Shown here one piece after another: positions 1 through 64,000 of a stretch of DNA of 64,000 bases; positions within the stretch are counted from its first letter, which is position 1; the number at the start of each line of letters is the position of its first letter. The DNA comes from Minisyncoccota bacterium. Lineage in GTDB: Bacteria; Patescibacteriota; Minisyncoccia; Phycocordibacterales; DSPV01. The translations under genes and the position numbers were made by a program. Below the pieces are notes generated by a model. The model was given only the letters and a program-made list of their open reading frames with translations. It did no database searches and was not told where the DNA came from. The stretch is taken from NCBI GenBank assembly GCA_041662545.1, contig JBAZSH010000001.1, positions 46,813 to 110,812 of the forward strand, read 5' to 3'.

Positions 1-13
1 ATCTTAAAATAAT

Positions 14-421
14 ATGAAAAAAATTCTCATAATTGATGACGACAGAATCTTTGCCAAAGTGCTGGGCGAAGCTCTCATCCAAGAAAAATTTACTCTTGTT
101 GAAGCTACCAACGGCGTTGATGGCCTGACGGTTTTTGAAAAAGAGCGGCCTGATTTTGTTGTTTTAGATATGAAAATGCCCGGTCTGGACGGCATTGGCT
201 TTTTAAAACAGTTGCGTGAAAAAAATGAAAATAAAATTCCAACGCCGATTCTTATTGTCTCAAATTTTTCTGATCTTACTCAAGTGAGCGAAGGGGTTAG
301 TTTGGGAATCAAAGGTTATATTTCCAAAACTGAAAAGACGATAGAGAGTATTGTTGAAGATATAAAAAGAATTCTTGAAACCGAAGAAAGATTACGGCAA
401 AAAACACAACTTGGAAAATAA
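14..421 (+). CDS. Stand-alone response regulator receiver domain protein (CheY-like)
   Basis: 135 aa. The LIIDDD...DFVVLDMKMPGLDG...K receiver signature is present (phospho-acceptor Asp, conserved Thr/Lys). No output domain. The 3' end overlaps the prfB start. Confidence 0.8.
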   Translation: MKKILIIDDDRIFAKVLGEALIQEKFTLVEATNGVDGLTVFEKERPDFVVLDMKMPGLDGIGFLKQLREKNENKIPTPILIVSNFSDLTQVSEGVSLGIKGYISKTEKTIESIVEDIKRILETEERLRQKTQLGK

Positions 422-1286
422 TTCAATTCCAGAGAAAATAGCTAAATTGGAAGCGCTGATGCAACAGCCGGATTTTTGGGCTGATAAAACTAAGGCGCAG
501 GCGATGATCAAGGAACTCCAAGAACTAAAAATTGAAGCGGAGGGTGGTGGTAAATATGATAATGGTGGGGCAGTAATTACGATTTTTTCTGGCGCCGGTG
601 GCGATGACTCGGAGGATTTTTCGGCAATGCTTTTTAATATGTATCGGAAATTTATTGAACAACGCGGTTGGCAACTTTCTATAATTCACCAAAATCAAAA
701 TGACCACGGCGGTTTTCGCAATTTAACTTTTGAAATTTCAAATAAGGGAGTTTATGGAATTTTAAAAAATGAATCGGGCGTTCATCGTTTGGTGCGCATC
801 TCACCATTTAATGCCCAAAAAAAACGCCACACTTCTTTTTCTATGGTGGAGGTGATTCCGAAGTTTGAGAAAATTTCAGAGCTAGAAATTCCCGAGCAAG
901 AACTTAAAGTAGAATTCGCTCGCTCTTCTGGTCCCGGCGGTCAAAATGTTAACAAGCGCGAGACCGCTGTGCGCATTGTTTACTTGCCAACCAACTTAGC
1001 CGTTCATGCCGAAACCGAGCGCAGTCAATCAGCCAATCGCGACAAAGCGCTGGCGATTCTCAAAGGCAAACTTTATAAACTTCGCGAGGACGAACGCAGA
1101 GCCAAAGAGCAGGGAATGTATATTTCCAAAACGACCAGCGTAGAATGGGGCAATCAGATTCGCTCCTATGTTCTTCATCCCTATAAAATGGTTAAGGATC
1201 ACCGCACTGGCGTAGAAACCGCCCAAGTGGACAAAGTCCTCGCCGGCGAGCTGGATGAATTCATTGAAGCGGAGAAGAATTTGTAA
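375..1286 (+). CDS. prfB: Peptide chain release factor 2
   Basis: SPF motif (SPFNAQKKRHTSFS), GGQ motif (SGPGGQNVNK) and a PDFW N-terminal block typical of RF2. The start is ambiguous: ATG at 375 or TTG at 411. It is in the +1 frame relative to the upstream ORF, but no CUU-UGA frameshift site is present. Confidence 0.85.
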   Translation: MKPKKDYGKKHNLENNSIPEKIAKLEALMQQPDFWADKTKAQAMIKELQELKIEAEGGGKYDNGGAVITIFSGAGGDDSEDFSAMLFNMYRKFIEQRGWQLSIIHQNQNDHGGFRNLTFEISNKGVYGILKNESGVHRLVRISPFNAQKKRHTSFSMVEVIPKFEKISELEIPEQELKVEFARSSGPGGQNVNKRETAVRIVYLPTNLAVHAETERSQSANRDKALAILKGKLYKLREDERRAKEQGMYISKTTSVEWGNQIRSYVLHPYKMVKDHRTGVETAQVDKVLAGELDEFIEAEKNL

Positions 1287-1288
1287 GT

Positions 1289-2053
1289 TTAGCTATTGAT
1301 GATCTGTTCGATTACTTTCTTTGTTTCCTCCGGACCGGAAACGGCAATGGTTTGAACACCTGTCCGGACGACTGGATAATCATTACCGCCCGGCGACAAG
1401 CGATCGCCGATGAAAACCATCTCCGCGACTGGAATGCCAAGATGTTTTTCAATCTGCAAAATGCCGTAGCCCTTGTCTATGCCTTTTCTTGTTACATCAA
1501 TTGAAGTTGAGCCACCAATTTGGATTTCGTAATCAGGAAGCGTTGGCATTAGAAGGGTAATCACTTTTTGTCGTTTTTCCAGCGTTGGATCCCATTTTTC
1601 TTTGAGCTCCATCGGTGCTTGTTGACCTAAAGCAGAGAAAGTAATCTGGCTTTCGCGGTCTTCAATAATTTCTCCGAAAGGTTTAACCGGCGGTTCGTAA
1701 TTTGACTGGGCGAGCGCGACTTTTAGGGCGGAAATAATTTTTACTCTTTCTTCGTCGGAAAGTTTTTCGAAATAAATATTTTTCCAGTTACCATTGTCAA
1801 AACGATAAAAGCTGGAGGCGCAGGTGGGGAAGAGGAAAAGTTTGCCAAGCAGTTCCGTTGGCGCGCGAAAGCTTCCTAAAAATTGTTTCTCAAACTGCTT
1901 GTAGGGTCCGCCCGAAGTTATCGCTACCATTTTTTTGCCGAGAAGTTTTTCCAGAAGTTTCGACATTTCAGCGTCAAGTGGCTGCTTGCTTTCGGTTAGT
2001 GTCCGGTCGAGGTCAAAAATGATAATTCTTTTATTCTTGAAATTCATAGTCAA
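1289..2053 (-). CDS. Eukaryotic-type phosphomannomutase (HAD-IIB, PMM family)
   Basis: 254 aa. FDLDRTLT matches the DxDxT HAD motif I. IGGSTSIDV...KG and FIGDRLSPGGNDYPV blocks align with PMM2-type FFGDKTMPGGNDHEI. Confidence 0.8.
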   Translation of the reverse strand: MTMNFKNKRIIIFDLDRTLTESKQPLDAEMSKLLEKLLGKKMVAITSGGPYKQFEKQFLGSFRAPTELLGKLFLFPTCASSFYRFDNGNWKNIYFEKLSDEERVKIISALKVALAQSNYEPPVKPFGEIIEDRESQITFSALGQQAPMELKEKWDPTLEKRQKVITLLMPTLPDYEIQIGGSTSIDVTRKGIDKGYGILQIEKHLGIPVAEMVFIGDRLSPGGNDYPVVRTGVQTIAVSGPEETKKVIEQIINS

Positions 2054-2059
2054 GTTGGT

Positions 2060-3952
2060 TTATTCCGTCAAGATTTTTAAAATCTCGGAAAGTTTAAGCG
2101 AGGCGGTGCCGACAACGGAGTCGGCGGCGCCATAATAAATTAAAATTTCATCTTTACGAAGAACGGCGCCGCAAGGGAAAACCACATTAGGCACGGCGCC
2201 TTGGATTTCGTAATCTTCCCGCGCCTCAAAAATCGGTAAAGCAGTGCGCGAAATGACAATCGTTGGGTCTTTTAGGTCAAGGAGGGCCGCGCCGACTCGG
2301 TAATGGGTGGTTTTGGAGACGCCGTGGTAAAGCAAAAGCCAGCCGATTTTTGTTTCTATCGGAGGCGCGGCAATGCCAACTTTCGCTCCGTCCCACATTC
2401 CCATCCGCGGTTCGAGAATTTCTATACACTTGTCAATTTTTTGTTTTTCGAAGTTTAAAGAATCGGTGAAATCGGCGCAGATGCTACCACCAATTCGATG
2501 AAGAATCATAAATTTGCCACCGATTTTTTTCGGCAGAACGCAGGCATCTTTGTCGTCGGTGTCGCCGGCTGAAACCAGTTCTGGTTCAGACCAAAGCCAT
2601 TTTTTTGCCAAAAAATCTTTTTCATTGATAGAAGAAATTGCTACTCGGGGTACTCGGCCGTCAAAAGCGGTGTAGAGAATATAAAGCCGGTCACTAATTT
2701 TGGTAAAGCGCGGGTCTTCCACGCCGCCACCTTCGCCGTTACCGGTTTTTTCAAATGGCGCGCGCGGCAAGTAAATCGGTTCTTCGCTTCGCTCGTCAAT
2801 GGTAAAGCCGTTGTTAGTTTTGGCGTAGCCGAAAGTAGAAACATTTTTGTCGGAGACGGCGCGATAGAGTAAATGAATTTTGTCATCAAGTTCAATTGCG
2901 GCTGGATTGAAAACACCTTTGGCTTCAAAAAGTTTTTCTTTCCGTGGCACCAGAATTGGATTTCCGCCAAATCTTTTAACCAATTCTTGTTTTCCTAAGA
3001 GATAGTCAAGCAGTTCTTTGAGATTGGCCGAAGCTAGACAAGAAAAAGTGTCGGCGGCGCCGTAGAAAATTTTTAAATTTTTTCCTTCTACCAAAGCGCC
3101 GGTGGGGAAGGTGATATTGCCGACATTGCCAAATTTTTCATAATGTTCTTCTGCCGTCAAAAAAGCGCCTTTGGTTTTGCCAAGCACGATGCGGGGATTT
3201 TTTAAATCAAGCAAGGCAGCTTCAATGCCAAAACTTATTTCGCCACCACCCGTATAATGCTGAATGTGGGAGTAAATAATGAGCCAGCCTTTTTTAGTGA
3301 GAACAGGCGGCGCGCCGAGCTCCAAGTGGTCGCTCTCGGCGCGCCGCAAAGAAATTTTATGGGCTTCCAAATTTGGATACCATTTGTTCCAAAACTCCGG
3401 CGACCAGATGTCCTCTTCTTTTTCAAACTCAACATAAGCGATTTCCGAAGGTGGTTTGTCGCAGTTTACTGTTAAAAGCGCCGCGAACTTGCCGCCGATT
3501 TTTTGCGGAAAAATCGCCATCGCTTTGGCATTGAAAGGAGTGACTGGGTGTTTTTCAATTTTTTCAAAATCGCTGGTAACGGCGACGGCGATTTTTATGC
3601 CGTCAGCTGAAAAAGGAAATTTAGAAAGAGCAGTATAGAAAATATAATATTTGCTACCGAGTTTTGTTACGCGCGGGTCTTCGCAACCGAATTTTTCCCA
3701 ATCATATTTTGGCGCGATGAGTTGTCGGCGATTTTCAAAATGCGCACCGTCAGCGCTTTCGGCAATACCAACAGAAGAGATACTGATGTGGTTTTGATCC
3801 ATTAATTCTGGTTCTGCCAGCGCTCGGTAAAGGAGAATGGTTTTGTTTTTGTGAATGACGGAGCAGGGATTAAAAGCTCCCGCCGCTTCAAAGGGGTGAT
3901 TATTTACCGGTCCTAAAATCGGATTTTCTGGATGACGTTTAACGATAAACAT
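2060..3952 (-). CDS. Glycoside hydrolase family 130 (DUF377) protein with two tandem GH130 domains
   Basis: 630 aa. It has two copies of the GH130 N-terminal signature: RHPENPILGP...GAFNP...LLYRA and GGNPILVPRKE...GVFNPAAIE...LLYRAVS. EDPRV/EDPRF and YILYTA blocks are also present. Confidence 0.75.
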   Translation of the reverse strand: MFIVKRHPENPILGPVNNHPFEAAGAFNPCSVIHKNKTILLYRALAEPELMDQNHISISSVGIAESADGAHFENRRQLIAPKYDWEKFGCEDPRVTKLGSKYYIFYTALSKFPFSADGIKIAVAVTSDFEKIEKHPVTPFNAKAMAIFPQKIGGKFAALLTVNCDKPPSEIAYVEFEKEEDIWSPEFWNKWYPNLEAHKISLRRAESDHLELGAPPVLTKKGWLIIYSHIQHYTGGGEISFGIEAALLDLKNPRIVLGKTKGAFLTAEEHYEKFGNVGNITFPTGALVEGKNLKIFYGAADTFSCLASANLKELLDYLLGKQELVKRFGGNPILVPRKEKLFEAKGVFNPAAIELDDKIHLLYRAVSDKNVSTFGYAKTNNGFTIDERSEEPIYLPRAPFEKTGNGEGGGVEDPRFTKISDRLYILYTAFDGRVPRVAISSINEKDFLAKKWLWSEPELVSAGDTDDKDACVLPKKIGGKFMILHRIGGSICADFTDSLNFEKQKIDKCIEILEPRMGMWDGAKVGIAAPPIETKIGWLLLYHGVSKTTHYRVGAALLDLKDPTIVISRTALPIFEAREDYEIQGAVPNVVFPCGAVLRKDEILIYYGAADSVVGTASLKLSEILKILTE

Positions 3953-3974
3953 AGGATAATTTTAGCACATTTCG

Positions 3975-5069
3975 TTATCGGGCGAGAGATTTAAGGAGCG
4001 AGGCGAGAGGCATAGAGGCGACGCAAACGCGCTTGTCGCCACCGCCGTAGTAGACCCGAAGAATATTTTGCTTGTCCAAAGTGGCGCCGCAGGCGTAGAC
4101 GACACCGGGTTTGCCGTCATTTTCATACCATTCATCTGGCGCAAGGATAGGAAAGTTGGCTCGACCAATTTCTTTTTTGGGATTTTTTAGGTCAAGCAAA
4201 AGAGCGCCGAGTTTATAGCGATGTGGTTCTTTTTTATCCATCGCATGATACAAAACCAACCAGCCGTCTTTAGTTTTAAGCGGCGGTGGCCCGGCGCCGC
4301 GCAGATTACTGTCCCAACCTTTGTGATTTTTATTCTGCTTGAAAACGCTTTTAATTTTCTTTTTGCCAGTTGCCAAATCTTCCAACTGGTCGACGAAATC
4401 AATCTGAATTTTTGGCGTGATGCTGTGAAGGATGGCAAACTTACCTTTAATTTTTTCCGGAAATAATACCCAATTTTTATTAATCTCGCCGGGCGGTGAA
4501 ATGAAAATTGATTTGCTCCAGCGCCACCTCTTCTTTTCCAAATCGCTTTCTTTGATGGAAATAACACCGACGCGGATGAAATCCCAGCCATCAAAACCAT
4601 TGAAGGTAACATAAATTTTGCCGTCAATTGCCACCATTCGCGGGTCCTCGACGCCACCGCAGGAACCACCCGAGGGATACATCACTGGATTGAAATTGCT
4701 CACACCGGCGCGGGAGAGTGCGTCCAGGCGAGGGCTTGACATACCAAAAACCGGAAAGGGAAATTTGTCGGTGAAATTTTCACCATCGGTGCTGGCGGCA
4801 TAACCGAGTCGCGAAACGCCATCATTGCCGATGGCGCGATAAAGTAGATGAGTTTTGCCGTTTTGGTCGCGCAAAGCCGCCGGATTAAAAACGCCATTGG
4901 CCTCAAAATGATTGCTAGATTCAGGGCTGAGAATGGGATTTTTAGATGTCCGTTGGAGTTTGGAAATTTTTGCCAGTGACAGTTTTTTGATTTTTGATCT
5001 GGTATTTAGCCAGGAAAAAAAAGCTGCCACCAGTGCGAGCATTAAGCCTACTGACAAAAGCCAGCCCAT
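3975..5069 (-). CDS. Membrane-anchored GH130 (DUF377) glycosidase/phosphorylase
   Basis: 364 aa. N-terminal TM helix (LLSVGLMLALVAAFFSWL) followed by KNPILSPE...GVFNPAAL...LLYRAIG and GGVEDPRMV GH130 blocks. Confidence 0.75.
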   Translation of the reverse strand: MGWLLSVGLMLALVAAFFSWLNTRSKIKKLSLAKISKLQRTSKNPILSPESSNHFEANGVFNPAALRDQNGKTHLLYRAIGNDGVSRLGYAASTDGENFTDKFPFPVFGMSSPRLDALSRAGVSNFNPVMYPSGGSCGGVEDPRMVAIDGKIYVTFNGFDGWDFIRVGVISIKESDLEKKRWRWSKSIFISPPGEINKNWVLFPEKIKGKFAILHSITPKIQIDFVDQLEDLATGKKKIKSVFKQNKNHKGWDSNLRGAGPPPLKTKDGWLVLYHAMDKKEPHRYKLGALLLDLKNPKKEIGRANFPILAPDEWYENDGKPGVVYACGATLDKQNILRVYYGGGDKRVCVASMPLASLLKSLAR

Positions 5070-5166
5070 AATTTTTGATTAGTAATAATAAATAATTATA
5101 TCATTTTTCCCTTTCCTTTATATCAAGGGGATTGTGGATAAAAAAGATAGGTAATATAATAGATGA

Positions 5167-5847
5167 GTGATTTATTTTGATAATGTTTCAAAAATTTACT
5201 CGGAGGACTCATCGGCTTTGCGCGACATTACCTTGTCTATTGAGCCGAAAGAATTTATTTCCATCGTCGGTCATTCTGGCGCCGGCAAGACAACTTTGCT
5301 AAAAATGATTTTGGCTGAGGAAAGGCCGTCCTCGGGTAAAGTGTTTTTTGATAAAATTGATGTCCACCAGCTTTCCCGCCCGGAAATTACTAAATATCGC
5401 CGGCGCATTGGCACGATTTTTCAGGATTTTCGTTTGATTCCCGATAAGACCGCCTACGAAAATATCGCCTTTGCTATGGAAGCGGCGGGGCGGTTGGACG
5501 ATGAAATTGAATCAGATGTGCCCCATGTTTTGGATCTGGTGGATTTAGGCGATAAGCTTTGGAATTTTCCCCACGAACTTTCCGGCGGTGAAAAACAGCG
5601 AGTAGCCATTGCGCGGGCGATTGTTAATCAACCGGAAATTTTGATGGCCGACGAGCCGACTGGCAATTTGGATCCCCTTAACACTTTTGAAATTGTTCAG
5701 ATTTTGAAAAAAATTAATGATTTGGGTACGACGGTAATTTTGACCACTCATAATAAAGGGGTGATTGATTCGCTCGGCAAGCGCGTAATTACCCTAGACG
5801 CCGGCCGCATCATCCGCGATGACCAAAAGGGACACTATTTATTATAG
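5167..5847 (+). CDS. ftsE: Cell-division ABC transporter ATP-binding protein FtsE
   Basis: GTG start. Walker A GHSGAGKTTLLK, ABC signature LSGGEKQRVAIARA and Walker B ILMADEPTGNLD are present, with end-to-end similarity to E. coli FtsE. No ftsX follows. Confidence 0.85.
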   Translation: MIYFDNVSKIYSEDSSALRDITLSIEPKEFISIVGHSGAGKTTLLKMILAEERPSSGKVFFDKIDVHQLSRPEITKYRRRIGTIFQDFRLIPDKTAYENIAFAMEAAGRLDDEIESDVPHVLDLVDLGDKLWNFPHELSGGEKQRVAIARAIVNQPEILMADEPTGNLDPLNTFEIVQILKKINDLGTTVILTTHNKGVIDSLGKRVITLDAGRIIRDDQKGHYLL

Positions 5848-5849
5848 AA

Positions 5850-8627
5850 ATGAAAAAAATGAAAATTAAAATTCTGGCGGTAGTAATTTTTATTTTTCCT
5901 TTTTTCGCAAACGCCGCCACTTTCGTTTCTGGTGATATTTCTACTAACACCACTTGGACCAAAGCCGAAAGCCCCTACATTATTTCTGACCATTCTTTTA
6001 TAAATGTTTCTGTTGGCACCACTTTGACAATAGAACCTGGCGTAGTCGTGAAATTTGGCAATCGTTCCCGTTTAAATATTTATGGTTCATTAAAAGCTGT
6101 TGGCATAGCTAGTGACAAAATTTATTTTACCTCCTTAATAAACGATGCCATTGGCGGCGATGATAATGGTGATGGTAATTTAACCGAACCATCGCCTTAT
6201 GATGATTGGAATATTTTTTTAAGAAGCGGTTCGTATGATATTGAATTTGAGAATGTAGGATTTAGTTACAGTTACGATACCGTATGGGCATCAGAATCAG
6301 AAGTTTCTTTTGTTAATGTCTCGTTTACTGATTGTTTTGATGCTATTGGTGCTTACAAATCCAAGATAGTTATTAATACTGTCGAAGTCAGGGATATTGA
6401 TGGTAGTGTGGTTTGGGGAGACAATGGTAAATTTGAAATTGAGAGTTTAAATGTAGATGGGGTATATGGATTTTATCCACCTTTGGATTTTTTTCGCGGC
6501 GCTGAGATAACTATAGATAATTCTAAAATTACGAATGTTGGGCTAGCTCGGGCATTAAGAATAGATGGTTCACACGCTACTGTGACTAATTCGGTTTTTT
6601 CTGGTGGGTTATATAGCGGCATTGAAATTCATGATGATTTTTTTAAAAAAATTCCTTCAACTTTGTCAATCACTAATTCCATAATTGAAAATTTTGTAGA
6701 CAACGGATTATATATCTATTCAAGTAAGGTTGATATTAGTAAAACTAAAATTTCCAGCAATCGGCATGGGATAAGAATAAATGATTGGTCCGGTCATTCC
6801 AGGTCCGAAGTCGCTGTTTCTCAAAGTTCAATTGTTGACAACAGTGATTATGGAATTTACACCAATGGATTGAATTCTGTTGATGTTCGCAATAATTGGT
6901 GGGGTGACTCAAGTGGCCCTTTTCACCAAACACTCAATTCGTCCGGTTTAGGCAATGCTGTTTTTGGCAATGTTTTGTTTGACCCGTGGCTGGCGAGCGA
7001 TCCGACAGCAGAAAAAAGAATTGACCCGGTGCTCATTATCCCAGGCATTCTCGGCTCAGCGGAGAAAGACGGCGTCTGGTTGATTGATCCGATTTTTCAT
7101 ACCTATGACGACTTAATCGCCACTCTGGTGGCAAACGGCTATGTTGAAGGTCAAGATCTTTTTACATTTCCCTATGATTGGCGTTTTTCTAATATACTGA
7201 CGGCGGTGGCGTTGAAAAATAAGATTGCGGAAGTGAAAAATATTTGCCAGTGCGACAAGGTGGATTTGGTAGCGCATTCAATGGGTGGTCTCGCGGCGCG
7301 GCAATATATTCAATCTCCCCAGTACGCCGATGATGTGGACCAATTAATTTTTCTCGGCACACCACACCTCGGAGCACCAAAGGCGTATTATTCTTGGGAA
7401 GGAGCAACTGTTCCGCCCAACGATCCAGTTTATTCGGTCATCAAATTTATGTTATGGAGCGAAGCGTTTAAGCTTGATCAAAGTTTATTTGATTATATTC
7501 ATCAATCAGTTTTTTCAATTAGAGAGTTATTGCCAATTTATGATTATCTGACTCTCAAGGATTCTGGTATTGTGGAAAAGTATCCTAACGGTTATCCAGC
7601 AAACTCTTTTCTTGAAAATCTTTCCGCGGGCACAGATGAACTCTTGAATTCCGGTGTTGAGATTATCAACATTGTTGGCAATACAGGAAATTCCACTATT
7701 ATTTCAATTGAAGTAGCATCATCAACAGAACCAAATTTGTGGGAGCATGGCAAACCTGAAATTGTGAGTTATGGGGGAGGAGACGAAACTGTTCCAATAA
7801 CAAGTGCAATTTTAACTTTTTCAGATTCTTATGTTTTTGATAGTAGACATAATAAACTACCGACAATTGCTGAAGGGATAGTTTATAAAGAACTTACTAC
7901 TAAAGATGCTACTACTTTGGTGGATAATTGGGATTTAATCAATTTAAAATTATTGCTAATAAAAATCCTTTCTCCCGCCGACATTCAAGTAATTGCTCCC
8001 GATGGTAGTATTGTTGGCAAGGATTTTGCTACCGGACAGGAAATCAATCAAATTCCCGGTGCCTTTTATTCTGGTTTCCAGACCGACAATGAATATGTGA
8101 CCATTCCTAATCCACAACCTGGCGATTATATTGTTAAAACTATTGGCACTGGCTCCGGCAGTTATATTGTGGCAACCAGTTTAATCTCTAATACTGGCAG
8201 TGTTGAGAAAGAAACCATTGGCACAACAAAACCGGATTTTGTCGCTCAAGTGGAAGTCAGTGTGTCTGGTGATGACTCGCTGGAAATTTTACCTCCTGAT
8301 GTTCAGGCGATTACGCCAGATTTCGTCATTGCCGATATTCAACTTGCCTATGACAATGGCTGGCTCAAAGACAAGAAAATCCGAGACAAACTCATCAAAG
8401 AAATCAAAGCAATGATTAAAGTTGAGAAGAAAATTGAAAAAATTGAGACCAAAGTCAAAGAGAAAAACATTGAAAAGAAAATTGAAAAACTAGAGGTCAA
8501 AGTGGATAAGGTGCTTGCCAAGGCATTAAAAACAGAATTAAAGTTGTATAATGAAGGGAAGATTTTGACCGATGAAGGATTTAATTTAATTAAAAACGAT
8601 ATTGAATTATTAATGTTAATTTATTGA
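5850..8627 (+). CDS. Secreted multidomain protein: parallel beta-helix repeats + LCAT/PGAP1-like alpha/beta-hydrolase (lipase) + K/E-rich coiled-coil tail
   Basis: 925 aa with a signal peptide (MKKMKIKILAVVIFIFPFFANA). The N-terminal half has beta-helix repeat motifs (NNWWGDSSGPF). The central region has PVLIIPGILGS...YDWR and the nucleophile elbow AHSMGG seen in lecithin:cholesterol-acyltransferase-like lipases. The C-terminus has KIEKIETKVKEKNIEKKIEKLEVKVDK repeats. The gene starts 3 nt after the ftsE stop. Confidence 0.6.
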   Translation: MKKMKIKILAVVIFIFPFFANAATFVSGDISTNTTWTKAESPYIISDHSFINVSVGTTLTIEPGVVVKFGNRSRLNIYGSLKAVGIASDKIYFTSLINDAIGGDDNGDGNLTEPSPYDDWNIFLRSGSYDIEFENVGFSYSYDTVWASESEVSFVNVSFTDCFDAIGAYKSKIVINTVEVRDIDGSVVWGDNGKFEIESLNVDGVYGFYPPLDFFRGAEITIDNSKITNVGLARALRIDGSHATVTNSVFSGGLYSGIEIHDDFFKKIPSTLSITNSIIENFVDNGLYIYSSKVDISKTKISSNRHGIRINDWSGHSRSEVAVSQSSIVDNSDYGIYTNGLNSVDVRNNWWGDSSGPFHQTLNSSGLGNAVFGNVLFDPWLASDPTAEKRIDPVLIIPGILGSAEKDGVWLIDPIFHTYDDLIATLVANGYVEGQDLFTFPYDWRFSNILTAVALKNKIAEVKNICQCDKVDLVAHSMGGLAARQYIQSPQYADDVDQLIFLGTPHLGAPKAYYSWEGATVPPNDPVYSVIKFMLWSEAFKLDQSLFDYIHQSVFSIRELLPIYDYLTLKDSGIVEKYPNGYPANSFLENLSAGTDELLNSGVEIINIVGNTGNSTIISIEVASSTEPNLWEHGKPEIVSYGGGDETVPITSAILTFSDSYVFDSRHNKLPTIAEGIVYKELTTKDATTLVDNWDLINLKLLLIKILSPADIQVIAPDGSIVGKDFATGQEINQIPGAFYSGFQTDNEYVTIPNPQPGDYIVKTIGTGSGSYIVATSLISNTGSVEKETIGTTKPDFVAQVEVSVSGDDSLEILPPDVQAITPDFVIADIQLAYDNGWLKDKKIRDKLIKEIKAMIKVEKKIEKIETKVKEKNIEKKIEKLEVKVDKVLAKALKTELKLYNEGKILTDEGFNLIKNDIELLMLIY

Positions 8628-8628
8628 G

Positions 8629-8976
8629 ATGAAAATATTGAAAAATGTTTTTTTGTTGGTGGTTGTTGTCGGGTTGTCTTATTTATTATCTTATCCCATT
8701 GGTTCTCTATATGGCAGTTTATTTACAGGAACAGGATCTTTTGTAGATATGACTAGTCTTTTGGGTATTCCTCTAGCTTACATCTTTCTTTTGACTTCAG
8801 TTTTCACCGTTTGGGGTGGTACGAAAAAATATTGGTGGATCGGTATTGGTTTAATTCCAGTGGCAATCGTTGAACTTTATCTTGACCCAAATCGTATTTA
8901 TTTTCCAATTCTTCTCGGCTTCCTCGGCTGGCTTGTTGGTTTTGGGATTCGGAAACTTTTCGTTGGGAAAAAATAA
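8629..8976 (+). CDS. Small integral membrane protein (about 4 TM), hypothetical
   Basis: 115 aa, hydrophobic throughout. It starts 2 nt after the stop of the upstream gene. Its 3' end (8893-8976) is duplicated at 15279-15365. Confidence 0.5.
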   Translation: MKILKNVFLLVVVVGLSYLLSYPIGSLYGSLFTGTGSFVDMTSLLGIPLAYIFLLTSVFTVWGGTKKYWWIGIGLIPVAIVELYLDPNRIYFPILLGFLGWLVGFGIRKLFVGKK

Positions 8977-8989
8977 TTAATATAAAACT

Positions 8990-9208
8990 ATGTCAAAAGA
9001 TAAAAAACAGGCCCTGGAATTTGAGGCGAAGATAGAGTCGCTTTTTAAAGAACACAAAAGTATCATTGAGCAAAATCACCCATTGACTAAGACGGAAGTG
9101 GACCGATTGTTTGAAATAAGCGCTGAAATTGACAGAGGATTTGAATATCAATCAATGCTTTTGCCTATGATTGAAGAAGAAAAAACCCAAAGCCGTTGGG
9201 ATCATTAA
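8990..9208 (+). CDS. Hypothetical small protein
   Basis: 72-aa ORF with no recognizable motif. It is the first gene inside the island. Confidence 0.3.
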   Translation: MSKDKKQALEFEAKIESLFKEHKSIIEQNHPLTKTEVDRLFEISAEIDRGFEYQSMLLPMIEEEKTQSRWDH

Positions 9209-9359
9209 TTGGGGCGAGGCCTCGATTTCTCATCGGGACTTTCAAAATCTTGCCAAAAAGTGGTAAAATTTTAGCAAGTTGAAAATAAAAGATTTGCCAA
9301 AAGTTGATTAGCCGAGAGAAAAATTTGCTTTAATTTATGATGTCCGTTATAATGTTCGT

Positions 9360-9710
9360 ATGAATATAAAAATGAAAAATATAATATCTATTACTGAAGC
9401 CAGAAGCAACATTTTTGACATTGCCAAAAAAATCCAGAGGCAAGGCAACCATTACATTTTTACCGAGAACGGCAAGCCAAAAATCGCCGTAATGTCCGCC
9501 GATGAATACGAAAATCTTATGGAAGATTTGTTTTTAGCATCTGACCCTAAATTCGCCGCCGAAATAAAAAAGTCAGAAGAAGAATTTGCCCGAGGAGAGT
9601 ATTCTACTTGGGAGGAAGTAAAGGCAAATTTAGACCAGAGAAGAAATTTTGTTGTTGCCGATAAGTCCAAAAAAGGTTATTCCGCAAAGAAGAATAAAAA
9701 AAACAAATAA
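9360..9710 (+). CDS. Type II antitoxin, Phd/YefM family
   Basis: The N-terminus ISITEARSNIFDIAKK...IAVMSADEYENLME matches the Phd/YefM fold. A K-rich C-terminal tail is present. The stop lies 1 nt before the toxin start. Confidence 0.7.
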   Translation: MNIKMKNIISITEARSNIFDIAKKIQRQGNHYIFTENGKPKIAVMSADEYENLMEDLFLASDPKFAAEIKKSEEEFARGEYSTWEEVKANLDQRRNFVVADKSKKGYSAKKNKKNK

Positions 9711-9711
9711 T

Positions 9712-9978
9712 ATGTCCCAAAGATATTTTATTTTTTTGCGGAGAAGCGCGGAAAAAATTTTGTATAAAATGCCGAGTCAAATTAGCCAAAGAATTGAAAA
9801 AGTTATTGACGAGCTGGAGACAAATCCTTATCTTGGTTCAAAAATGCACGGGGAATTGTCGCATTTAAGAAAAATTAGAGTTTCAGATTACAGAATAATT
9901 TACCAAATTTTTGAATCAAAGATAGTTATTGAAATTCTAGAAATCCAAAGTCGTGGCAATGTGTTATATGATAGGTAG
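9712..9978 (+). CDS. Type II toxin, RelE/ParE family
   Basis: 88 aa from the ATG at 9712 (MSQRYFIF...). The C-terminal block RIIYQIF...IVIEILEIQSRGNV is typical of RelE/ParE toxins. It lies immediately downstream of the Phd/YefM gene. Confidence 0.7.
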   Translation: MSQRYFIFLRRSAEKILYKMPSQISQRIEKVIDELETNPYLGSKMHGELSHLRKIRVSDYRIIYQIFESKIVIEILEIQSRGNVLYDR

Positions 9979-10245
9979 AAAATAAAATGTCAAAAGAAAT
10001 GGAAAAATAATTTATTAAAATATGCCTATATTAAATTGGATTGCAAAAGAAAAAATTGAAAATCATGTAAGGATGTGCCTTTTCGGTTGCTTAAAAAAAA
10101 TAAAAAGTTGTCGCTTGGAGAAAAAAGCGAAAATCCCGCTTTTGGCGGGACCGCGTGATTAGTAGGATTTCTCCTACATCAAAAGTATAGCATGGCAATC
10201 AGTTATTAAGCAATATTTGTGGATAAGTGAAAAAGTGAGAAAACG

Positions 10246-10286
10246 AAGGCCTCGCCTTTGTTGCAAAGGCGAGGCCTTTATTTCTC
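10246..10286 (+). terminator. Intrinsic terminator-like hairpin (14-bp perfect stem AAGGCCTCGCCTTT/AAAGGCGAGGCCTT, 5-nt loop, followed by TATTTCTC)
   Basis: Perfect inverted repeat read directly from the sequence, with a T-rich 3' flank. It lies in a 370-nt noncoding stretch between relE and the defence operon. Confidence 0.5.
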
Positions 10287-10350
10287 TGGTTTTTTCTCAA
10301 AAAAGTGGTAATGTTTAAACATCCCCCAGTGTGTTTGGGGGAATAAAAAT

Positions 10351-11277
10351 ATGGCGATTTTTAAGATAAAAAATAATAAGTTAGAAAAGTTTAAAGAAAG
10401 AGAAGCTTTTTTGGAAAAAGATATCCAAAAGCTTACTGAATTAAACTTGAGTGAGATTTTCAAGTTGGAGTATATGTCTTCGCAATTTTCTCTAAAAAAT
10501 TTGAGAATTGATACTTTGTGTTTTGACCCTGAAAATAAAGCCTTTGTTATTATTGAATACAAAAAAGATAGAAGTTTCAGTGTCATCGATCAAGGCTTTG
10601 CGTACCTATCTTTACTGTTAAACAATAAGGCGGATTTTTTGGTTGAGTATAACGAAAAAAATAAATCAAAAACATTGTCGCGCGAAAGTGTAAATTGGTC
10701 TCAGTCCAAGGTAATTTTTATTTCTCCATTTTTTTCATCTCACCAGAAAGAGGCCATCAATTTCAAAAATCTACCAATTGAATTATGGGAGATAAAATAT
10801 TATGGTAGTGATTTAGTTGAATATAAGAATATTGAACCGCTAGAATCATCAGAAAAAATAGAAACCCTTACTGGTAGCAAGTTTATTAAAGAGGTGATAA
10901 AAGAGGTAAAAAATTATGATTTAGAACATCATCTCAAAAAAGGATCTGACAAAACAAGGAAATTATTCTTTGTGTTAAAAGAAAAAATTCTTGAGTTAGG
11001 AGAAATCAACGAAAAATATTTACAATTTTATGTGGGCTATAAAATGGGCGACAGCTACATTAGTTTTTGTCAGATACATTTTTATAAAGAAAAATTGGAG
11101 ATATCAATTCTTATACCGGATAAAAAATTATCTGATTCTAAAAAGTGGGCTCGAAAAGTACCCAAATCTTATGGCTGGGCGAAAAATAGCAAATTTTTTA
11201 ATATCAAAACTGAAAAGGATATTTCGTACACAATGAATTTGATAGAGCAGTCTTACGAGTTTAATAAAAGTAGATAA
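10351..11277 (+). CDS. PD-(D/E)xK nuclease-fold protein (NucS/DUF91-like N-terminal region), hypothetical
   Basis: 308 aa. The block CFDPENKAFVIIEYKKD fits a D...ExK restriction-endonuclease-like catalytic motif. It is the first gene of a tight co-directional operon. Confidence 0.45.
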   Translation: MAIFKIKNNKLEKFKEREAFLEKDIQKLTELNLSEIFKLEYMSSQFSLKNLRIDTLCFDPENKAFVIIEYKKDRSFSVIDQGFAYLSLLLNNKADFLVEYNEKNKSKTLSRESVNWSQSKVIFISPFFSSHQKEAINFKNLPIELWEIKYYGSDLVEYKNIEPLESSEKIETLTGSKFIKEVIKEVKNYDLEHHLKKGSDKTRKLFFVLKEKILELGEINEKYLQFYVGYKMGDSYISFCQIHFYKEKLEISILIPDKKLSDSKKWARKVPKSYGWAKNSKFFNIKTEKDISYTMNLIEQSYEFNKSR

Positions 11278-11280
11278 TTT

Positions 11281-12498
11281 ATGGTAAGAGAAGCATCAAT
11301 CAAAAATCTTACAAATGCGAAACGGGCAAAGAATGATGAGTTTTATACTCAGTACATCGATATTCAAAAAGAAATTGAAAAGTATTTAGATTACAACCCT
11401 AATACATTTCGAGCCAAAATAGTGTACTGCAACTGCGATGACCCGTTTGAGAGCAATTTCTTTCGTTATTTTGTGCTAAATTTCAACAACCTTGGATTGA
11501 AGCAGCTAATCACAACGAGCTACAAACCATCGCCTGTCGCCAACACGCAACTGGGATTATTTGGTGATGACAAAACACTTGTAAAAGCAAAAGGTCGGCC
11601 GAAGGTAACGGCGAACAAGTTCATTATCAACGAGGTGCACGACATAGATGGCGATGGCGAGTTTAACTTGAAGGATGTTGCAAAACAGTTAAAGATAAAT
11701 AAACACAACGAGTGGATGCCACTAAGTGGTGATGGTGATTTCCGTAGCGATGAGTGCGTCGAACTACTCAAGCGGTCTGACATCGTAATAACCAATCCTC
11801 CGTTTAGTTTGTTTCGCGAATATGTTAAACAACTTTTTGATTACAAAAAAAGGTTTCTGATAATCGGCAATATGAATGCGATTACCTATAAAGAAGTATT
11901 CCCTTTAATTAAGGATAATAAAATATGGCTTGGGGCTGGTAAAAATGACGGACGAAATGTATGGTTTCAAATTCCTGATCATTATGAAAAATTTCATAAG
12001 GAGGAAAATGGTAAGAAATATGCTTTTGTCGCAGGAACAATTTGGTTTACGAACCTTGACCATGGGCGCCGTCATCAACCGTTGCCGTTGATGACCACGA
12101 CAGAGGTAATTAAATTTGGTGCAAAAAAGTCATTCGAAAAGTACGATAACTACAACGCAATAGAGGTTCCACTGGTTAAATACATCCCAAATGATTACGA
12201 TGGCGTGATGGGTGTACCAATTAGTTTTCTTAGCAAATATAACCCCGATCAGTTTGAGATCTTAGGAGCTACTCAAAGAGGTTGCCATGATGAGGTTCCC
12301 GACACAAAAAAGTATGATGATTACTGGGAAGTAAGACAGAATGGTGAAAAAACAGGATCGTCTGGTGGAAAAACAAATGAAAATGCCAATTTGGTTGAGA
12401 ATGACGGGAAAAAGAATTACTTTATAAATAATGAAAGCCGAATAATTCAATCTGCTTACCAAAGAATTTTTATAAGACACAAGAAAGCTAAAAAATAA
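11281..12498 (+). CDS. DNA N6-adenine methyltransferase, EcoRI-methylase-like family (NPPF motif)
   Basis: 405 aa. N-terminal NDEFYTQY...VYCNCDDPFESNFF and catalytic IVITNPPFSLF (motif IV, (D/N)PP(F/Y)) are typical of gamma-class adenine methyltransferases of the M.EcoRI family. Confidence 0.7.
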   Translation: MVREASIKNLTNAKRAKNDEFYTQYIDIQKEIEKYLDYNPNTFRAKIVYCNCDDPFESNFFRYFVLNFNNLGLKQLITTSYKPSPVANTQLGLFGDDKTLVKAKGRPKVTANKFIINEVHDIDGDGEFNLKDVAKQLKINKHNEWMPLSGDGDFRSDECVELLKRSDIVITNPPFSLFREYVKQLFDYKKRFLIIGNMNAITYKEVFPLIKDNKIWLGAGKNDGRNVWFQIPDHYEKFHKEENGKKYAFVAGTIWFTNLDHGRRHQPLPLMTTTEVIKFGAKKSFEKYDNYNAIEVPLVKYIPNDYDGVMGVPISFLSKYNPDQFEILGATQRGCHDEVPDTKKYDDYWEVRQNGEKTGSSGGKTNENANLVENDGKKNYFINNESRIIQSAYQRIFIRHKKAKK

Positions 12499-12501
12499 AT
12501 T

Positions 12502-13242
12502 ATGGCTAAAGTTATAAAATTATTTGATCCAATTTATATGAAGGCGTTAAAACTTGCTTCAGAAATTCATTCTAAATCAAGAGAACAAATTGATGTAACA
12601 AAAAAGGATAAAAAATTAGTAATTTATTATTTGCAAGGAGGTTGTATCACGCATGCATACTTAGCAATTAATCATTGGTTGTCGGGCGATCTTGGTGCCC
12701 CTTTTATCCACAAGAGGATAATACAAGAAATGGGAAATGTGGCACTCTTTATTTCTGTATTACCGGAAGAACACAGGTATATAAAATCTTTTTTTGAAAA
12801 AAGTATAATAAGTTTTCCAAATATTTTTTCGACAAAATGGGAAAAAGAAAAAAAGGTAATTTTGAATAAAATGGAATGGGATGATCAAACTTTAAAAAAA
12901 TGGCAGGACAATGCGAAGTTATTAAATGATGGTTTTTCGAATGCAATGCATGCGCAAATTGAGACAGCCGGTTGGAACTCAGATAAATATACGGGGGAAT
13001 ATGATTATCGTCTTCAATGGAATGAATTTCAAGGAGGATTTATAAGGAATTTTGATTTTGGGCATTATATTATAATTCCTACTATTAAACCTTTACTCAT
13101 AAATAAAGAAGTGCTTTTAATAGAAAAAGAAGATTTGGATAAGATAAATCAAATTTTGGAAGTAGTTTTTAATACCGGATTAGATATATTTAATAATTTA
13201 CGAGACAGTGTTTTAAGTAAACAACAGGTAAACACTGGCTAA
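12502..13242 (+). CDS. Hypothetical protein (candidate restriction/effector partner of the MTase)
   Basis: 246-aa ORF starting 3 nt after the MTase stop. No recognizable motifs; placement is the only functional clue. Confidence 0.3.
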   Translation: MAKVIKLFDPIYMKALKLASEIHSKSREQIDVTKKDKKLVIYYLQGGCITHAYLAINHWLSGDLGAPFIHKRIIQEMGNVALFISVLPEEHRYIKSFFEKSIISFPNIFSTKWEKEKKVILNKMEWDDQTLKKWQDNAKLLNDGFSNAMHAQIETAGWNSDKYTGEYDYRLQWNEFQGGFIRNFDFGHYIIIPTIKPLLINKEVLLIEKEDLDKINQILEVVFNTGLDIFNNLRDSVLSKQQVNTG

Positions 13243-13259
13243 TATAAACAATAAATAAT

Positions 13260-14102
13260 ATGAAAAACAACACTTCGCTTGCCATTTTTGAAACTCACAA
13301 AATTCGCCGGTATTTTGACGAGAAAACAGAAACTTGGTTTTTTTCGGTTATTGATATTGTGGCGGCTTTGACGGAACAGAATGATTTTCAAGTGGCTAGA
13401 TCGTATTGGAAAAAGCTTGCACAAAGACTCAGGGATGAAGAAAGTCAAGTGGTGACAAAATGTCACCGGTTGAAAATGATGGCTCAAGACGGCAAGATGC
13501 GAGAAACCGATGCCGCCGATGTGGAAATTATTTTGCGCCTGATTCAATCAGTGCCAAGCAAAAAAGCCGAACCTATCAAATTGTGGCTGGCGAAAGTCGG
13601 TTATGAACGAATGCAGGAAATGAGCGACCCGGAAATAGCGCTGAATCGTTCTCGCGCATATTGGCAAAAACAAGGAAGAAGCGAGAAATGGATCCAGCAA
13701 CGGATGATGGGGCAAGAGACTAGAAATAAACTCACTGACTATTGGGCGGAAAGCGGTGTAAAAAAAGGCGAAGAATTTGCCATTCTTACAAATATAATTC
13801 ACCAAGAATGGAGCGACTTGTCGGTAAAGGCGCACAAAAATCTTAAGGGACTGAAAACGCAAAATCTTCGTGATCATATGAGCGAAGAAGAATTGATTTT
13901 CACCGCGCTGGCGGAGCTTTCTACCAGAAGAATTGCTGAAACTGACAAAACACAAGGTTTGGAAGATAATAAAATTCCTGCGATTAAGGGCGGTCGGATT
14001 GCCAAGGGCGCAAGAAAGGCGCTTGAAGAAAAAACAGGGAGGTCGGTTATAACTGGGAATAATTATTTGCCAAATAAACAACTGATTAAAAAATTAAAAT
14101 AA
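13260..14102 (+). CDS. Bro-N domain / DNA-damage-inducible protein D (DinD)-like protein
   Basis: N-terminal [24 protein letters not shown] matches the Bro-N pattern. The C-terminal part ([20 protein letters not shown]...[25 protein letters not shown]...[13 protein letters not shown]) resembles E. coli DinD. Confidence 0.6.
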
Positions 14103-14103
14103 T

Positions 14104-15273
14104 ATGAAAACAATTTTAAAAACCAATATCACTGTCAAAGATATTTGCGAAGGATTCATCTATAACGAACTGGAAGGCAGGGGTTTGCTTGGCTTGTCTG
14201 GCAAACTCACCATTCAGCCGGAATATCAGCGAAATTATATTTATGCATCCGATGGCGGTAAGCGAGAAATGGCCGTCATTGAGTCAGTTCTTAAAGAATA
14301 TCCAATAGGGTTGATTTATTTCAATAAAGTTTCTAATGATAAATTTGAAGTATTGGACGGTCAACAGCGCATCACAAGTCTTGGACGATTTATCACCGAC
14401 AAATTTGCCATCAAAGATGAAAATGGGATGCCGCAGATTTTTGGTAATATGGCGAGGGATAAGCAAAAAAAGATTTTGGAAACGAAATTACTGATTTACG
14501 AATGCGAAGGTACTGAAAGTCAGATAAAAGAGTGGTTCAAGACTGTAAATATTGCCGGTGTTCCGCTCAACAATCAGGAATTACTCAACGCAGTATATTC
14601 TGGCCCATTTGTAACTAAGGCTAAAGAGGAATTCAGTAATAGTCAAAACGCTAATATTCAAAAATGGAGTGCGTATGTTTCTGGTAGTGCCAACAGGCAG
14701 GAATTTTTGGAATGTGCTTTTGATTGGGTAAGCAAGGGAAGCATTGGCGACTACATGAGCAAGCATCGCAAAGACAAAAACATTGATGAGCTAAAAAAAT
14801 ATTTCAATACTGTCATCGATTGGGTATCTAGCATATTTACTGATGTAGAAAGCGAAATGCGCGGGCTTAAATGGGGGCTACTTTACGAGGAATATCACAA
14901 AAAGGCATATAGCCCAGCGAAAGTAGCGACCGAGGTGCGCAAGCTCTACGGAGATCCATACATCAAAAACCGCAAAGGCATTTTTGAGTATATTCTCGGT
15001 GGTTCCAGTGATACAAAATTGCTTGAAGTTCGGGTTTTTGATGAAGCGACTAAAAGATCTACTTACGAATCACAGACCGCTAAAGCAAAGAAAAAAGAAG
15101 AATCAAATTGTTCTCTCTGCGCTGTCGGACATGATGCGAACAAGGGTAAAATTTGGAGTTTTGCTGAAATGGAAGCAGACCATGTATCAGCGTGGAGCAA
15201 GGGTGGCGCTACTTCGGCAAAAAATTGCCAGATGCTCTGCAAAACTCATAATCGAGCAAAAGGAAATCAGTAA
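14104..15273 (+). CDS. DUF262 (ParB-like DGQQR NTPase/nuclease domain) fused to C-terminal HNH endonuclease; type IV-restriction-like
   Basis: 389 aa with the DGQQRITSL motif of DUF262/ParB-like proteins. The C-terminal CSLC...[12 protein letters not shown]...[10 protein letters not shown] is a canonical HNH motif. The gene starts 1 nt after the dinD-like stop. Confidence 0.7.
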
Positions 15274-15278
15274 AGAAC

Positions 15279-15365
15279 CGCATTTATTTTCCAATCCTTC
15301 TCGGCCTCCTCGGCTGGCTTATTGGTTTCGGTATCCAAAAACTTCTCGCGCGAAAATATCAATAA
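15279..15365 (+). repeat. Orphan duplicate of the 3' end of the 8629-8976 gene (direct repeat, right island boundary)
   Basis: About 80% nt identity to 8893-8976 with the reading frame preserved (IYFPILLGLLGWLIGFGIQKLLARKYQ* versus IYFPILLGFLGWLVGFGIRKLFVGKK*). It has no upstream ORF body. Confidence 0.7.
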
Positions 15366-15499
15366 AAAGGAGCGGCGACAGATTTATTCCATTCACCAAA
15401 GATGAAAGTGGAGTTCTGTCGCCGAAGGTAACTAGTTGAGATTACCCTCGTCTCATTATATCATGATATAATTGAAATTCAGTAAACTTTAGATTTTTT

Positions 15500-15898
15500 A
15501 TGAACAACACCTATAATTGGTATCAAACTTTAATCAAGCCAGCGTGGTCGCCACCAAGTTGGTTGTTCGGACCGGTTTGGGGTGTGCTTTACGCGATCAT
15601 TGCTGTTAGCTATGGTTATGTCGGCTATCTTTTTTCCCAAGGCAGAATTTCTTTTGCCACACTTTTACCTTTCATTCTAAATCTGGTTTTTAACTTTGCC
15701 TTTACGCCATTACAATTTGGTTTGAAAAATAATTATCTAGCCGCCATTGATATTTTACTCGTTCTCGGCACGCTTGTTTGGGCGTTGATAGTTATCTGGC
15801 CGCAGGCGCGCTGGGTTGCTGTTGCCAACATTCCATATTTGCTTTGGGTTTCCTTCGCGACAGTTTTGCAATTAACTATTACTTATTTAAATAGATAA
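15500..15898 (+). CDS. TspO/MBR family protein (tryptophan-rich sensory protein), short form
   Basis: WYQTLIKPAWSPPSWLFGPVWGVLY is the TspO signature. At 132 aa it appears to lack the first TM helix. An upstream in-frame stop excludes a longer ORF. Confidence 0.65.
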   Translation: MNNTYNWYQTLIKPAWSPPSWLFGPVWGVLYAIIAVSYGYVGYLFSQGRISFATLLPFILNLVFNFAFTPLQFGLKNNYLAAIDILLVLGTLVWALIVIWPQARWVAVANIPYLLWVSFATVLQLTITYLNR

Positions 15899-16062
15899 AA
15901 ATAGATAGAGCCGCGTGTAAGCCGTTTGTGTTTATAGGCATATTTATCGTAGTAATTGTGTTCGGTAGTGTGTTGATATCTGAATGTGGCATTATGTTAT
16001 AATAATAGAATAAAGGTCGAAGGTTAGTCTAAAGTTATTAGAAGTAATTAAATAAAAAAAAT

Positions 16063-16284
16063 ATGACAACTGTCATTAACACGCCTCCATCCGGCGAAAG
16101 TTCAGATTCTGGATTAGGTTTAGTGCTCGGGGTTATTCTAGCGCTTATATTAGTGGCTCTCTTTTTTGTCTACGGTCTTCCAGCAATACGTAATAATAAT
16201 GCGGTGCCCCAAAACGGCAACATTGATGTAAATATTACCTTACCCGCAAGCGAAACTACACCCTCGCCGGCAGCAAATCTCTAA
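16063..16284 (+). CDS. Hypothetical small membrane protein
   Basis: 73 aa with a single hydrophobic helix (LGLVLGVILALILVALFFVYGL). Confidence 0.3.
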   Translation: MTTVINTPPSGESSDSGLGLVLGVILALILVALFFVYGLPAIRNNNAVPQNGNIDVNITLPASETTPSPAANL

Positions 16285-16419
16285 AAACATACTCTAGGAC
16301 AATTATTATCGTCATATTTATCCTCTAGTTTCTTGGGTTTAGTTTTTAAGTAGGAGGTGGTTTCATTTACACGCTTTATCTACATTGATTTTGTTGCTGA
16401 AAAATGATAATATTATTTT

Positions 16420-17403
16420 ATGATCGATAATCAACTTATTCCACATAAGTTTTGGCCGCGACGCGTTTCGTGGCTCACCGTTGTGCTCGCGCTTCTCGCG
16501 GTCGGCACCCTTGTCGCAGTTTCTCGTCCGGGGGTGTATTACGCGACGCGTATGGGAATAGACGGCGGAATGATGGAAAACTCCAGTGGCTCGGGAGCAG
16601 TGCCTCCTTCGGCTGTGGATATGCCAATGATGGACGGTGATGTGTCAAATAAGTATTACCCGTATCCTTATCCCAGCCCCGATGTGCCAATAACCGACAC
16701 GCGAGAATTTTTGAAAATATATTACAACGCTTCTATGCAGACGCGCGATGTGCAAGGTCTCACGCGCCGAGTCGAAACGACGGTGCGAGGTTACGATGGC
16801 CGCATTGACCAGCAATCTAGTTCTCCGAAATATGGCTATGTGAATTTCGCTCTGCCTCAAAGTAAATATGATGCTTTTCGCGCCGAGCTTGAAGATCTAG
16901 TGGGTAGCAAATTTCTTACGGTCAACATTTCATCCCAAAATCTTTTGGCGCAAAAAGTGAGCATTGAAGAACAGCAAAAACAAGCCGAGACCGCGTTGGC
17001 GGATTACAAAACGGTGCGCCAAAAAATTGTCAACGCTCATGCTAGTGCCGTACAGTTGCTCCAGTCAAAAATAGATGCCGCCGAGGGCAAATCGGATGAA
17101 TTGGCTTTGTTGAACGAACAGCTCGCCAATGAAAACACTTTGTACGCGAAGCGATTAGACAACGCTGATAGAAATATTAAATACGGGCAGGATTGGCTTA
17201 AAGCCGTCCAGACGCAAGACCAAACACTGTTGGCTAATGTCGCAACGGTTTCAGGTACGATCTCTATCCAATGGATAAGCTACTGGGCGATGGCTCAGCT
17301 TTACCTACCGGGTTATTGGATTCCAATCATCTTTGCCGTGTTGACATTGCTCTCGTTCCTCTGGGATCGCCGCCGTTTCGGAACGGGTAGTCATCATCAA
17401 TGA
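16420..17403 (+). CDS. DUF4349-like coiled-coil membrane protein, hypothetical
   Basis: 327 aa with an N-terminal TM, a long coiled-coil region (QKVSIEEQQKQAETALADYK...) and a C-terminal TM (WIPIIFAVLTLLSFLW). The 5' third is markedly GC-rich. It overlaps the next gene by 4 nt. Confidence 0.4.
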   Translation: MIDNQLIPHKFWPRRVSWLTVVLALLAVGTLVAVSRPGVYYATRMGIDGGMMENSSGSGAVPPSAVDMPMMDGDVSNKYYPYPYPSPDVPITDTREFLKIYYNASMQTRDVQGLTRRVETTVRGYDGRIDQQSSSPKYGYVNFALPQSKYDAFRAELEDLVGSKFLTVNISSQNLLAQKVSIEEQQKQAETALADYKTVRQKIVNAHASAVQLLQSKIDAAEGKSDELALLNEQLANENTLYAKRLDNADRNIKYGQDWLKAVQTQDQTLLANVATVSGTISIQWISYWAMAQLYLPGYWIPIIFAVLTLLSFLWDRRRFGTGSHHQ

Positions 17404-18263
17404 GAAATAAATTTTTTCGGTTTTTGCCGATATTGTTTCTACCAATTATGGTTTTGCCGGCCGGATCGGTTTTTCAAGGTGATCCGTTTTTGATAACCGT
17501 GAGTGGTGTTGGTAGTATCGCTGATGTTCAAAAAATTTTCTTTGACAACCAGTCCCTCTGGTTTTTTACTTACCAAGGCAAACCAACCGCTTTAGTTGGC
17601 ATTGACTTAAACAAAAAGCCCGGCGATTACAAAATTTTGGTCAAGATGGAGAACGGCGATAATTTTGAAAAAATTATCGCCGTCAAAGCCAGAGAAAAAC
17701 CCGAGGAACCGCTCGGTATTCCGGAGAAACTTGGCGGCAATACATTGGCTAGCCAAAAAACTCTTGTTTCCACTTTAGCTTCTGAAAATGATGTCATTAA
17801 TAATCTACGCTCCATCAGCAAAAAATTATGGCCGGACGGTTTTAGCTATCCGCTGGTAAATCCTATTGTTACCGATCCTTACGGCTACACCAGAATTACC
17901 GGTAATTATTCGATTGCTCACAAGGGCGCTGATTTCCGGGCGGCGGCAGGCACGCCGGTTAAAGCCATGGGCCGAGGCACTGTGCGGCTGGCTCAAACTT
18001 TCCGAAATTACGGCAAGACCGTCGCCGTTGATCACGGTCTTGGTTTAATAACTTTCTATATGCATCTTTCAAAAATCTATGTGAACGAAGGCGAAATGGT
18101 TAGCCAAGGCCAACTCATCGCTCTTTCCGGCCAAACCGGCTACTCTGAAGTGCCGCACCTTCACCTTAGCGTTAAAATCGGCGGCGTATCTATTGATCCG
18201 GTAAAATTTCTTAAAATTTTCGCCGACGATTCCAACAGCAGCTTATTTCACATTAATCTCTGA
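17400..18263 (+). CDS. M23 family metallopeptidase (LytM-like peptidoglycan hydrolase)
   Basis: The blocks HKGADFRAAAGTPVKA, AVDHGLGLITFYMHL and GQTGYSEVPHLHLSV carry the HxxxD and HxH metal-ligand motifs of the M23 family. An N-terminal TM/signal is present. Confidence 0.8.
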   Translation: MRNKFFRFLPILFLPIMVLPAGSVFQGDPFLITVSGVGSIADVQKIFFDNQSLWFFTYQGKPTALVGIDLNKKPGDYKILVKMENGDNFEKIIAVKAREKPEEPLGIPEKLGGNTLASQKTLVSTLASENDVINNLRSISKKLWPDGFSYPLVNPIVTDPYGYTRITGNYSIAHKGADFRAAAGTPVKAMGRGTVRLAQTFRNYGKTVAVDHGLGLITFYMHLSKIYVNEGEMVSQGQLIALSGQTGYSEVPHLHLSVKIGGVSIDPVKFLKIFADDSNSSLFHINL

Positions 18264-18405
18264 CATAACAACAACGAAAAACCCGCACAGTGCCATACGG
18301 CAGGCGCGGGTGATTTCCATAAGGTGAGGTATACCTACTCTGAACCGCTCCATCCGGTAACAATCCAAAATACCACTAAACTGCAATTTATGGTATATTG
18401 TAAAT

Positions 18406-18684
18406 ATGGAATCATTATTAAAAGCTGATATTTTCTTCTTTATATCTTCTATAGCAACAATCGTATTTACGATTCTAATTTCTGTTCTTTTGGTATATCT
18501 CATCAAAGCTGGAAAAAATCTCTACAAACTTTCAGAAACTCTGAAGAGTAGCTATGACGATTCGGAAGAATTTATTTCTGAACTCAAGGAACGCCTCGAA
18601 GACAATATGGTATTCCGAATGTTCTTTCCTCCAATCCGAAAAAAACGAATATCAAAATCAAATAGTGATAGTGCAAAAAAATAA
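18406..18684 (+). CDS. Hypothetical small membrane protein
   Basis: 92 aa with one TM helix followed by a charged tail. Confidence 0.3.
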   Translation: MESLLKADIFFFISSIATIVFTILISVLLVYLIKAGKNLYKLSETLKSSYDDSEEFISELKERLEDNMVFRMFFPPIRKKRISKSNSDSAKK

Positions 18685-18717
18685 TCAATTATTAGCATTA
18701 ATAAATAACAAAAACAA

Positions 18718-19059
18718 ATGAAAAAGAACACAACAAAAAAGAGTTCTAACATAACAAAATATGTTGCGATTGGTGCTGGCATCGCTGGCATAGCTGCTGC
18801 ATATTTCTTCCTCGGTCCAAAAGGTAAAATGCATCAGAGAAAGACGAAGGCTTGGGCAATAAAAATGAAGGCTGATGTTGTAGAAAAACTCGAAGAAGCT
18901 CGTGATATGAGCGAATCCGCATATCATCAAATCATTGACTCTGTAGCGAAAGAATATGAAGAGAAGGCGAAAGTTGGCCGTGAAGAGATTCAATCACTGG
19001 CAAAGGATTTGAAAAAACATTGGAAGACGATCAGTAAAGAGGTGGGGATTGGTAAGTAA
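18718..19059 (+). CDS. YtxH-like (DUF948) membrane-anchored protein
   Basis: N-terminal TM with the GAGIAGIAAAYF glycine zipper, followed by a helical region of charged repeats. Confidence 0.45.
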   Translation: MKKNTTKKSSNITKYVAIGAGIAGIAAAYFFLGPKGKMHQRKTKAWAIKMKADVVEKLEEARDMSESAYHQIIDSVAKEYEEKAKVGREEIQSLAKDLKKHWKTISKEVGIGK

Positions 19060-19153
19060 TATTATAAGGCAAAAAAAGAAGAGCGACTTATGAACCAAAA
19101 ATAAAAGCAAAGCTTTAAACGGGGTATGCTTCCTCCAATTATATTATTTATTT

Positions 19154-19402
19154 TTAATGTCGTAAAACTTTGACAATCCAGATAAGGATTATTGCTCCGA
19201 GCAGTGCCACCAGAAAGCTGTATAGATTAAAACCGCCTACACCGCTTTCACCGAATAAGCTCATAATCCAACCGCCCAACACCGCGCCAATGACACCGAC
19301 TACAACATTTAATATAATACCTTGCCGCGCATCAGTCCCCATAATTAGAGACGCGATCCAACCAACTAAGCCACCAAACACAATCCAAAGAATAATTCCC
19401 AT
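19154..19402 (-). CDS. GlsB/YeaQ/YmgE family (transglycosylase-associated) membrane protein
   Basis: 82 aa. WIVFGGLVGWIASLIMG...GIIGAVLGGWI is typical of the family. Confidence 0.75.
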   Translation of the reverse strand: MGIILWIVFGGLVGWIASLIMGTDARQGIILNVVVGVIGAVLGGWIMSLFGESGVGGFNLYSFLVALLGAIILIWIVKVLRH

Positions 19403-19573
19403 ATATTTTTTGTATTTATTAATTAATAATGTAAATATCCCTCGACGGGGGAATGTTAAGAAATTAAGTATACTACTTATTCTTAACTATAACCATATGG
19501 CTTGATGTGGTCGCCTGTGGAGTGATATAATATAAAATTATGAGACTGCTGTTATTACTATAAACTTATTTAT

Positions 19574-20026
19574 ATGGCTAATTTTTCAAGAGATGGCGGT
19601 GACAACAGAGGAGGCTTTAGATCGGGAGGGAGAGGAGGATTTGATAAAAGAGACTCACGACCTATGGTTCTTCATGATGCGATTTGCGGTAAATGTGGAA
19701 ATAAATGCCAAGTGCCTTTTCGTCCCACAGGAGATAAGCCTGTGTATTGCAGAGATTGTTTTTCCCGTATGGGCGGTCCTAGTGGAGCTAGCGGAGATAG
19801 ATTTCAAAAGAAAGATCGAAGAGACTTTGCGCCAAGTTCGCAGGGTATGCAACCGAGAGTAATTCCGCCAAGCGCCGGAGACGACGAAGTAAAAAGACAA
19901 TTAGAGGGGGTGAATGCGAAGTTGGAGAGACTTATCTCCGCCGTGCAAGCTCTTGTGCCGGTAGAAAAATTAGTCAAGACAATTCCAAAAAAATCTACGA
20001 CCAAGAAAGCGTCAAAAAAGGCATAG
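19574..20026 (+). CDS. RGG-box / CxxC-x17-CxxC zinc-ribbon protein
   Basis: 150 aa. The N-terminus carries GGDNRGGFRSGGRGGFDKRD repeats. CGKC-x17-CRDC spacing was counted directly from the sequence. The C-terminus is basic and K-rich. Confidence 0.5.
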   Translation: MANFSRDGGDNRGGFRSGGRGGFDKRDSRPMVLHDAICGKCGNKCQVPFRPTGDKPVYCRDCFSRMGGPSGASGDRFQKKDRRDFAPSSQGMQPRVIPPSAGDDEVKRQLEGVNAKLERLISAVQALVPVEKLVKTIPKKSTTKKASKKA

Positions 20027-20045
20027 ATACACTATTTTATTTAAT

Positions 20046-21704
20046 ATGAAAAAGATAGCCCTATTAATCTTTTTTGTTATTCCAAGTATTGTTTGGGCGG
20101 ACGATACCGGATTTTTAGTGCCTAGCGCCAATTTGGTTAATGCCGCGCCTTCATGGAATAATTCTCAAAACGGTTACACCTCGGATGACGCTTACGCCAC
20201 CACCACCAACACAAGTTCATGGGTGTCCTATTCAAATTTTGATATTTCTGCTATCCCAACTGGTTCGACTATCAATGGAATAGAAGTCAGCGTGGAGGGT
20301 AAAACTGCTGGAAGAGATATTGATATCAGCTTGTCTTGGAATCATTTCAATTACACTTCTGTAATAGCGGCCGGATTTACTGAAGCGACTGATGCCGTTA
20401 AATTAGTCGGCGGGGCGACAAACACTTTTGGACGGACTTGGTCGGCGGAAGATTTTACCAATGAAAATTTCAGAGTAAGGGCCACCGCTCATTCATTCTC
20501 GCCAAACGGGACAATGTTTTCTCTTGACCAGATACAAGCGAAAGTTTATTACACTAAAAAGAATTTGACTGCTAATATCACAGTTGATGATAAAACATAC
20601 GACGGAAATAATATCGCCACGGTCACCGCTTGTAATTTGGCAGGAGTTGTCAGTCCCGATGTTGTAACTTGTTTTGCTACTGTTGCGGCGTTTGATGATA
20701 AAAATGTCGGCACAGATAAAATTGTAACGGCAACAAGCATTACGCTTGGTGGCGCTGATTCTGGCAATTATACAAATGACTCTTCGGCTTCCACAACGGC
20801 TAGCATCACGGAGCGCAATTTAACCGTAACAGTGGCGGGAATAAGCAAAGTTTATGATGGAAATACTACAGCCACTACCACACTTTCTGATGATAGGATT
20901 GTTGGAGATTCTTTGACATTAAGTTATGCCACCACCACATTTGCCGACTCGAATTCTGCTTCGGATATTGTTGTCTCCGTGACCGGCATTTCAATTTTCG
21001 GAGGCGCTGATGCTGGTAATTATACGCTCGCGGCCACAACGGCCAGCACGACAGCGGATATAATTCAATCTCAAGGCATAATCACTTTAGATAATTCTAA
21101 TTTGACCAGAACATACGACGGCAGTTCGCAGACGGTAAGCGTTCTTTCTACAAATCCCGCTGGCCTTTCTTATACTGTGACTTACAATGGTTCAACAACT
21201 CCACCAACAACAGTGGGAACCTCCACTGTTTTGGCTACTATCACTGATCAGAATTATTCCGGCACTGATTCTGTTGTTCTCACTATTGTGGACAATCCCG
21301 CGCCGGCGGTTACGCCTACCGTAGATCCATCACCCAGAGGAGGCAACGGACCTCTCTGGGGGACAACATTGGGGACAACTCCAACTCCAACACCGACTCA
21401 AATTCTCGTGCCGATTCCAACCCCAACACCGATTCTAACTCCAACTCTAGTTTCAATTCCTAAATCGGAAGTGAAAGCGGAAGTGAAAACGCCAATGGTA
21501 GCCGAACCAGTGTCACCAAAAACCACTGAAGCTACGAACACACAAGTGGCCGCGATAGTTTTACCGGAATCTTTGCCAGAATCGCAAATGATCGCCGCAG
21601 CAGCTGCGGCTGGCACAAGTGACAACACTTGGCTTCGGCTACTCGCTGGAGCTACGATTCTCATTATTTTGATTAGTGGTTCGTATTTGGCGTTTAGAAA
21701 CTAA
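20046..21704 (+). CDS. Cell-surface adhesin-like protein with YDG/MBG-type repeats, Pro/Thr-rich stalk and C-terminal TM anchor
   Basis: Signal peptide present. Repeated TYDGNN / KVYDGNTTAT / RTYDGSSQTV modules. A PTPTPT linker and a C-terminal hydrophobic helix (LLAGATILIILISGSYLAF) follow. Confidence 0.5.
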   Translation: MKKIALLIFFVIPSIVWADDTGFLVPSANLVNAAPSWNNSQNGYTSDDAYATTTNTSSWVSYSNFDISAIPTGSTINGIEVSVEGKTAGRDIDISLSWNHFNYTSVIAAGFTEATDAVKLVGGATNTFGRTWSAEDFTNENFRVRATAHSFSPNGTMFSLDQIQAKVYYTKKNLTANITVDDKTYDGNNIATVTACNLAGVVSPDVVTCFATVAAFDDKNVGTDKIVTATSITLGGADSGNYTNDSSASTTASITERNLTVTVAGISKVYDGNTTATTTLSDDRIVGDSLTLSYATTTFADSNSASDIVVSVTGISIFGGADAGNYTLAATTASTTADIIQSQGIITLDNSNLTRTYDGSSQTVSVLSTNPAGLSYTVTYNGSTTPPTTVGTSTVLATITDQNYSGTDSVVLTIVDNPAPAVTPTVDPSPRGGNGPLWGTTLGTTPTPTPTQILVPIPTPTPILTPTLVSIPKSEVKAEVKTPMVAEPVSPKTTEATNTQVAAIVLPESLPESQMIAAAAAAGTSDNTWLRLLAGATILIILISGSYLAFRN

Positions 21705-21715
21705 AAATCAAGAAA

Positions 21716-21934
21716 ATGAAAATTTTAGTGAAAGTAAAACCAAAAACCAGAATAGGGAAAGTTGCGAAAAAAGCCGATGGCAGTTTTGAAGTTTGGGTGA
21801 AAGAACCGCCGGTGGAGGGGCGGGCCAACGAAGCCGTGGTGAAAGCGCTGGCGGAATTTTTTGGTGTCAGTAAAAGCGCGGTTAGAATAATCAAGGGCGG
21901 AAAATCTAAACAAAAAATTGTGGAAGTGTTATGA
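21716..21934 (+). CDS. DUF167 / YggU family protein
   Basis: 72 aa. VWVKEPPVEGRANEAVVKALAEFFGVSKSAVRIIKGGKSKQKIVEV matches UPF0235/YggU. Confidence 0.75.
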   Translation: MKILVKVKPKTRIGKVAKKADGSFEVWVKEPPVEGRANEAVVKALAEFFGVSKSAVRIIKGGKSKQKIVEVL

Positions 21935-22379
21935 TATTTTGATGAAGAAAAAAGTTTTGCTGGGTTTGCTGGTGGTGATTGCGATTGGCGCGATGGTGAT
22001 TTTTAGCAACCGAAAGGCTGAGCCTTTCGGTTATAAGGATTTAGTGATTTTGGAAGCGCCGTTACCCGAAGCGCAAGTAGTTTCGCCGTTGGTGATAAAA
22101 GGCAAAGCGCGAGGGCAGTGGTTTTTTGAAGCGAGTTTCCCTGTGATTTTGGCTGATTGGGACGGTAGAATTATTGCCCAAGGAATTGCCCAAGCCAATC
22201 CGCCAGCTGGCGGAGACTGGATGACGGAAAATTTTGTGCCATTTGAAGCGACTTTGGAATTTGTTAAACCGGAATTTATCGGTGATTTTTCCAAACGCGG
22301 TTTCTTGATTTTGAAAAAAGACAATCCTTCCGGTTTGCCCGAACACGACGATGCTCTTGAAATACCCTTGGTTTTTTGA
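21918..22379 (+). CDS. Hypothetical exported protein (Gmad2 Ig-like domain-like)
   Basis: 153 aa with an N-terminal TM. Its beta-rich region resembles GerMN/Gmad2-type domains. It overlaps the upstream gene. Confidence 0.35.
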   Translation: MWKCYDILMKKKVLLGLLVVIAIGAMVIFSNRKAEPFGYKDLVILEAPLPEAQVVSPLVIKGKARGQWFFEASFPVILADWDGRIIAQGIAQANPPAGGDWMTENFVPFEATLEFVKPEFIGDFSKRGFLILKKDNPSGLPEHDDALEIPLVF

Positions 22380-22507
22380 CTTTGACTTTTTCTTTTTTAT
22401 ATTTAATACTTATATAAGTTGGCCTTCAAATATTTGGGCTACAGAAAGCCGTAGTTCAAATATAGCTCTCCTAAATCCTCCTGGGCTTTCCTTCCTGACT
22501 TGAGTTC

Positions 22508-22543
22508 GGCGTCGTTGCATGCCTCGCAACGACGCCTCTTTTT
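22508..22543. terminator. Bidirectional intrinsic terminator between convergent genes (11-bp stem GGCGTCGTTGC/GCAACGACGCC, loop ATGCCTC, followed by TCTTTTT)
   Basis: Perfect inverted repeat with a T-tract on the + strand and an A-tract upstream (a T-tract on the - strand). Confidence 0.6.
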
Positions 22544-22566
22544 AATAAAAAACTCAAAGATGTCCA

Positions 22567-22878
22567 TTATATCAATAGAATAGCAAAAGCGAGCAGGGTA
22601 AGTAGAAAAAGAAAAACGAGAGTAGCAGCGAGCAGTTGGAAGGCCTCTTTTTTGTTGCCACTAAGATAAAGATGAATTGGCCGGCCCAAAACGAGAGAGC
22701 CGGTGATTGTTGCCGATAGAATAAAAAGTAAAAGCATTGCCAGCGGTATACCGAAACCGCCACCGGCTTTGCCGAAAAGTTTTTCACCATTAAAAAGCAA
22801 CCAAGCCAGCGCCGAGACATAGATAAAAGTGCCGGCCGATTGGAGAAAAGCGTAGGTAATAATTTTCTGTTTGGTCAT
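22567..22878 (-). CDS. Hypothetical membrane protein (3 TM)
   Basis: 103 aa, hydrophobic. Confidence 0.35.
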   Translation of the reverse strand: MTKQKIITYAFLQSAGTFIYVSALAWLLFNGEKLFGKAGGGFGIPLAMLLLFILSATITGSLVLGRPIHLYLSGNKKEAFQLLAATLVFLFLLTLLAFAILLI

Positions 22879-22919
22879 CTTGATTTGTTAATGATAACAC
22901 AAAACGGGGGGTTTTTATT

Positions 22920-23597
22920 TCAATGGGCGAGGGCGATGCCGAGGATTTTTTTGGCGCCGGCGCGGCGCAAAGTTTTCATCGCTTCGCTTAAAGTAGTGCC
23001 GGTGGTGGTAACATCATCAATCACAATAATGTTTCGATGGCGCGCCGCACCGTTCTCATTGGCGGCGAAAGCGCCCCGCAAGTTTTTTAAGCGGCTAGCG
23101 CGTGAGTCAGTTTTGGTTTGACTAGAGGTGTCTCTGATTTTTATCAAAATATTTTTATTAATTTCAAAAATCTTATTCGTGTCTAATTTTGCCAATTCAT
23201 CCAACAAAATTTCACATTGGTTAAAACCGCGCTCGCGACGGCGTTTGGAAGAAAGGGGAACGGGGACAATTAGTGGTCGAGTAAAATTTTCAAAAATTTC
23301 CAGTTCACTTAATTCTGCTGATAATTCGTCAAACAAACATTCGGCGAGCAAGGCGGCCACCGCGCGGTTGCCACGGAATTTGAGTTCCCATATTGCCGTG
23401 CGCACTAAAGGATCGTGGTAGTCAAAAAAGGCGATGAGATTTTCTCTACTCCGCCGGTTGGCGGACAGGCTATTTAGTTCGCGAGACCGTTTGGCGCGGC
23501 CGGCAAAGCCGGCCGCGCCCATTCTCTCCAATTTTTCCACCGCTGGTGCTTTCGGCAGAAAAAAATCTAAAACCAAGTTTAGCCACTTTTGTATCAT
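22920..23597 (-). CDS. comFC: ComF family protein (ComFC-like phosphoribosyltransferase-domain competence protein)
   Basis: The C-terminal PRTase motif IIVIDDVTTTGTTL is present. The length and location, divergent from the pil operon, fit ComFC. Confidence 0.7.
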   Translation of the reverse strand: MIQKWLNLVLDFFLPKAPAVEKLERMGAAGFAGRAKRSRELNSLSANRRSRENLIAFFDYHDPLVRTAIWELKFRGNRAVAALLAECLFDELSAELSELEIFENFTRPLIVPVPLSSKRRRERGFNQCEILLDELAKLDTNKIFEINKNILIKIRDTSSQTKTDSRASRLKNLRGAFAANENGAARHRNIIVIDDVTTTGTTLSEAMKTLRRAGAKKILGIALAH

Positions 23598-23626
23598 ATC
23601 GAATATGATACAATAACTTTAACTAT

Positions 23627-24754
23627 ATGGCTTTTTTTTCAAAAATTTTTAACAAACTGACGGGTGACGGTGGTGGCACTAGCGTTGTCGGTATTGACAT
23701 TGGATCCTCGGCAGTAAAAATTGTAGAGCTTAAAACAAAAGGTGGTCGGGCGGTGCTTGGCACCTATGGTGCGTTAGCTCTTGGTCCTTACGCCAACAGT
23801 TCTGTTGGTCAAGTAACTAAATTGCCAAATGAAAAAGTTGCCGAGGCCTTGCGCGATATTTTGCGCGAAGCTAACGCTACTACTAAAGTTTGTAGTTTTG
23901 CCATTCCTCTGTCAGCCAGTTTATTGTCGTTAATTGAGATGCCGGTTTTGGATCAAAAGCAATTACCGCAGATGGTGCCCATTGAAGCCAGAAAATATAT
24001 TCCAGTGCCAATGAGTGATGTAACTTTGGATTGGTGGATAATACCAAAGACCGAGCGAGAGACAACTTCCAGCCCAGATGATCCGATGACTAAGATTCAA
24101 AAAGCCAAAATGGTGGATATTCTTTTGGTGGTGATTCAAAATGCCGCTCTTAATAATTATCGGGAAATTGTTAGGTTGACCGGTCTCGATGTTTCCTTTT
24201 TTGAGATTGAAGCGTTTAGTACCATTAGAGCAGTGATGAATAGGGAAACGATGCCGGTGATGATTTTTGATATGGGTGCCGGCGCCACCAAACTTTATAT
24301 TGTAGAAATGGGTATTGTCAGAACTTCTCACACTATCAATCGTGGTTCGCAAGACATCACTTCGGCCTTGGCGCAATCGCTCGGTATTAATGTGGTTGAA
24401 GCGGAAAAATTAAAAAGGGACAAGGGATTAATTGCCGAGGGTATTGCCTCCGGTACTGTTGAAGCCACCTCAGTAATTTTGGGTTATATTTTTGCCGAAG
24501 TTAATCGGGTGCTGATTGGTTACCAAAAGAAAAGCGGCAAAGTGGTGCGGCGGGTGATTTTGACTGGCGGTGGATCAGCATTAAAGGGGATTTTACAATA
24601 TGCCAAAGAGCATCTGGAATCAGAGGTGGAGTTGGCTGACCCATTTGCCAAGGTAGATGCGCCGGCTTTCCTCCAGGGGGTGCTTAAAGACGCCGGTCCG
24701 CAATTTACGGTTGCCTTGGGTGTTGCCCTGCGCCAGCTTCAAGAGTTGGGGTAG
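23627..24754 (+). CDS. pilM: Type IV pilus assembly protein PilM
   Basis: VVGIDIGSSAVKIVELK indicates an actin-like ATPase fold. The protein is 375 aa and opens the pil operon. Confidence 0.8.
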   Translation: MAFFSKIFNKLTGDGGGTSVVGIDIGSSAVKIVELKTKGGRAVLGTYGALALGPYANSSVGQVTKLPNEKVAEALRDILREANATTKVCSFAIPLSASLLSLIEMPVLDQKQLPQMVPIEARKYIPVPMSDVTLDWWIIPKTERETTSSPDDPMTKIQKAKMVDILLVVIQNAALNNYREIVRLTGLDVSFFEIEAFSTIRAVMNRETMPVMIFDMGAGATKLYIVEMGIVRTSHTINRGSQDITSALAQSLGINVVEAEKLKRDKGLIAEGIASGTVEATSVILGYIFAEVNRVLIGYQKKSGKVVRRVILTGGGSALKGILQYAKEHLESEVELADPFAKVDAPAFLQGVLKDAGPQFTVALGVALRQLQELG

Positions 24755-24812
24755 GTGGTTGTTGATAAGATTAACGCTTGCGGACAGAAAAAGGTGTATA
24801 ATGTAAAGGAGT

Positions 24813-25406
24813 ATGGATGGTAATTTTCAAAAATCTTTTATACCCAGAGAATCTTTGGGTGGTGAAGTGAGTTTTGGTTCTAGACCTAGTCTGGGAAGTT
24901 TTACGCTTATCGCCATTGTGATTTTTTTGATTTCCGCCGGTGCTTTTGGGGTAACTTATTTGTATAAACAATCTATCAAGAAAAACATTGCCCAATTGGA
25001 TATTGAGTTAGCTCGGATGCAAGAAATTTTTCAGCCGGCCACTGTTGCTGAATTTGAGAAATTAAGTAGCCGTTTGGCGGCAGCCAATAAGTTAGTTGAT
25101 AATCATATCGCTCTCTCAAAAATTTTTGATGTTTTGGAGGAAGCAACTCTTAAGTCAGTTTATTTCAGTAGTTTTTCTTTGACTAGTAGCGGAGGGGAAT
25201 TTTCGCTGGGCTTGGGTGGTGTCGCTAAAAATTTTAGCTCGGTAGCTTTGCAATCAGACGCTTTCCGTATAAACCCAGCCTTCACGATTTCTACTTTTTC
25301 CAATCTTAATCTGGATGAAAAGGGCAATGTGGTGTTTGGCGTTGCCGCCTTGGTTGATCCAAAAATTTTATCTTATAAGCACAATATTGCCCAAACTGAT
25401 CAATGA
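24813..25406 (+). CDS. PilN-like pilus assembly protein
   Basis: Single N-terminal TM followed by a coiled coil. It lies directly after pilM. Confidence 0.5.
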   Translation: MDGNFQKSFIPRESLGGEVSFGSRPSLGSFTLIAIVIFLISAGAFGVTYLYKQSIKKNIAQLDIELARMQEIFQPATVAEFEKLSSRLAAANKLVDNHIALSKIFDVLEEATLKSVYFSSFSLTSSGGEFSLGLGGVAKNFSSVALQSDAFRINPAFTISTFSNLNLDEKGNVVFGVAALVDPKILSYKHNIAQTDQ

Positions 25407-25966
25407 AAAATATCACCCCCTTTATTTTAATAGTAGCAGCCATCTGGATTTTTTGGGGTTATACCAAACCTATTTATGAAGAGACCGGCGCGCTTCGGGG
25501 AGTCAGAACTGGTTATGAAAATAAATTGGCACAAGCCAATGAGTTTCGACAACAGTATGAAAATCTTGCCACTGCCTACCAGAGTTTCTCTGAAACCGAT
25601 TTAGCCAATCTTTCACATTTGGTGCCCGATGAGATTGATCCCATCCGTCTTGTCATTGAGGTCAATGAGATCGCCGCCAAACAGGGTTTGCTAATTGAAG
25701 ATATCGCTGTTAGTGAATCTGGAAATACAGCAAAGGAAGCTAATTTGCCAGCCGTTGAAACAAGTTTTAATAGTGTTTTTAGTAATGTTGATTTAAGTTT
25801 TTCAGTGACTGGTAGTTACGGACAATTTGTCGCCTTTCTTCATGATTTGGAGAGCAGTCTACGGATTTTAGATGTGACTGATATAAAATTTTCTTTGGCG
25901 AAAGATTCCGTCAACGGTGGTAGTTATAATTTTAGCGTAGGTTTGAAGACCTATTGGTTACAATAA
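25403..25966 (+). CDS. PilO-like pilus assembly protein
   Basis: N-terminal TM followed by a coiled coil and a beta-rich region. It overlaps the upstream gene by 4 nt. Confidence 0.5.
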   Translation: MKNITPFILIVAAIWIFWGYTKPIYEETGALRGVRTGYENKLAQANEFRQQYENLATAYQSFSETDLANLSHLVPDEIDPIRLVIEVNEIAAKQGLLIEDIAVSESGNTAKEANLPAVETSFNSVFSNVDLSFSVTGSYGQFVAFLHDLESSLRILDVTDIKFSLAKDSVNGGSYNFSVGLKTYWLQ

Positions 25967-25969
25967 TTT

Positions 25970-26272
25970 ATGAATCCAAATAAATCAAAAAAGGGGAAAA
26001 TGGCAATCGTCATTGTGGCAATAATTGTCGCCGCCTTTATTGGTTATTCGTTGTTTTTTTCCAGCAAGAATAGTGATTTGTCCCCACTTTTGCCACAAGA
26101 GACAGACCAAAGTCAGACGGGGAACGATTTGCTTATGATATTTGCCAAATTATCGGCACTTAACCTGGACCCGACTGTTTTACAAAATCCAGTTTTTATT
26201 TCGTTGAAGAATTTCTCGCGAGAAATTCCCAGTGAGCCTTCGGGCCGGTCTAATCCGTTTGCCCCGATTTAG
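25970..26272 (+). CDS. Small TM protein of the pilus operon (PilP-like, C-terminal NPF motif)
   Basis: 100 aa with one TM. It ends in ...GRSNPFAPI. Confidence 0.35.
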   Translation: MNPNKSKKGKMAIVIVAIIVAAFIGYSLFFSSKNSDLSPLLPQETDQSQTGNDLLMIFAKLSALNLDPTVLQNPVFISLKNFSREIPSEPSGRSNPFAPI

Positions 26273-26292
26273 TTTTATTTCATTTTTTCCAA

Positions 26293-28014
26293 ATGGGCAT
26301 TCTAGAAATTTTAGTAAAAAAAAATATTATTACCGACGAAGATGTGCCGGTAATCAAGAAGGAACTAAAAAAGCCGGGTGTTAAGCTTGACGAAATTTTA
26401 CAGGATCGCGGCGTAACGGCCACTGACCTTTTGACAATCAAGGGCGAACTTTATGGCGTGCCGATAAAGGTCTTAGACAATCAAGGTATTCCTTTTGAAG
26501 TTTTGCGTTATGTGCCAGAAGAATCAGCTATCCACTATAAACTGGCTCCGGTCGGGATTGCGGAAGGTGTTTTGGAAGTTGGTATGGTGGAGCCGGATAA
26601 TATTGAAGCTCGTGATGCTTTGAATTTTATTTCTTCGAAAGTTGATATGCCCTACAAAGTTTATCTGATTTCTCAAGCTGATTTTGAAAAAATTGCTCAA
26701 ATGTATAGAGGTTTGTCTGGCGAGGTGTCCCAAGCTTTAACGGAACTAGAGACAGAATTGTCTGGCGATCAGGCTGAATTAGCAGAGACCAGAATAGCGT
26801 CAAGTAATGAAGGTGGCACTGGCACTAGGATTATTGAAGATGCGCCGGTGACAAAAATTGTTGCTACCATTCTTCATTACGCGGTAGAAGGTAATGCTTC
26901 TGATATTCACATTGAACATCTAGGTGACAAAGTGCGAGTGCGTTTTCGAGTGGACGGTGTTTTAAATACTAGTTTGCTTTTACCACCAAAAGTTCACGCG
27001 GCGGTAGTGGCGCGAGTGAAAATTCTTTCCAATATGCGCTTGGATGAAAAACGAAAACCGCAAGACGGCCGGTTTAGCGCTCGCATTAGTGGTCGGAAAA
27101 TTGATTTTCGCGTTTCCACTTTTCCCGCTTATTACGGTGAAAAAGTGGTGATGAGGATTTTGGATTCGGAAAGAGGGGTTAAGGCCCTAGAAGAAATTGG
27201 TCTTTCCACTAGAAATCTTCAGTTGATTCGCGATGCCATTAAAAGACCTTATGGTATGGTTTTGATTTCCGGTCCGACTGGTTCTGGTAAGTCCACTACT
27301 CTTTATTCAATGTTGAATGAAGTAGACAAGGAAACGAAAAATGTTTTGAGTTTGGAAGATCCGGTGGAATACAATATGCCTGGTATGAGTCAGTCGCAAG
27401 TTCGGCCGGAAATCGGTTACACTTTTGCCACCGGTTTGCGCACCACCCTTCGTCAAGATCCGGATGTAATAATGGTAGGTGAGATTCGCGATAAAGAAAC
27501 CGCTGGTTTGGCAATTCAAGCGGCGCTGACTGGCCACTTGGTTCTTTCTACTATTCACACCAACAACGCTCTAGGTGTTATTCCACGATTATTGGATATG
27601 GGTGTTGACCCATTTATGATTCCACCAACTTTGATTTTGGCGATTGCCCAACGGCTAGTAAAAACCATTTGTCCCAATACCGGCAAATCCATCCCCGTTG
27701 AAGGCAGTATTAAGTTGATGGTAGAAAAACAATTGGCCGATTTGCCAGCCCAATATCATTTTCAAATTCCTATTGGTAAAGATGTTTTTGGAGCAATGCC
27801 TTCGCCTGAATGTCCTAAAGGCACGCGTGGTCGGACGGCAGTAGTGGAGGTTTTGGAAATGAGTCGTGATTTGGAGGCGGCGATTTTGAAGGGTGCTAGT
27901 GAGGTTGAACTTAAAAAAATTGCTCGAGCTCAAGGTATGCTGACAATGAAAGAGGACGCGCTGTGCAAGGCCTTCCGCCACGAAATTCCCTTTGAAGAAG
28001 TAAATGAGCTATAA
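26293..28014 (+). CDS. pilB: Type IV pilus assembly ATPase PilB (GspE family)
   Basis: N-terminal T2SSE_N region. Walker A GPTGSGKSTTL, Asp box and His box are present. A CxxC zinc-binding pattern is present only in degenerate form (CPNTG...CPKGTRG). Confidence 0.85.
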   Translation: MGILEILVKKNIITDEDVPVIKKELKKPGVKLDEILQDRGVTATDLLTIKGELYGVPIKVLDNQGIPFEVLRYVPEESAIHYKLAPVGIAEGVLEVGMVEPDNIEARDALNFISSKVDMPYKVYLISQADFEKIAQMYRGLSGEVSQALTELETELSGDQAELAETRIASSNEGGTGTRIIEDAPVTKIVATILHYAVEGNASDIHIEHLGDKVRVRFRVDGVLNTSLLLPPKVHAAVVARVKILSNMRLDEKRKPQDGRFSARISGRKIDFRVSTFPAYYGEKVVMRILDSERGVKALEEIGLSTRNLQLIRDAIKRPYGMVLISGPTGSGKSTTLYSMLNEVDKETKNVLSLEDPVEYNMPGMSQSQVRPEIGYTFATGLRTTLRQDPDVIMVGEIRDKETAGLAIQAALTGHLVLSTIHTNNALGVIPRLLDMGVDPFMIPPTLILAIAQRLVKTICPNTGKSIPVEGSIKLMVEKQLADLPAQYHFQIPIGKDVFGAMPSPECPKGTRGRTAVVEVLEMSRDLEAAILKGASEVELKKIARAQGMLTMKEDALCKAFRHEIPFEEVNEL

Positions 28015-28040
28015 ATAAGTTATAATCTAATTCACTAAAT

Positions 28041-28436
28041 ATGGCCGAACAAAAAAAGGAAAAAGTTTTGATAGTAGACGACGACAAGTTTCTTTTAAGC
28101 ATGTATACCGTCAAGTTTAAGAACGCTGGTTTTGAGGTAGATATGGCGAACGGTGGGGCAGAGGCGTTGAGTAAACTTCAAGATGGCAATGCGCCGGACA
28201 TTCTTATTTTAGACTTGATTATGCCCGGTATGGATGGCTATGAATTTCTGGCGAAAGTTCGGGAACAAAAATTGGTGCCAAAGGCGACGGTGGTTGTTTT
28301 AACTAATCAAGGTCAGCCGGAGGATATTGAGAAAGCCAAGAAATACAATGTCCAAGGTTACATTGTCAAAGCCAGCACCATTCCGTCGGAAGTTCTTGAA
28401 GAAGTAATGAAAATACATAAAAGTAAAAATAATTAG
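28041..28436 (+). CDS. Response regulator receiver protein (CheY/PilH-like) embedded in the pil operon
   Basis: 131 aa. VLIVDDD...DILILDLIMPGMDG...K signature. Confidence 0.8.
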   Translation: MAEQKKEKVLIVDDDKFLLSMYTVKFKNAGFEVDMANGGAEALSKLQDGNAPDILILDLIMPGMDGYEFLAKVREQKLVPKATVVVLTNQGQPEDIEKAKKYNVQGYIVKASTIPSEVLEEVMKIHKSKNN

Positions 28437-28437
28437 A

Positions 28438-29499
28438 ATGGATTATACCAAAGAACTTGAACAATTAATCATAACCGTTATTAAAGAAGGCGGTTCCGAT
28501 TTACATATTTCCGAAGGCCGGTATCCGACCATTCGGGTAACGGGCGCCTTGATCCCGCTCTTGAAGCATAAAATATTGTCCAAAGAAGACACTTTGGGCT
28601 TGGTAACAGAACTTTTAACATCAGAAAACAAGAAACAATTTTTGGAGACAAAGGAAATTGATTTTTCCTACAGTTATAAAAATGAAGCACGTTTTCGTGG
28701 TAATGGTTATTTTCAACAGGGATCCGTGGGCATCGCTTTGCGTTTGATACCTAGAAAAATTCGGACATTGGAAGAATTGAACTTGCCGCCGATTCTCTCT
28801 ACTTTTGCTGAAAAACAACAGGGTTTTTTCTTGGTGGTGGGTCCCGTTGGCCACGGCAAGACGACAACTTTGGCGGCGCTTATTGACCTCATTAATACCA
28901 ATCGGGCCGAACATATTATTACCATTGAGGATCCGATTGAATATATCTTTGAAGAAAAGCGTTCTCTGGTTGATCAACGGGAAGTGAAAGTTGATACCAA
29001 AGATTTTCAAACGGCTTTGACCGCGATGTTTCGACAGGATGTGAATATTGCGATGATTGGCGAAATGCGCGGTCTTGAGACAATTTCTGCCGCCGTTACT
29101 GCTGCCGAGACTGGCCATTTTGTTGTTTCCACTCTGCACACCAACAGCGCCGCTCAGACCATTGATAGGATTATTGATTTTTTTCCGTTTAATCAGCAGG
29201 GGCAGATTCGTTTGCAACTCGCCGAGACCTTGACCGGTATTTTTTCTCAACGATTGTTGCCGAGAATTTCCGGTGGTTTGGTGCCGGCTTATGAATTGTT
29301 AATTACTAACAATGCGGTTTCTAACTTGATTCGTGAAAAACGCACCCACGAAATTAATACTGTTATTGAGACCGGCTTAGACCAAGGAATGATTGATATC
29401 AATCGGTCGCTGTTGGATCTTGTTCGCCGTAGTGAAATCGCCGTTGCCGATGCCTATCGTTATACCACTAACTTGAAATCATTAGAGCGAATGATGTAA
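28438..29499 (+). CDS. pilT: Twitching-motility/retraction ATPase PilT
   Basis: Near end-to-end similarity to PilT (GGSDLHIS..., IEDPIEY, AAETGHFVVSTLHT). It has a variant Walker A, GPVGHGKTTT. Confidence 0.8.
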   Translation: MDYTKELEQLIITVIKEGGSDLHISEGRYPTIRVTGALIPLLKHKILSKEDTLGLVTELLTSENKKQFLETKEIDFSYSYKNEARFRGNGYFQQGSVGIALRLIPRKIRTLEELNLPPILSTFAEKQQGFFLVVGPVGHGKTTTLAALIDLINTNRAEHIITIEDPIEYIFEEKRSLVDQREVKVDTKDFQTALTAMFRQDVNIAMIGEMRGLETISAAVTAAETGHFVVSTLHTNSAAQTIDRIIDFFPFNQQGQIRLQLAETLTGIFSQRLLPRISGGLVPAYELLITNNAVSNLIREKRTHEINTVIETGLDQGMIDINRSLLDLVRRSEIAVADAYRYTTNLKSLERMM

Positions 29500-29503
29500 T
29501 TTT

Positions 29504-30712
29504 ATGCTTTTCAAATACCAAGCGATAAATAAAGACGGCCAACCAGAGCAAGGTGACATTGAAGCGATCAATCTGGAGGTGGCGATTTCTTCGCTTCAAC
29601 GCCGTGGCTTTACCTTATCTAAAATCGCGCCAGCCGAAAGCGGTTCTTTTTTCGCCAAAGATCTTTCTTTTTTTAATCGTGCTTCCAACAAAGACATTGT
29701 GATGTTGTCGCGTCAAATGTCCACGTTTTTTGAAGCTCAAGTTTCCGCTCTGCGAGTTTTTCGCTTATTGGCGGCTGAATCGGAAAAACCGGTTTTGCGC
29801 AAAACTTTGACTGAAGTTGCCGATGATCTACAAGGTGGCAGTTCCATGACCAAAGCATTAGCTAGGCATCCTAATGTCTTTTCTGAATTTTATGTCAGTA
29901 TGGTCAGGGCAGGCGAGGAATCGGGTAAATTGGATCAGACCCTATCTTATCTGGCTGATTATCTTGACCGCTCCTATGAAGTTACCTCCAAAGCTAAAAA
30001 TGCCATGATTTACCCAGCTTTTGTGGTCGTGGTTTTTATCGGCGTGATGGTTTTGATGCTGACTAAAATTATTCCTAGTATTACCCAGATTTTGAAGGAT
30101 TCGGGGCAGGAAATTCCAATTTCTACTAAAGCCGTGATTTTTATTAGCGATTTTTTGGTTAATTATGGTTTATTCTTTTTGCTGGCTATTATTGCTGGCG
30201 CGGCGCTGTTGTGGCGAATGACCCGGACACCCAATGGACGCCTCGCACTTTCTAAATTTAAACTTAAAATACCTTACCTTGGTAATCTCTATAAAAAACT
30301 TTATCTTTCTCGCATTGCTGATAATTTAAACACGATGTTGGCGAGCGCTATCCCCATTGTCAAAGCACTGGAAATTACTTCTTCAGTGGTTGGCGACGAG
30401 GTTTATCGGTCAATTCTTTATGAAGTTACCGATTCAGTTAAAGGTGGCAGTACACTTTCGGATGCTATGGGTCGTTATCCGGAAATTCCCAGTATTATGG
30501 TTCAGATGTCAAAAGTGGGCGAGGAATCTGGCGAACTTGGTACTATTCTGAAAACTTTAGCCAAATTTTATCAAAGGGAAGTTAGTAATGCGGTGGATGT
30601 GATGATTGGTTTAATTGAACCGGCAATGATTATCGCTTTGGCGGTGGGTGTTGGTATTCTGTTGACCTCGGTCCTAATGCCGATTTATGATATTGCTGGG
30701 GGAATCAATTAA
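29504..30712 (+). CDS. pilC: Type IV pilus inner-membrane platform protein PilC (GspF family)
   Basis: 402 aa with two GspF repeats (MVRAGEESGKL / MSKVGEESGEL) and three TM segments. Confidence 0.8.
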   Translation: MLFKYQAINKDGQPEQGDIEAINLEVAISSLQRRGFTLSKIAPAESGSFFAKDLSFFNRASNKDIVMLSRQMSTFFEAQVSALRVFRLLAAESEKPVLRKTLTEVADDLQGGSSMTKALARHPNVFSEFYVSMVRAGEESGKLDQTLSYLADYLDRSYEVTSKAKNAMIYPAFVVVVFIGVMVLMLTKIIPSITQILKDSGQEIPISTKAVIFISDFLVNYGLFFLLAIIAGAALLWRMTRTPNGRLALSKFKLKIPYLGNLYKKLYLSRIADNLNTMLASAIPIVKALEITSSVVGDEVYRSILYEVTDSVKGGSTLSDAMGRYPEIPSIMVQMSKVGEESGELGTILKTLAKFYQREVSNAVDVMIGLIEPAMIIALAVGVGILLTSVLMPIYDIAGGIN

Positions 30713-30812
30713 CAATGATTTATCCACAGGCGATTTGCTTGCTATTTATAAGGGTTTGGTATAATAGGAGGGTCGAAAAAATTAGTAGTTTTTATAATTT
30801 AATTTTTATTCA

Positions 30813-31175
30813 ATGAAAAATAAAGGTTTTACGCTTATAGAGCTTTTGGTGGTTATCGCGATTATTGGTATCTTGTCTTCAGTCGTGCTCGCGAGTTTGA
30901 ATAGTGCTAGACAGAAAGCGAAAGATGCGGCATTTAAAGCAGAATCACGCGGTATAGTTGCTGGTCTAATTAGTAAGTGCGATGACGGTGCCATTGTGCA
31001 AACAGATTTGGGCAGTCCTTTCACTTATGCTCCTGCGACTGCTTTTGCTACTATATCTCAAAGTTGCGGTCAAACTGGCACCGGTATTTGGAGTATGACT
31101 CTTACTGCCACCAACGGAGCTACTGCGGCCACAGATGTAGCTACTTGCAATCAAGGTGGTTGTACTTGGAACTGA
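30813..31175 (+). CDS. Type IV pilin (prepilin with N-terminal methylation motif)
   Basis: [21 protein letters not shown] carries the class III signal peptide. Confidence 0.8.
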
Positions 31176-31220
31176 CGAAATTTTCCATAGTCTTCGGCAA
31201 GGCAAGGTTTTGACAAAGCA

Positions 31221-31251
31221 GACCCCCCGATCTCGGGGGGTTTTGTTTTTT
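31221..31251 (+). terminator. Intrinsic terminator after the first pilin gene (GACCCCCCGA/TCGGGGGGTT hairpin followed by TTTGTTTTTT)
   Basis: GC stem and U-tract read directly from the sequence. Confidence 0.7.
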
Positions 31252-31284
31252 GCCAAAAGAAAATAAGTGGAGTATAATGGTGAT

Positions 31285-31719
31285 ATGAAAAAAAATGGAT
31301 TTACATTGATGGAACTTTTGGTGGTAATTGCCATCATTGGTATTTTATCTTCCATTGTAATTGCCAGTATGACTTCCGCGCGCCAGAAGGCGCGGGACAC
31401 TAAGCGGATTTCGGATGTTAAGCAACTCCAACTGGCTCTGGCGCTTTATGCTGATGCTAATAGCAATCATTATCCAACGACTCTTGGTGGTTTGGAGACA
31501 ATTTATATTCAAAAAGTTCCCAGCGGTACTTTCTTTTACGCCGCGCTGGCTTCGGTGGCTAACGGCACCCCGTGTATTAGTTATCACTTGGGTTCTACTT
31601 TGGAAGTGACTAATAATTCTGCTTTGTTGGACGACAGTGATGCTTCCGCTGGTAACAAATGCTCCGGTAGTGCCAATGATTTTGCCGGCACCGATCCAGT
31701 TTTTGATGTGAAGCCATAA
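31285..31719 (+). CDS. Type IV pilin, second paralogue
   Basis: [21 protein letters not shown] prepilin leader. The ATG at 31285 is preferred over the ORF-track start at 31267. Confidence 0.75.
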   Translation: MKKNGFTLMELLVVIAIIGILSSIVIASMTSARQKARDTKRISDVKQLQLALALYADANSNHYPTTLGGLETIYIQKVPSGTFFYAALASVANGTPCISYHLGSTLEVTNNSALLDDSDASAGNKCSGSANDFAGTDPVFDVKP

Positions 31720-31726
31720 GGAGGTT

Positions 31727-33354
<1,628 letters not shown>

Positions 33355-34299
33355 TTAGACATTAGCAATTTCTAATAATTCTTTGGTAATTTTTGCTTGG
33401 CGGGCTTTGTTGTAGGACAGGGTTAGTTCTTCAACTAATTCTACGGCATTTTGGGAAGCGTTTTTCATTGCGACCATTCGGGAAGAATGTTCCGAAGCGT
33501 TGGCTTCCAAAATAATCTGATGAGTTTCCACATAAAAAAGATGGGGTAGAAGCTGACGCAAAACTTGTTCGGCTGACGGTTCAAAAATATATGGCAAGTT
33601 GTCAGTGGTCAAGCCAAGAGCATTAGGAATACCAGAATAACGACCGCGCAAAGGGACGGTGTTTTTGACGATTTCTTCCAGAGTTTTTTCAGAAAAAGGC
33701 AGAAGTGAACGCGTTAAAACTTCCTGTTTTAAAACCGAAAGAAAATTGGTAAAGATGAAGACTACCTGATCGGTTTTTTCTTCGGCGAAGAGTTGTTCCA
33801 AAAATTTAGCAATCGGTTCGGTTTCGTTTAATTTTGCTAAATCACCGATACCTTCAAAATGTTTTAGAATACTTTTCTTTGCATATTCAAAATGGCTTTT
33901 GGCTTTTTTACCGACGGAAATTATTTGGATTTCTGTATTGGCCGGCGCGTTTTTGATAAATTCTTCGGCTCGGCGCAAAACATTGCTGTTAAACGCGCCG
34001 GCCAAACCTTTATCGGAAGTGACGACTATCAAAGCAATTTTTGTAACTGGTCGTTGAGCGAGTAGGGGAGACAATGTTGCCAAATCAGTTTCAGTTCGCA
34101 AACTGGCTGACCCGCTTAAATTTTTGAGGATTTGCAAAGCCGCTAAAGCGTAGGGTCGGGTAGCGAGCGCCGCTTGTTCACTTTTCCTCATTTTGACTGC
34201 CGCTACTGCCTCCATTGCTTTCGTTATCTGTTTGATGTTCTTGGTGGCAACAATTCTATTTTTTATTTCTCGCTCGTTTGCCATTAGATTTTTTTCCAA
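33355..34299 (-). CDS. atpG: F1 ATP synthase gamma subunit
   Basis: 314 aa. Its position and N- and C-terminal helices fit gamma. Confidence 0.85.
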
Positions 34300-35822
34300 T
34301 AATTTTTAAGGAAGTCAGCGCAGGCATCTTTGAGGGAATTTTCGGTCTCTGGTTTGAGTTCGGTGGATTCGCGGATTTCTTTTACTAAGGCGGATTTTTG
34401 TCGGCTTAAATATGCCAAAAATTCTTTTTCGAATTTCGGCACTTCGGCAATGGCCACAGTGTCTAGAAAACCATTAACGGCGGCGAAAATAGAAGCCACT
34501 TCTTCTTCAAATGGCATATTTATAAACTGCGGTTGTTTCAAAAGTTCTGTTAGCCGAGCGCCTCGGTCAATTTTCTTTTTTGTTTCTGGATCTAAATCTT
34601 GACCAAATTGGGCGAAAGCTGCTAATTCGCGGAATTGTGCCAACTCCAAACGCAAAGTGCCGGCGACCTTTTTCATTGCCTTGGTTTGCGCCGCTGAGCC
34701 GACGCGCGAAACAGAAAGTCCAACATTGACTGCTGGTCGAATACCTTGATAGAAAAGTGAGGACTCCAAATAAATTTGACCGTCAGTGATGGAAATAACA
34801 TTGGTGGGAATGTAGGCGGAAATGTCGCCCAGTTGAGTTTCAATAATCGGCAAAGCGGTCAGCGAACCGCCACCGTAATTTTTATTTAATTTTGCCGCTC
34901 GTTCCAGCAAGCGCGAGTGCAGATAAAAAATGTCACCGGGATAGGCCTCGCGACCCGGTGGTCGGCGCAACAAAAGGGAAATTTGTCGGTAAGCGGCGGC
35001 GTGTTTGGACAAATCGTCATAAATTACCAAAGCATCTTTACCTTGAGCCATAAAATATTCGCCGATGGCAACGCCGGCATAGGGCGCGAGGTATTGGAGA
35101 GCGGCACCACTGCCGGCGCCGGCCGCCACCACTATTGTGTATTTCATCGCGCCGGTTTTTTTCAAGTGTTCAACGGTTTGAGCAACTTTAGAATCTTTTT
35201 GACCAATGGCAACATAAACGCAAATTGGTGTGCCGAAGCGAAGGTCTTTGCCTTGATTAACAATGGTATCAATGGCGATGGTGCTTTTACCAGTTTGTCG
35301 GTCGCCAATAATTAATTCTCGCTGACCTCGGCCGATGGGAATCATACCATCAATGGCTTTGATGCCAGTTTGCAGAGGCACTTTAACTGACTCACGGGTG
35401 ATGACACCGGGCGCGATTTTTTCCAAAGGACAATACTTTGTTCCGCTGTCATTTATTGAGAGTGCCGGCCCCCCGTCAATTGGTTCACCCAAAGGATTAA
35501 CTACTCGGCCGATAATTTTTTCTGACACCGGAATGGATAAAACTTTTCCAGTGCTTTTGACCGTCTGGCCTTCTTTGATTACCAGAGCGTTGCCTAAAAT
35601 TACCACACCAACTGAATCTTCTTCCAAGTTTAGAGCTAAACCTTTGGTGTTTTCTTTACCCTCAAACTCTAACAATTCTGAATACTGGACATTACTTAAA
35701 CCATGGACAATTGCTACGCCGTCACCGACTTTGGCAACCGTGCCGATATGAGCCACCGCTGGGCCAGCGCGCAAGCCCCTAATTTCATTTTTTAATTCTT
35801 CTAGAATGTTTTGTTTTTCCAT
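34284..35822 (-). CDS. atpA: F1 ATP synthase alpha subunit
   Basis: Walker A GDRQTGKS and strong overall similarity to alpha. Confidence 0.95.
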
Positions 35823-35830
35823 TTTAATTT

Positions 35831-36202
35831 TTAACTGATGACCTGTTTCAAATTTTCCAATCGTCCCTTGATACTATTATCAATTCTCATATCGCCGATT
35901 TGGATAATTGCACCGGCGATAAGTGATTGGTCGGTGTGCCAAGCCAACTCCACTTTTTTGCCACTGATTTTTTCCGGGAAGATTGGTTGGTTTTTTTCTG
36001 CTGTTGAGATTTTTACTTTAATCACATTTTCTTTTTGCAGGCGAATGTTTTCAAAATGCCGTTCAATATCACTTAACATTCTAGCCGCTCCTATTTTTTG
36101 AATGTAAGTGGCGAAGTGGACGAGGGTTTGTTTGTGCGCTTCCGGTTTTTCGGCTAGAAGCTCATACAAAGCGGTAGCAAGTTGTTTGGGGGAGTACCTC
36201 AT
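35831..36202 (-). CDS. atpH: ATP synthase delta (OSCP) subunit, short form
   Basis: 123 aa, placed between atpF and atpA. OSCP-like helical N-terminus. Confidence 0.65.
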
Positions 36203-36693
36203 ATTTTACTGATAGCTTCTTTTTCTAATTTTTCTTGGACTTTCTTATCCAACACATCCCCCAAACTTTTCTCTATTGCTAGGGCCACCGTTGTGCCGAT
36301 TTCTTGTTTAAGCTCGCGTCGTAATTTTACTCGGTCTTCCTCTATGGTTTGTCGGCCGGCGGCGATAGTTTTTTCTGCTTCTTTTTTGGCTTCCATTACC
36401 AGCGATTCTTTTAATTCTTTGCCGGTTTTTTCTGTTTCTTTCAATAATTCTTGACCGCGTTTTCTGGCTTCGGCGAGAATTTTTTCTTCTTTAGCTGTTG
36501 TCGCTTGGATTTTTTGTTCAAGTCCCACAGCGCGTTCGGCGTCGGCCTCAATTTTTTTTCGTCTTTTTTCTAGAAGTTCCAACAATGGCCGATAAAGTAA
36601 CCAGCGCAAAACAAAAACTAAAATGCCGAAGTTTATAAGCTGGGCAATTAAAATTTTCCAATTTATTCCTAGTTCAGATAATAGCGCACTCAT
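36199..36693 (-). CDS. atpF: ATP synthase Fo subunit b
   Basis: N-terminal TM followed by a long charged coiled coil. Confidence 0.8.
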   Translation of the reverse strand: MSALLSELGINWKILIAQLINFGILVFVLRWLLYRPLLELLEKRRKKIEADAERAVGLEQKIQATTAKEEKILAEARKRGQELLKETEKTGKELKESLVMEAKKEAEKTIAAGRQTIEEDRVKLRRELKQEIGTTVALAIEKSLGDVLDKKVQEKLEKEAISKI

Positions 36694-36751
36694 TTTTAGA
36701 AATTCATAAAGGTTGAACCTTTCTTTTCCGCAAGGTTCAACCTTTTTATCT

Positions 36752-37018
<267 letters not shown>

Positions 37019-37107
37019 TTAATTGATAAAAAAAGAATGACCTCAAAAAGGGTCGATGAAAATATCATAGCAAGCGCTGACGCCGAACGCAAATTTTTTA
37101 GTGGATT

Positions 37108-37851
37108 TTAATGAGCTGGTTTTTGGGTGGCGGAGGCGAGGAAAATCATCGCCAAAACAGCGAAAATTAGAGCTTGAATGAAGCCGACAAAAAGTTCTAG
37201 TGCCAAAAAAGGCGCCGGCACGATATATGGAACGAGAAAGGCGATGATAATCAGTAAAACTTCTCCGGCGAAAACATTCCCAAATAACCGAAAAGAAAAA
37301 GAAAGAATTTTTGCAAATTCACTGATGGCTTCCAAGACGCCAACAAAAAAAGCAATGGGACTTTTGAAGGAAATAAATTTGCCGAGATGATGTTTGGCGC
37401 CGATGGAAATAAAACCGACAATATGACTCATCACCACAACAACTAAAGCCAAGGCCAGCGTCATTGCCAGGTCGGCATTGGCGGAGCGAAGTAGGGGAAT
37501 GAATTCAGTTTCGCCGCTGTGATTTTGAAATAGGCCGATGGAACCGAAGCCGGGCAAAATTCCCATCCAGTTGGCGGTTAACACAAAGAGGAAAATTGTG
37601 GCCACGACGGGGAAGAAACGAATAGCAGTTTCGCGACCGCCGGCGAGGGTGGACATAAAATCCAAAACTGCTTCTATCACCGCTTCTATCGCGTTTTGGA
37701 ATTTACCCGGAATTTCTTTAAGATTTTTAGAAAAAATAAAAGCCAGAGTAATCAAAACTATCATCGTCAGCCATGAGGCGATTAGGGTGTTGGTGATAGG
37801 GAAACCAGCAATATAAGTAATGGTTTCGGAAGTGATTGAAATCGGTGTCAT
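37108..37851 (-). CDS. atpB: ATP synthase Fo subunit a
   Basis: 247 aa, polytopic. The conserved Arg region (FSFRLFGNVFAGE) is present. Confidence 0.9.
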   Translation of the reverse strand: MTPISITSETITYIAGFPITNTLIASWLTMIVLITLAFIFSKNLKEIPGKFQNAIEAVIEAVLDFMSTLAGGRETAIRFFPVVATIFLFVLTANWMGILPGFGSIGLFQNHSGETEFIPLLRSANADLAMTLALALVVVVMSHIVGFISIGAKHHLGKFISFKSPIAFFVGVLEAISEFAKILSFSFRLFGNVFAGEVLLIIIAFLVPYIVPAPFLALELFVGFIQALIFAVLAMIFLASATQKPAH

Positions 37852-37854
37852 AAA

Positions 37855-38067
37855 TTAAAAAAGTTTCTGGACTTTCTTGAGGATGATAATAGTTGAGATA
37901 ATAATCGCCAGAAGCGATCCTGTCAAAAGGAAAATTGGGCTGGCGTGAAAAATTTTGTCAGCCCAACGACCCAAGAGCGCTAAGCCAACTAATGGCAAAG
38001 CGATGGTCCAACCGACCTCAAAGGCCAGTGGCAAAAGTTTTTGTTCTTTGCTTTTTTTGTTTTCCAT
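37855..38067 (-). CDS. Small membrane protein upstream of atpB (AtpI/AtpZ-like position)
   Basis: 70 aa with two TM helices. It is the first gene of the atp operon. Confidence 0.35.
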   Translation of the reverse strand: MENKKSKEQKLLPLAFEVGWTIALPLVGLALLGRWADKIFHASPIFLLTGSLLAIIISTIIILKKVQKLF

Positions 38068-38104
38068 GCTGGAATTATACCATTTTTAGCGCTATACTGC
38101 CGAA

Positions 38105-38911
38105 ATGAAAATTTTGGATGGGAAAATCATCGGAGATGAAATTTTGGCGCGGTTGAAAGCGGAATTTGCCAAATTGTCCGGCATTACCAAGTTGGCGATT
38201 ATTCAAGTTGGTAACCGTGCCGATTCTACCACCTATATCCGCCAAAAAAAGATTTTTGCCGAAAAAGTCGGTGTGGTGGCGGAACTTTTTCAATTTCCCG
38301 AAGATTGTTCGGCCAAAGAGATTCTAGAAAAAATTAGTGTTTTAAATTCTGACGAAAATATTCACGGCATTATTGTTCAGTTGCCTTTGCCGACGAGTTT
38401 TAATTATGCTGAAATTATTGAAGTCATTAATCCTAGTAAAGATGTGGATGGTCTGACGGCAGAAAATTTTCGGCGGTTAGCGGCAGGGGATTTGGAGGGT
38501 TTAATTCCAGCAACTGCTAAAGGGGTTCTGAAAATTTTGGATTATTATAAAATTCCAATTACTGGCCAGCGAGCGACCGTAATCGGTCGCTCGCGCTTGG
38601 TCGGCAAACCGGTGGCGCTGATGTTAAAGGCGCGTGGCGCGATTGTTACGGTTTGTCATCGGGAAACAAAAGATCCAGCGGTTATTGCTAAAAAGGCTGA
38701 CATTTTGGTCAGCGCCGCCGGCCAAAGAAATTTGATTGACAAAGATTTTGTTTCTCCTAACCAAACACTAATTGACATTGGTAATGATGTGGATTTTGAG
38801 GCGGTTAAAGACATTGTTGGGGCGATTACACCGACGCCCGGCGGCGTTGGTCCTATGACCGTTGCTTGTCTGTTTGAAAATTTACTAAAAGCGCGTATAA
38901 TAAATGAGTAA
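38105..38911 (+). CDS. folD: Bifunctional methylenetetrahydrofolate dehydrogenase/cyclohydrolase
   Basis: MKILDGK..., the GxSxxxGxP block VIGRSRLVGKPVA and PGGVGPMT are present. Confidence 0.9.
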   Translation: MKILDGKIIGDEILARLKAEFAKLSGITKLAIIQVGNRADSTTYIRQKKIFAEKVGVVAELFQFPEDCSAKEILEKISVLNSDENIHGIIVQLPLPTSFNYAEIIEVINPSKDVDGLTAENFRRLAAGDLEGLIPATAKGVLKILDYYKIPITGQRATVIGRSRLVGKPVALMLKARGAIVTVCHRETKDPAVIAKKADILVSAAGQRNLIDKDFVSPNQTLIDIGNDVDFEAVKDIVGAITPTPGGVGPMTVACLFENLLKARIINE

Positions 38912-38935
38912 AAATTATTAAGTAACTTTATTTTT

Positions 38936-39739
38936 ATGGACAACAATACTTGTGCAAAATGTTGTGACGGTAAGATGAAAACATGGCTTTTGGTTTTCGT
39001 TATTATCGTTTCAGTATTTTTTGCCGGTAAGGCGATTAAGGAATTAAAAGCTATTGGTTATGTTGGTAAGGCACTTTCCCCGACGGCAACCATCTCGGTT
39101 TCAGGCGAAGGTGAAGTGCTGACCAAACCGGACATTTCCACCTTTTCTTTTACCGTTGAAATGGAATCATTGAATGTTGCCGAAGCTCAATCTGGAGCGG
39201 CAGAAACCGTAAATGACATTTTGGCGCAGTTGAAGAAATTAGGTGTAGCGGAAAAAGATGTTAAAACGCTCGGTTATAATATTTATCCGCGTTATGAATA
39301 TATTTCCTACGGCGTAACTTATGAATATTATCCACCCAATGGTGGCACTCGAACGCTGGCTGGTTATGTTGTTAGTCAAACGATTGAAGTAAAAGTGCGC
39401 AAGATAGAAGATGCCGGTAAAATTATTTCTAGTATTGGAGAAATGGGCGCTAGTAATTTGAGCGGACTTTCTTTTTCGGTAGACCAGGCAGACGAATTCA
39501 AGGCCGAAGCGCGTAAGGCGGCGATTGCCGATGCTCAAAGTAAGGCGAAAATTTTAGCAAAAGATTTGGGTGTGACTTTGGTGAGAGTAACCAGTTTTTC
39601 CGAGTCGGGCAATTATCCTGGTCCAATTTATTACGCCAAAGCGGAAGCTGTGGGTATGGGTGGTGGTTCAACGCCGGAAGTGCCATCGGGGGAAAATCGC
39701 ATTGTGTCTAATGTAACGATTATTTACGAAATCAGGTAG
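38936..39739 (+). CDS. SIMPL (DUF541) domain protein, membrane-anchored
   Basis: 267 aa. N-terminal TM, then TISVSGEGEV...FSFTVE... typical of SIMPL/26-kDa periplasmic immunogenic proteins. Confidence 0.65.
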   Translation: MDNNTCAKCCDGKMKTWLLVFVIIVSVFFAGKAIKELKAIGYVGKALSPTATISVSGEGEVLTKPDISTFSFTVEMESLNVAEAQSGAAETVNDILAQLKKLGVAEKDVKTLGYNIYPRYEYISYGVTYEYYPPNGGTRTLAGYVVSQTIEVKVRKIEDAGKIISSIGEMGASNLSGLSFSVDQADEFKAEARKAAIADAQSKAKILAKDLGVTLVRVTSFSESGNYPGPIYYAKAEAVGMGGGSTPEVPSGENRIVSNVTIIYEIR

Positions 39740-39787
39740 TTTTTTGGTGGAGTTGACTTTTTTGGGGGTTAGAGTAATATTTTTCCA

Positions 39788-39970
39788 TTGAAAATAGTTG
39801 AATATATCAAAGAAACCAGAAGCGAAATGAAACATGTCAGCTGGCCCACGCGCCGGCAGACCACCGCCTTTACGGCGATTGTTATTGCCATTTCCGTTTT
39901 TGTGGCGGTGCTACTTGGTTTTTTTGATTATCTTTTTACTTTAGGAATTGAGAAATTCATTTTGAAATAA
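39788..39970 (+). CDS. secE: Preprotein translocase subunit SecE
   Basis: 60 aa with a TTG start, [11 protein letters not shown] followed by a single TM. It lies directly upstream of nusG. Confidence 0.7.
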
Positions 39971-39971
39971 T

Positions 39972-40517
39972 ATGTCTAGGCAAAACATTACGGGTGAACG
40001 ACATTGGTATGCCATTCACACCTATGCCGGTTATGAGAACGCAGTGGCGCGTAATTTGAAACAGCGCATTGAATCGTTGGGTATGGAAGACAGAATTTTT
40101 AATGTGGTTGTGCCGACTGAAAAAAAAATCAAAATCAAAGCGAGCAAACGGGTTGAAGAAGAAGAAAAAATTTACCCGGGTTATGTTTTAGTAGAAATGG
40201 TGGTGACGGACGATTCTTGGTATGTTGTTCGTAATACGCCGCGGGTAACCGGTTTTGTTGGTAGTGGTGTTCACCCGGTGCCATTGGGAAAAAAAGAAAT
40301 TGATGAACTATTTCGTCGAATGAATGCTGACACACCCAAACACAATATGGACTTGGAAGTGGGTGATCAAGTGACGATTGTTGATGGTCCGTTTAAGGAA
40401 TTGGATGGTAAAGTATCGGAGGTAGACAATGAACGGGGTAAGGTTAAAGTGTTGGTGTCTATGTTTGGTCGCGAAACACCGGTGGAATTAGATTTTCTTC
40501 AAATCAAAAAGATTTAA
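39972..40517 (+). CDS. nusG: Transcription termination/antitermination factor NusG
   Basis: [15 protein letters not shown] motif ([18 protein letters not shown]). Confidence 0.9.
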
Positions 40518-40528
40518 ACTTTAAAATT

Positions 40529-40951
40529 ATGGCTAAAAAAATTGCGAGACAATTAAAAATGACTATCGCTGGAGGTAAGGCAACGCCAGCACCACCGATT
40601 GGTCCGGCTTTGGGTCAGGCAAAAGTTAACATCGGCGAGTTCATTACTCGTTTTAATGAAGGCACAAAAAAAATGATGGGGGAGTTGGTGCCGGTTGTCG
40701 TTACGGTCTATGAAGATAAATCGTTTGAATTAGCTTTTAAGACCACGCCGGCCACCGCTTTGATTTTGAAAGCGGCCGGCAAAGAAAAAGGTTCTGGCAA
40801 AAATACAGTAAGTAAAGCTGGCTCTATTACCAAGGCTCAAGCCCGAGAAATTGCCGAGAAAAAATTACCTGATTTGACCGCTAACGATATAGACGCCGCG
40901 ACAAAAATCATTGAAGGTTCAGCGCGATCTATGGGGGTGGAAGTAAAGTAG
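40529..40951 (+). CDS. rplK: 50S ribosomal protein L11
   Basis: 140 aa. PPIGPALGQAKVNI and strong overall similarity to L11. Confidence 0.95.
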   Translation: MAKKIARQLKMTIAGGKATPAPPIGPALGQAKVNIGEFITRFNEGTKKMMGELVPVVVTVYEDKSFELAFKTTPATALILKAAGKEKGSGKNTVSKAGSITKAQAREIAEKKLPDLTANDIDAATKIIEGSARSMGVEVK

Positions 40952-40982
40952 CGCGAAAAAATTTTTGTATTCTTTCGCGCTT

Positions 40983-41561
40983 TTAAACTCGTTCCACATA
41001 CTCTCCGGTTTCGGTGTTGATGCGGATGGTGTCACCCTCGTTGATGAAAAGTGGGGTGTTGACTTCAGCGCCAGTTTCTAATTTTACGGTTTTAGATGCG
41101 CCCTTGGAAGTGTCGCCCTTAACGGCCGGTGGCGCTTCTGTCACTTTCAGTTCTACTTTAATCGGTAATTTAACGCCGATAACTTTCTCATCAAAAGTCC
41201 GAAGCTCAACAATTGCATTAGTTTTCAAAAATTTTCCACCCTCGCCGATTTGAGCGATTTCTAGTTTGAATCGGTTGGCAGGATTATTCGGTTCGCAAAA
41301 CCACCATTCATCACGATTATTGTATAAATATTTTGCTTCTTTTTTCTGTAGATCAGCCTCGGCCATTTTGTCCTGCTGGTGAAAGGTATAATCGGTGGTT
41401 TTGCCAGTAATAAGATTTTTAAGTTTGGTCTGATTGACCGGCTTGCGTTGTTGCATGCGAAAAATATGGGCGTCCAATACCTCATAGGGCGCGCCATCCA
41501 AGACAATAAATTTTTTCGGTAGAATTTCGTTGTAGTTCAACATGGTTCGGTATCTTACCAA
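40983..41561 (-). CDS. efp: Elongation factor P
   Basis: FIVLDGAPYEV...KPVNQTKLKNLITG pattern. The start is either the TTG at 41561 (good SD GAAGGGTGA) or the ATG at 41543. Confidence 0.9.
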   Translation of the reverse strand: MVRYRTMLNYNEILPKKFIVLDGAPYEVLDAHIFRMQQRKPVNQTKLKNLITGKTTDYTFHQQDKMAEADLQKKEAKYLYNNRDEWWFCEPNNPANRFKLEIAQIGEGGKFLKTNAIVELRTFDEKVIGVKLPIKVELKVTEAPPAVKGDTSKGASKTVKLETGAEVNTPLFINEGDTIRINTETGEYVERV

Positions 41562-41585
41562 AATATCACCCTTCAGGCAAATTTT

Positions 41586-42638
41586 TTATTCTTTCAACTT
41601 AATTTTAATTTCTTTCAAAAGTCCGTCGGCGACTTTTTTGTTTTCCACTAGGAATTGGCGAGCGGCGTCGTAACCCCGACCGAGTTTCGCCGCTTCACCC
41701 GTCTTCGCCCCCACTTCTGCGGGTGAAGCAATTTCATAAGAACCCCCCGACGATTTTTTAATCAAACCGAATTTTTCGCCCAAGGCCAAAATTTCACCTT
41801 CGCGGGAAATGCCCTCGTTATACATTAAATCAAATTCCGTTTGCCGGAACGGCGCCGCCACTTTGTTTTTCACAACTTTTACTCGCACTCGGCCTCCCAT
41901 TATTTCTTCACCTTTTTTAATCTGGGCGATTCGTCGGATGTCCAAACGGACGGAAGTGTAAAATTTTAACGCTTTACCGCCCGGTGTCGTTTCCGGATTG
42001 CCGAACATTACGCCGATTTGCATTCTGATTTGATTGATAAAAATGACGATGGTTTTTGAGCGGGCGACAATGGCGGTGAGTTTGCGTAGAGCTTGTGACA
42101 TCAATCGCGCTTGTTTACCGACATGCTGGGCACCCATATCACCTTCAATTTCATCTTTGGGCGTTAGAGCCGCCACCGAGTCAATTACCACCACATCAAT
42201 TTTTCCAGAACGCACTAGAGATTCCACAATTTCCAAAGCTTGCTCGCCGGTGTCCGGTTGGGAAATTAAAAGCTCATCAATTTTCACACCGATTTTTTTT
42301 GAATACTCTGGATCCATAGCATGCTCCGCGTCAATGAAGGCGCAAATACCACCTTTCTTTTGGGCTTCGGCTACCACATGAAGTGATAAGGTTGTTTTAC
42401 CGGAACTTTCGGGTCCAAAGATTTCAATAATTCGTCCACGGGGCAGACCACCAACACCCAGCGCGGCATCCAAACCGATAGAGCCGGTGGAGATAGCATT
42501 CACGTCAACCCTCGGTTTATCGCCGAGTTTCATTATGGAATCATCGCCAAATTTTGTTTTGATGGCGTTGAGGGTATCTTCAATATTCGCGCCGACCACT
42601 TTTAACTCTTTTTCTTTTTTTGGTTTTCCAAAAGCCAT
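41586..42638 (-). CDS. recA: Recombinase RecA
   Basis: Walker [10 protein letters not shown] and the [14 protein letters not shown] region are present. 350 aa. Confidence 0.95.
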
Positions 42639-42649
42639 AATTTTATTTT

Positions 42650-43003
42650 TTACTTCTTATAAACTAACTCCAATTGTTGCTCGGCGGTTCTTTTAAATTT
42701 GTCTTTTACCTTCAAGCCAATGATATTATAGCCTTCGGCCAGAAGCAATACTTGCCCAAACTCTCCTTTGTCGTCTGTTAAAATCCTTTGACCGTTGAGA
42801 AAAACCTCATTGCCATTGGTGGCTGTGCCTTGAATTTCTACTAGTTGTTCGTTAAGTGTTGTGCCGTTTTTTGGTGAAGAAAAAGTAATGGTCGGTCCCG
42901 AAAAATAATCCCAGGTCTCATACAAAGCATAACCAAGAACAATCAGCGCGGCGAGACAACCAAGAATAATTCCTAGATAAAATTGCGACTTGGTTCTGGT
43001 CAT
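42650..43003 (-). CDS. Hypothetical membrane-anchored protein between ftsK and recA
   Basis: 117 aa with an N-terminal TM. Its start overlaps the ftsK stop (ATGA), and its stop is 11 nt before recA. Confidence 0.35.
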
Positions 43004-45204
43004 AATAATGCTGGCGGGTTTTCTTCTTCGTTCGTTTCGGTGTTGGTGATGGGTTTTTCAACTGGTGGAGCTCCAATAACTTCTCGCGGTCTAGCACCAT
43101 CGCCGGGGCCAATAACTCCTCGTTCTTCCAAAATATCTATTAGCCGTGCTGCCCGAGCGTAACCAATGCGCAGTTTGCGTTGTAGATAAGAAGTGGAGGC
43201 CTTGCCGGCGCGAGCGACTTCTTCACGAGCTTGTTCATATAATTCATCTTCGTCATCAAAATTTTCTTCTCCGCCAAGTGTGTCGGGGTTAAAAACAGTT
43301 TTCGCGCCGGCTGGTTCGTTTAGATTAATTTCGTTCGGCACTTCGTTGCGGTAATTTTCAGCTAAATATTTGACGATTTCTTTCACTTCGGTCTCGGAAA
43401 TAAACGGTGATTGCAGACGCAAAGGTTTTGCCATTTCTCCGCCAAGGTAAAGCATATCGCCGGCACCCAAAAGTTTTTCGGCGCCACTGCCGTCTAAAAT
43501 TGTTCGTGAGTCAACCTGCGAAGAGACCTGCAAAGCGACGCGCGCTGGAATATTAGCTTTAATTAAACCAGTGATTACATTAACCGACGGTCGCTGGGTG
43601 GACAGAATCAAATGAATGCCGGTGGCGCGGCTCATTTGGGCCAAACGGACGACTGATGCTTCTAGTTCGCGTGGGTAAGTGGACATAATGTCTGCTAACT
43701 CATCTATAATAATGACAATATAAGGCATTAAGTCGGGGATTTCTTTTTCGTCGGCAGTGTTTTTCTTGCCTGCCAATTTTTTCAATTCTGGTGCCAAAAC
43801 ATTTTTATGATAAGAATCAATGTCGCGTACCGATTCCGCTTCTAACATTTCGTAACGCCGTTCCATTTCTTTACAAGCCCAACGCAAAGCCAGAATCGCT
43901 TTCTTAGCGTCGGTTATGACCGGGGTTAACAAGTGTGGAATTTTATTATAAAGAGTCAACTCTACGCGTTTTGGGTCAATCATAATAAATTTCAAATTTT
44001 CCGGTCCATTGCGATATAACATTGAAGCAATCAAACCGTGGATGGTTACGGATTTTCCTGAACCAGTGGCGCCGGCAATCAACAAGTGCGGCATTTTACC
44101 CAAATTGCCGAAATGACAACTACCGGAAACACTTTTGCCCAAAACAACAAGTAGTGGTTTTTCCGAGCGGGCGAATTCTTCCGCCGAGAATAATGTTGCC
44201 ATACCAACAACGGTCTTGGTGCTATTGGGAATCTCAATACCAACCAACGAACGGCCCGGAATCGGCGCCTCAATTCTTATTGGATGAGCAGCTAAAGCTA
44301 AAGCCAAATCATTTTGCAAAGCGATGATGCGGGAAAGTTTAACACCCTCGGCCGGTTTCAAAGCGTAACGGGTAACTGATGGACCAATAGATATCTCATC
44401 CATTTCCACAATGATGCCGAAGTTTTGAAGTGTTCGTTTAATCATATTGGCGTTGGCTTTGATATCGCCGACACCCGGCTTACCTTTGTCGCGTTCCAAA
44501 ATAGAAAGCGGTGGTGGTGTATAGGGCTTGGCAACTACCCGCCAATCGCGGGGGCTAATCATAAATTCACTGCCGTCCAGTTTTTCTTTTTCGGTTTTAT
44601 TAGTTTGCGACTCTTCTTTTTCTTTGGACTCATCATTTTTTGTTTCTTCACCTTCTTCTGGTTGGTCAGCATATTTTTTCACCAATGTCTCCACATCATC
44701 ATATTTTTCTGATTTTTTGCGCTGGAAAAGTTTTCCAATAAAGCTCAGTGATTCCAGTTTAAGTTCGGTTTCGAAAATTACCAACAGTGAAATAACAGCA
44801 ATGGTTGCCAAGAATATACTGCTATAAAAACCAAAAAGTGGAACTAATCCTTTGGTTGAAATTAGAAAACCAATGAGACCTGCTTTGTCAGATACCAGAA
44901 TTTCCGTTAGGCCTAGAGAAGACAAGAAAAACAAAAAAGAGGCGATAATTTTGGCTAGCGGAAATTTTTTTCTAAAAGATTTTATTGAAGCCCAACAAAG
45001 TAGTAGCAATAAGATAGGGAAGAAAAAGTAGCCGACGATACCCATTAAATCTTTGGCCAAGGAGTAAGTTTTTGTACCGATTGGTCCGGCTCCACCGAAA
45101 GCGGCGAGAATCAGAAAGATCGCTCCAGCAAACAAAACAATCGTTACGGCGCTCTTGGTCGTTTCTTTTTTTATATCATCCAAAACCCCGATTTTCTTTT
45201 TCAT
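43000..45204 (-). CDS. ftsK: DNA translocase FtsK/SpoIIIE
   Basis: N-terminal TM domain, a charged linker, Walker A GATGSGKS and a C-terminal gamma-like wHTH. Confidence 0.9.
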   Translation of the reverse strand: MKKKIGVLDDIKKETTKSAVTIVLFAGAIFLILAAFGGAGPIGTKTYSLAKDLMGIVGYFFFPILLLLLCWASIKSFRKKFPLAKIIASFLFFLSSLGLTEILVSDKAGLIGFLISTKGLVPLFGFYSSIFLATIAVISLLVIFETELKLESLSFIGKLFQRKKSEKYDDVETLVKKYADQPEEGEETKNDESKEKEESQTNKTEKEKLDGSEFMISPRDWRVVAKPYTPPPLSILERDKGKPGVGDIKANANMIKRTLQNFGIIVEMDEISIGPSVTRYALKPAEGVKLSRIIALQNDLALALAAHPIRIEAPIPGRSLVGIEIPNSTKTVVGMATLFSAEEFARSEKPLLVVLGKSVSGSCHFGNLGKMPHLLIAGATGSGKSVTIHGLIASMLYRNGPENLKFIMIDPKRVELTLYNKIPHLLTPVITDAKKAILALRWACKEMERRYEMLEAESVRDIDSYHKNVLAPELKKLAGKKNTADEKEIPDLMPYIVIIIDELADIMSTYPRELEASVVRLAQMSRATGIHLILSTQRPSVNVITGLIKANIPARVALQVSSQVDSRTILDGSGAEKLLGAGDMLYLGGEMAKPLRLQSPFISETEVKEIVKYLAENYRNEVPNEINLNEPAGAKTVFNPDTLGGEENFDDEDELYEQAREEVARAGKASTSYLQRKLRIGYARAARLIDILEERGVIGPGDGARPREVIGAPPVEKPITNTETNEEENPPALL

Positions 45205-45233
45205 TTGAAGTTAATTATATCACGCCATGTCTT

Positions 45234-45346
45234 AAAAATCTCCCTTTGAAAAAGGGAGTACCCGAGTCCGCGAGGGGGAGGGATTTTCTGTTTATAAAAA
45301 TCCTCCGGCTCGCGGACTCGCCACCTCCTTTTTCAAAGGAGGATTT
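45234..45346. repeat. About 113-bp imperfect palindrome (two about 52-nt arms around a TGTTTAT centre), each arm with its own internal hairpin
   Basis: The left arm AAAAATCTCCCTTTGAAAAAGGGAGTACCCGAGTCCGCGAGGGGGAGGGATTTTC matches the reverse complement of the right arm. It lies in a divergent intergenic region. Confidence 0.7.
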
Positions 45347-45520
45347 AAAATATCTCCTCTTCCAAAAGTCTGAATTCTGTTGTCGGTTTTATTATGATTC
45401 TTGCTTTGTTGCGGGTGAAATATATAATGTCCTATATGATAAAGGACAGTTTATTCTTTGTCCTATTGATTTCTTTAGTCAGTTTTATTTTTATAAAGGA
45501 CATAATACATTTTGTCTCTT

Positions 45521-46189
45521 ATGGTTTCTGATTATAAAAAACAGGTAAATTGGTTGACATATAAGGCCGAAAGATTGGTATCGGCATTATATATGGTAAC
45601 TGATTTGATAAATACCAATGATCCAATCAAATGGCAGTTAAGAAAGTTAGGTGTTGTCCTTTTGACTGAAGTTGGCAAGTTGTTGGAATCATCACCGGCA
45701 GAAAGGAAAAAAATTATTAATTCTACTCGAGAGGTAATCGCCGAAATCCTTTCGCTTTTGGAGGTGGCTGTCAATTCGGGTTTAATTTCCAGGATGAATT
45801 ACTCTTTACTTAAAAAGGAATTTGTCAGTACACCTTTATTTTTGGAACGGATTAGTAAAGAGGACTCGCCTAAATCTACAGGACAAATTCAAGGACATTC
45901 TATAGGACAAGTAAAAACAATAAAAGACAAAGAATTTTTACCTCCTATAGGACAAAATTTAGTTACTCAAAATAATCAAAATAAAGTTAAGAAAGAAGCC
46001 AGAAAAAGCCAGATAACAAAGGTTTTTGCTGGCGGTAAGATTCTTTCTTTGAGTGACATGTCCGATATGTTTCGTGATTTTGGTCCTAAGATGATTCAAC
46101 GCGACCTCCTTGATTTGGTGAAAAGCGGTGTTCTTAAGAAAACTGGTGATAAACGCTGGAGTCGCTATTCCCTTGCCAACTTACGCTAA
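45521..46189 (+). CDS. Hypothetical protein with C-terminal winged-helix-like region
   Basis: The ATG at 45521 is preferred over the TTG at 45512. The C-terminus LSLSDMSDMFRDFGPKMIQRDLLDLVKSGVLKKTGDKRWSRY is wHTH-like. Clustered AGGACA/TGTCCT motifs lie upstream of and inside the gene. Confidence 0.35.
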   Translation: MVSDYKKQVNWLTYKAERLVSALYMVTDLINTNDPIKWQLRKLGVVLLTEVGKLLESSPAERKKIINSTREVIAEILSLLEVAVNSGLISRMNYSLLKKEFVSTPLFLERISKEDSPKSTGQIQGHSIGQVKTIKDKEFLPPIGQNLVTQNNQNKVKKEARKSQITKVFAGGKILSLSDMSDMFRDFGPKMIQRDLLDLVKSGVLKKTGDKRWSRYSLANLR

Positions 46190-46636
46190 AAGTAGCAGAA
46201 TCTTACAGTTTTTGACTTCGGAGGCTATTTATGTAAAGATATTGACATAGGTAAAAAAGGCAAGAAAAGGTAGTTATCCACAAGAGATTTTTGCCTTTGG
46301 TATCCTATGATATATAATGTCTCATAGAAGTTTTTCTGAGCACATTATCCCGCATGTCCTGCCAGGAAATTTTTCTGTTTAATGAGAGAAAATCAGGCCA
46401 ATTTTTGTCGCTAATTTTTTTCACCGGTGTTGTTAAAAAACTGATGAAAAAATTAGTAGAGTTATGGTTAGCGTGTTTTAAAAAATACGCCAACCTGTTG
46501 AAAGGTTAGTATTAGAAGTGAAAGCAAAAAGTGTGTCGACACTAAAAAAGCTTTCGCGAAGAAGTAGTTTTTTCTCCGCATTAGAAAATTTATTAGTAAG
46601 TTCAAACGGAGAAATAATTATTAATTAATTAAAAAG

Positions 46637-49600
46637 ATGAGTATAAATAAAAATGTTGCGGTGTTCGTTGGTTTGGCTCTCGCTATCGCAGTTGCGGGCG
46701 TGGCTGTTCCAGTGAGTGCTGCCGCTTTGACTCAGTCCCAAATTAACGCGATCATTGGATTGCTTCAATCATTTGGCGCTGACCAAAGCACAATAAGTAA
46801 TGTACAAGCGTCTCTCACTGGCGGTACGCCGTCTGGTGGGGTAATTGGTCCCGGTACTGGCGGTTATACCTTCACTCGCAATCTCACATTGGGAAGCACC
46901 AGTGTGGATGTTTTGAATCTTCAAAAGGTTCTCAATGCGGATGGAGTAAATATTGCTACTTCCGGCGCTGGTTCACCGGGATATGAGACTTCGTATTTCG
47001 GTCCTATTACAAAAGCGGGCGTTGTGAGATTCCAGAATAAATATGCTTCTGAAATTTTGGCGCCGGTTGGTCTTATTAATGGCACCGGTTATGTTGGTCC
47101 TTCTACTCTCGCCAAACTCAATTCAATGGGTAGCGTGGTAGTGGTTCCTCCCGGCACAAATCCTCCTCCGGCTTCAGTTGGCACGGGCTTGACTGTAACG
47201 GCGGCGGCTCAACCTCCAGCGATGCTCTTTCCGTTGAGCGCGGCTCGCGTACCATTTACCAAAGTTAGTTTCACCGCCGGCCTTGATGGCGCGGTGACGA
47301 TTAATAGTTTGGTGGTGGAGCGTGGCGGCCCTTCCCAAGATTCTGATATTTCCAGTATTGTCCTATTGGATGAAAGTGGCACTCAAATTGGTTTGGCTAA
47401 GACCTTAAACTCGGCTCACCAAGTGACTCTTTCCGAGACATTTGTGGTGAATGCTGGTCAAACCAGAACGATGACTTTGGCCGCTAATCGACCGACGGCT
47501 GACGCTGATTCCAGCGGAGCTGGCGCGGTATTCACCCTTTCTTTAGTAGCGGTTAATACCTCTGCTACGGTTACGGGTTCTTTGCCAATTGTCGGCACGG
47601 CCCAAACTGGTAATACTGGTTTGACTATCGGTTCAGTTACAGTAGCTCGCGGTTCTTTGGACCCGTCGGCGCAAGCTGGTGGTGTTTCCAAGAATGTCGG
47701 CACTACTGGTTACACCTTCTCTTCAATTAAAGTGACAGCCGGTTCAACTGAAGATGTTTTGATTAAATCCATTCGTTGGAATCAAGCTTCTTCTTCGGCT
47801 TCATCTGATATGGCGAATATTGTAACGGTGGTTGATGGTGTTACTTATCCAACTGTTGTTGATTCAACTGGTAAGTATTACACTGCCAACTTCGGCACTG
47901 GTATTAAGATTGAAAAAGGTATGTTCAAAGAAATCTCAATTAAAGGCGATATTATCGGCGGTTCTACCCGCACCATCGCTTTCAACATTGAGAAAACTAC
48001 CGACCTTAATGTTTCTGGTGTGAATTTGGGTTATGGTATTACACCTCCGACCAGTGGTACTGGCTTTGCGGCTGGTAACATTTGGTATGCTGGTTCAACT
48101 ATCACCATTAACTCGGGTTCATTGACAGTAACGAGTGATGCAGTATCAGCACCGGCTCAAAACATTGCTATCAATGTGGCTGGTCAGCCCTTGGGCGGCT
48201 TCACCGTTGATGTCAAAGGCGAGTCAATCTCGGTTGCTCAAATGGTATTTACAGCGGCAACCAGTAGCGCCAGCGACACTGCTGGTTCTGGTTTAATAAC
48301 CAACGCTTCGTTGGTTGATGGAAATGGCGCGGTTTTGGCTGGTCCGGTGGATGCAACCCTAACTGCGGCCACTGGTGGATTGACATTTACCTTTACTGAT
48401 ACCATTACTTTCCCAGTTGGAATCACCAAGCTTCTATTGAAAGGTAAAATTCCGACGACAGCTAGTAATGGTGAGGCCTATGCTGTTTCCACTATTCCAT
48501 CTAGTGCTTGGACAACGGTAACTGGTCAGGTTACGAATCAGACCATTACTCCGTCTTCCGGCACGATTACCGCTAGCACAATGACGGTTAAGTCGTCAGC
48601 TTTGACGATTACTGTTTCTCCGGCCCCCGCTGCTCAAACTGTGGTATCAGGCGTTCAGAACTTCATCTTCACCAATTATTTGCTTGACGCTACCGCTTCC
48701 GGTGAAGATGTTCGCTTGTCTGCTTTGAACATTTATTTCACCACTACTGGAACAGCGAGTCATCTGACAAATTGCGGACTCTATGATGGTTTGACTGCGC
48801 TCACCACTGGCGGCAACGCTGTCAATCCTAGCGCCGGCGCCCCGACTAACAATAACTTCATTTTTGACACGGCTTTGGTGATTCCGAAAGGAACTTCCAA
48901 GTCTTTGGCTTTGAAGTGTAATGTTTCTACCAGTGCTTCCGGCAACTTCTATTGGGGTATCAATGCCACTCAATCAGCCACTGGCGTTACTTCCGGTCAA
49001 TCAGTAACTATTACCCAGACCAGCAGCGTCGGTCAGATTATGGCGATTACCACTTCGGGTGGAACTTTGACGGTGGCTCTTGATTCTTCCAGTCCTTCTT
49101 ACACCATCGCGGCTTCTAACACGACGGGTAATACCGCCTCGGTTCTGCGTTTCCACGCGGCGACTGAAGATATCACTCTTCAAACCATTGCCCTTCAAAT
49201 GACGGGGGCTTCGTCAACTGTTAGTGATGTTACTCAAGTAACTTTGTGGGATGGACTCACTCAAGTTGGTTCTGCTACCTTTGGTAGTGGCGCGACCAAT
49301 GCCAGTGGCAATCGTATTGCTACTTCCACTCTCACCACTAATGTTATTGTTCCTAAGGACGGCGACAAAGTGATTACTGTGAAAGTTGACCTGCCAACCC
49401 AAGGTGTTTCTGCTCTTGGTAGACCGGGTGCTCTTATTCAAGTTGATTTTGAGGCATCTGCTGGTGGAGCGACTTCCGGAACTAAAGGTAGTGGTAATTC
49501 CAGTGGTAAAGCGATTTACGCCACTGGTGCCGCTACAGCTTCAGCCGGTCTCCGTGTCTACAAAGCGATTCCGACCATTACTTACCCAACTCTTTCTCAG

Positions 49601-50278
49601 ACCACGCTTAACAACGGCACGATGGACTTGTTCCGCTTCAATGTTACCGCTTCTCCTCAGGGTCAAGTTGGTTTAGCGAAAGTTACTTTCAGAATTTCAA
49701 CCTCAACTTCAGGCACAACGGTTACGCTTTTGGTTGATTCTCTGAATGTCTACGCTTACACTGATTCTGGCTATACAGTTCCAGTTACTGGTGTTCAAGC
49801 GGATGGCGCTTTCTTGGTTACCGCTATGGATCTTGAAGGAGGTGTTACTGGTGGCAACTGGGCGAGCTCTAACACTCAATTAGATATTGGCGCAGAAACG
49901 ACAGCTAGCGCTTCTACCACGGTTATTGTTCCAGCTGGCACGACTCGTTACTTCGCTCTTCGCGGCACGATTACCGGTTCAGTTGCCGGTTCAAGCGTAA
50001 CCACTTATATGGAGGGTGACTCGGCTTTCTACTCTAAAGCTGACAATCCTTTGGTGGATCTCTTGAGCAGTGCGACCACGACTTATCTGGCTCCTTACAA
50101 TGCCACCACGAGTTCTGCTGCTAGCGCGGGCTTGATAGCTGGAACTCATAATGACTTTATCTGGAGACCGTTCTCAACAACCACCACTCAGAGCAATACG
50201 GCAAATGATTATGCTAACGGTTATGGTGTTCCAGGTTTGTCAGTTGGTAGCTCCAATGGTCAGACTCTAAGCAGGTAA
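46637..50278 (+). CDS. Giant surface protein: signal peptide, PG_binding_1-like domain, then divergent Ig-like beta-domain repeats
   Basis: 1213 aa, rich in T/S/G/A/V. The N-terminal region LTLGSTSVDVLNLQKVL...YFGPITKAGVVRFQ...GYVGPSTLAKL resembles a peptidoglycan-binding domain. About 120-aa modules recur, each ending in V(I/V)PxGTxK-like strands. Confidence 0.6.
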   Translation: MSINKNVAVFVGLALAIAVAGVAVPVSAAALTQSQINAIIGLLQSFGADQSTISNVQASLTGGTPSGGVIGPGTGGYTFTRNLTLGSTSVDVLNLQKVLNADGVNIATSGAGSPGYETSYFGPITKAGVVRFQNKYASEILAPVGLINGTGYVGPSTLAKLNSMGSVVVVPPGTNPPPASVGTGLTVTAAAQPPAMLFPLSAARVPFTKVSFTAGLDGAVTINSLVVERGGPSQDSDISSIVLLDESGTQIGLAKTLNSAHQVTLSETFVVNAGQTRTMTLAANRPTADADSSGAGAVFTLSLVAVNTSATVTGSLPIVGTAQTGNTGLTIGSVTVARGSLDPSAQAGGVSKNVGTTGYTFSSIKVTAGSTEDVLIKSIRWNQASSSASSDMANIVTVVDGVTYPTVVDSTGKYYTANFGTGIKIEKGMFKEISIKGDIIGGSTRTIAFNIEKTTDLNVSGVNLGYGITPPTSGTGFAAGNIWYAGSTITINSGSLTVTSDAVSAPAQNIAINVAGQPLGGFTVDVKGESISVAQMVFTAATSSASDTAGSGLITNASLVDGNGAVLAGPVDATLTAATGGLTFTFTDTITFPVGITKLLLKGKIPTTASNGEAYAVSTIPSSAWTTVTGQVTNQTITPSSGTITASTMTVKSSALTITVSPAPAAQTVVSGVQNFIFTNYLLDATASGEDVRLSALNIYFTTTGTASHLTNCGLYDGLTALTTGGNAVNPSAGAPTNNNFIFDTALVIPKGTSKSLALKCNVSTSASGNFYWGINATQSATGVTSGQSVTITQTSSVGQIMAITTSGGTLTVALDSSSPSYTIAASNTTGNTASVLRFHAATEDITLQTIALQMTGASSTVSDVTQVTLWDGLTQVGSATFGSGATNASGNRIATSTLTTNVIVPKDGDKVITVKVDLPTQGVSALGRPGALIQVDFEASAGGATSGTKGSGNSSGKAIYATGAATASAGLRVYKAIPTITYPTLSQTTLNNGTMDLFRFNVTASPQGQVGLAKVTFRISTSTSGTTVTLLVDSLNVYAYTDSGYTVPVTGVQADGAFLVTAMDLEGGVTGGNWASSNTQLDIGAETTASASTTVIVPAGTTRYFALRGTITGSVAGSSVTTYMEGDSAFYSKADNPLVDLLSSATTTYLAPYNATTSSAASAGLIAGTHNDFIWRPFSTTTTQSNTANDYANGYGVPGLSVGSSNGQTLSR

Positions 50279-50294
50279 AATTTAACCACTTGTG

Positions 50295-50314
50295 CCCTCC
50301 GCCTAAGGCGGAGG
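50295..50314. repeat. GC-rich palindromic hairpin CCCTCCGCC-TAA-GGCGGAGG (copy 1)
   Basis: Perfect inverted repeat. The same core recurs at 53689-53721. Confidence 0.6.
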
Positions 50315-50322
50315 AGGTTAAG

Positions 50323-50360
50323 AAAATCCCCCGATGTTTCATCGGGGGATTTTCGTTTTC
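50323..50360 (+). terminator. Intrinsic terminator of the giant surface-protein gene (AAAATCCCCCGAT/ATCGGGGGATTTT stem, GTTTC loop, followed by CGTTTTC)
   Basis: Perfect 13-bp stem followed by a T-rich tract. Confidence 0.7.
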
Positions 50361-50385
50361 TCTGATTTTCTGCTATATTATTTCT

Positions 50386-51075
50386 ATGAATAAAAAACTT
50401 ATAATTATCTTCGCTGTTCTGGTTTTGTTAGCCATCGGTTATTATGGCTATAATGAATTGAAAGGGAAATTTAGTGGTTTAAGTGATGAAAATACTGTAG
50501 CCACTAGCACCAAACGAACAGTAGAAATTGCTCCCGGCATTTTTGCTGAAGTGGAAGGCGATGAAATGCCCAAGGTTGAAATAGTGCCGATAGTAGATGA
50601 AAAAATAAAAGCCCCCACTCTTAACCGGCCAATTGTTATTCCGATATCAATGACGGAAGAAAGCGGAAAGTTTTTTACGGCTAAAATTGAAGAACTTAAA
50701 ACCAAACTTCGTAAAGACCCGGGCCCTTATGACGACTGGCTTAATCTTGGAATCTACCTGAAACAGATTGAAGATTACAATGGAGCGGAAGAAATTTTGG
50801 TTTATCTCATTAAAGCAGCGCCCGGTAACGCTATGGCTTATATCAACTTGGGTGATCTATATACTTATTATTTTCACGACAATGTAAAAGCTGAAGCGAC
50901 TTTTCTCAAAGTGGTGGAAGTAGCGCCTCGCTGGTTGGAAGTTTATTCTCGAATTACCGATTTTTATGTAACCGCTCTTCAAGATAAGGCAAAAGCAAAA
51001 AGTTTTCTTGAAGCTAGTGTCGCCAAATATCCGGATATGAAACCTCAAATTGAACCACTTCTTAAAACCATATAA
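50386..51075 (+). CDS. Membrane-anchored tetratricopeptide-repeat protein
   Basis: Start at the ATG at 50386 (MNKKLIIIFAVLVLLAIGYYG). TPR-like helical repeats (AMAYINLGDLYTYYF...). The longer upstream extension is rejected. Confidence 0.55.
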   Translation: MNKKLIIIFAVLVLLAIGYYGYNELKGKFSGLSDENTVATSTKRTVEIAPGIFAEVEGDEMPKVEIVPIVDEKIKAPTLNRPIVIPISMTEESGKFFTAKIEELKTKLRKDPGPYDDWLNLGIYLKQIEDYNGAEEILVYLIKAAPGNAMAYINLGDLYTYYFHDNVKAEATFLKVVEVAPRWLEVYSRITDFYVTALQDKAKAKSFLEASVAKYPDMKPQIEPLLKTI

Positions 51076-51078
51076 AAA

Positions 51079-51180
51079 ATGAAATACTTAGACAAAACTT
51101 TTTTCAAATTTTTGGCGGGCTTCGTCGCGATTTTGGCGGTTAGTTTTTTGGTGTTGGTTTTGACGAATTTGCTTTAATTT
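51079..51180 (+). CDS. Possible 33-aa single-TM micropeptide
   Basis: MKYLDKTFFKFLAGFVAILAVSFLVLVLTNLL. Not in the ORF track (below 60 aa). It lies in the rplJ leader region. Confidence 0.2.
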
Positions 51181-51331
51181 TTGGGTTGTGTTAATTTATT
51201 GACATTAGGCCAAAGACAATAGGCACTCGCCAAAAAGGCGGAAATAAGTCCTATCGAGGTCAAAAATCTCTTCGGAGTTTTTGTCTACGGCCTTAATATT
51301 ATAAGGTCGATTTTTTTTAGAAAAAAACAAA

Positions 51332-51820
51332 ATGGCAAAAACTAAAGAACAAAAAAAGGAATCATTGGCTGTTATCGCCAAATTGATTAAAGAAGTCAAA
51401 GATGTTGGTTCGGTAGCTTTGGTCAAATTCAGTGGCTTAACGGTTGCTGATGCGACTGATTTGCGTCGCAAATTGCGCGCTGAAGGTGTTGGTTATATGG
51501 TGGCGAAGAAAACGCTTGCCAAGAAAGCCCTAGCGGAGAGTGGTGTGTCTGGCGAAGTGCCGGCTCTTGATGGCCAGATTGGTTTGGCTTGGGGTGTGGA
51601 CCAAATTGCTCCAGCGCGAGGTGTCTATGAATTCCAAAAAAAGTTAGATAAAAAAGTGGAATTACTCGGTGGAATTTTTGAAGGGCGGTTTATGAGTCGC
51701 GAGGAGATAAGTGGTATTGCTGTTATCCCAACGCGCCAAACGCTCTATGGCCAGTTAGTCAATGTTATCAATTCGCCGATTCAGGGATTGGTAATAGCGC
51801 TTAGTAAAATTAATCGTTAA
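51332..51820 (+). CDS. rplJ: 50S ribosomal protein L10
   Basis: 162 aa with similarity to L10. It lies directly upstream of rplL. Confidence 0.9.
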
Positions 51821-51824
51821 AACT

Positions 51825-52238
51825 ATGGAAGAAAATAAAAAAGAGGAAGTTGCGGTAGAAATTCCTGCCAAATTCAAAGATTTGGTGGAGAAAATAGAAA
51901 AAATGTCAGTGATTGAGTTGAATGAGTTGGTTAAATTATTGGAAAAGAAATTCGGTGTTTCGGCGGCTGCTGTTGCTGTGGCCGGGCCCGCCTCCGCTGG
52001 AAGCTCTGGCGAGGCAAAGGAAGAAAAAACTTCTTTTGATGTAGAACTTAAAGATAGTGGTGCTCAAAAGATTGCTGTTATCAAAGTTATCAAAGAAGTA
52101 CTCGGTCTTGGTTTGAAAGAAGCTAAAGATTTAGTTGACAGTGCGCCGAAAATGTTGAAGGAAGGTATGAAAAAAGCCGAAGCTGAAGAATTTAAGAAGA
52201 AAATTGAAACCGCCGGAGGTAAAGTTGAATTGAAATAG
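51825..52238 (+). CDS. rplL: 50S ribosomal protein L7/L12
   Basis: [10 protein letters not shown] hinge. The C-terminus [24 protein letters not shown]...GGKVELK is present. Confidence 0.95.
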
Positions 52239-52259
52239 CTGGTCTGCTAGTATGCGACT

Positions 52260-52892
52260 GTGGAAGTCTTAAGCAAACTTTTTGGTTGTCCAGCGCGTGT
52301 TAAATTAATGCGCTTCTTTCTCTTTAATTCTGACAAAATTTATTCTGGTAAAGAAGCGGGTAGTCGCGCTCACGCTTCACTAAAGGAGGCAGAAAAAGAA
52401 CTACGGACTTTTGAGAAGATTGGTTTTATAAAACGCCGTCAGATTATTGAAACCGAAGTAATAAATCGTCGCAACAAAAAACCATTAGTTCATCGTCGAA
52501 AAATTACCGGTTGGACATTGGACCGGCTTTTTCCCTATCTCTTGCCTCTGAAAAATCTGGTTATTAATACCACCTTGATTGATCATCGCGATATGATTCG
52601 TCGCCTAGCGCGTGGTGGCAGTTTAAAATTGGTAATTGCTGCCGGCGTTTTTATTCAAGAAGACGACAGTCGCTTAGATTTGTTGGTTGTGGGCGATCAT
52701 TTGAGAAAAACCGTTATTGGTCGGGCGGTTAAGGTGATGGAGTCGGAAATTGGCAAGGAGCTGCGCTATGTAATTCTGGAGACCCAAGAGTTTAAATATC
52801 GCGCTAGTATCTGCGATAAACTGATTCGCGATGTAATGGACTATCCCCACCAAAAACTTTTGGATAAACTGGAGCAGGACAAGGAAGAATAG
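52260..52892 (+). CDS. Hypothetical protein (N-terminal wHTH-like)
   Basis: 210 aa. FGCPARVKLMRFF resembles an ArsR-like HTH. It is inserted between rplL and rpoB. Confidence 0.3.
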   Translation: MEVLSKLFGCPARVKLMRFFLFNSDKIYSGKEAGSRAHASLKEAEKELRTFEKIGFIKRRQIIETEVINRRNKKPLVHRRKITGWTLDRLFPYLLPLKNLVINTTLIDHRDMIRRLARGGSLKLVIAAGVFIQEDDSRLDLLVVGDHLRKTVIGRAVKVMESEIGKELRYVILETQEFKYRASICDKLIRDVMDYPHQKLLDKLEQDKEE

Positions 52893-52977
52893 GGTTGTGG
52901 ATATCTTTTCCCATTGATTCTCCCTGTGTGGTAAAATATAGATGCCGAAGTATTATCAATTTTAATAAATAATTTAT

Positions 52978-53664
52978 ATGATTGAACCATGGAGCAATGT
53001 GCTGGTAGCGTCCTTCCAAGATGTTTGGGTGGGAGTTGCTGGTTTTTTGCCAAAATTAATCGTGGCATTTGTTATTGCCATTATTGGTTGGATAGTTGGC
53101 GCAGTTTTGCGTCAAGTAGTTGTTCACTTGTTTCGCATTCTCAAGGTAGATAGTGTTTTGAAGCAAGCAAGGGTGGAACAAGTGGTGAATAAGGCAGGTT
53201 TCGAATTGAATTCTGGTCGCTTCATCGGCAGTTTGGTGGAGTGGTTTGTAATTGTGGTTTTCCTGATCGCAGCCTTTGATGTCCTCGGCCTGAATCAAGT
53301 TACTGCTTTCCTTCAACAGGTAGTGTTGTTGTATTTGCCTCAGGTAATTGTGGCGGCCTTGATTCTTTTGGTGGCGGCGGTAATTGCTGAAGCAATGCAG
53401 AAGGTAATTGTTGGTTCCGCTAAAGCGGCTGGCGTCAGATTTGCTCATTTGGCCGGAACAATAACGCGTTGGGCGATTTGGGTTTTTGCTATCTTGGCGG
53501 CGCTATTCCAATTGGGCATTGCGGCAGCTTTCATTCAGACCTTGTTTACCGGAGTGGTCGTGGCTTTGGCTTTGGCGCTCGGTTTGTCTTTCGGTTTGGG
53601 TGGTCAAGAAGCAGCGGCACGCTATGTTGAGAAGATTCGTCAAGAAATTACTGAAAAGAAATAA
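52978..53664 (+). CDS. Membrane protein with repeated conserved TM-helix units (MscS-associated TM_helix-like)
   Basis: 228 aa. It has two similar units: LPKLIVAFVIAIIGWIVGAVLRQVVVHLF and LPQVIVAALILLVAAVIAEAMQKVIV. Confidence 0.4.
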   Translation: MIEPWSNVLVASFQDVWVGVAGFLPKLIVAFVIAIIGWIVGAVLRQVVVHLFRILKVDSVLKQARVEQVVNKAGFELNSGRFIGSLVEWFVIVVFLIAAFDVLGLNQVTAFLQQVVLLYLPQVIVAALILLVAAVIAEAMQKVIVGSAKAAGVRFAHLAGTITRWAIWVFAILAALFQLGIAAAFIQTLFTGVVVALALALGLSFGLGGQEAAARYVEKIRQEITEKK

Positions 53665-53688
53665 AATTTCTTTTGCGAGATAGCTTTC

Positions 53689-53721
53689 ATAGCGCCCTCC
53701 GCCTAAGGCGGAGGGCGCTAT
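53689..53721. repeat. GC-rich palindromic hairpin ATAGCGCCCTCCGCC-TAA-GGCGGAGGGCGCTAT (copy 2)
   Basis: Perfect 15-bp stem with the same core as 50295-50314. It lies between the upstream gene's end and aspS. Confidence 0.6.
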
Positions 53722-53749
53722 TCTTATCCTATTTTTTTGTGCTATTATA

Positions 53750-55186
53750 TTGGCAATGGAGCGGACATACATAAAAGATTTAAAAGGAAAGATTGGCAGC
53801 GAAGTTAAAATCGCTGGTTGGGTTGATATTCGACGCGATCACGGCAAGTTGATTTTTATTGATTTGCGAGATGTTACCGGCAAAGTTCAGATGGTAATCT
53901 TACCCGCCCGCAACGCCTCGCAAGGCTCGGCTTGCGTGGCGGGCGGGCCCAATCATAAAGAAGCTCACGCTTTGGCGCAGAAAGTCCGGCCGGAGTGGGT
54001 GATTGAAGTAACCGGAAAAATCAACAATCGGCCGGAAAAATTGGTAAACAAAAATGAGCCAAATGGTGAGATTGAAGTGGAGGTTTTGGAATTGAATGTT
54101 TTAAACGAGGCCGAAACTCCACCTTTTGATATTTCCAGTGATGGCAAAGAAATAAATGAAGAAACACGGCTTAAATATCGTTATCTTGATTTGCGAAGGC
54201 CACGACTTCAGAAAAACATCAGAATTCGTTCCGAATTTGTCGACCGTGTCCGACAATATTTATTCAGTAAAGGTTTTACCGAAATAGAGACGCCATATTT
54301 TACTAGTACAACACCAGAAGGCTCTCGGGATTTTGTTGTTCCAAGCCGAATGTATCCGGGAAAGTTTTTTGCCTTACCCCAAAGCCCCCAACAGTATAAG
54401 CAGCTTTTAATGGCTGCTGGTTTTGAAAGATATTTTCAAATCGCCCGTTGCTTTAGGGACGAGGATTTACGAGCTGATAGAGGATTTGAGCATACGCAGA
54501 TAGATTTGGAAGTGAGTTTTACGACACGGGAGGAATTGATGCAACTTGATGAGGAGATGATAACGATTGTTTCAGAAGCGATGGGGCATAAAATTAAAGA
54601 GAAACCATTTCCGCGTTTTTCTTACAAAAAAGCGATTGAAAAATTTGGAGCGGATAAATTTGATTTGCGAAATGAAGAAGAAAAAAAGAATGGAGTTTTG
54701 GCTTTTGCTTGGGTAATCGATTTTCCGTTTTTTGAAAAAGATAAAGAAGGAAAATGGACATTCACTCACAATCCGTTTTCTATGCCGGCACCCGAGCATT
54801 TGGAGTGGCATTTAAAAGGGGAGAATATAGATAAAATTATAACTCAGCAATACGATTTAGTTTGTAATGGTTATGAAACCGGCGGTGGCAGTATTCGGGC
54901 TCACAAGCCGGATATATTAAGGGCGACCTTTAAAACCATGGGCTATAGTGATGCGCAGATTGAAAAAGATTTCGGCCATATGCTTAAGGCATTTAGTTAT
55001 GGCACTCCTTCTCATGGTGGTATCGCGCACGGCATTGAGAGAATGATCATGATTTTTACCGGGGAGAAGGAACTTCGAGAAGTACAATCATTTCCTCAAA
55101 CTTCTTCTGGACACACCGCGGTTATGGATGCCCCGAATGAATTATCCAAAGAACAACTCAAAGAGTTGGGTATAAAACTAGCTTGA
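53750..55186 (+). CDS. aspS: Aspartate--tRNA ligase (compact form without GAD insertion)
   Basis: Class IIb motifs are present: FFALPQSPQQYKQLLM and RYFQIARCFRDEDLRADR (motif 2), GGGSIR and GIERMIM (motif 3). N-terminal OB fold. 478 aa. Confidence 0.9.
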   Translation: MAMERTYIKDLKGKIGSEVKIAGWVDIRRDHGKLIFIDLRDVTGKVQMVILPARNASQGSACVAGGPNHKEAHALAQKVRPEWVIEVTGKINNRPEKLVNKNEPNGEIEVEVLELNVLNEAETPPFDISSDGKEINEETRLKYRYLDLRRPRLQKNIRIRSEFVDRVRQYLFSKGFTEIETPYFTSTTPEGSRDFVVPSRMYPGKFFALPQSPQQYKQLLMAAGFERYFQIARCFRDEDLRADRGFEHTQIDLEVSFTTREELMQLDEEMITIVSEAMGHKIKEKPFPRFSYKKAIEKFGADKFDLRNEEEKKNGVLAFAWVIDFPFFEKDKEGKWTFTHNPFSMPAPEHLEWHLKGENIDKIITQQYDLVCNGYETGGGSIRAHKPDILRATFKTMGYSDAQIEKDFGHMLKAFSYGTPSHGGIAHGIERMIMIFTGEKELREVQSFPQTSSGHTAVMDAPNELSKEQLKELGIKLA

Positions 55187-55222
55187 TATTCTTTAACTTA
55201 TCCCCAGTTATCCCCACCCCTC

Positions 55223-55249
55223 TTGACAGAATTTTGTGGTTGATATAGG
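55223..55249 (+). promoter_or_regulatory. Putative sigma-70-type promoter upstream of rpoB (TTGACA -35, TATAGG -10-like, 15-nt spacer)
   Basis: A consensus -35 hexamer was read directly. The -10 match is imperfect and the spacing suboptimal. Confidence 0.3.
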
Positions 55250-55334
55250 ATAACCGCCACTTGGGAAAGATTGTGTTTTGACCGCAATCTCAAGCTTATT
55301 GGAGGGTTTTCTTCGTAAGCTTTTTTTGTTGCTT

Positions 55335-58300
55335 ATGTCTCAAAAAAAATATTTTCATAAATTTAAAGAGCCATTAGTACCCATGCCAAACTTGGTCGTC
55401 TCACAAAATGAGTCGTTCAAGTGGTTGGTGGAGAAAGGTTTAAATGAAGTGTTCACCGAGTTTGCTTCCATTAACGACTATTCTGGCAAAAAATTTGAAT
55501 TGTCGTTCAAAAGCGTCAAGCTGGAAGAGCCGAAGTACGACGAACACTACACCAAGAACAACAAACTTTCTTTTGAAGCGCCACTTAAGGCAATAGTGGA
55601 ATTAAAAAATAAAATCCACGGAGGTGGCAAGGAACAAGAAATTTTCCTTGCTGATTTTCCGATAATGACCTCTCACGGTACTTTTATTATTTCTGGTGTA
55701 GAACGGGTGATCGTGCCGCAATTGGCGCGCTCGTTTGGCATTTTCTTTACCAGTGAAGAAATGAAAGGTAAAAAGTGTTTCGGTGGCAAAATTATCCCGG
55801 CGCGGGGTGTTTGGATAGAAATTGAAACCGAAGCTGATGATGTGATTTATGTGCGAATTGACCGCAAGCGCAAATTTGTCGTTACTTCTTTACTGCGAGT
55901 GTTGGGTGCCGAGACCGATGAGGCAATCAGGCAACTTTTTGCTGGCAATGATGCGGCGAAAGTTTTTATTGAAGCATCGCTTGTTAAAGATCACGCTAAG
56001 ACTATTGACGAATCGTTTATTGAAATTCATAAAAGAATGAGGGACGGCGAAATTGGTACCGTGGAAAACGCCAAAGAGTTTGTCAAAGGAATTTTCAGCA
56101 AAGATCGTTATGATTTATCTAAAGTCGGCCGATTCAAATTCAATAAGCGTTTCAGCAAGCCGATGGAAGGAAAAGAGGCTGATAGCCGAACGATTTCATT
56201 GGATGATCTGGTGACCATCGTCAATCACATTGCCCTTTTGAATATTACGCCGGGGTCAACAGAGGATGATATTGACCACTTGGGTTCGCGACGAGTTCGT
56301 TATGTTGGTGAAATGCTCCAGCAAAAAGTTCGGGTTGGTTTGACTCAAATGAAAAGAAATATCCAGGATCGGATGTCTACCATTGATCCCGATGTTAGTC
56401 AGCCGCTCCAGTTTATTTCTCCTAAACCTCTGCAAGCGCGGATTAAGGAATTTTTCACTACTAATCCGTTATCGCAGTTTATGGACCAAAGTAATATTTT
56501 GGCGGAGATTGAACATTTGCGCACTCTTTCGGCTTTAGGTCCTGGCGGTTTGACTCGCGAGCGCGCTGGTTTTGAAGTGCGCGATGTCCATCCTTCTCAC
56601 TACGGCCGACTTTGTCCCATTCACACACCTGAAGGCCCGAACATTGGTCTTATTCTTCGTTTATCAATGTATGCTCGCATCAATGATTTCGGCATGATCG
56701 AAACGCCTTACGGTAAAGTGGAAAAAGGCAAAATAACTGGCGAGATAGATTACCTGAATGCCTTAGAAGAAGAGAATTTTAATATTGCTCACGCTGCCAC
56801 CTTGCGAGATGATGATGGTCAAATTTTAATTGATGAAGTGGAAGTCAGGATCAATGGAATGCCTGGTGTAGTTAAAAAAGGAGAGGTTAATTACATTGAT
56901 GTTTCTACCAACCAAGCGTTTTCTGTTGCCACTTCACTTATTCCTTTTTTGAATCATGATGATGCCAACCGAGCGCTGATGGGTTCTAACATGCAGAAAC
57001 AAGCGACACCCTGTTTGCTTCCCGAAGTGCCGTTGGTAGCCACTGGTATTGAAGAGCGGGCGGCCATTGATTCCGGCCGAGTATTAATTTCGCCTTTTGC
57101 TGGCGAGGTGACCTATGCTGATGCCAGAAAGATAAGAATTAAAAATGATAAAAACAAAGAGACCGAATTTTCTTTAGTTAACTTTTCGCGCACTAACGGT
57201 ATGACAGCTTTTCATCAACGACCATCAGTCGCTGTTGGACAAAAAATTAAGAAAGGTGAAGTGTTGGCCGACTCTTCTTCCACTGAAAAAGGTGCTCTGG
57301 CTTTGGGACACAATGCCTTGGTAGCGTTTATGTCTTGGTCAGGTTCCAACTATGAGGATGCCATTATTATCTCCCAGCGATTGGTCAAAGAAAGCAAGTT
57401 TAATTCCATTCACATTGAAGAATTTGTAGTTAATGTTCGCGAAACAAAATTGGGTCCGGAAGTAACCACTCCTGATATTCCAAATGTTGGCGAAGCAAAA
57501 TTAAGAAATCTTGATGAAGATGGGGTAGTAATGATTGGTGCCGAAGTTCGACCGGGCGATATTTTAGTTGGCAAAATTACACCGAAAAGCGAATCGCAAT
57601 TGACGCCAGAGGAACGATTATTGAGGTCGTTGTTTGGCGAGAAAGCTCGGGATGTTAAAGACACTTCCAAACGATTGGAAAATGGTAAACGTGGCCGAGT
57701 AATCAGCGTTAAAATTTTCTCTCGAGATCAGGGTCATAAACTAGAATCAGGCATCATCAAAAGAATTCACATTGAAGTGGCGCAATTTAGAGTGGTGTCG
57801 GTTGGCGATAAGTTGGCAGGTAGACACGGTAATAAAGGTGTTATTTCTAGAATTTTGCCAGAGGAAGATATGCCCTATATGCCTGACGGCACTCCCATTG
57901 ATGTAATTTTGACGCCGTTGGGTGTGCCTTCGCGTATGAACTTGGGACAAATTTTAGAACTTCACCTTGGCTTGGCGGCTCATACTTTAAACTATCAAGC
58001 AATAGTGCCTCCATTTGCTGGCGCAACCGATGAAGAAATCAAAGCCGAATTGCGACAGGCTGGTTTCAAAGATAATGGCAAAATGAAACTTTACGATGGA
58101 CGCACTGGCGAGGCTTTCGATCAAGAAATTGCCGTTGGTTATATGTATATAATGAAACTCCATCATATGGTTGAAGATAAGATTCATATGCGTTCCATTG
58201 GTTCTTATTCCTTAATTACTCAACAGCCGTTAGGTGGTAAGGCTCAAGGTGGTGGCCAACGGTTTGGTGAAATGGAGGTCTGGGCGCTCTTAGGTCACGG

Positions 58301-58481
58301 CGCAGCTTATACCTTGCGCGAAATTTTGACTTTCAAGTCAGATGACATTTTAGGTCGGGCGGCAGCTTTTGATGCTATCGTTCGCGGTGATCGAATTACC
58401 CAATCTAACCTACCGGCTTCCTTTAATGTCATGCTTAATAATTTGCGTGGTTTAGCACTGGATGTTGAGTTAATAAAATAA
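55335..58481 (+). CDS. rpoB: DNA-directed RNA polymerase subunit beta
   Basis: Start at the ATG at 55335 (MSQKKYFHKFKEPLVP... aligns with the E. coli N-terminus). Conserved GEMEVWAL and NLLGKRVDY-type blocks are present. 1048 aa. Confidence 0.95.
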   Translation: MSQKKYFHKFKEPLVPMPNLVVSQNESFKWLVEKGLNEVFTEFASINDYSGKKFELSFKSVKLEEPKYDEHYTKNNKLSFEAPLKAIVELKNKIHGGGKEQEIFLADFPIMTSHGTFIISGVERVIVPQLARSFGIFFTSEEMKGKKCFGGKIIPARGVWIEIETEADDVIYVRIDRKRKFVVTSLLRVLGAETDEAIRQLFAGNDAAKVFIEASLVKDHAKTIDESFIEIHKRMRDGEIGTVENAKEFVKGIFSKDRYDLSKVGRFKFNKRFSKPMEGKEADSRTISLDDLVTIVNHIALLNITPGSTEDDIDHLGSRRVRYVGEMLQQKVRVGLTQMKRNIQDRMSTIDPDVSQPLQFISPKPLQARIKEFFTTNPLSQFMDQSNILAEIEHLRTLSALGPGGLTRERAGFEVRDVHPSHYGRLCPIHTPEGPNIGLILRLSMYARINDFGMIETPYGKVEKGKITGEIDYLNALEEENFNIAHAATLRDDDGQILIDEVEVRINGMPGVVKKGEVNYIDVSTNQAFSVATSLIPFLNHDDANRALMGSNMQKQATPCLLPEVPLVATGIEERAAIDSGRVLISPFAGEVTYADARKIRIKNDKNKETEFSLVNFSRTNGMTAFHQRPSVAVGQKIKKGEVLADSSSTEKGALALGHNALVAFMSWSGSNYEDAIIISQRLVKESKFNSIHIEEFVVNVRETKLGPEVTTPDIPNVGEAKLRNLDEDGVVMIGAEVRPGDILVGKITPKSESQLTPEERLLRSLFGEKARDVKDTSKRLENGKRGRVISVKIFSRDQGHKLESGIIKRIHIEVAQFRVVSVGDKLAGRHGNKGVISRILPEEDMPYMPDGTPIDVILTPLGVPSRMNLGQILELHLGLAAHTLNYQAIVPPFAGATDEEIKAELRQAGFKDNGKMKLYDGRTGEAFDQEIAVGYMYIMKLHHMVEDKIHMRSIGSYSLITQQPLGGKAQGGGQRFGEMEVWALLGHGAAYTLREILTFKSDDILGRAAAFDAIVRGDRITQSNLPASFNVMLNNLRGLALDVELIK

Positions 58482-58485
58482 AAAT

Positions 58486-61400
58486 ATGGCTAGAAACTTT
58501 GAGGCAAATAATAATACGAATAATCCGAGAAAACAGCCGGCGCCGGCGGATTTTACTTCTATTTTGCTTAAACTAGCTTCGCCAGAAAAAATCAAGGAGT
58601 GGTCTTATGGGGAAGTGACCAAGCCGGAGACGATTAATTATCGCACTCAACGCAGTGAAAAAAACGGTTTGTTTGACGAGAAAATTTTTGGTCCTGATAA
58701 GGATTTTGAATGTTACTGTGGAAAATACAAGGGCGTCCGCTATAAGGGTATTGTTTGTGATAAGTGTGGTGTAGAAATTACTCGCGCTATTGTTCGACGA
58801 GAACGGATGGGTCACATTGAACTGGCGACTCCGGTTTGTCATGTTTGGTTTTTGCGAAGTATGCCGTCTCGCATCAGTTTGATTTTAGGTATTCCAGCTG
58901 GTGAGGTTGAAAAAGTTATTTATTTCGCCGGTTACATAATTGTTAGTGTTTCCGAAGAAGAACGCGCTCGGGTGTTGAAAGATGTGGATGCCGAATATAA
59001 AAACAAAATTAAGGATATTCAAAAAGAAGAGGAACGGGCAGCGCTTAAAGAGCGTTTTCTGGTCGTTAAGCAGGATATTGAAGGTATTCAAGTTGGTGCG
59101 GTTTTAGATGAAGTTACTTACCATCAATTTTCCATTCGCTATGGCACTTTGTTTGAAGCGTCAATCGGCGCCGAAGCGATTTATAATCTTTGTAAATCGG
59201 TAGATATGGAAGCGTTGGAGGAAATGTTGGTTAAGGAATTGGAAAACACCACATCAGCTGATCGTGATAAATTGCAAAAGCGTTTGAGTTTAGTGCGTTC
59301 AATGATTCGTTCCAAAATTCGTCCAGAGTGGATGTTTTTGACTAGTGTCCCGGTAATTCCGCCGGCTCTGAGACCAATGGTACCGTTGGATGGTGGTCGC
59401 TATGCCACTTCCGATGTTAACGATCTTTATCGCCGGGTGATTAATCGTAATAATCGTCTAAAAAAATTATTGGAAATCAGTGCGCCGGATGTGATTTTGC
59501 GTAATGAAAAAAGAATTCTGCAGGAAGCGGTTGATTCTTTAATTGATAATTCCATTCGCCACGGTGGTTCTGCTAGTGGAATGATGAGTCAAGCTCAACG
59601 ACGACCGTTGAAATCATTGGCCGATAATTTGAAGGGCAAGCGGGGATTGTTGCGTGGTAACTTGCTTGGTAAACGAGTGGACTATTCCGGCCGATCGGTG
59701 ATTGTTGTTGGTCCAGATTTGAAGTTGGGTCAATGTGGTTTGCCGAAGTTGATGGCGTTGGAATTATTTAGACCGTTTATTGTTGGCGAGTTGATTCGTC
59801 GCGAATTGGCTTTTAATATTCGCGGTGCCAATCGTTTAATTGAAGATGATATTCCTGAGGTTTGGTCAATTTTGGAAGAAGTAATTAAAGGTAAATATGT
59901 TTTACTTAATCGCGCGCCAACCTTGCATCGACTTGGTATCCAAGCGTTTCGACCGGTTTTAATTGAAGGTAGTGCTATTCAGGTTCACCCGTTAGTTTGT
60001 CATGCTTTTAACGCGGACTTTGACGGTGACCAAATGGCTGTTCATGTTCCATTGTCTGAAGAGGCACAAATGGAAGCACGGGAAATAATGGCTGCCGATA
60101 AAAATATTTTGAAGCCGGGTAGCGGTGATTCGGTTATTAGCGCTAAACTTTTGGATATTGTGCTTGGTTGTTACTGGATGACCAGAATTATTCCGGGTAA
60201 AAAGGGCGAGGGTAAAATTTTTCCGAGCCCCAACAGCGCCATTACCGCTTTTGATTTTGGCGTAGTTGATTTCAGGGCAAAGATTAAAGTATTAGGTACG
60301 GAAAAGGAAAAATATGCCGAGTTTGATGGCAAGCCTTTTGAAACATCCGTCGGCCGATTGTTGTTCAATACCGTTTTGCCGTCGGACTATCCCTATCTCA
60401 ATAAAGAAATTGAAAGAAAGAACATGTCTGTTTTGGTTGACGATATGATTGATCGCTACGGCATTGATCGGATTCCAGAAACCATGGATAAAATCAAAAA
60501 TTTTGGTTTCAAATACACCACCTACGCTGGTATTACTTGGGGTATTGACGATGTTAAAGTACCAGAAAAGAAAAAAGAAATCGTTGAGAACGCCAAGACC
60601 AAATCACTGGAAGTTTTGGAGCAGTTCAACAATGGTTTATTGTCACGAGATGAAAGATTCCGCAAAAACATTGAAATTTGGCACGGTGCTAAATCAGATA
60701 TTGAAAAAATAATTCCTGATTATTTGGACAAGTCCGGTTCGGTTTACGATATGGTTTTTTCTGGCGCGCGCGGTTCTATGTCGCAAATTACTCAAATGGT
60801 TGGTATGAAAGGTTTGATTCAAAACACTGCCGGTGAGACCATTGAATTTCCGGTTATTTCTTCGGCCAAAGAAGGTTTAACGCCAATTGAATATTTCACC
60901 ACCACTCACGGTTCTCGCAAAGGTTTAACTGATACCGCCTTGAATACAGCCAAAGCTGGTTATCTTACTCGGCGCTTGTTTGATGTTGCTCAAGACGCGA
61001 TTATCTCTGGTGAAGATTGTGATACCAAAGATGGCGCTTTGATTAGTCGCGCCAGCGCCACTGGTATGGAAATTCCCATTGCCAAAAATATTCGCGGCCG
61101 AATTTTGGCCGAAGATGTTAAAGATTCAACTGGTAAAGTTTTGTTCAAAAAGGGACATTTACTTTCTAAGTCCGACGCGAAATTGGTAGATGCGGCTGGT
61201 GTTTCGGAAGTGTTAGTTCGTTCGCCTTTGACTTGTAAGGCGACTCGCGGTATTTGCGCTGCTTGTTATGGAATGGATTTGGGTCGCAACAAATTGGTGG
61301 AATTAGGTGAAGCGGTTGGCACGGTGGCAGCTCAAGCTATCGGTGAACCGGGCACTCAATTAACCATGAGAACTTTTCACTCTGGTGGTACGGCTTCGGT

Positions 61401-62202
61401 GGGCGGCGATATTACTCAAGGTTTGCCTCGGGTGGAAGAGGTTTTTGAAAAACGCAGTCCGAAAAATCCGGCCGTGGTTTCTAAATCTGCCGGTATGGTT
61501 TCGGAAATTAGAACCGTGGACAAAGAAAAAATTATTGTTGTTCTGCCGGAAGTGGGCGAGAAAGCTGGTGGTAAGAAACGCGATCCAATTGAATACACTA
61601 TTCATTTCAAGAGAATGGCTTTAGTGAAAGTTGGCGAGAATGTGGAGAAAGGTCAGATTTTAACTGACGGTTCGGCTGATTTGGAAGAATTGTTCAAATA
61701 TGCCGGTAAAGAAAAAACTCAGGATTATGTTATCAGTGAAGTTAGCAAACTTTACGAATTGCAGGGCGAAACGGTTTCTCGTAAACATATTGAAGTAATC
61801 GTTCGGCAGATGTTCTCGCGCCGGCGGATTAAAGAAGAGGGCGATACCGATTATTCAATTGGTGATCTTGTCAGTGCTGGTGATTTGGAAGAAGCTAATG
61901 AGGTGGTCAAAGAAGAGAAGGGTGATGAAGCTAAAGCCGAGCCCGTGATTATGGGTATTACTGAAGTATCGTTATCGCGCAAAAGTTTCCTTTCGGCCGC
62001 CTCCTTCCAACATACCACTCGGGTGCTCATCAACACTGCCATTCGCGGCAACAAAGATATGCTCGTCGGTCTTAAAGAAAATGTCATTATTGGCCGATTA
62101 ATTCCGGCTGGTACTGGTTTCAAAGGCAGTCCCAAAGCCAAAATGATTGAGTCTCTTTATGTCTCCGAAAAAATTGATCCCGAAGTAGAGACGGAGGTGT
62201 AG
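58486..62202 (+). CDS. rpoC: DNA-directed RNA polymerase subunit beta'
   Basis: Zn-binding CxxC...CxxC, NADFDGD catalytic motif, 1238 aa. Confidence 0.95.
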
Positions 62203-62219
62203 TTCCATCAAACTTAAAA

Positions 62220-63893
62220 ATGAGCGATTCGGTGGAAAAAATTAAGGATCGGCTGGGAATCGCGGAGGTGATCGGTTCCTATCTTAAATTAGAGAAAGCC
62301 GGTAAAAACTTAAAAGCTCGGTGCCCCTTTCACAATGAAAAGACCGCCTCGTTTTTCGTCTCGCCCGACCGCGGCTCTTTCTATTGTTTCGGTTGTGGCG
62401 CCAAGGGCGATATTTTTTCTTTTGTCGAGCAATTTGAAGGTTTGGATTTCAAGGGCACGCTGAAGCTTTTAGCCGAGCGCGCCGGTGTTAAATTGGAATA
62501 CGAAAACCGAGACGAACGCACCGGTCGCGAAAAAATTTTTCAGATTTTGGAAGAAGCCACGCGCTATTTTGAAGATAACTTGAAATTAAATGATGATGCT
62601 AAGAGTTATCTTCAGAAGCGAGGCGTGGCAGAAAAAACTCGCATCGCTTTTCGAATCGGTTACGCGCCAGACGAATGGCGTTCACTTTTAGCTGATTTGA
62701 AAAATAAAAAGTTTGCCGAAAGCGATTTAGAAAAAGCCGGTTTGATTAAAAAAGGCGAGGCGGGTGGCAATTATTACGATCGGTTTCGCGGTCGGATAAT
62801 TTTTCCCATTGCCGATAGCGCCGGCAGGATTGTTGGTTTTTCCGGTCGGATTTTGAAAGGTAAGCCGGATGATGCCAAATATTTAAATAGCCCAGAAACC
62901 GAGCTCTTTGTTAAATCAAGAATTCTTTATGGTTTAGACAAAGCCAAGGCGATGATTCGTCGGCGCGATTTCGTGGTTTTGGTAGAGGGCCAGATGGATT
63001 TGCTAATGTCTCATCAAGCTGGCGTTACTAATACTGTCGCTTCATCTGGTACTGCTTTGACTGATGAACACATAAATTTACTTAAAAGATTTTCCAATCG
63101 TCTGTTACTGGTTTTTGATCCTGACGAAGCTGGTTTTAAAGCCGCGTTGCGCGGCGCGGGTTTGGCACTGACTCGCGGTTTGGAAGTGAAAGTAGCTATT
63201 TTGCCCAAAGGTTTGGACCCAGCTGATATGATTTTAAAAAGTCCTGCCGGTTGGAAAGATACTCTGAAGAACGCAGTTTTTCTGATTGATTTTTTACTTG
63301 CCCGAATTCTAAATAAAGGTTACGATAAACGACAACTTGCCAAGGCGGTGGAAAAAGAAGTTCTGCCTTATATCGCCTCACTCAAGAGCCGTATTGAGCA
63401 ATCACACTATATTTCCGAAATTGCCGATAAGGCAAACATCAAAGAAGAAGCCTTGTGGGAGGAGTTGCGCAAAGCGGTGCCAATTATTTCTGCGGCGACG
63501 AGTAAAGTCACGAAGACTACGGCACGAGACAAATTGACTAAGCTCGAGCTTTTGGAACGGCGTTTATTTGGTTTATTGTTTGCCGAAAAAGACAAAGGAT
63601 TGGAGAGTGAATTGAAAAACATTTTCGGCGCAACAGAGTTTAAAACAGTTTTAAAATTTTGGCAGCCGTTTAAAGAGGAAATTGTTTTTGAAGTTGAGAC
63701 GATTTTAGGCGATGGAGTTTCGGAAAAAGAGATTACCGAATTACTTGCTAATTTGAAAAATGAAAAATTACGAGAAAAATTTTTACAAAAAACTAGAGAA
63801 TTGGCGGAGGCGGAAAAAACCGGCGAAGTTGCTAGAGCCAGAAAATTGATGGAAGAGTGTCAGAAATTATCTAAAGAAATTACCAATAATTAA
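62220..63893 (+). CDS. dnaG: DNA primase DnaG
   Basis: Zinc ribbon CPFHNEKTASF...CFGCG. A Toprim region (VLVEGQMD, DPDEAG) is present. Confidence 0.9.
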   Translation: MSDSVEKIKDRLGIAEVIGSYLKLEKAGKNLKARCPFHNEKTASFFVSPDRGSFYCFGCGAKGDIFSFVEQFEGLDFKGTLKLLAERAGVKLEYENRDERTGREKIFQILEEATRYFEDNLKLNDDAKSYLQKRGVAEKTRIAFRIGYAPDEWRSLLADLKNKKFAESDLEKAGLIKKGEAGGNYYDRFRGRIIFPIADSAGRIVGFSGRILKGKPDDAKYLNSPETELFVKSRILYGLDKAKAMIRRRDFVVLVEGQMDLLMSHQAGVTNTVASSGTALTDEHINLLKRFSNRLLLVFDPDEAGFKAALRGAGLALTRGLEVKVAILPKGLDPADMILKSPAGWKDTLKNAVFLIDFLLARILNKGYDKRQLAKAVEKEVLPYIASLKSRIEQSHYISEIADKANIKEEALWEELRKAVPIISAATSKVTKTTARDKLTKLELLERRLFGLLFAEKDKGLESELKNIFGATEFKTVLKFWQPFKEEIVFEVETILGDGVSEKEITELLANLKNEKLREKFLQKTRELAEAEKTGEVARARKLMEECQKLSKEITNN

Positions 63894-63899
63894 TGTTTA

Positions 63900-64000
63900 A
63901 TGATTAAAAAACATACGAAAAGCAAAAAAGCCAAGAAAGTTATCAAAAACAAACACGCGAAGTCAAAAGCGAAGAAAGCTAAATGGGAAATATCCGCCCA
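63900..64000 (+). CDS. Partial CDS (5' end only), Lys-rich N-terminus; possibly rpoD given the dnaG-rpoD synteny
   Basis: MIKKHTKSKKAKKVIKNKHAK... runs off the window. The assignment rests on position only. Confidence 0.25.
   Translation, partial: MIKKHTKSKKAKKVIKNKHAKSKAKKAKWEISA

Follow-up and report, generated by a model that had tools for sequence, protein, structure and literature searches.

An operon conserved in Paceibacteria, found here in a Candidatus Paceibacterota MAG (an ultra-small CPR bacterium), probably serves cytoplasmic beta-1,2-mannoside turnover coupled to mannose-phosphate interconversion, with three specialised GH130 paralogues at its core; from the sequences we put the probability of this reading at about 60%. 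Such a system would be a variant of the known GH130 pathway, in which ATP-free activation of mannose leads to glycolysis.

Gene content and conservation of the operon

Within the window, i.e., the whole 64-kb stretch of DNA that was analyzed, three genes lie on the minus strand in the same direction, with gaps of 6 and 22 nt between them. Gene 1 (3975..5069; 364 aa; Pfam PF04041) encodes a membrane-tethered GH130 with a helix, named S-type. Gene 2 (2060..3952; 630 aa) encodes a fused double GH130 with two PF04041 stretches, the N-terminal domain (aa 1-322; 2987..3952) being named T-type and the C-terminal domain (aa 323-630; 2063..2986) R-type. Gene 3 (1289..2053; 254 aa; PF03332) encodes a HAD-IIB sugar-phosphate mutase of the PMM/alpha-PGM family, which starts either with a TTG at 2053 or, according to other gene callers, with an ATG at 2047 (252 aa). 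PF04041 scores reach 319 bits in gene 2 (two stretches) and 121 bits in gene 1, for a cutoff of 26. The original prediction of three closely spaced, co-oriented genes is borne out by these ORFs, and that of three GH130 domains, two of them in one gene, next to a PMM-family protein is confirmed by Pfam. Regarding transcription, a promoter scan found no decisive sites. An extended -10-like element, TGATATAAT (5095..5103, minus strand), read from the sequence 26 nt upstream of the gene 1 ATG and within the 97-nt divergent intergenic region shared by gene 1 and ftsE, is a possible operon promoter candidate by consensus match only.

The order S-type GH130, fused T- and R-type GH130, HAD can be found in all of the 80 related Patescibacteria loci examined, from different species, and the HAD gene is next to GH130 genes in about 60 of them. 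Since this order is kept while the flanking genes differ among the 80 loci compared, the arrangement is not due to chance. The fusion of the T- and R-type domains is unbroken in 75/75 loci, and natural triple GH130 fusions also exist, with the domain order S-T-R and no anchor. At least 548 species, from a wide range of habitats, carry the operon. Very often it has a fourth member, usually its first gene, namely a PF01050 type-II phosphomannose-isomerase (PMI) cupin (53 of the 80 loci). At the present locus, no cupin PMI was found by tblastn within the window or in the 10 kb beyond its start, and the complete route from Man-1-P to Fru-6-P is not encoded with the module, PMI being the part that it lacks here. 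Neither a linked transporter, a secreted mannanase or glycanase, ManC nor a GDP-mannose pyrophosphorylase was found in the operon neighborhood. That the mutase works together with the GH130 enzymes is supported by the conserved synteny in the 80 loci and by the PF01050 cupin in 53.

Active sites of the three GH130 domains

In sequence comparisons, the GH130 domains prove to be three ancient, separately conserved paralogue clades which differ at the site facing the anomeric carbon; each clade is monophyletic, with 53-58% identity within clades and 31-38% between them. The AF2 models (pLDDT 87 and 93.6, the latter for gene 2, with a pTM of 0.90 and two propellers) show the five-bladed beta-propeller fold and match GH130 structures with a Foldseek TM of 0.8. 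Mapping against 7FIP, 9FJ8, 5B0P, 4UDK, and 1VKD indicates that the residues N, R, E, D, K, and D are invariant in all three clades. The proton-donor Asp (equivalent to Uhgb_MP D104; D142, D92, and D413 in the S-, T-, and R-type domains, respectively), the -1 subsite Asn and the C-terminal Asp do not vary among the 63, 76, and 76 orthologues. By these alignments, all three domains clearly keep the -1/+1 subsite residues together with the proton donor.

Linkage specificity in GH130 depends on a Y103/R150 versus Glu/Lys determinant, a Glu beside the proton donor together with a Lys at the position of Uhgb_MP R150 being typical of beta-1,2 enzymes (PMC7660257). Glu/Lys pairs are invariant in all orthologues of the S-type (E141/K198), T-type (E91/K143), and R-type (E412/K468) domains. 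The best structural relatives are likewise beta-1,2 enzymes, beta-1,4 enzymes being retrieved only with E of 1e-15 or weaker. With this pair, and no Tyr/Arg, in all three domains, those of the originally proposed substrates that are beta-1,4-linked, such as Man-Glc, mannan, or Man-GlcNAc of N-glycan cores, are not supported. Neither protein reaches the cutoff (450) of the NCBIfam beta-1,2-mannobiose phosphorylase equivalog NF052550, the fused one scoring 388 and the anchored one 190.

Phosphorylase function (e.g., EC 2.4.1.339/340) was assessed through three residues that bind phosphate, namely Arg (R168), His (H231), and a second Arg/Lys (Uhgb_MS R242), of which Uhgb_MP R168 and H231 are known Pi ligands (PMC7660257). 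GH130 hydrolases carry acidic residues where phosphorylases have basic ones (PMC4599007), and enzymes whose short L2 loop makes fewer contacts with phosphate are predicted to be transferases that phosphorolyse little (PMC12814180); the residue patterns behind such readings of specificity and mechanism derive from about 20 characterized enzymes.

The R-type domain has a complete signature for a beta-1,2-mannoside phosphorylase (N349, R364, E412, D413, K468, H485-R486, K524, H543, and D611), and its Arg, Lys/Arg, and His ligands (R486, K524, and H543) are conserved in 76/76 orthologues. Its best PDB matches are the beta-1,2-mannobiose phosphorylase 7FIP (E 9e-56) and the 1,2-beta-oligomannan phosphorylase 9FJ8 (E 3e-52). 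Among the three GH130 domains, it looks to be the only one that still resembles a phosphorylase.

The T-type domain keeps N28, R43, E91, D92, K143, and D301, and in alignments to 7FIP, 9FJ8, 5B0P, and 4UDK all three basic phosphate ligands are replaced, by T161, H209, and S228. Across 76 orthologues, the first position is Thr in 51, Ser in 16, and Ala in 9, the second His in 50, Gln in 23, and Arg in 3, and the third Ser in 68, Ala in 7, and Cys in 1; no conserved basic residue is found nearby in these 76 sequences. Acidic residues are present in 76/76 orthologues at each of three positions, i.e., D165, E211, and D/E at 208. With basic ligands lost and invariant acids gained, the T-type domain looks hydrolase-like. 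It resembles the Bacteroides GH130_3 beta-1,2-mannosidases BT3780 and BACOVA_03624 in being devoid of the three basic ligands, in its Lys determinant and in the presence of acids close to the anomeric side; the invariant D165 and E211 and the conserved D/E208 are at most candidates for counterparts of the catalytic-base residues Glu227/Glu268. Unlike these secreted hydrolases, it lacks a signal peptide and shares its chain with a phosphorylase-like domain. A match to the GH130_3 family was not obtained (NF058598, 178 bits for a cutoff of 550), and the central region of the domain retrieves no GH130_3 structures.

The S-type domain has retained N62, R78, E141, D142, K198, and D345, which bind the sugar or donate the proton. 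At the positions of two phosphate-binding Arg it has S216 (codon at 4422..4424, minus strand; Uhgb_MP R168, Teth514_1789 R177) and L256, while H275 is kept. In an alignment of 63 orthologues with the references, the R168 position is Ser in 52, Thr in 6, and Gly in 5, with no Arg, and the R242 position is Val, Ile, or Leu. The motif around Ser216, EKINGKFAILHS, is nearly invariant among the 120 best database homologues. His275 is thus the only phosphate ligand left. An invariant Arg257 sits one residue out of register with the phosphate-binding Arg position and might still reach phosphate. The L2 loop is short. The best solved relatives are Teth514_1788 (E 1e-47) and Teth514_1789 (E 1e-42), with a Foldseek TM of 0.80-0.84, and the gene 1 protein shares 100% identity with NCBI WC673_00280, a protein of a Candidatus Paceibacterota bacterium.

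Loss of the basic phosphate ligands, as in GH130_3, concerns all three in the T-type and two in the S-type. The view of the GH130 domains as phosphorylases is supported for the C-terminal domain of gene 2, which keeps the ligands, but not for the other two, which lost them across 63-76 orthologues. The outcome that the original prediction had set against itself, i.e., domains without phosphate ligands falling in a hydrolase-only clade, is likewise found in part: ligands are lost in two of the three domains, but neither of these appears to lie within the known hydrolase subfamily.

The anchoring of one GH130, which had also been predicted, is supported by an N-terminal hydrophobic helix in gene 1 (5004..5066, minus strand; about aa 2-22), which covers about aa 3-21 with a KD of 2.1 and is helical over residues 2-32 in the AF2 model. 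A basic stretch, RSKIKK...K, directly follows. In all 63 short-form orthologues, K/R residues concentrate in the 15 positions that follow the helix (mean 4.1, versus 0.22 before it), and a soluble domain takes the place of the helix in 18 of the 80 loci. Because of this positive-inside bias and of the soluble variants, the helix is predicted to be an N-out/C-in anchor with the catalytic domain in the cytoplasm. Facing the cytoplasm, the anchored domain would therefore not harvest glycans at the cell surface.

Substrate of the HAD-IIB mutase

The gene 3 protein scores 54 bits with PF03332 (PMM; cutoff 22.4) and 80 bits with TIGR01484 (HAD-IIB; cutoff 41.8), and it contains both motifs noted previously, FDLDRTLT and GGNDYPV. 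Each of the catalytic residues of the mutase (D14, D16, T18, S47, K194, D217, N224, and D225) is shared by at least 95% of the 60 orthologues compared. A Cof-type HAD-IIB phosphatase, the case named beforehand as one that would overturn the assignment, was considered and rejected, with 40 bits against the TIGR00099 cutoff of 137. Like L. lactis PgmH (4BND) and the eukaryotic PMM1 and PMM2, the protein combines a HAD-IIB core and a C2-type cap with DxDxT and GDxxxxGGND motifs and with conserved Arg residues for the substrate phosphate.

The label of eukaryotic-type PMM is not retained: the best PDB match is the L. lactis alpha-phosphoglucomutase 4BND (E 1e-45), PMMs following at 1e-20 to 1e-10 and the eukaryotic ones at 1e-20 or weaker. 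The protein could accordingly be regarded as a housekeeping, glucose-specific alpha-phosphoglucomutase of the PgmH kind and a mere neighbor of the GH130 genes. This closest solved relative and the identity of 36% to it, versus 29% to a PMM, speak for such a role, and the L. lactis enzyme was reportedly found by Neves and co-workers in 2006 to be glucose-specific, mannose phosphates not being used. The identity gap is modest, however, and members of the PMM/alpha-PGM HAD family often take both sugars. Moreover, mere neighborhood is at odds with the GH130 genes being adjacent to the HAD gene in about 60 of the 80 loci, which come from different species, and this gene occurs together with the PMI cupin, which depends on a Man-1-P/Man-6-P mutase for its connection to GH130 products. 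We consider the housekeeping role improbable. The genomic context here, i.e., GH130 genes and, in relatives, the PMI cupin, points to mannose phosphates and favors phosphomannomutase activity (EC 5.4.2.8) despite the likeness to alpha-PGM (EC 5.4.2.2).

Probable beta-1,2-mannoside turnover and other explanations

In the turnover scheme that we prefer, the R-type domain would be the true phosphorylase, converting beta-1,2-mannobiose or oligomannan and Pi reversibly into alpha-mannose-1-phosphate, which the HAD-IIB mutase would turn into Man-6-P. The cupin phosphomannose isomerase of the operon in most relatives would provide the link to fructose-6-P, the gene presumably lying outside the locus here. 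The T-type domain would most likely be hydrolytic, e.g., trimming off a mannose or an aglycone on which the phosphorylase is unable to act. The S-type domain, at the inner face of the membrane, would not be a normal phosphorylase; following the published GH130/GT108 decision rule, it would most likely transfer beta-1,2-mannosyl groups, using GDP-mannose or otherwise without phosphorolysis. The loss of its Arg does not prove a transferase, because the Arg/His switch of GT108 is not decisive alone (PMC10913872). The mannosides may be imported or made by the cell itself. Observations that weigh against the scheme are that the mutase is nearer to alpha-PGM than to PMM, that the PMI cupin is missing here with no ManC or transporter linked, that R257 of the S-type lies near the phosphate site, and that the central region of the T-type is unlike known GH130_3 hydrolases.

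A close precedent is found in Thermoanaerobacter sp. X-514, where Teth514_1788 and Teth514_1789 (GH130_6; PDB 9FJ8 and 7FIP), which come nearest to the R- and S-type domains in sequence and fold, are a 1,2-beta-oligomannan phosphorylase and a beta-1,2-mannobiose phosphorylase. They share with the present domains the Glu/Lys beta-1,2 signature, the short L2 loop, and the clustering of tandem paralogous cytoplasmic GH130s. In contrast, both retain every phosphate ligand, while two of the three domains here have lost ligands; two domains here are fused and one is membrane-tethered, and the identity is about 37-42%. Their cluster also has an ABC importer, GH5, ManC, and GT4, instead of the HAD mutase found here with, in relatives, the PMI cupin (PMC4264767). 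As in the classical GH130 route of Bacteroides and Ruminococcus, mannoside phosphorylase, PMM, and PMI would lead in turn to fructose-6-P with ATP-free activation of mannose (PMC4264767). That route involves beta-1,4 linkages, PMMs of the alpha-D-phosphohexomutase type, importers, and epimerases, whereas the present operon has the beta-1,2 signature, a HAD-type mutase, three diverged GH130 domains, and, in relatives, a minimal cupin PMI.

In a model built on the original prediction, three phosphorylases, one of them displayed at the surface, would harvest beta-1,4-mannans or N-glycan cores from the host or the environment without spending ATP. Its membership calls (GH130 and PMM family) are confirmed and it is established that GH130 pathways save ATP (PMC4264767), but the Glu/Lys signature in three of three domains, the phosphate ligands missing from two domains in every orthologue, the predicted cytoplasmic location of the anchored domain, and the structural ranking of beta-1,2 enzymes ahead of beta-1,4 ones (E 1e-15 or weaker) make it highly improbable. 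Harvest of external glycans is further disfavored by the operon having neither a transporter nor a secreted mannanase beside it.

It is also conceivable, although on balance unlikely, that the operon both builds and breaks an intracellular or membrane-associated beta-1,2-mannan as an endogenous reserve, like the mannogen of Leishmania. The route would run reversibly from F6P through M6P and M1P to the polymer, which the S-type would synthesize or prime, the R-type phosphorolyse reversibly, and the T-type trim by hydrolysis. This would fit the four-gene unit of relatives (PMI, PMM, and three GH130 domains), self-contained without transporter or secreted glycanase, the predicted cytoplasmic location of all domains, and the occurrence in at least 548 species of many habitats, though free beta-1,2-mannans are rare (PMC4264767). 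Beta-1,2 GH130 phosphorylases can polymerize from Man-1-P and weakly from GDP-Man (PMC12814180), and in GT108 dedicated synthases go with Arg loss (PMC10913872). However, there is no report of beta-1,2-mannan from Patescibacteria, the operon has no GDP-mannose pyrophosphorylase linked to it, about one lineage in four lacks the anchor, and the transferase activity has been deemed possibly physiologically irrelevant by the authors of the GH130 study (PMC12814180). More doubtful still is the stronger form, in which Paceibacteria would run a mannogen-like cycle from GH130 paralogues only, with the S-type as the first dedicated GH130 beta-1,2-mannosyltransferase or primer and the mutase and cupin PMI linking the polymer to fructose-6-P; if true, the cycle would be a carbohydrate store for ultra-small cells at little or no ATP cost. 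With Leishmania GT108 (MTP1-7; mannogen), the GH130 domains share the five-bladed propeller, beta-1,2-mannoside chemistry with products feeding Man-1-P, and a division of paralogues between synthase-like and phosphorylase-like forms, told apart by a phosphate-binding Arg. The relation is nevertheless remote (Foldseek E 1e-8, about 14% identity), and the Arg position is occupied by His in GT108 synthases but by Ser in the S-type.

Organization and conservation of the GH130 operon

The locus consists of three genes on the reverse strand with a footprint of approximately 3.8 kb, as delineated by ORF and Pfam analysis. Gene 1 (3975..5069, 364 aa) encodes a single, membrane-anchored GH130 domain, gene 2 (2060..3952, 630 aa) a fusion of two GH130 domains (N-domain, aa 1-322; C-domain, aa 323-630), and gene 3 (1289..2053, 254 aa; or 252 aa from an ATG at 2047 according to another gene caller) a protein matching PF03332, the eukaryotic-type phosphomannomutase (PMM) family. 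The genes are separated by 22 nt (gene 1/gene 2) and 6 nt (gene 2/gene 3), gene 3 stops 2 nt short of the convergent prfB, and 97 nt lie between gene 1 and the divergent ftsE. ORFs, gaps and Pfam matches thus agree with the original prediction of co-oriented, closely spaced genes combining three GH130 domains with a PMM-family gene, and the motifs it quoted are found in the sequence. A promoter and terminator scan of the locus yielded no informative site. The gene 1 protein is 100% identical to WC673_00280 from a 'Candidatus Paceibacterota bacterium' MAG. The remainder of the window is CPR-like in content (type IV pilus genes, F-ATPase, ribosomal proteins, a restriction/defence island), and no mannose-related gene was found in it.

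In a search covering one genome per species, relatives of the anchored GH130 were detected in at least 548 genomes, from which 80 loci were retrieved, all of them from Patescibacteria (Taylor-, Nomura-, Kaiser-, Adler- and Zambryskiibacteria, Paceibacterota and others). A same-strand double-GH130 gene follows the anchored-type gene in 80/80 loci, and the two-domain fusion is intact in all 75 loci spanning both domains. The HAD gene (gene 3 type) is adjacent in about 60 of the 80 loci, directly downstream in most and just upstream in others. The window flanks (response regulator, prfB, ftsE) show no conservation among these loci. Moreover, in some genomes single proteins of ~980 aa unite all three GH130 types in operon order, with neither anchor nor signal peptide; examples are P0124, P0126 and P0127 (~971-996 aa; order LHS-type, LLT-type, LHR-type; no membrane helix). 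Clustering of the flanking ORFs of all loci revealed one additional conserved partner, a cupin of ~117 aa present in 53/80 loci, usually as the first gene of the operon (e.g., L067, 5887-6246; L044, 5179-5529; L029, 290-637; and 50 other loci). Because order and fusion are kept across loci, the cupin partner is conserved and triple fusions exist, the module is a real, ancient operon. Its genes are mostly annotated as 'hypothetical' or 'GH43/DUF377'.

Active sites and topology of the three GH130 types

The nearest relatives of all three domains are the beta-1,2-mannoside phosphorylases Teth514_1789 (7FIP), Teth514_1788 (9FJ8) and Lin0857 (5B0P); beta-1,4 enzymes score far lower, and the predicted fold is in agreement. 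Residues were mapped in an alignment of 63 anchored (S-type), 76 N-domain and 76 C-domain orthologues with five reference sequences rebuilt from HMMER alignments. In Uhgb_MP, the proton donor is D104, the phosphate ligands are R168 and H231, and the +1 subsite comprises R59, Y103/E, R150/K and D304 (PMC7660257); R242 of Uhgb_MS is a further Arg contacting phosphate (PMC12814180). The proton donor and the sugar-binding residues are invariant across all three types, each of which also carries the Glu/Lys pair that marks beta-1,2 enzymes. Specificity for beta-1,4 mannan or N-glycans, the substrates originally envisaged, is contradicted by this pair and by the ranking of solved relatives, and was rejected.

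The three types differ at the phosphate site. The C-domain retains R486, K524 and H543 in 76/76 orthologues. At the R168 position the anchored protein has Ser (52 of 63), Thr (6) or Gly (5), and at the R242 position Val, Ile or Leu; the His is retained, an invariant Arg (R257) lies one residue out of register, and the EKINGKFAILHS motif is almost invariant among the best 120 database homologues. The N-domain shows Thr/Ser/Ala, His/Gln and Ser/Ala at the three ligand positions, together with acidic residues that are either invariant (D165, E211) or conserved (Asp/Glu208). K166 in its loop L2 was considered as a compensating basic residue and rejected, as it is not conserved; no other was found among the 76 orthologues. 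Each type forms a monophyletic group in a neighbour-joining tree, identities being 53-58% within types and 31-38% between them: the three domains are old, separately maintained paralogues, not decaying copies.

GH130 enzymes that lack the basic residues and carry acidic ones are beta-1,2-mannosidases (PMC4599007). All tested beta-1,2 GH130 phosphorylases display weak GDP-mannose transferase activity, and a short L2 loop with fewer phosphate contacts is predicted to yield a transferase with little or no phosphorylase activity (PMC12814180); the anchored domain aligns with Teth514 without gaps across L2. In the related GT108 family the dedicated synthases are devoid of the Arg in question, which by itself is insufficient as a switch (PMC10913872). 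Applied to the observed patterns, these published GH130/GT108 residue rules suggest that the C-domain is a genuine phosphorylase of beta-1,2-mannosides, that the N-domain is hydrolase-like, and that the anchored domain is probably not a normal phosphorylase and is a candidate transferase or other non-phosphorolytic enzyme. As regards a hydrolase-only clade without phosphate ligands, the ligands are wanting in the N-domain and in part in the anchored domain, but the N-domain falls outside the hydrolase subfamily known so far, scoring 178 bits with NF058598 (cutoff 550). No GH130_3 structure was retrieved with its central region as query.

Regarding the anchored protein, a hydrophobic helix (~aa 3-21) is preceded by zero basic residues and followed by five within 15 residues, a bias shared by 63/63 short-form orthologues (mean K/R of 0.22 before the helix versus 4.1 after). 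By the positive-inside rule, the propeller is predicted to lie on the cytoplasmic side; the AF2 model displays a long N-terminal helix, then the propeller. In 18/80 loci a soluble domain of ~270 aa takes the place of the helix (long-form Ser-type GH130s such as P0008, P0063 and P0113; loci L001, L002, L009, L011 and others). This extra domain, possibly a degenerate propeller, is unmatched in Pfam. About a quarter of lineages can do without the membrane tether, and a cytoplasmic propeller is consistent with both these helix-less variants and the anchor-free triple fusions. With its propeller inside, the anchored enzyme would therefore not act on external glycans; a surface-exposed enzyme, and with it the harvest of outside glycans by this protein, was rejected on the charge bias and the soluble and fused variants.

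Mutase, cupin isomerase and proposed mannoside turnover

The gene 3 protein contains all HAD-IIB mutase motifs, which are conserved across 60 orthologues, and a Cof-type phosphatase, an alternative raised at the outset, was rejected since the score is far below the Cof cutoff. Among solved structures the closest is 4BND, the atypical alpha-phosphoglucomutase of Lactococcus lactis (E 1e-45, 36% identity), an enzyme reportedly inactive on mannose phosphates; eukaryotic-type PMMs score lower (29% identity to 6I5X). The eukaryotic-type PMM assignment thus stands as regards PF03332 and the motifs but not as regards the nearest relative. Given the conserved operon with GH130 genes and the cupin, which matches PF01050 (type-II mannose-6-phosphate isomerase, PMI) at 70-80 bits (cutoff 23.6), a Man-1-P/Man-6-P mutase is the parsimonious reading, sugar specificity not being settled by sequence. 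There is good support for a tie between GH130 and mannose-phosphate interconversion.

In the proposed mechanism, the C-domain would phosphorolyse a cytoplasmic beta-1,2-mannoside to alpha-Man-1-P, the HAD mutase would convert this to Man-6-P, and the cupin PMI would deliver fructose-6-P, all three steps being reversible. The PMI, in the operon of most relatives, would here be encoded elsewhere or be absent, neither the window nor the 10 kb preceding it containing one. The fused N-domain probably hydrolyses a linkage or end-product beyond the reach of the phosphorylase, and the tethered S-type enzyme may work on the inner face of the membrane, using a nucleophile or leaving group other than phosphate. 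The core of this reading, cytoplasmic beta-1,2-mannoside turnover feeding mannose phosphates, is given a probability of about 0.6.

As to the origin of the mannoside, the substrate could be made by the cell in an endogenous, mannogen-like cycle instead of being imported. No importer or secreted glycanase is linked to the operon, the gene set leading from fructose-6-P to polymer is self-contained, and environmental beta-1,2-mannans are rare. However, such a polymer is unreported in Patescibacteria and no GDP-mannose pyrophosphorylase (ManC) is linked to the operon; ManC, transporters and glycosyltransferases are not conserved nearby, none occurring in more than 12 of the 80 loci. An endogenous cycle is considered rather unlikely. 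Whether as nutrient or as reserve, the turnover reading hints at a role for beta-1,2-mannosides, which are rare glycans, in Patescibacteria.

In CPR/Patescibacteria, whose genomes are tiny, only a handful of conserved metabolic modules are understood. The general route from GH130 phosphorylase through PMM to PMI is already textbook for beta-1,4 systems, and beta-1,2 phosphorylases in tandem have been described in Thermoanaerobacter. New are the deeply conserved Patescibacteria operon, the fixed fusion that joins a canonical phosphorylase to a domain devoid of the ligands, the large clade of helix-tethered GH130s with Ser replacing the phosphate-binding Arg, and the partnership of GH130 with a HAD-type mutase and a minimal cupin PMI. 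All that the searchable literature yielded was a brief reference to two GH130 genes in a single CPR genome (PMC7143001). Since the three paralogues share an identical sugar-binding site and differ at the nucleophile site, the operon is a natural experiment in GH130 enzymology, bearing directly on the question, raised in recent literature, of whether the family includes dedicated transferases or other mechanisms that are neither phosphorolytic nor of the GH130_3 kind. A dedicated GH130 transferase in the S-type, or a bacterial beta-1,2-mannan reserve, would be of high interest if true.

Other features of the window

The RF2 gene prfB (375-1286, +) aligns to the PCRF profile over the final 100 profile positions only, and there is a 47-nt overlap between its longest ORF and the response-regulator ORF upstream; the gene encodes either an N-terminally short RF2 or an RF2 with a frameshifted start. 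At 5167-8627 (+), ftsE is followed, with no recognisable ftsX, by a 925-aa protein whose N-terminal hydrophobic segment is accompanied by a right-handed beta-helix region and an LCAT/PGAP1-like lipase domain. A low-GC island (10351-15273, +; 0.33-0.36 versus ~0.42-0.45 elsewhere), probably a defence island gained by horizontal transfer, harbors genes for an EcoRI-type adenine methyltransferase, a DUF5655 protein, a Bro-N protein and a GmrSD/HNH endonuclease. A 1213-aa ORF (46637-50278, +) and its neighbours (45512-46189 and 50290-51075), all without Pfam match, are situated between ftsK and the genes for ribosomal proteins L10/L12. The type IV pilus cluster (23627-31719, +) comprises PilM, PilO, two T2SSE ATPases, PilC and two pilins, with the two ATPase genes separated by a stand-alone response-regulator receiver gene.

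Follow-up and report, generated by a model that had tools for sequence, protein, structure and literature searches.

Tle4 (TplE, PA1510) of Pseudomonas aeruginosa is a PGAP1-like phospholipase effector that is delivered by the T6SS and has no Sec signal. Its gene lies beside that of a dedicated partner, the soluble periplasmic immunity protein Tli4, and the Tli proteins known so far, either lipoproteins or soluble proteins of the periplasm, lie over the lipase or over its lid. LCAT and LPLA2 (PF02450; PDB 4x90, 4xx1, 5bv7) are eukaryotic phospholipases A and transacylases. True lipases with a C-terminal sandwich include BlEst2 of B. licheniformis (6wpx), the A. fulgidus lipase (2zyh) and EstA3 of T. 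tengcongensis; the sandwich is required for long-chain substrates in EstA3, and the depositors' title credits the inhibition of BlEst2 to its C-terminal domains (PMC10816834). In the family I.1/I.2 lipases with a foldase (LipA-Lif/LipB; 9g8u), the lipase gene is followed by the gene for a membrane protein needed by the lipase, and this protein, Lif, has a single TM helix and wraps the lipase with a large helical domain in the periplasm. CPR bacteria are without complete lipid synthesis and have acyl-glycerol membranes rich in lysolipids; it has been proposed that their lipids are taken from other cells, possibly via a phospholipase A, and no enzyme was named (PMC7242380).

The window, i.e. the whole 64-kb stretch of DNA analysed here, contains a lipase gene related to these enzymes, followed by a gene for a small membrane protein, and the two form a conserved cassette. 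The lipase ORF (5850..8627, + strand) is a single frame of 925 aa with exactly the bounds given by the first-pass annotation; in the database copy (P0001), which has 922 aa, translation begins only at the second Met. The ORF list, Pfam and an AlphaFold model (pLDDT 90.6) give the domain order signal peptide, beta-helix, LCAT/PGAP1/Tle4-like lipase, beta-sandwich and helical tail. All motifs quoted earlier were recovered, namely PVLIIPGILGS (aa 393-403), FPYDWRFSN (aa 440-448), VDLVAHSMGGLAARQY (aa 471-486) and KIEKIETKVKEKNIEKKIEKLEVKV (aa 861-885), and the Pfam check that had been advised placed all three families above their curated cut-offs: Beta_helix PF13229 (1e-17, 64.6 bits vs 25.9), LCAT PF02450 (4.7e-16, 59.4 bits vs 21) and PGAP1 PF07819 (2.1e-8, 34.7 bits vs 24.3). 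The assumed CPR origin also holds, the homologs being Patescibacteria and a neighbouring gene product being 100% identical to a Candidatus Paceibacterota protein. Homologs of the lipase number more than 1,200, almost all of them in Patescibacteria, and judging from these sequences the family is essentially confined to that group. The full architecture (beta-helix, lipase, sandwich and tail) occurs in 78 of the 120 top homologs; the fusion, which had been called unusual, is therefore the dominant form of a large family. The N-terminal module is the variable part, and the lipase and sandwich are the constant one. No description of this family was found in the literature on CPR/Patescibacteria lipases.

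The N-terminus carries a Sec-type signal peptide (aa 1-22, MKKMKIKILAVVIFIFPFFANA, cleaved before A; 5850..5915, + strand), which is the sole hydrophobic segment of the protein. The segment ends in ANA at the cleavage site before the next A, there is no second TM segment in the lipase, and a comparable N-terminal hydrophobic region recurs in 99 of 117 homologs. The secretion proposed earlier is thus upheld at the level of sequence, from which the lipase is predicted to be a Sec-exported, otherwise anchorless protein. The following right-handed parallel beta-helix (aa 23-385; 5916..7004, + strand) was identified by Pfam, the AlphaFold strand ladder, which spans aa 24-340, and Foldseek, which gives the alginate epimerase AlgG (4nk6) as a fold neighbour. 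Pfam also finds a NosD match in this region (1e-5, 25.4 bits vs a cut-off of 23.6), and an NWWG motif (aa 349-352) lies near its end. Since the beta-helix is found in 88 of the 120 top homologs, it is, as far as the sequences indicate, an accessory and variable module; the adhesin-like role once suggested for it is a guess.

The alpha/beta-hydrolase lipase domain (aa 386-690; 7005..7919, + strand) is defined by Pfam LCAT/PGAP1, the PDB profile search and Foldseek. PGILGS (aa 398-403), YDWR (aa 442-445) and HSMGG (aa 476-480) show little or no variation across 60 homologs. The predicted nucleophile, Ser477 in HSMGG (7278..7280, + strand), is flanked in the AlphaFold model by strand 471-476 and helix 478-488; the predicted catalytic acid, Asp645 in GGGDETVP (7782..7784, + strand), comes right after strand 635-644, and the predicted base, His667 (7848..7850, + strand), follows strand 660-663. 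All three residues are invariant in the 60 sequences and occupy canonical alpha/beta-hydrolase positions, so that the Ser-Asp-His triad, on which the earlier reading depended, was located on the model and the lipase looks catalytically intact. Just upstream of the nucleophile strand, Cys466-x-Cys468 (7245..7253, + strand) has both Cys invariant in the same set. The helical cap (aa 510-602) contains 16% aromatic residues, vs 8.5% in the hydrolase core.

Tle4 (PDB 4r1d) is the top solved match of the family profile (4.7e-9), with small lipases of the Bacillus type and LPLA2/LCAT next (Lip_vut1, 3.7e-7; LPLA2, 9.5e-5), and it is also a fold match (Foldseek, 1.2e-6). Tle4 and the lipase have in common PGI[LM]G[ST], Y[DN]W..SN and, around the nucleophile, HSMGGLVAR, and both are encoded beside a dedicated partner gene. 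However, Tle4 has neither the beta-helix nor the sandwich or helical tail of the lipase family, and the window offers no T6SS context. LCAT and LPLA2 share with the lipase PGxLG[SN], YDWR and the AHSMGG nucleophile elbow (the lipase motifs align with PYDWR and AHSMG of LPLA2), the Ser-Asp-His order and, beyond the nucleophile half, an inserted cap that may correspond to theirs; their fold matches reach a target TM-score of 0.50 over about 400 columns in Foldseek. In contrast, the sequence alignment to the LCAT profile covers only its N-terminal half (positions 67-170 of 392), nothing in the lipase pointed to the lid disulfide, the acyl-acceptor site or the membrane-binding subdomain of LCAT, and the lipase is bacterial, with beta-helix, sandwich and tail added. 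Transacylase activity cannot be inferred from this likeness, and the acyltransferase activity and host targeting that had been suggested for the protein are conjectural. The phospholipase kinship itself is retained, as the nearest characterised relatives by sequence and model, Tle4 and LPLA2/LCAT, are phospholipases. The Foldseek matches comprise BlEst2, LCAT, Tle4, the A. fulgidus lipase and family I lipases, and also the PHB depolymerase PhaZ7 (E ~6e-5) and PGAP1/Bst1. Given a fold class that includes PhaZ7 and the GPI deacylase PGAP1, a non-phospholipid ester substrate is possible.

The beta-sandwich (aa 695-815; 7932..8294, + strand), recognised in AlphaFold models and by conservation, is present in all 120 top homologs, and its invariant residues include P709, D711, G723, K724, Y740, S741 and G742. 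The isolated domain has no significant match in the PDB. Its location recalls the C-terminal sandwiches of BlEst2 and the A. fulgidus lipase (PMC10816834); indeed, the propeptide form of BlEst2 is the top Foldseek match, over 548 columns across the lipase and the following domain. Sequence identity to these true lipases is about 11-13%, and none of them has the beta-helix, helical tail or small membrane partner. The helical tail module (aa 819-925; 8304..8624, + strand) was delimited by a tail profile search, which gave 338 representatives in 1.84 billion proteins. In every match listed, the tail lies at the C-terminus or a few residues from it, and 64 of 68 long tail-bearing representatives have a lipase domain. 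Against the PDB, the tail has no match in sequence or fold. FIMAH (PF22888) has no Pfam match at E<=1 on the lipase's own tail; it matches 11 of 24 homolog tails weakly (best 1.4e-5), with a precomputed match on P0053 and scores of 19.7 and 20.8 bits on P0264 and P0379, under the curated cut-off of 24.8, and no literature on FIMAH function was found. Two tail-less homologs (L021 and L028) end instead in a TM helix of their own, which suggests that membrane tethering is a conserved requirement. The beta-sandwich, the conserved helical tail and the downstream partner gene had been overlooked in the first-pass annotation.

The partner gene (8629..8976, + strand), established by alignment of the copies from four loci, encodes a 115-aa protein with four hydrophobic segments, hereafter mini-TM. 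It starts 1 nt past the lipase stop codon, and the pair appears to be translationally coupled. The predicted topology is N-in/C-in, with no loop longer than about 18 residues and only some 25 extracellular residues, and the polar core, FExYFDxxHIYFP, is very conserved; such a tiny exposed part together with a conserved polar core is odd for a simple anchor. At least 251 proteins, all in Patescibacteria, belong to the mini-TM family, and mini-TM gives no match in Pfam or NCBIfam. Like the helical tail, it is an uncharacterised module that is an orphan with respect to the PDB. Of 22 distinct Patescibacteria-type homologs of the lipase, 15 have the gene downstream, and in another three a non-homologous small 3-TM ORF takes the same place; it follows none of 60 remote lipase homologs from other phyla, and all three reverse look-ups from mini-TM reach a lipase gene. 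Lipase and mini-TM thus form a conserved two-gene cassette. No mini-TM gene accompanies L020, a close tail-less homolog (48% identity, lipase region), nor does one adjoin L095, which bears the tail without a lipase and is surrounded by phage-like genes; in L098, a further tail-bearing protein that has no lipase, the 5' end is truncated and a non-homologous 3-TM ORF follows. While the gene order resembles that of LipA-Lif, Lif has a single TM helix and a large periplasmic domain and mini-TM has four TM segments with hardly any exposed domain, so the same mechanism is impossible.

Our best explanation, which we hold with a little less than even confidence, is that the cassette encodes an exported serine lipase, most likely a phospholipase A, that deacylates the glycerolipids of foreign membranes together with its mini-TM partner; we infer here the lipid substrate, the target membrane and the role of the partner. 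The lipase would act outside the Paceibacterota (CPR) cell, with the N-terminal beta-helix as a variable, exchangeable module for targeting or spacing, and Ser477, Asp645 and His667 would work beneath the aromatic-rich helical cap. The sandwich after the core might, as in some true lipases, aid the binding of long acyl chains or regulate the enzyme, and the family-specific helical tail would close the protein. Mini-TM may hold the anchorless lipase at the producer membrane, or it may receive or handle its products. Foreign glycerolipids, from a host, a neighbour or necromass, would be deacylated to lysolipids and fatty acids for the lipid-dependent cell, and the host envelope could be weakened by the same deacylation. 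The role in lipid scavenging or attack that was suggested from the sequence is plausible, and the dependence of CPR on foreign lipids that it presupposed is documented, as is the lysolipid enrichment (PMC7242380). A bolder form, somewhat unlikely in our opinion, makes the cassette the missing lipid-harvesting device of Parcubacteria-type CPR, that is, a surface-held LCAT/Tle4-like phospholipase A on a variable beta-helix head, with mini-TM serving its products or its docking. Acyl chains or lysolipids would be stripped from the host membrane and handed to mini-TM; alternatively, mini-TM would dock the lipase and keep it harmless, with the new helical tail as the docking module. If true, the host-derived membranes of CPR and their richness in lysolipids would thereby be explained in molecular terms.

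Near the lipase lie ftsE, GH130 genes and a low-GC defence island that begins directly downstream, and no T6SS genes are found among its neighbours. Elsewhere, too, the cassette often adjoins mobile or defence genes (transposase, RM, TA), and a role in conflict or as a toxin would therefore also fit. A Tle4-like antibacterial or host-killing phospholipase, with mini-TM as its membrane-embedded immunity factor, would account for these neighbours, for the place of Tle4 as top solved-structure match with common motifs and for the tight, apparently translationally coupled pairing. We nevertheless consider such a toxin-immunity pair unlikely: mini-TM has almost no surface with which to act as the known Tli proteins do, L020 has no such gene beside it, the lipase has a Sec signal peptide in place of a T6SS context, and PADLOC and PHROG return no match, a result on which an anti-phage defence role or phage origin of the cassette was likewise rejected. 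The dedicated membrane partner of the producer could also mean that the enzyme is directed at the producer itself and is positioned by mini-TM to act on its outer leaflet or on lipid-anchored surface molecules, for example in making the CPR lysolipids or in deacylating lipoproteins or lipoglycans as PGAP1 does GPI. The PGAP1 Pfam score above cut-off and the PGAP1/Bst1 fold matches point in this direction, as does the lysolipid enrichment of CPR, for which relief of curvature stress has been proposed (PMC7242380). However, a housekeeping enzyme would be expected to be stable in place and architecture, whereas this cassette moves between genomes and its N-terminal module is highly variable; moreover, the own membrane needs no large beta-helix, and we regard this reading as quite unlikely.

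In a further reading, which draws on the likeness of the beta-helix to the polysaccharide-acting AlgG and to the NosD/CASH type, the beta-helix would be a polymer-binding module and the enzyme an esterase of a substrate outside membranes, such as polyhydroxyalkanoate, cutin-like polyesters or acylated polysaccharides. PhaZ7 is indeed among the fold matches, but its faint NCBIfam match (NF050060) stops at 18 bits vs a cut-off of 450, lipases and phospholipases outrank it in both sequence and fold, the lipase carries the LCAT-type PGxLGS and YDWR, and a quarter of the family manages without a beta-helix; we think such an esterase very improbable. The upstream gene ftsE (5167..5847, + strand; TIGR02673 equivalog, 268.6 bits vs a cut-off of 264.85) ends 3 nt before the lipase start codon and is context only, outside the conserved cassette. 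It invites a model, by analogy with the control of coiled-coil cell-wall hydrolases by FtsEX, in which lipase and mini-TM replace FtsX and FtsE controls the hydrolase via the helical tail. In 52 of 64 relatives, ftsX stands behind ftsE, it is absent from the whole window, and both mini-TM and FtsX have four TM segments. Yet the adjacency to ftsE is common only to the window and its closest relative, L099, and ftsE is missing from the surroundings of about 20 other cassettes; mini-TM does not resemble FtsX (hhalign probability 0.2%), the loops on its cytoplasmic side leave no room for a coupling helix, and the low-GC defence island right downstream suggests rearrangement. On the adjacency, the dissimilarity to FtsX and the short loops, a functional FtsE link was rejected, and we give it almost no weight. 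Further upstream, a programmed prfB frameshift at 14..421 / 375..1286 was also considered and rejected, the upstream ORF encoding a receiver-domain protein.

For the reading that we favour, deacylation of foreign glycerolipids, the importance lies in lipid acquisition by CPR. A large part of bacterial diversity falls within CPR/Patescibacteria, and the family is a concrete candidate for this function, being large, predicted to be secreted and catalytically intact, essentially restricted to Patescibacteria, related to phospholipases and paired with a membrane partner. Should the enzyme prove to be no more than a common esterase, the database labels 'hypothetical' and 'pimeloyl-ACP methyl ester carboxylesterase' would still stand corrected, and a conserved operon would have been defined.

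The lysine- and glutamate-rich stretch of the C-terminus, previously described as coiled-coil repeats, does not look like a repeat array: TRF on the DNA gives only marginal 9-bp micro-repeats (scores 32-33), i.e. no convincing tandem repeat. The homolog alignment shows instead a K/E-rich hairpin insert of about 30 aa (aa 856-886; 8415..8507, + strand), embedded in the conserved helical tail module and missing from about 40% of homologs. It is modelled as a beta-hairpin in the full-length AlphaFold run and as an alpha-helical hairpin in the run with the C-terminal part only, and the hydrophobic spacing of its sequence, 4-3-4, is compatible with a heptad pattern.

The single ORF that a first-pass annotation had placed at 5850-8627 was found on the + strand (5850..8627, 925 aa), and its product contains all the peptide motifs quoted from it, including PVLIIPGILGS (aa 393-403), FPYDWRFSN (aa 440-448), VDLVAHSMGGLAARQY (aa 471-486) and a K/E-rich stretch (aa 861-885). 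All three of the Pfam families proposed for it score above the curated cut-offs: Beta_helix (PF13229, E 1e-17, aa 219-356), LCAT (PF02450, E 4.7e-16, aa 417-514, with an alignment limited to profile positions 67-170 of 392, i.e. the N-terminal half, ending shortly after the nucleophile) and PGAP1 (PF07819, E 2.1e-8, aa 393-510). The N-terminus, MKKMKIKILAVVIFIFPFFANA|A, is a Sec-type signal without a lipobox and the sole hydrophobic segment, no further TM segment being present in the 925 aa. An AlphaFold2 model computed from 60 homologs was confident (mean pLDDT 90.6) and consists of a signal helix (residues 2-15), a right-handed beta-helix (residues about 24-340, with NWWG at 349-352 as its end), an alpha/beta-hydrolase core (394-683) that encloses a helical cap (about 510-602), a beta-sandwich (700-813) and a helical tail (823-924).

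Ser477 (HSMGG), Asp645 (GGGDxTVP) and His667 are invariant in an alignment of 60 lipase homologs, and the motifs PGxLGS and YDW are equally so. In the model, each residue of the triad sits directly after the strand at which alpha/beta-hydrolases have their nucleophile, acid or base. The lack of a catalytic triad, which had been named as grounds for rejecting the lipase assignment, is therefore not seen. The cap is rich in aromatic residues (F/W/Y content of 16% vs 8.5% in the core). When the single sequence was used as a query, the best solved-structure matches were LPLA2 (8.7e-5), a Bacillus-type lipase and LCAT; the family profile matched Tle4 best (4r1d, 4.7e-9), followed by Lip_vut1 (3.7e-7) and LPLA2 (9.5e-5). 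Tle4 is a PGAP1-like T6SS phospholipase of P. aeruginosa and has PGI[LM]G[ST], Y[DN]W..SN and HSMGGLVAR in common with the lipase. Foldseek matches of the model were BlEst2 (propeptide form), LCAT, Tle4, the A. fulgidus lipase, family I.1/I.2 lipases, PhaZ7 and PGAP1/Bst1. Together, the sequence, profile and Foldseek matches place the predicted enzyme among the lipases and phospholipases of the alpha/beta-hydrolase clan, about as near to Tle4/PGAP1 as to LCAT/LPLA2; its substrate and any acyltransferase activity are inferred. A C-terminal beta-sandwich is already known in lipases: EstA3 requires its sandwich for long-chain substrates, and the depositors' title for BlEst2 ascribes inhibition to its C-terminal domains (PMC10816834). 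A Cys466-x-Cys468 motif just upstream of the nucleophile strand (window 7245-7253) is invariant in 60/60 aligned homologs of the secreted lipase; it may serve as a disulfide, a metal site or a redox switch.

A protein search returned 1,221 homologs, and those with a named source come from Patescibacteria/Parcubacteria MAGs, where they are labelled 'hypothetical', 'PGAP1 family' or 'right-handed parallel beta-helix repeat-containing'. Among the best 120 of the 1,221, the lipase domain and the sandwich are present in all 120, the tail in 109, the beta-helix in 88 and the full architecture in 78, and the stretch N-terminal to the lipase domain ranges from 27 to 858 residues. Thus, the fusion is the norm of the family, and its head varies. 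Among species-representative genomes, lipases of the sandwich-bearing type were mostly found in MAGs labelled Patescibacteria (Giovannonibacteria, Paceibacterota, Moranbacteria, Jorgensenbacteria and others), and Chloroflexota, actinomycetes, Pseudomonadota and other phyla contributed remote lipase-domain relatives only. We found no description of this family in the searchable literature. The nearest relatives (L097, L099) come from Hainich groundwater. The window's own organism is a Paceibacterota: the product of a gene neighbouring the lipase matches 'Candidatus Paceibacterota bacterium WC673_00295' at 100% identity.

A conserved module of some 80 residues, running from …DIxxAYxLGWI… through …INxQAYNLLKEDINWLLNN, makes up the helical tail. 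Its profile matched 338 representatives among 1.84 billion proteins; in all matches listed the module lies at the C-terminus or a few residues from it, and 64 of the 68 long tail-bearing representatives carry a lipase domain. No significant PDB relative was found by sequence or by fold, nor any in BFVD. Pfam FIMAH gave a weak match in 11/24 homolog tails, unlike in the window's own tail, which has none. The K/E-rich stretch is an insertion of roughly 30 residues inside this module (window 8415-8507, aa 856-886), which about 60% of homologs carry, often with an LPGKPK-type turn at its middle, and which is missing from the others; TRF detected only marginal 9-bp micro-repeats there. The observation of the first-pass annotation is real, except that the fusion is not 'unusual' and the K/E tail is a hairpin insert instead of 'repeats'. 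AlphaFold folded the insert into a beta-hairpin when run on the full-length protein and into an antiparallel hairpin of alpha-helices when run on the C-terminal part only (pLDDT 84.8), so that the hairpin is robust and its alpha or beta nature is not. Both solutions look confident; the insert could be metamorphic or depend on its context, or the discrepancy could be an artefact of modelling. The same tail module also occurs on a beta-helix and Ig-like protein without a lipase (P0347, at 4001-6265 of locus L095), whose gene adjoins those of a small terminase subunit and a Prim-Pol, with no mini-TM gene nearby. Given these neighbours, P0347 may come from a CPR phage or mobile element and have the tail in common with the lipases.

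The main new result of our analysis is the partner of the lipase, a mini-TM gene (8629..8976) that starts 1 nt past the lipase stop codon and encodes 115 aa with four hydrophobic segments. To judge by how its charges are distributed, both termini lie inside (N-in/C-in) and only about 25 residues are extracellular. A homolog was found directly downstream of the lipase in all context look-ups of full-length relatives, and reverse look-ups from mini-proteins showed an adjoining LCAT/PGAP1 gene in 3/3. In an HMM-based count over all fetched loci, limited to distinct lipases with an available downstream region, a mini-TM homolog follows 15 of the 22 Patescibacteria-type (sandwich-bearing) lipases and none of the 60 remote lipase-only homologs; in 3 further of the 22, a non-homologous small 3-TM ORF occupies this position. 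The family has at least 251 members, all of 98-144 aa and from Patescibacteria wherever named, without a match in Pfam, NCBIfam, PADLOC or PHROG. Its core, PLxYIFFLxLLFTAFGGxKKYWWIGxxLIPAxxFExYFDxxHIYFP, shows striking conservation, of at least 80% (P0137-P0256, homologous proteins), and has polar E, D and H residues within the membrane or close to it; the window's copy (8629-8976) has Arg in place of the motif His. Such conservation exceeds what a passive anchor would need. Two tail-less homologs (in loci L021 and L028) each end with their own TM helix, suggesting that membrane tethering is the conserved feature. Against this, the homolog P0060 keeps the partner despite a divergent short C-terminus, and the tail-bearing, lipase-less protein of a phage-like region (L095) lacks a mini-TM gene; downstream of a second such gene, truncated at its 5' end (L098), lies an unrelated 3-TM ORF. 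The partner may thus be an anchor, an immunity factor or a product acceptor. A degenerate or duplicated cassette was seen in one relative (L092, 1305-5360), where a tail-less LCAT-type gene, a 99-aa 3-TM ORF, a 155-aa divergent mini-TM paralog, a tail-module remnant of ~50 aa and a canonical mini-TM gene succeed one another.

The reading that we tentatively prefer is that of an exported, active LCAT/PGAP1/Tle4-type lipase, likeliest a phospholipase A, which would act with its mini-TM partner at the cell surface on foreign membrane lipids. CPR bacteria are documented to be unable to make lipids and to have membranes rich in lysolipids, for which phospholipase A action and uptake from hosts have been proposed, the enzyme being left unnamed (PMC7242380). 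A surface lipase acting on foreign lipids fits these data, and the lipid-scavenging or attack role first suggested for the protein remains a hypothesis, plausible and modestly strengthened. The likeness to Tle4 could also indicate a Tle-like toxin, with the mini-TM protein as its membrane immunity protein; we consider a toxin rather unlikely. That the enzyme remodels the producer's own envelope seems less probable still. A polymer or carbohydrate esterase would be in keeping with AlgG as the Foldseek match of the beta-helix, and is improbable for an enzyme placed among lipases and phospholipases. What most deserves further study is the conserved lipase/mini-TM cassette, together with the orphan tail module.

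A system coupled to FtsE is very improbable. It would rest on ftsE (window 5167-5847, equivalog-level match), which ends 3 nt upstream of the lipase ATG. Among 64 informative related metagenome loci, 52 have an FtsX-like gene directly after ftsE, and only the closest relative (L099, FtsE 93% identical) shares the ftsE-then-lipase order; the adjacency is therefore not a family feature. No ftsX was detectable in any frame of the whole 64-kb window, and the mini-TM protein is unrelated to FtsX. At 16420-18263, the gene of a DUF4349 protein, whose coiled-coil-rich ectodomain lies between two TM segments, shares 4 nt (ATGA, 17400-17403) with that of a secreted M23 peptidase, and the two look like an EnvC/LytM-type cell-wall hydrolase pair, notable given the absent ftsX. 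Upstream of ftsE lies a divergent unit (1289-5069, - strand) of two GH130-family (beta-1,4-mannooligosaccharide phosphorylase-like) genes and a phosphomannomutase-like HAD gene.

The cassette often adjoins transposase or RM genes in relatives' loci. In three of them (L001, L007 and L009), the order is FtsK, PG_binding protein, Y1 transposase, lipase, mini-TM, PKD/LTD protein and rplJ. The window has a syntenic backbone at 43003-52238 (FtsK on the - strand, PG_binding_1 protein, rplJ-rplL with an L10 leader at 51192-51324), and the cassette is absent from its slot before rplJ, unlike in these relatives; it is therefore positionally mobile and has moved between genomes. About 400 nt 3' of the cassette begins a low-GC defence island (9360-15273; GC 0.29-0.41 vs 0.44-0.47 in the flanks) with a Phd/ParE toxin-antitoxin pair, the PADLOC candidate PDC-S18 (DUF5655), an EcoRI-type adenine methylase, an unknown 246-aa ORF, PDC-S13/Bro-N and a GmrSD-N/HNH type II restriction enzyme. 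At 15500-15898 the window encodes a membrane protein of the TspO/MBR family, and at 23627-29499 it carries a type IV pilus block with PilM and two T2SSE/PilB-PilT-type ATPases, as is typical for CPR bacteria with an episymbiotic life.

Follow-up and report, generated by a model that had tools for sequence, protein, structure and literature searches.

In an uncultured Paceibacterota (CPR) genome, we found 6.3 kb of DNA in which toxin-antitoxin genes and defence genes of the restriction type form a patchwork, flanked on the left by an intact gene for a four-TM membrane protein (4TM) and on the right by a stump carrying the tail of a gene of the same family. To the reading in which this stump is the remainder of a resident 4TM copy, truncated by an insertion or replacement that did not depend on an integrase, we assign a probability of about 50%. 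With the same measure of confidence, we regard the resulting repeat as an incidental product of recombination at a variable hotspot rather than as a working pair of attachment sites.

The locus was examined within a 64-kb window, that is, the whole stretch of DNA analysed. The 4TM gene (8629-8976, plus strand, as are all genes and repeat copies of the locus described below) encodes a protein of 115 aa with four hydrophobic segments, which had no match in Pfam, NCBIfam or PHROG. It follows the LCAT gene (5850-8627), whose 925-aa product is, by its Pfam families, a secreted beta-helix / PGAP1-LCAT-type lipase-like protein; LCAT is a conserved upstream partner of 4TM, and the pairing is kept in relatives. 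On the right, the first flanking gene is a TspO/MBR gene (15500-15898) of host-like composition.

The initial annotation had reported that the last 84 nt of the 4TM gene recur downstream, and the two segments (8893-8976 and 15279-15365) indeed agree at 67/84 positions without gaps. The similarity reaches further, to 8890-8980 versus 15276-15366, where 72/91 nt (79%) match and the longest exact blocks measure 14 nt (ATTTATTTTCCAAT and TCCTCGGCTGGCTT). Scanned over the whole window and both strands, the 91-mer scored 23.8 matches on average (sd 4.4), which places this pair about 11 sd out; further copies of the repeat, sought across the same 64 kb, did not turn up, the next-best match being just 44/91. 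The left-hand copy (copy A, 8890-8980) comprises the 28 terminal codons of the intact 4TM gene, encoding TM4 and a basic tail, together with the stop codon. The right-hand copy (copy B, 15276-15366) likewise holds 28 codons and a stop and, as had been noted, keeps the reading frame yet has no upstream gene body: between copy B and the in-frame stop that precedes it (15249-15251) there is no ATG, GTG or TTG, and copy B starts 2-5 nt past the stop codon (15271-15273) of the last island gene. The peptides originally attached to the two copies had been exchanged, that of copy A ending in GFGIRKLFVGKK and that of copy B in GFGIQKLLARKYQ before the stop. A profile built from 19 members of the 4TM family matched the translated copy B (E = 2e-10) over profile positions 89-115, and nothing in the window besides this stump was additionally matched.

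The DNA between the two copies proved to be accessory, as had been supposed, with a toxin-antitoxin pair, defence candidates and R-M genes. It opens with an orphan ORF of 72 aa (8990-9208) for which no homologue other than itself was found, followed by a Phd/YefM-family antitoxin gene (9360-9710; Pfam PF02604, 45.9 bits against a cut-off of 29.8; TIGR01552) and a ParE/RelE-family toxin gene (9712-9978; Pfam PF05016, 46.1 bits against a cut-off of 23; TIGR02385). These two small genes, 1 nt apart and both above their family cut-offs, are a predicted type II toxin-antitoxin system. The stretch beyond them, earlier described as a candidate sRNA region, turned out to hold what is left of the 5' part of a site-specific DNA methyltransferase gene, frameshifted and truncated (10022-10160, tblastn), and then a terminator hairpin; once one frameshift is corrected, the remnant peptide aligns to the N-termini of annotated methyltransferases (tblastn, E down to 1e-4), and the segment has no Rfam match. 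The hairpin (10245-10279; 16 bp, GC-rich, terminator-like on both strands) parts the toxin-antitoxin and remnant section from a five-gene operon, which consists of a PDC-S18 defence candidate (10351-11277; DUF5655 and a weak HSDR_N_2 match in Pfam; PADLOC 5.6e-95), an EcoRI-type adenine DNA methyltransferase (M, 11281-12498; Pfam PF13651 1e-123; PADLOC MTase_II 5e-105), a 246-aa protein assigned to no family (12502-13242), whose GC3 of 0.232 is the lowest in the island, a Bro-N-domain protein (13260-14102; PDC-S13 defence candidate, phrog_15286) and a protein with GmrSD_N (DUF262) and HNH nuclease domains (R, 14104-15273; PADLOC REase_II 2e-85).

M and R are a candidate type II-like R-M module whose cognate pairing is predicted. 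Ten IMG/VR contigs encode proteins 65-81% identical to R, and M directly precedes R in 9/9 of the loci that reach upstream of R (including L120-L121 and L124-L129); in L126 the module sits among phage tail genes. Along these contigs, the similarity to the window ends right after the R stop codon and gives way to unrelated DNA. In the window M and R lie two genes apart, and M is 44-65% identical to its phage-contig homologues, as against 65-81% for R. Since the island contains a methyltransferase remnant, and since M and R are split here yet adjacent in the phage contigs, it is a mosaic rather than one element. Some TspO relatives, too, carry DUF262-HNH, MTase or Bro-N genes beside TspO.

Comparisons within the 4TM family point to the tail as a place where recombination occurs. 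Between loci L006 and L027, the flanks are 96-100% identical and the 4TM body 40-72%, and identity returns to 90-98% from about codon 104. Tandem 4TM copies are present in L017 and L019; in those of L017, the first ~170 nt show ~30-60% identity, and the sequence beyond matches at 123/126 positions. The body being hypervariable and the tail conserved, recombination junctions fall within the tail segment, which is a natural recombination junction both in sister-population strains and in tandem paralogues. A second stump occurs on a Kerfeldbacteria contig (L025), where a 4TM gene breaks off at about codon 60, directly next to a CRISPR-like array; the cut lies at another codon, so breakpoints are not fixed. 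No other family locus, among 14 from genomes and ~25 from metagenomes, shows both an intact 4TM gene and a stump.

The two tails differ from each other as much as copy A differs from the tail of a sister allele (L007): over 75 nt, A and B match at 61 positions, A and the sister at 61, and B and the sister at 65. Expressed as identity to this allele, the 4TM body stands at 78.8%, the B-tail at 87% and the A-tail at 81%, against a nucleotide background between window and sister of 78-84%. Where A and B have different nucleotides, the sister alleles mostly carry that of B (tail sequences read by eye); 5/7 of the differing codons within the first 19 are synonymous, and the 28-codon frame of copy B is still open. 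The copies are homologous and diverged to the degree of orthologues from two lineages (81%), A being the more derived and B the more ancestral-looking relative to sister lineages, so that the difference between them predates their juxtaposition. The proposal that copy B is the displaced end of the resident gene survives as the best reading of this segment, which matches the ends found in sister lineages at 65/75 positions, copy A doing so at 61/75.

If copy B is such a stump, a resident 4TM gene that was once complete would have lost its first ~87 codons as horizontally acquired defence/addiction cassettes inserted and were later replaced. The cell would have taken up DNA in which a 4TM allele, complete with a tail of its own, was followed by cassettes. 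On the left, this DNA would have recombined by homology in the LCAT/4TM region, and on the right it would have been joined illegitimately to the resident copy at its codon 88, a course of events corresponding to homology-facilitated illegitimate recombination. Alternatively, where two 4TM genes stood in tandem, the cassettes may have inserted into the second of them. Subsequent turnover of cassettes would have yielded the methyltransferase remnant and parted M from R. The window itself encodes RecA (41586-42638) and the type IV pilus genes PilM/O/B/T/C (23627-30712).

Base composition, which the initial annotation had suggested comparing with that of the flanks, sets the island apart as the most deviant stretch (GC 0.356 versus 0.42-0.44; tetranucleotide z 2.4-2.8), but the edge of the deviation does not lie at 8977. 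Divided into three parts, the island has GC contents of 0.34, 0.33 and 0.405, the right third being host-like. GC3 is already low in LCAT (0.322) and 4TM (0.304) compared with a core value of 0.41 +/- 0.05, so that the atypical block begins near 5850, as would be expected if the 4TM gene came with the DNA downstream of it. The low GC3 could also be intrinsic to these two genes.

We also considered, as a doubtful extension, that the last ~70-90 nt of 4TM constitute a portable homology arm through which RecA swaps gene bodies and captures integrase-less defence cassettes after DNA uptake. If true, this would amount to a homology-guided, recombinase-free mode of island capture and cassette exchange, tied to a secreted lipase-like protein.

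Several features run counter to the truncation of a resident copy. An intact gene, an insert, a displaced 3' end and a repeat that ends at the stop codons make up the classical signature of site-specific integration, and the two 14-nt exact blocks could act as a core. In addition, the A-body and B-tail are slightly favoured as having formed one gene, on 75 nt that are too short for significance, and the body/tail pattern would fit a tail swap slightly better than the import of a whole allele. The initial annotation had accordingly envisaged an element integrating into the 3' end of the gene; of this account the repeat, the accessory insert and the displaced end stood, and a recombinase in the 64 kb, an empty site in the collections searched and a single element were not found. 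In its fuller form it holds that a mobile island integrated site-specifically, supplied tail A and displaced tail B, its integrase having been lost or acting in trans, and we consider it possible but rather unlikely. Such a history would explain why a 3'-end direct repeat brackets a deviant accessory segment and the target gene stays intact, and it agrees with the resident look of copy B, the derived look of copy A and the closer resemblance of the sister allele to the B-tail than to the A-tail. The polymorphism pattern also allows one crossover near the exact block CTTCTCGGC (sequences read by eye), and there is a documented analogue in e14, which lies between icd and the C-terminal pseudogene icdC (PMC13626634).

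Set against this, searches of all island proteins with Pfam, NCBIfam, PHROGs and PADLOC agreed with the earlier statement that the island contains no integrase. The wider search for a recombinase that had been proposed also found none, either among 20 further window proteins or in the 171 ORFs of the 64 kb, the latter screened with phmmer and motifs using approximate XerD and Hin query sequences. An empty site was sought and not found among 14 genome and ~25 metagenome 4TM loci and 80 TspO loci, the nearest relatives being ~80% identical; at the same loci, no 4TM relative had TspO downstream and no TspO relative had 4TM upstream. None of 20 homologues from a 5.8-billion-protein database joined an A-body to a B-tail, the 30 nt that close the coding sequence of copy A had no exact match in viral contigs, and the collections searched yielded neither a donor nor a pre-insertion genome, nor a second genome with the same footprint. 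Repeats that are merely 79% identical, a second known stump cut at a different codon, an island that is a mosaic of separately mobile cassettes and a left compositional edge at ~5850 rather than 8977 all argue in the same direction. Moreover, the R stop codon lies so close to copy B that no element DNA is left at the supposed attR arm. Site-specific integration is no longer the simplest reading.

A further rival, highly improbable in our estimation, is the 'insertion with long target duplication' described for R-M systems by the Kobayashi group, by which ~90 bp of target would have been duplicated and both copies would stem from one resident sequence. The insert does contain both R and M, is shorter than 20 kb, has low GC, lacks mobility genes and is bordered by a repeat of more than 30 bp. 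Published cases come mostly from naturally competent species, and some of their repeats overlapped gene 3' ends (PMC2853133). However, duplicated copies should start out identical and A and B show mismatches at 19/91 positions, whereas in the published cases the repeats agree at 44/46 to 60/65 positions (PMC2853133). The non-coding copy B is, moreover, the one less diverged from the sisters and its frame is open, the opposite of what decay of B would produce, and the search yielded no genome free of the insert in which a single-copy target could be seen.

Chance similarity or an assembly artefact can be set aside almost entirely: 72/91 matches against 44/91 for the next-best pair, together with the family-profile E of 2e-10, exclude the former, and although metagenome assemblies of the organism break within the island or at its edges (the sole possible hint of an artefact), a chimeric assembly is rejected because each junction recurs in independent assemblies (left, L001-L003; right, L005).

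The gain and loss of defence genes in ultra-small CPR bacteria is little documented, and the truncated resident copy would make this locus a concrete, datable footprint of the process, comprising the stump of a resident gene, a tail of imported or paralogous origin and an integrase-free cassette mosaic. The locus speaks for recombination driven by homology and for illegitimate recombination over classical integrative elements, and the 4TM gene, with its hypervariable body and conserved tail, could function both as a strain marker and as a recombination hotspot.

Its components can be recognised in several known systems. In e14 and phage 21 at E. coli icd, an insert likewise lies between an intact gene, the end of which comes from DNA on the insert side, and a slightly different, displaced C-terminal fragment; e14 is a prophage, and SOS induction leads to its excision (PMC13626634). 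Unlike e14, the window holds no recombinase, its repeats are 79% identical and its insert is a mosaic of defence cassettes. The e14 element encodes its own integrase, and identity between its icd repeats is well above 79%. With the Kobayashi-type insertions the locus shares a small, low-GC insert containing R and M, repeats of more than 30 bp over a gene 3' end and pilus genes of the DNA-uptake type; unlike in those, the repeats here were diverged already when they were joined, rather than being duplicates of one target. Homology-facilitated illegitimate recombination occurs during natural transformation in Acinetobacter and Streptococcus pneumoniae, and its combination of a one-sided anchor with an illegitimate join would leave an imported allele, with its downstream DNA, beside a truncated resident copy, the arrangement proposed here. 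Finally, clustered toxin-antitoxin, R-M and candidate defence genes, a gene remnant and varying neighbours are shared with defence islands and hotspots that undergo cassette turnover, and the locus differs from the usual defence island in that one border is the stump of a neighbouring hypervariable membrane-protein gene. The footprint belongs to known classes and does not overturn current views.

The last 28 codons of the 4TM gene, a 115-aa membrane-protein gene at 8629-8976 with four hydrophobic segments, encode the fourth segment and a basic tail, and recur at 15279-15365. A repeat-finding tool aligned 8890-8980 (copy A, the 3' end of the intact gene) with 15276-15366 (copy B) at 72 of 91 positions (79%). 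When this 91-mer was slid along the window on both strands, it matched 23.8 positions on average (sd 4.4), the next-best placement reaching 44, and translated copy B was matched at E=2e-10 by a profile built from 19 family proteins, which found no additional 4TM fragment in the window. The repeat reported in the initial annotation is thereby borne out; the two peptides quoted with it had been interchanged between the copies. Copy B starts 2-5 nt past the stop codon of the DUF262-HNH nuclease gene and is a stump with no gene body and no in-frame start codon past the upstream in-frame stop at 15249-15251. Similarity between the copies stops at both stop codons, and a search for other direct or inverted repeats at the ends of the island (the DNA between the copies) or around 5850-15278 returned only short chance-level matches. 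The left junction recurs in L001-L003 and the right one in L005, all from independent metagenome assemblies of the same strain, at 99.8-100% identity. Such assemblies also break at or within the island (~9388, 9750, 10124, 11532, 15174 and 15284), one contig beginning at 15284, within copy B; strain heterogeneity or low coverage could account for these breaks.

The two tails differ from each other as much as copy A differs from a sister population. Over 75 nt of tail, 61 positions match between A and B, 61 between A and the sister allele (L007) and 65 between B and the sister allele, and neighbouring genes of the window and the sister lineage are 16-22% different. Where A and B differ, four sister alleles mostly agree with B (e.g., ...GGTATCCAAAAACTTCTCGC, encoding GIQKLLA). 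Copy B, now non-coding, is thus the less diverged of the two, and its frame is still open; among the first 19 codons 7 differ between the copies, 5 of them synonymously. By these alignments, the divergence of the tails is older than their juxtaposition, one tail derives from another lineage or a paralogue, and copy B was coding-constrained until fairly recently. A recent in-situ duplication was rejected on this divergence pattern, and neither it nor an ancient duplication of the target in which B later decayed fits, because B is non-coding yet less diverged, with an open frame.

Every gene of the island lies on the + strand. The first is an orphan 72-aa ORF, which has no relatives in viral contigs and matches only itself in a 5.8-billion-protein set. 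Next come the genes of a Phd/YefM antitoxin and of a ParE/RelE toxin, each exceeding its curated cut-off. The region 9979-10350, initially annotated as a candidate sRNA, gave no Rfam match under E=0.2 and was rejected as such; it holds instead a 5' remnant of a gene for a site-specific DNA methyltransferase, truncated and carrying a frameshift (10022-10160, +), and a strong bidirectional terminator-like hairpin (10245-10279). The remnant peptide (MPILNWIAKEKIENHVKDVPFRLLKK..., with the N-terminal motif MPxLNWIxK...VPFRLL) aligns, once one frameshift is corrected, with the N-terminal ends of proteins annotated as site-specific DNA methyltransferases (E values to 1e-4), and is a leftover of an older defence cassette. 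A tightly spaced five-gene operon follows, encoding PDC-S18/DUF5655, an EcoRI-family methyltransferase (MTase; 11281-12498), a 246-aa protein without assignment, Bro-N/PDC-S13 and the GmrSD_N(DUF262)-HNH nuclease (14104-15273). Exact look-up of the nuclease returned no record, and that of PDC-S18 led to nothing but one 1.4-kb contig, again from this strain.

The MTase and nuclease genes have counterparts in phage. Ten IMG/VR contigs (L120-L129) encode nucleases 65-81% identical to that of the window, with an EcoRI-like MTase (42-65% identical) directly upstream in all nine that reach that far. In these phage contigs the two genes form a compact insert; one contig carries a terminase (L120), and in another (L126, 8834-11164) the pair lies between phage tail genes, with tape-measure/GpU on one side and tube and sheath on the other. 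The DNA directly past the nuclease stop codon is unlike that of the window in 10/10 contigs. The restriction-modification genes thus appear to move as a cassette. Two genes separate them in the window, and because of this split and the 2-5 nt between the nuclease stop and copy B, the right junction resembles the edge of such a cassette set against a truncated gene, and not an att arm.

The composition of the island is the most deviant in the window (GC 0.356 versus 0.42-0.44 in the flanks; largest tetranucleotide distance, z 2.4-2.8), but the repeat does not mark its compositional boundaries. The 925-aa LCAT-like lipase gene (5850-8627) upstream of 4TM, and 4TM itself, equal the island genes in atypicality, with GC3 of 0.322 and 0.304 as against 0.41 +/- 0.05 in the core and 0.482 in ftsE directly upstream, and Bro-N and nuclease, which make up the island's right third, are host-like (GC 0.405). 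At 5167-5850, ftsE ends 3 nt ahead of the LCAT-like gene; ftsX, which adjoins ftsE in three relatives (L016, L039 and L057), is absent from the whole 64 kb.

No protein of the island is a recombinase, as initially annotated, and extending the search to the 64-kb window did not uncover one: Pfam assigned only housekeeping functions (ATP synthase, type IV pilus, RecA, NusG, EF-P) to 20 further mid-sized proteins, and screening all 171 ORFs of at least 65 aa by phmmer, with XerD and Hin queries, and by motif gave no hit. The window has no tRNA genes, and a tRNA was rejected as the integration target on that ground. An exact 30-nt pattern from the coding end of copy A (8939-8968), which would mark a free attP-like copy, had no match in viral contigs. 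The window does encode type IV pilus proteins (PilM, PilO, PilB, PilT and PilC; 23627-30712) and recA (41586-42638), the equipment required for DNA uptake and homologous recombination.

The window belongs to a Candidatus Paceibacterota MAG, and relatives of the locus are scarce, with only 20 4TM homologues in 5.8 billion proteins, in none of which is the body of copy A, that is, the codons ahead of the repeat, joined to a B-type tail. The LCAT-4TM pair is kept in relatives and followed by varying genes (MurJ, Wzy, fmt-def or NMO-like), and neither member ever lies upstream of TspO (15500-15898, right of copy B in the window) among 80 TspO relatives (<=77% identical). L057 retains the backbone RF2-FtsE-FtsX...TspO-M23, and the entire FtsE-to-TspO interval is variable. 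The neighbourhood of TspO suggests a location repeatedly used by DUF262-HNH, MTase and Bro-N genes; DUF262-HNH, an MTase or MTase fragment, or Bro-N stands directly beside TspO in L039 (694-2609), L081 and L116 (215-1466). The empty site anticipated in the initial annotation was sought by exact-protein look-ups (4TM, TspO), a homologue search, a scan of GTDB genomes that used the alignment of the family, and a TspO-based metagenome scan. These recovered nothing beyond this strain itself and relatives of at most 80% identity, and no empty site; with even the closest relatives at only ~80% identity, the negative result is absence of evidence and no refutation.

Breakpoints within 4TM are visible among relatives. 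The sister population (L006/L007, L026-L038) keeps the order zf_Tbcl_2, 101-aa ORF, 117-aa 4TM, hairpin and an oppositely oriented NMO gene, and its strains are 96-100% identical in the flanks, 40-72% in the 4TM body and 90-98% again from about codon 104. There 4TM is an allelic cassette, with a body (~codons 5-104) of at least three allele types and a final ~50-70 nt that is conserved again. Two tandem 4TM copies in Kerfeldbacteria (L017, 2667-3620), with unrelated 5' halves, share ~30-60% identity across their first ~170 nt, beyond which 123/126 positions match, and another locus (L019, 1272-2445) holds three copies, one single and one fused double. Breakpoints therefore lie in just the stretch that recurs in the window, and the family does include tandem genes; by these comparisons the 4TM tail is a natural recombination junction. 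A further Kerfeldbacteria contig (L025, JACRFN010000042.1, 1-354) begins with three identical 34-38-nt repeats spaced by 69-70 nt, a CRISPR-like array that directly adjoins a 4TM gene whose first ~60 codons are missing and beyond which fmt, def and priA run in the opposite orientation. This second stump beside a defence locus, truncated at a different codon, argues against one fixed att core across the family. In sister lineages, 4TM is preceded by a separate ORF of 80-101 aa that equals the coiled-coil C-terminal tail of the LCAT-like protein. In L006 this ORF comes after a zf_Tbcl_2 gene, and in the window the orthologue of that gene lies 4 kb past copy B (segments concerned: L006 25-787, L026 56-361, L012 3052-3294, window 8320-8627 and 19574-20026). 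The LCAT tail and 4TM seem to be a module moved or kept by itself.

We favour, with a probability of about 0.5, an integrase-independent origin, with copy B as the stump left from a resident 4TM gene, because no recombinase was found, the tails had diverged beforehand, the content is mosaic, the compositional boundary is misplaced, the tail is active in recombination and a second stump has another breakpoint. That gene may have been the resident allele or the second of two tandem 4TM genes; it would have been truncated upon recombination with DNA bearing another 4TM tail and defence cassettes, and cassette turnover would have followed. The accessory segment and the distal position of the displaced resident end, as initially annotated, are retained here, and it is the integration mechanism that these observations weaken. 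The serious rival, a decayed e14/icd-type integrative element, for which a documented analogue exists (PMC13626634), has the classical geometry and a slight lean of the identities to L007 (body 78.8%, B-tail 87%, A-tail 81%) on its side, but the missing recombinase, older tail divergence, mosaic content, misplaced boundary and differing L025 breakpoint make it the less likely reading. A Kobayashi-type 'insertion with long target duplication', although the locus has the features by which such events are operationally recognized (PMC2853133), fails on the A/B divergence pattern and is highly improbable. It is a speculative proposal, which we consider doubtful, that a membrane gene whose body is hypervariable and whose tail is conserved provides a homology arm through which cassettes are captured. 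Such a gene is nevertheless a more unusual observation than the island footprint, which belongs to already-known classes and is new as an instance in a CPR genome.

Follow-up and report, generated by a model that had tools for sequence, protein, structure and literature searches.

This locus raises the question of whether five tightly packed genes at 10351-15273, in a window of 64,000 nt, form a novel composite defence system, as an earlier note proposed, or whether they are separate parts that share a site. The genes, taken from the ORF list, are:

10351-11277, + strand: p1, 308 aa, accessory gene in front of the restriction-modification (R-M) pair; PADLOC candidate PDC-S18
11281-12498, + strand: p2, 405 aa, EcoRI-family N6-adenine DNA methyltransferase, the M half (Pfam EcoRI_methylase, PADLOC MTase_II)
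12502-13242, + strand: p3, 246 aa, all-alpha protein, first cargo gene in the M-R slot; rare family, distant DUF5677 kin
13260-14102, + strand: p4, 280 aa, Bro-N domain protein, second cargo gene in the M-R slot; PADLOC candidate PDC-S13
14104-15273, + strand: p5, 389 aa, DUF262 (ParB-like, DGQQR) plus canonical zinc-finger HNH nuclease, the R half (Pfam, PADLOC)

The reported layout, with five co-directional genes separated by 3, 3, 17 and 1 nt, agrees exactly with the ORF list, and all of the quoted motifs are present (VIIEYKKD in p1; DEFYTQY and NPPF in p2; DGQQR and CxxC...DH...N...H in p5). Profile searches, which had been suggested as a check, give Pfam and PADLOC matches for p1, p2, p4 and p5. 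The previous domain calls are largely right for p1, p2, p5 and the Bro-N domain of p4; the likeness of p4 to DinD is weak (16.6 bits vs a cut-off of 242). The remaining protein, p3, had been left without annotation, and the window protein indeed matches no Pfam or PADLOC model. Our reading, which we hold to be very probable, is that the locus is a two-gene type II R-M cassette (p2 and p5) with three independently acquired accessory genes, carried on an island.

The boundaries of the island, and a hairpin within it, are:

8890-8980, + strand: left direct-repeat copy, 91 nt (repeat search), left island edge
10245-10279, no strand assigned: strong, bidirectional terminator-like hairpin (16 bp, 9 of them G-C pairs, then a T-run)
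15276-15366, + strand: right direct-repeat copy, 91 nt (repeat search), right island edge

The 91-nt direct repeat and a drop in G+C (0.31-0.39 vs about 0.44 outside) bear out the repeat-bounded island described earlier, which is a low-G+C element of about 6.3 kb that has entered a Paceibacterota genome at the 3' end of a membrane-protein gene. The left repeat copy is the 3' end of this gene (8629-8976), while the right copy, 79% identical to the left, starts directly after the p5 stop codon and is the gene's original 3' end, displaced. The CPR origin is likewise supported, in that a protein identical to p3 is recorded under the name 'Candidatus Paceibacterota bacterium'. The hairpin sits 70 nt upstream of p1, between a toxin-antitoxin pair and the five-gene unit, and no terminator-like site of comparable strength is found within the cluster. 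A single transcription unit for the five genes, as had been suggested, is plausible from this arrangement.

Of the five proteins, p2 and p5 match families of R-M enzymes over their full length. The p2 protein matches Pfam EcoRI_methylase (PF13651; 1.1e-123, model positions 1-345 of 345) and PADLOC MTase_II (PDLC03297; 5e-105, full length), with the NPPF motif at residues 172-175. For p5, Pfam reports GmrSD_N (1.7e-20) and HNH (PF01844; 1.5e-06), PADLOC reports REase_II (PDLC03418; 2.3e-85, model positions 3-371 of 372), and the DGQQR motif occupies residues 85-89. Relatives of p5 are encoded in at least 577 genomes, and the best 80 (78-89% identical) were analysed. In 72 of these 80 species genomes (best 80 of at least 577), the p5 homologue is preceded on the same strand by a p2 homologue, and in 49 of the 72 loci M and R are adjacent (≤150 nt) with no cargo. 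The same order is found in all 13 viral contigs that have upstream DNA, where the pairing persists down to 37-39% R identity. The pair also occurs on plasmids of cultured bacteria, annotated in RefSeq as neighbours ('adenine-specific methyltransferase EcoRI family protein' and 'DUF262 domain-containing protein').

We therefore describe p2 and p5 as a common, horizontally mobile type II R-M cassette, with its function predicted from family membership and conserved pairing. On the same basis, p2 would mark the host copies of a target sequence, and p5 would cut unmarked DNA through its HNH active site, with the ParB-like DGQQR domain probably providing DNA or nucleotide binding. The pair resembles orthodox type II systems with a PF13651 methyltransferase in having separate, co-oriented M and R genes with M first, abutting stop and start codons, an N6-adenine methylase with NPPF, and full-length matches of both proteins to PADLOC models. 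It differs from EcoRI in that p5 is a ParB-like DUF262 plus HNH protein and not an EcoRI-like PD-(D/E)xK enzyme, and from orthodox systems generally in that inserted genes part M from R in a third of the loci, this one included. Palindrome avoidance, whether in the hosts or in the R-M genes, gives no specific signal from which the target could be read, and neither GAATTC nor AATT is avoided in host DNA.

The junction between M and R is where these loci vary. In 23 of the 72 loci (best 80 genomes), 0.6-3.6 kb of other genes lie between M and R, and this cargo falls into 19 unrelated clusters. The slot holds RhuM/PDC-S05 in ten loci, PDC-S57 in three, SoFic in two, and PD-Lambda-5 A with a Dam-like methylase in two; PIN_8, DUF2130, AntA and a HEPN_AbiU2 match below threshold are also found, as are a complete pair of C5-methylase and REase, and unknowns. 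The M stop and R start codons of related loci form the junction ...AAGAAAAAATAA-T-ATG, and it is precisely here that the cargo is inserted. An exact junction direct repeat of at least 12 nt, in register, brackets the cargo in 11 of the 23 occupied loci, and random windows used as a control never gave an equivalent match. The present locus is one such filled slot, with p3 and p4 between M and R and p1 in front. Its own cargo has no clear flanking junction repeat, the longest shared stretch being 8 nt. The gaps of 3, 17 and 1 nt arise because cargo placed at the M-stop/R-start junction inherits the stop-to-start spacing. Tight gaps are thus a property of the slot, and are no evidence that five proteins act as one machine.

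The accessory genes p1, p3 and p4 each recur with other, unrelated defence systems. The p4 protein matches PADLOC PDLC04920 (PDC-S13) over its full length (6.6e-117) and is assigned to phrog_15286; its Bro-N score of 25.4 bits falls just short of the cut-off (25.6), which most of its homologues exceed. The order M-p4-R is found in L023, L045 and L112, and a Phocaeicola plasmid is among the loci that have it. In Arcobacter, a relative is found between cas4 and cas1 (cas1b) of a type I-B CRISPR operon. The p1 protein matches PADLOC PDLC04945 (PDC-S18) over its full length (5.6e-95), with a C-terminal DUF5655 domain in Pfam (3e-06) and a match to HSDR_N_2 below threshold (18.9 bits). Its N-terminal PD-(D/E)xK-like core, D54...E69-x-K71, is invariant in 30 homologues. 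None of the best 80 p5 loci contains a p1 homologue; elsewhere, such genes are located behind HsdMSR, ahead of a type IIG-like enzyme, or near a type ISP/MmeI-like enzyme.

Accessory genes within R-M operons are already known, which tells against a novel composite system. RhuM, Fic and HEPN genes in such operons were described in 2013, and PrrC (EcoprrI, type Ic), RhuM, Fic/Doc and HEPN proteins, encoded between R-M subunit genes, were proposed as a second line after restriction has been defeated (PMC3710099). The PDC families were defined by embedding, with Hma, BREX, DISARM and type I R-M as hosts (Payne et al., bioRxiv 10.1101/2024.01.29.577857), and the p1 and p4 families are PADLOC candidates from that work. 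The present locus agrees with this 'guilt by embedding' in that unrelated genes are nested in a multi-gene defence operon, p4 and p1 are full-length PDC-S13 and PDC-S18 proteins, and the cargo of sister loci includes PDC-S05 (RhuM), PDC-S57, SoFic and PD-Lambda-5. It differs in that a type II system of only two genes serves as host, the insertion site is a defined junction with flanking repeats, and p3 is absent from PADLOC.

The p3 family is rare (54 clusters among 1.84 billion representatives), and all 14 informative contexts place it within or next to an R-M operon of type I, II or III. Whatever the R-M type, the gene is almost always straight after the methylase gene and ahead of the remaining R-M genes; in type I loci it sits between hsdM and hsdS, the same kind of position as that of PrrC. 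The order M-p3-R recurs in other loci, and a p3 homologue occurs in only one of the best 80 p5 loci, there downstream of R. The p3 protein differs from PrrC in lacking both an ABC ATPase and a recognisable HEPN motif (Rx4-6H), and a fold search gave no informative match and showed neither a toxin nor a nuclease fold. Since p3 accompanies three R-M types that differ in mechanism, it is less likely to be a physical latch on a single enzyme in the manner of PrrC. Identity to p3 follows the R-M type (about 82-91% in most type II contexts, with 63% in L006; 69-80% in type III; 48-56% in type I), which hints at a functional tie to the host R-M system rather than full independence. The nearest described family is Pfam DUF5677 (PF18928), which is of similar size, single-domain and helical; among the distant members of the p3 family, 7 of 41 match this model (best E-value 1e-09), whereas the window p3 and its closer relatives do not. 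We regard p3 as the candidate for the sole new element of the locus, a rare, undescribed family found, judging from gene neighbourhoods, only with R-M systems.

We suggest that p1, p3 and p4 may be separate second-line or back-up defence modules, as proposed for R-M-embedded genes, which would be expressed and co-transferred by way of the R-M operon. The strongest competitor, although still unlikely, is that they have no defence role, and are either regulators of R expression (C-protein analogues that delay R after transfer) or selfish hitch-hikers that persist between M and R because their deletion risks post-segregational killing. The position of p3 behind the methylase would suit such a role, as would its lack of a recognised toxin or nuclease fold and the DNA-binding, antirepressor-like character of Bro-N, AntA and RhuM-type N-terminal domains; in addition, a distant DUF5677 gene, tried in Enterococcus against six phages, is not among the genes reported to be protective (PMC12632615). 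Nevertheless, much of what fills this slot elsewhere is defence that either has experimental support or is toxin-like (SoFic, PD-Lambda-5, PIN and a weak HEPN-like match). The nuclease motif of p1 is invariant, and the 49 cargo-free loci work without any such gene. The p3 residues H23, E76, H150 and Y169 are invariant, among many polar positions, across 17-91% identity, and so p3 resembles an enzyme more than a helix-turn-helix regulator.

DUF262 is known mainly from modification-dependent enzymes, and the earlier note took p5 to be a modification-sensing type IV nuclease. In that case p5 would be a modification-dependent or otherwise non-orthodox enzyme of the GmrSD/BrxU kind. Instead of being its protective partner, p2 could be an orphan methylase or a phase-marking one, for instance, or could supply the signal that p5 reads. 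An N-terminal DUF262 with DGQQR is a hallmark of GmrSD, BrxU and SspE, and p5 shares with these DUF262-DUF1524 proteins a C-terminal nuclease of the His-Me-finger type; PADLOC also gives weak matches to HEC-05 and HEC-06. Conservation across the best 80 loci is much higher for R (78-89%) than for M (42-76%). Three loci with an intact close R homologue (L019, L053 and L075) have no EcoRI-family methyltransferase within about 6 kb of it, an unusual situation for an orthodox type II nuclease, although a methyltransferase may be encoded elsewhere in these genomes. These features are outweighed by the conserved order and adjacency of M and R, from 89% down to 37% R identity; a nuclease found almost always directly behind an EcoRI-family methyltransferase is better explained as half of a cognate type II pair than as a stand-alone type IV enzyme. 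Furthermore, GmrSD-like PADLOC models match only the first 60-100 residues of p5 (1e-05 to 1e-06, vs 2.3e-85 for the full-length type II REase model), its nuclease domain is a canonical PF01844 HNH with a CxxC zinc finger and not DUF1524, and its 389 aa (vs roughly 550-700 aa) lack the long helical linker of GmrSD-type enzymes. A modification-dependent p5 would also be self-destructive beside an active methylase unless the two specificities differed. We consider a type IV-like p5 improbable, and retain the type II assignment.

The least tenable proposal, that p2 sets self, p5 senses modification and p1, p3 and p4 are obligatory sensors, regulators or effectors of one integrated system, can draw on the tight co-directional spacing, the single strong upstream hairpin and the recurrence of M-p3-R and M-p4-R, but is largely refuted by co-occurrence and is very improbable, as none of about 110 related loci carries all five genes, only p2 and p5 travel together, most M-R pairs have no cargo while the slot hosts 19 unrelated clusters, the accessory genes also accompany type I or III R-M, type IIG or CRISPR, and junction insertion accounts for the spacing.

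The toxin-antitoxin pair, also within the island, precedes the hairpin:

9360-9710, + strand: Phd/YefM-type antitoxin gene (Pfam PhdYeFM_antitox, 4.9e-12)
9712-9978, + strand: ParE-type toxin gene (Pfam ParE_toxin, 1.4e-11)

The junction of the two genes reads ...AATAATATG at 9693-9714, and the toxin likely starts at the ATG at 9712, right behind the antitoxin stop codon, rather than at the TTG at 9649 of the mechanical ORF.

The five genes of the cluster, p1 to p5, are co-directional, with intergenic gaps of 3, 3, 17 and 1 nt. The ORF positions, strand and gaps in the earlier note agree exactly with the ORF list, and every motif that it named was found (DEFYTQY, NPPF, DGQQR, VIIEYKKD, and the CxxC...DH...N...H of the HNH finger). 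The cluster and its surroundings are arranged as follows, in window positions.

8890-8980, left copy of a 91-nt direct repeat, island boundary
9360-9978, Phd/YefM-ParE toxin-antitoxin pair
10245-10279, G+C-rich hairpin (16 bp) and T-tail, 70 nt ahead of p1
10351-11277, + strand, p1, PDC-S18 protein
11281-12498, + strand, p2, methyltransferase (M)
12502-13242, + strand, p3, 246-aa protein
13260-14102, + strand, p4, Bro-N protein, PDC-S13
14104-15273, + strand, p5, nuclease (R)
15276-15366, right copy of the direct repeat, island boundary

That the five genes form one transcript, as had been claimed, is plausible, because a strong hairpin lies upstream of p1 and none comparable occurs within the cluster. 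The toxin-antitoxin pair belongs to the same island and lies upstream of p1-p5, with the hairpin between. The description of an island with repeat boundaries was likewise borne out: the two copies of the direct repeat are 79% identical, and the G+C content is 0.31-0.39 in the island versus approximately 0.44 outside. The left copy forms the 3' end of the gene for a small membrane protein; the right copy begins two bases past the p5 stop codon and represents the same gene end, displaced. The island therefore carried in a gene end of its own and pushed the original aside. It contains neither an integrase gene nor a tRNA gene. The attribution of the DNA to CPR is right, since a database entry identical to p3 carries the source name Candidatus Paceibacterota.

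The core of the locus, p2 plus p5, is a known kind of type II R-M that is already modelled in PADLOC. The p2 protein matches the Pfam EcoRI_methylase model over its whole span (1-345/345; 1.1e-123) as well as PADLOC MTase_II, and its NPPF (residues 172-175) is the catalytic (D/N)PP(Y/F) motif of a SAM-dependent methyltransferase, as in type II R-M. The adjacent nuclease gene, p5, encodes a GmrSD_N (DUF262) domain (1.7e-20) with DGQQR at residues 85-89, followed by a canonical HNH domain (PF01844; both Pfam) in which the catalytic CxxC, DH, N and H are intact, again as in type II systems, and p5 matches the PADLOC model of a type II restriction enzyme, REase_II PDLC03418, over its full length (2.3e-85). 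Judging from family membership and the conserved pairing described below, p2 would methylate adenine within a specific target sequence, and p5 would use its HNH site to cut DNA that lacks the p2 mark; its ParB-like domain, like that of other DUF262 proteins, probably helps to bind DNA or nucleotides. Searching the PDB by sequence and by profile with p1, p2, p4 and p5 gave no match.

When one genome per species was scanned, at least 577 genomes were found to encode a p5 relative, and the best 80 of these loci (L011-L090 in our numbering of compared loci) were analysed. Their R proteins are 78-89% identical to p5, and the hosts include Patescibacteria, Actinomycetota, Proteobacteria, Omnitrophota, Nitrospirota, Chloroflexota, Bacteroidota, Elusimicrobiota and others, with several of the loci on contigs between 50 kb and 1.5 Mb in length. 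Of the 80 loci, 72 have a p2 homologue on the same strand upstream of R, and five of the remaining eight are interrupted by a contig end. All 13 viral contigs that include upstream DNA have the order M then R, even at R identities of 37-39%, so that co-inheritance of M and R spans R identities of 37-89% (72/80 genome loci plus 13/13 informative viral contigs). The two genes are also annotated as neighbours on RefSeq plasmids of Enterococcus, Pediococcus and Pseudarthrobacter. The partner methylases of the 80 loci, which occur in long and short C-terminal forms, are only 42-76% identical to p2 (versus 78-89% for R); the methylase may have been swapped among lineages, or M and R may be evolving at very different rates. 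Three loci speak against the type II reading, having an intact close R homologue (81-85% identity) and no DNA methylase of any kind inside approximately 6 kb (L053:3405-5623, L019:3891-7170 and L075:37-5379), and in the first of these a RhuM-R pair is set into a menaquinone-biosynthesis operon (UbiD, radical SAM, MqnA-like, UbiE).

The earlier note had proposed that the five genes make up a novel composite defence system. None of approximately 110 related loci contains all five families. Among the best 80 p5 loci, a p1 homologue occurs in 0, a p3 homologue in one (downstream of R) and a p4 homologue in four (in the M-R boundary of L023 and L045, and near R in L055 and L075). Because M and R are paired in 72 of the same 80 loci while p1, p3 and p4 are rare or absent there, M and R form the unit, and p1, p3 and p4 stand outside it. 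The profile searches (Pfam/PADLOC) largely upheld the domain assignments for p1, p2, p4 and p5, and returned nothing for p3. The comparative context suggests that p1, p3 and p4 are co-expressed passengers, each of which is probably a separate back-up module, like the RhuM, Fic and HEPN genes embedded in R-M loci and the PDC candidates. Back-up modules are what such embedded RhuM, Fic and HEPN genes have been proposed to be, and accessory genes inside R-M operons have been described since 2013 (PMC3710099); embedded defence genes were surveyed systematically in 2024 for Hma, BREX, DISARM and type I R-M hosts (bioRxiv 10.1101/2024.01.29.577857). That five defence-looking genes are packed tightly in a CPR genome does not justify calling a new system; the locus is a type II R-M pair, mobile and widespread, that carries passengers, and two of its accessory genes are already catalogued candidates. 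What is new is a defined and frequently used insertion junction in this two-gene type II cassette, p3 as an uncatalogued family restricted to R-M loci, and the p1-p5 combination itself, which was previously undescribed, though it is not conserved. The phenomenon of embedded defence genes extends to a simple two-gene type II cassette.

The earlier reading of p5 as a modification-sensing type IV enzyme has in its favour the N-terminal DUF262 domain with DGQQR, which p5 shares with GmrSD, BrxU and SspE. Unlike these, p5 ends in a PF01844 HNH domain and has no DUF1524 match, is 389 aa long rather than approximately 550-700 aa with a long linker, and, in contrast to stand-alone type IV genes, has a methylase directly upstream in approximately 90% of loci. 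The GmrSD-like models of PADLOC (HEC-05, HEC-06, Orf5) match p5 over residues ~30-100 only, with E-values of 1e-05 to 1e-06. The type IV reading is improbable, and we retain the type II assignment. In REBASE, we identified no named, characterised enzyme of the DUF262-HNH type.

The boundary between M and R serves as a slot for additional genes (cargo). In 49 of the 72 paired loci M and R abut, and in the other 23 they are separated by 0.6-3.6 kb of co-directional genes that fall into 19 unrelated clusters.

Cargo found at the M-R boundary.
RhuM/PDC-S05, ten loci
MUG113/PDC-S57 protein, three loci
SoFic, two loci
PD-Lambda-5 A plus a Dam-like methylase, two loci
Complete second R-M pair (C5 cytosine methylase plus GHKL-ATPase type II REase), L041:1633-4414
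Protein with a HEPN_AbiU2 match, sub-threshold
Others: PIN_8 protein, DUF2130, AntA protein, several unknowns

In empty loci the methylase ends in ...R(I/V)(F/L)IKHKKK*; a single base separates its TAA from the R start codon, which gives the junction AAGAAAAAATAA-T-ATGAAAAC. In occupied loci the first cargo gene begins exactly at the ATG where R starts in empty ones. The cargo is flanked by an exact, in-register direct repeat of the junction AAGAAAAAATAATATGAAAA, 12-24 nt long, in 11 of the 23 occupied loci (L023, L033, L043, L045, L047, L052, L058, L069, L070, L081 and L087), and random windows of the same loci contain no equivalent in-register repeat. L087 has the first codons of R a second time behind M, and several cargo proteins share the Lys-rich C-terminal tail of the methylase. 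As far as the sequences tell, this looks like cassette insertion or exchange through short-homology recombination at the junction. Since the cargo starts at the junction ATG and is often bordered by junction repeats, the slotted genes look translationally coupled, and the tight gaps of the window stem from the slot. In the window itself the repeat around the cargo is degenerate, and no more than 8 nt are shared. Since cargo sits at a single defined junction in roughly one third of the copies, and repeats often flank it, the cassette is a convenient natural "gene trap" for new accessory genes. One further locus deserves description here: at L095:9838-11007, which has the order M-p3-RhuM-R, the nuclease gene is broken into ORFs of 139 aa and 230 aa. 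This split is likely a frameshift, with the R gene decaying and M and the cargo retained.

The p1 protein matches PADLOC PDC-S18 (PDLC04945) at 5.6e-95 over 1-301/302, a family of more than 6000 clusters. Pfam places DUF5655 at its C-terminus, and HSDR_N_2 scores 18.9 bits, below the cut-off of 25. The call of a PD-(D/E)xK protein draws support, short of proof of the fold, from D54, E69 and K71, which are invariant across 30 homologues (47-85% identity); two of the homologues also match YhcG_C (PF06250). Relatives of p1 lie behind hsdMSR in one genome; two other genomes have them ahead of a type IIG-like enzyme and near a type ISP/MmeI-like enzyme, respectively.

The p4 protein matches PADLOC PDC-S13 (PDLC04920) at 6.6e-117 over 1-275/286 and is also a full-length member of phrog_15286. 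The family is very large (8000 of 8000 scored candidates at E-values of 1e-05 or below). Of the two parts of the description as a Bro-N/DinD-like protein, Bro-N (PF02498) scores 25.4 bits in p4, marginally under the gathering threshold of 25.6, and most homologues at 78-94% identity carry a precomputed PF02498 match; the likeness to DinD is loose: the NCBIfam model of E. coli DinD (PRK11525) reaches 16.6 bits (E-value 0.0037) over the C-terminal 95 residues, against an equivalog cut-off of 242. In the AF2 model, which is poor overall (pLDDT 58.9; C-terminal half <50), the N-terminal domain (residues 10-110) is moderately confident; a Foldseek search of this model against the PDB gave nothing at an E-value of 0.001 or below, and a likeness to DdrC, which was a weak fold match, was set aside. 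Relatives of p4 lie between M (43% identity) and R (59%) on a Phocaeicola plasmid, behind a DUF4942 gene in Haliscomenobacter, and, at 47% identity, between cas4 and cas1b in the type I-B CRISPR-Cas operon of the Arcobacter cloacae plasmid pACLO (L110:5992-6888). Both p1 and p4 are thus of families embedded in or abutting other defence systems. Payne et al. defined PDC-S13 and PDC-S18 from their embedding in BREX, DISARM or type I R-M systems; like all PDC families the two are predicted, and the seven systems that were validated in that work do not include them (bioRxiv 10.1101/2024.01.29.577857). Neither is mentioned by name in the main texts or supplements of the literature searched.

The p3 protein has no match in Pfam, PADLOC, NCBIfam or PHROGs. 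Its family is small: it forms 33 clusters among 5.8 billion proteins, and when 1.84 billion representatives were scanned exhaustively with HMMER, 54 clusters at 50% identity were recovered. All members are single-domain proteins of approximately 205-260 aa. Seven of 41 distant members reach Pfam DUF5677 (best E-value 1e-09), but the window protein does not; when one distant DUF5677 gene was assayed in Enterococcus against six phages, it did not figure among those reported to protect (PMC12632615). The context is an R-M operon in every informative case, and p3 nearly always stands immediately after the adenine-methyltransferase gene in systems of types I, II and III. In type II loci the orders are M-p3-R, M-p3-RhuM-R and M-R-p3, with EcoRI-family methylases and DUF262-HNH nucleases 38-82% identical to p5; in type III loci the order is Mod-p3-Res (five loci), with p3 overlapping mod by 8 nt; and in type I loci p3 lies between hsdM and hsdS (two loci). 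Identity to the window protein follows the type of system, at mostly 82-91% in type II (63% in L006), 69-80% in type III and 48-56% in type I. In L004, a 285-aa neighbour of p3 was considered as a p4 relative and has no similarity to it. A distant p3 relative (37% identity) adjoins a large serine recombinase at L107:896-2473 (- strand), an arrangement that echoes the reported marking of defence loci by serine recombinases (PMC12632615).

Several identities were considered for p3. A phage anti-restriction gene is dismissed, as no p3 relative occurs among 2.9 million viral contigs. The ABC ATPase plus HEPN anticodon nuclease of R-M guardians of the PrrC/RloC type does not describe p3. As to HEPN itself, a conserved S-x3-H-P-T is present in the p3 family, but it lacks an Rx4-6H motif and matched no HEPN fold, and a HEPN nature would be speculation. 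For p3, AF2 predicts a helical bundle (pLDDT 79.6) that has no informative PDB match, and H23, G46, E76, H150 and Y169 are invariant in homologues down to 17% identity. There is room for a closer functional tie than that of a free-riding defence gene, because p3 has a fixed position behind the adenine methylases of three R-M types and co-varies with type. It is a rather improbable reading that p3 represents a new class of R-M-dependent accessory protein, a guardian or modulator that senses a feature shared by the three types and triggers a second response; the feature could be methyltransferase activity, the supply of S-adenosylmethionine, or attack by anti-restriction proteins. If true, p3 would be more than an independent defence gene riding along. 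The p3 proteins make up one new candidate family, whose only known habitat is the R-M operons of three types. At less than 5 kb, the locus is small enough for direct work in E. coli, should p3 or the PDC-S13 and PDC-S18 proteins add protection or sense anti-restriction.

Palindrome statistics were considered as a guide to the p2/p5 target site. Avoidance of GAATTC and AATT was not seen. Among 62 p5 loci, 23 have ACGT as their most-avoided 4-mer palindrome, but control loci trend alike, and within the M and R genes many palindromes are avoided without specificity; a target assignment on this basis was rejected. In the window (1-64000), ACGT occurs six times versus 76 expected under a Markov model (3935, 16188, 28689, 29723, 42502 and 57689), with none in the island. 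TCGA, CATG, TGCA and GTAC occur at 0.33-0.43 of expectation in the window, and are approximately twice as dense within the island as outside. This distribution suggests that the host lineage has long been exposed to several R-M systems with 4-base cutters and acquired the island later.
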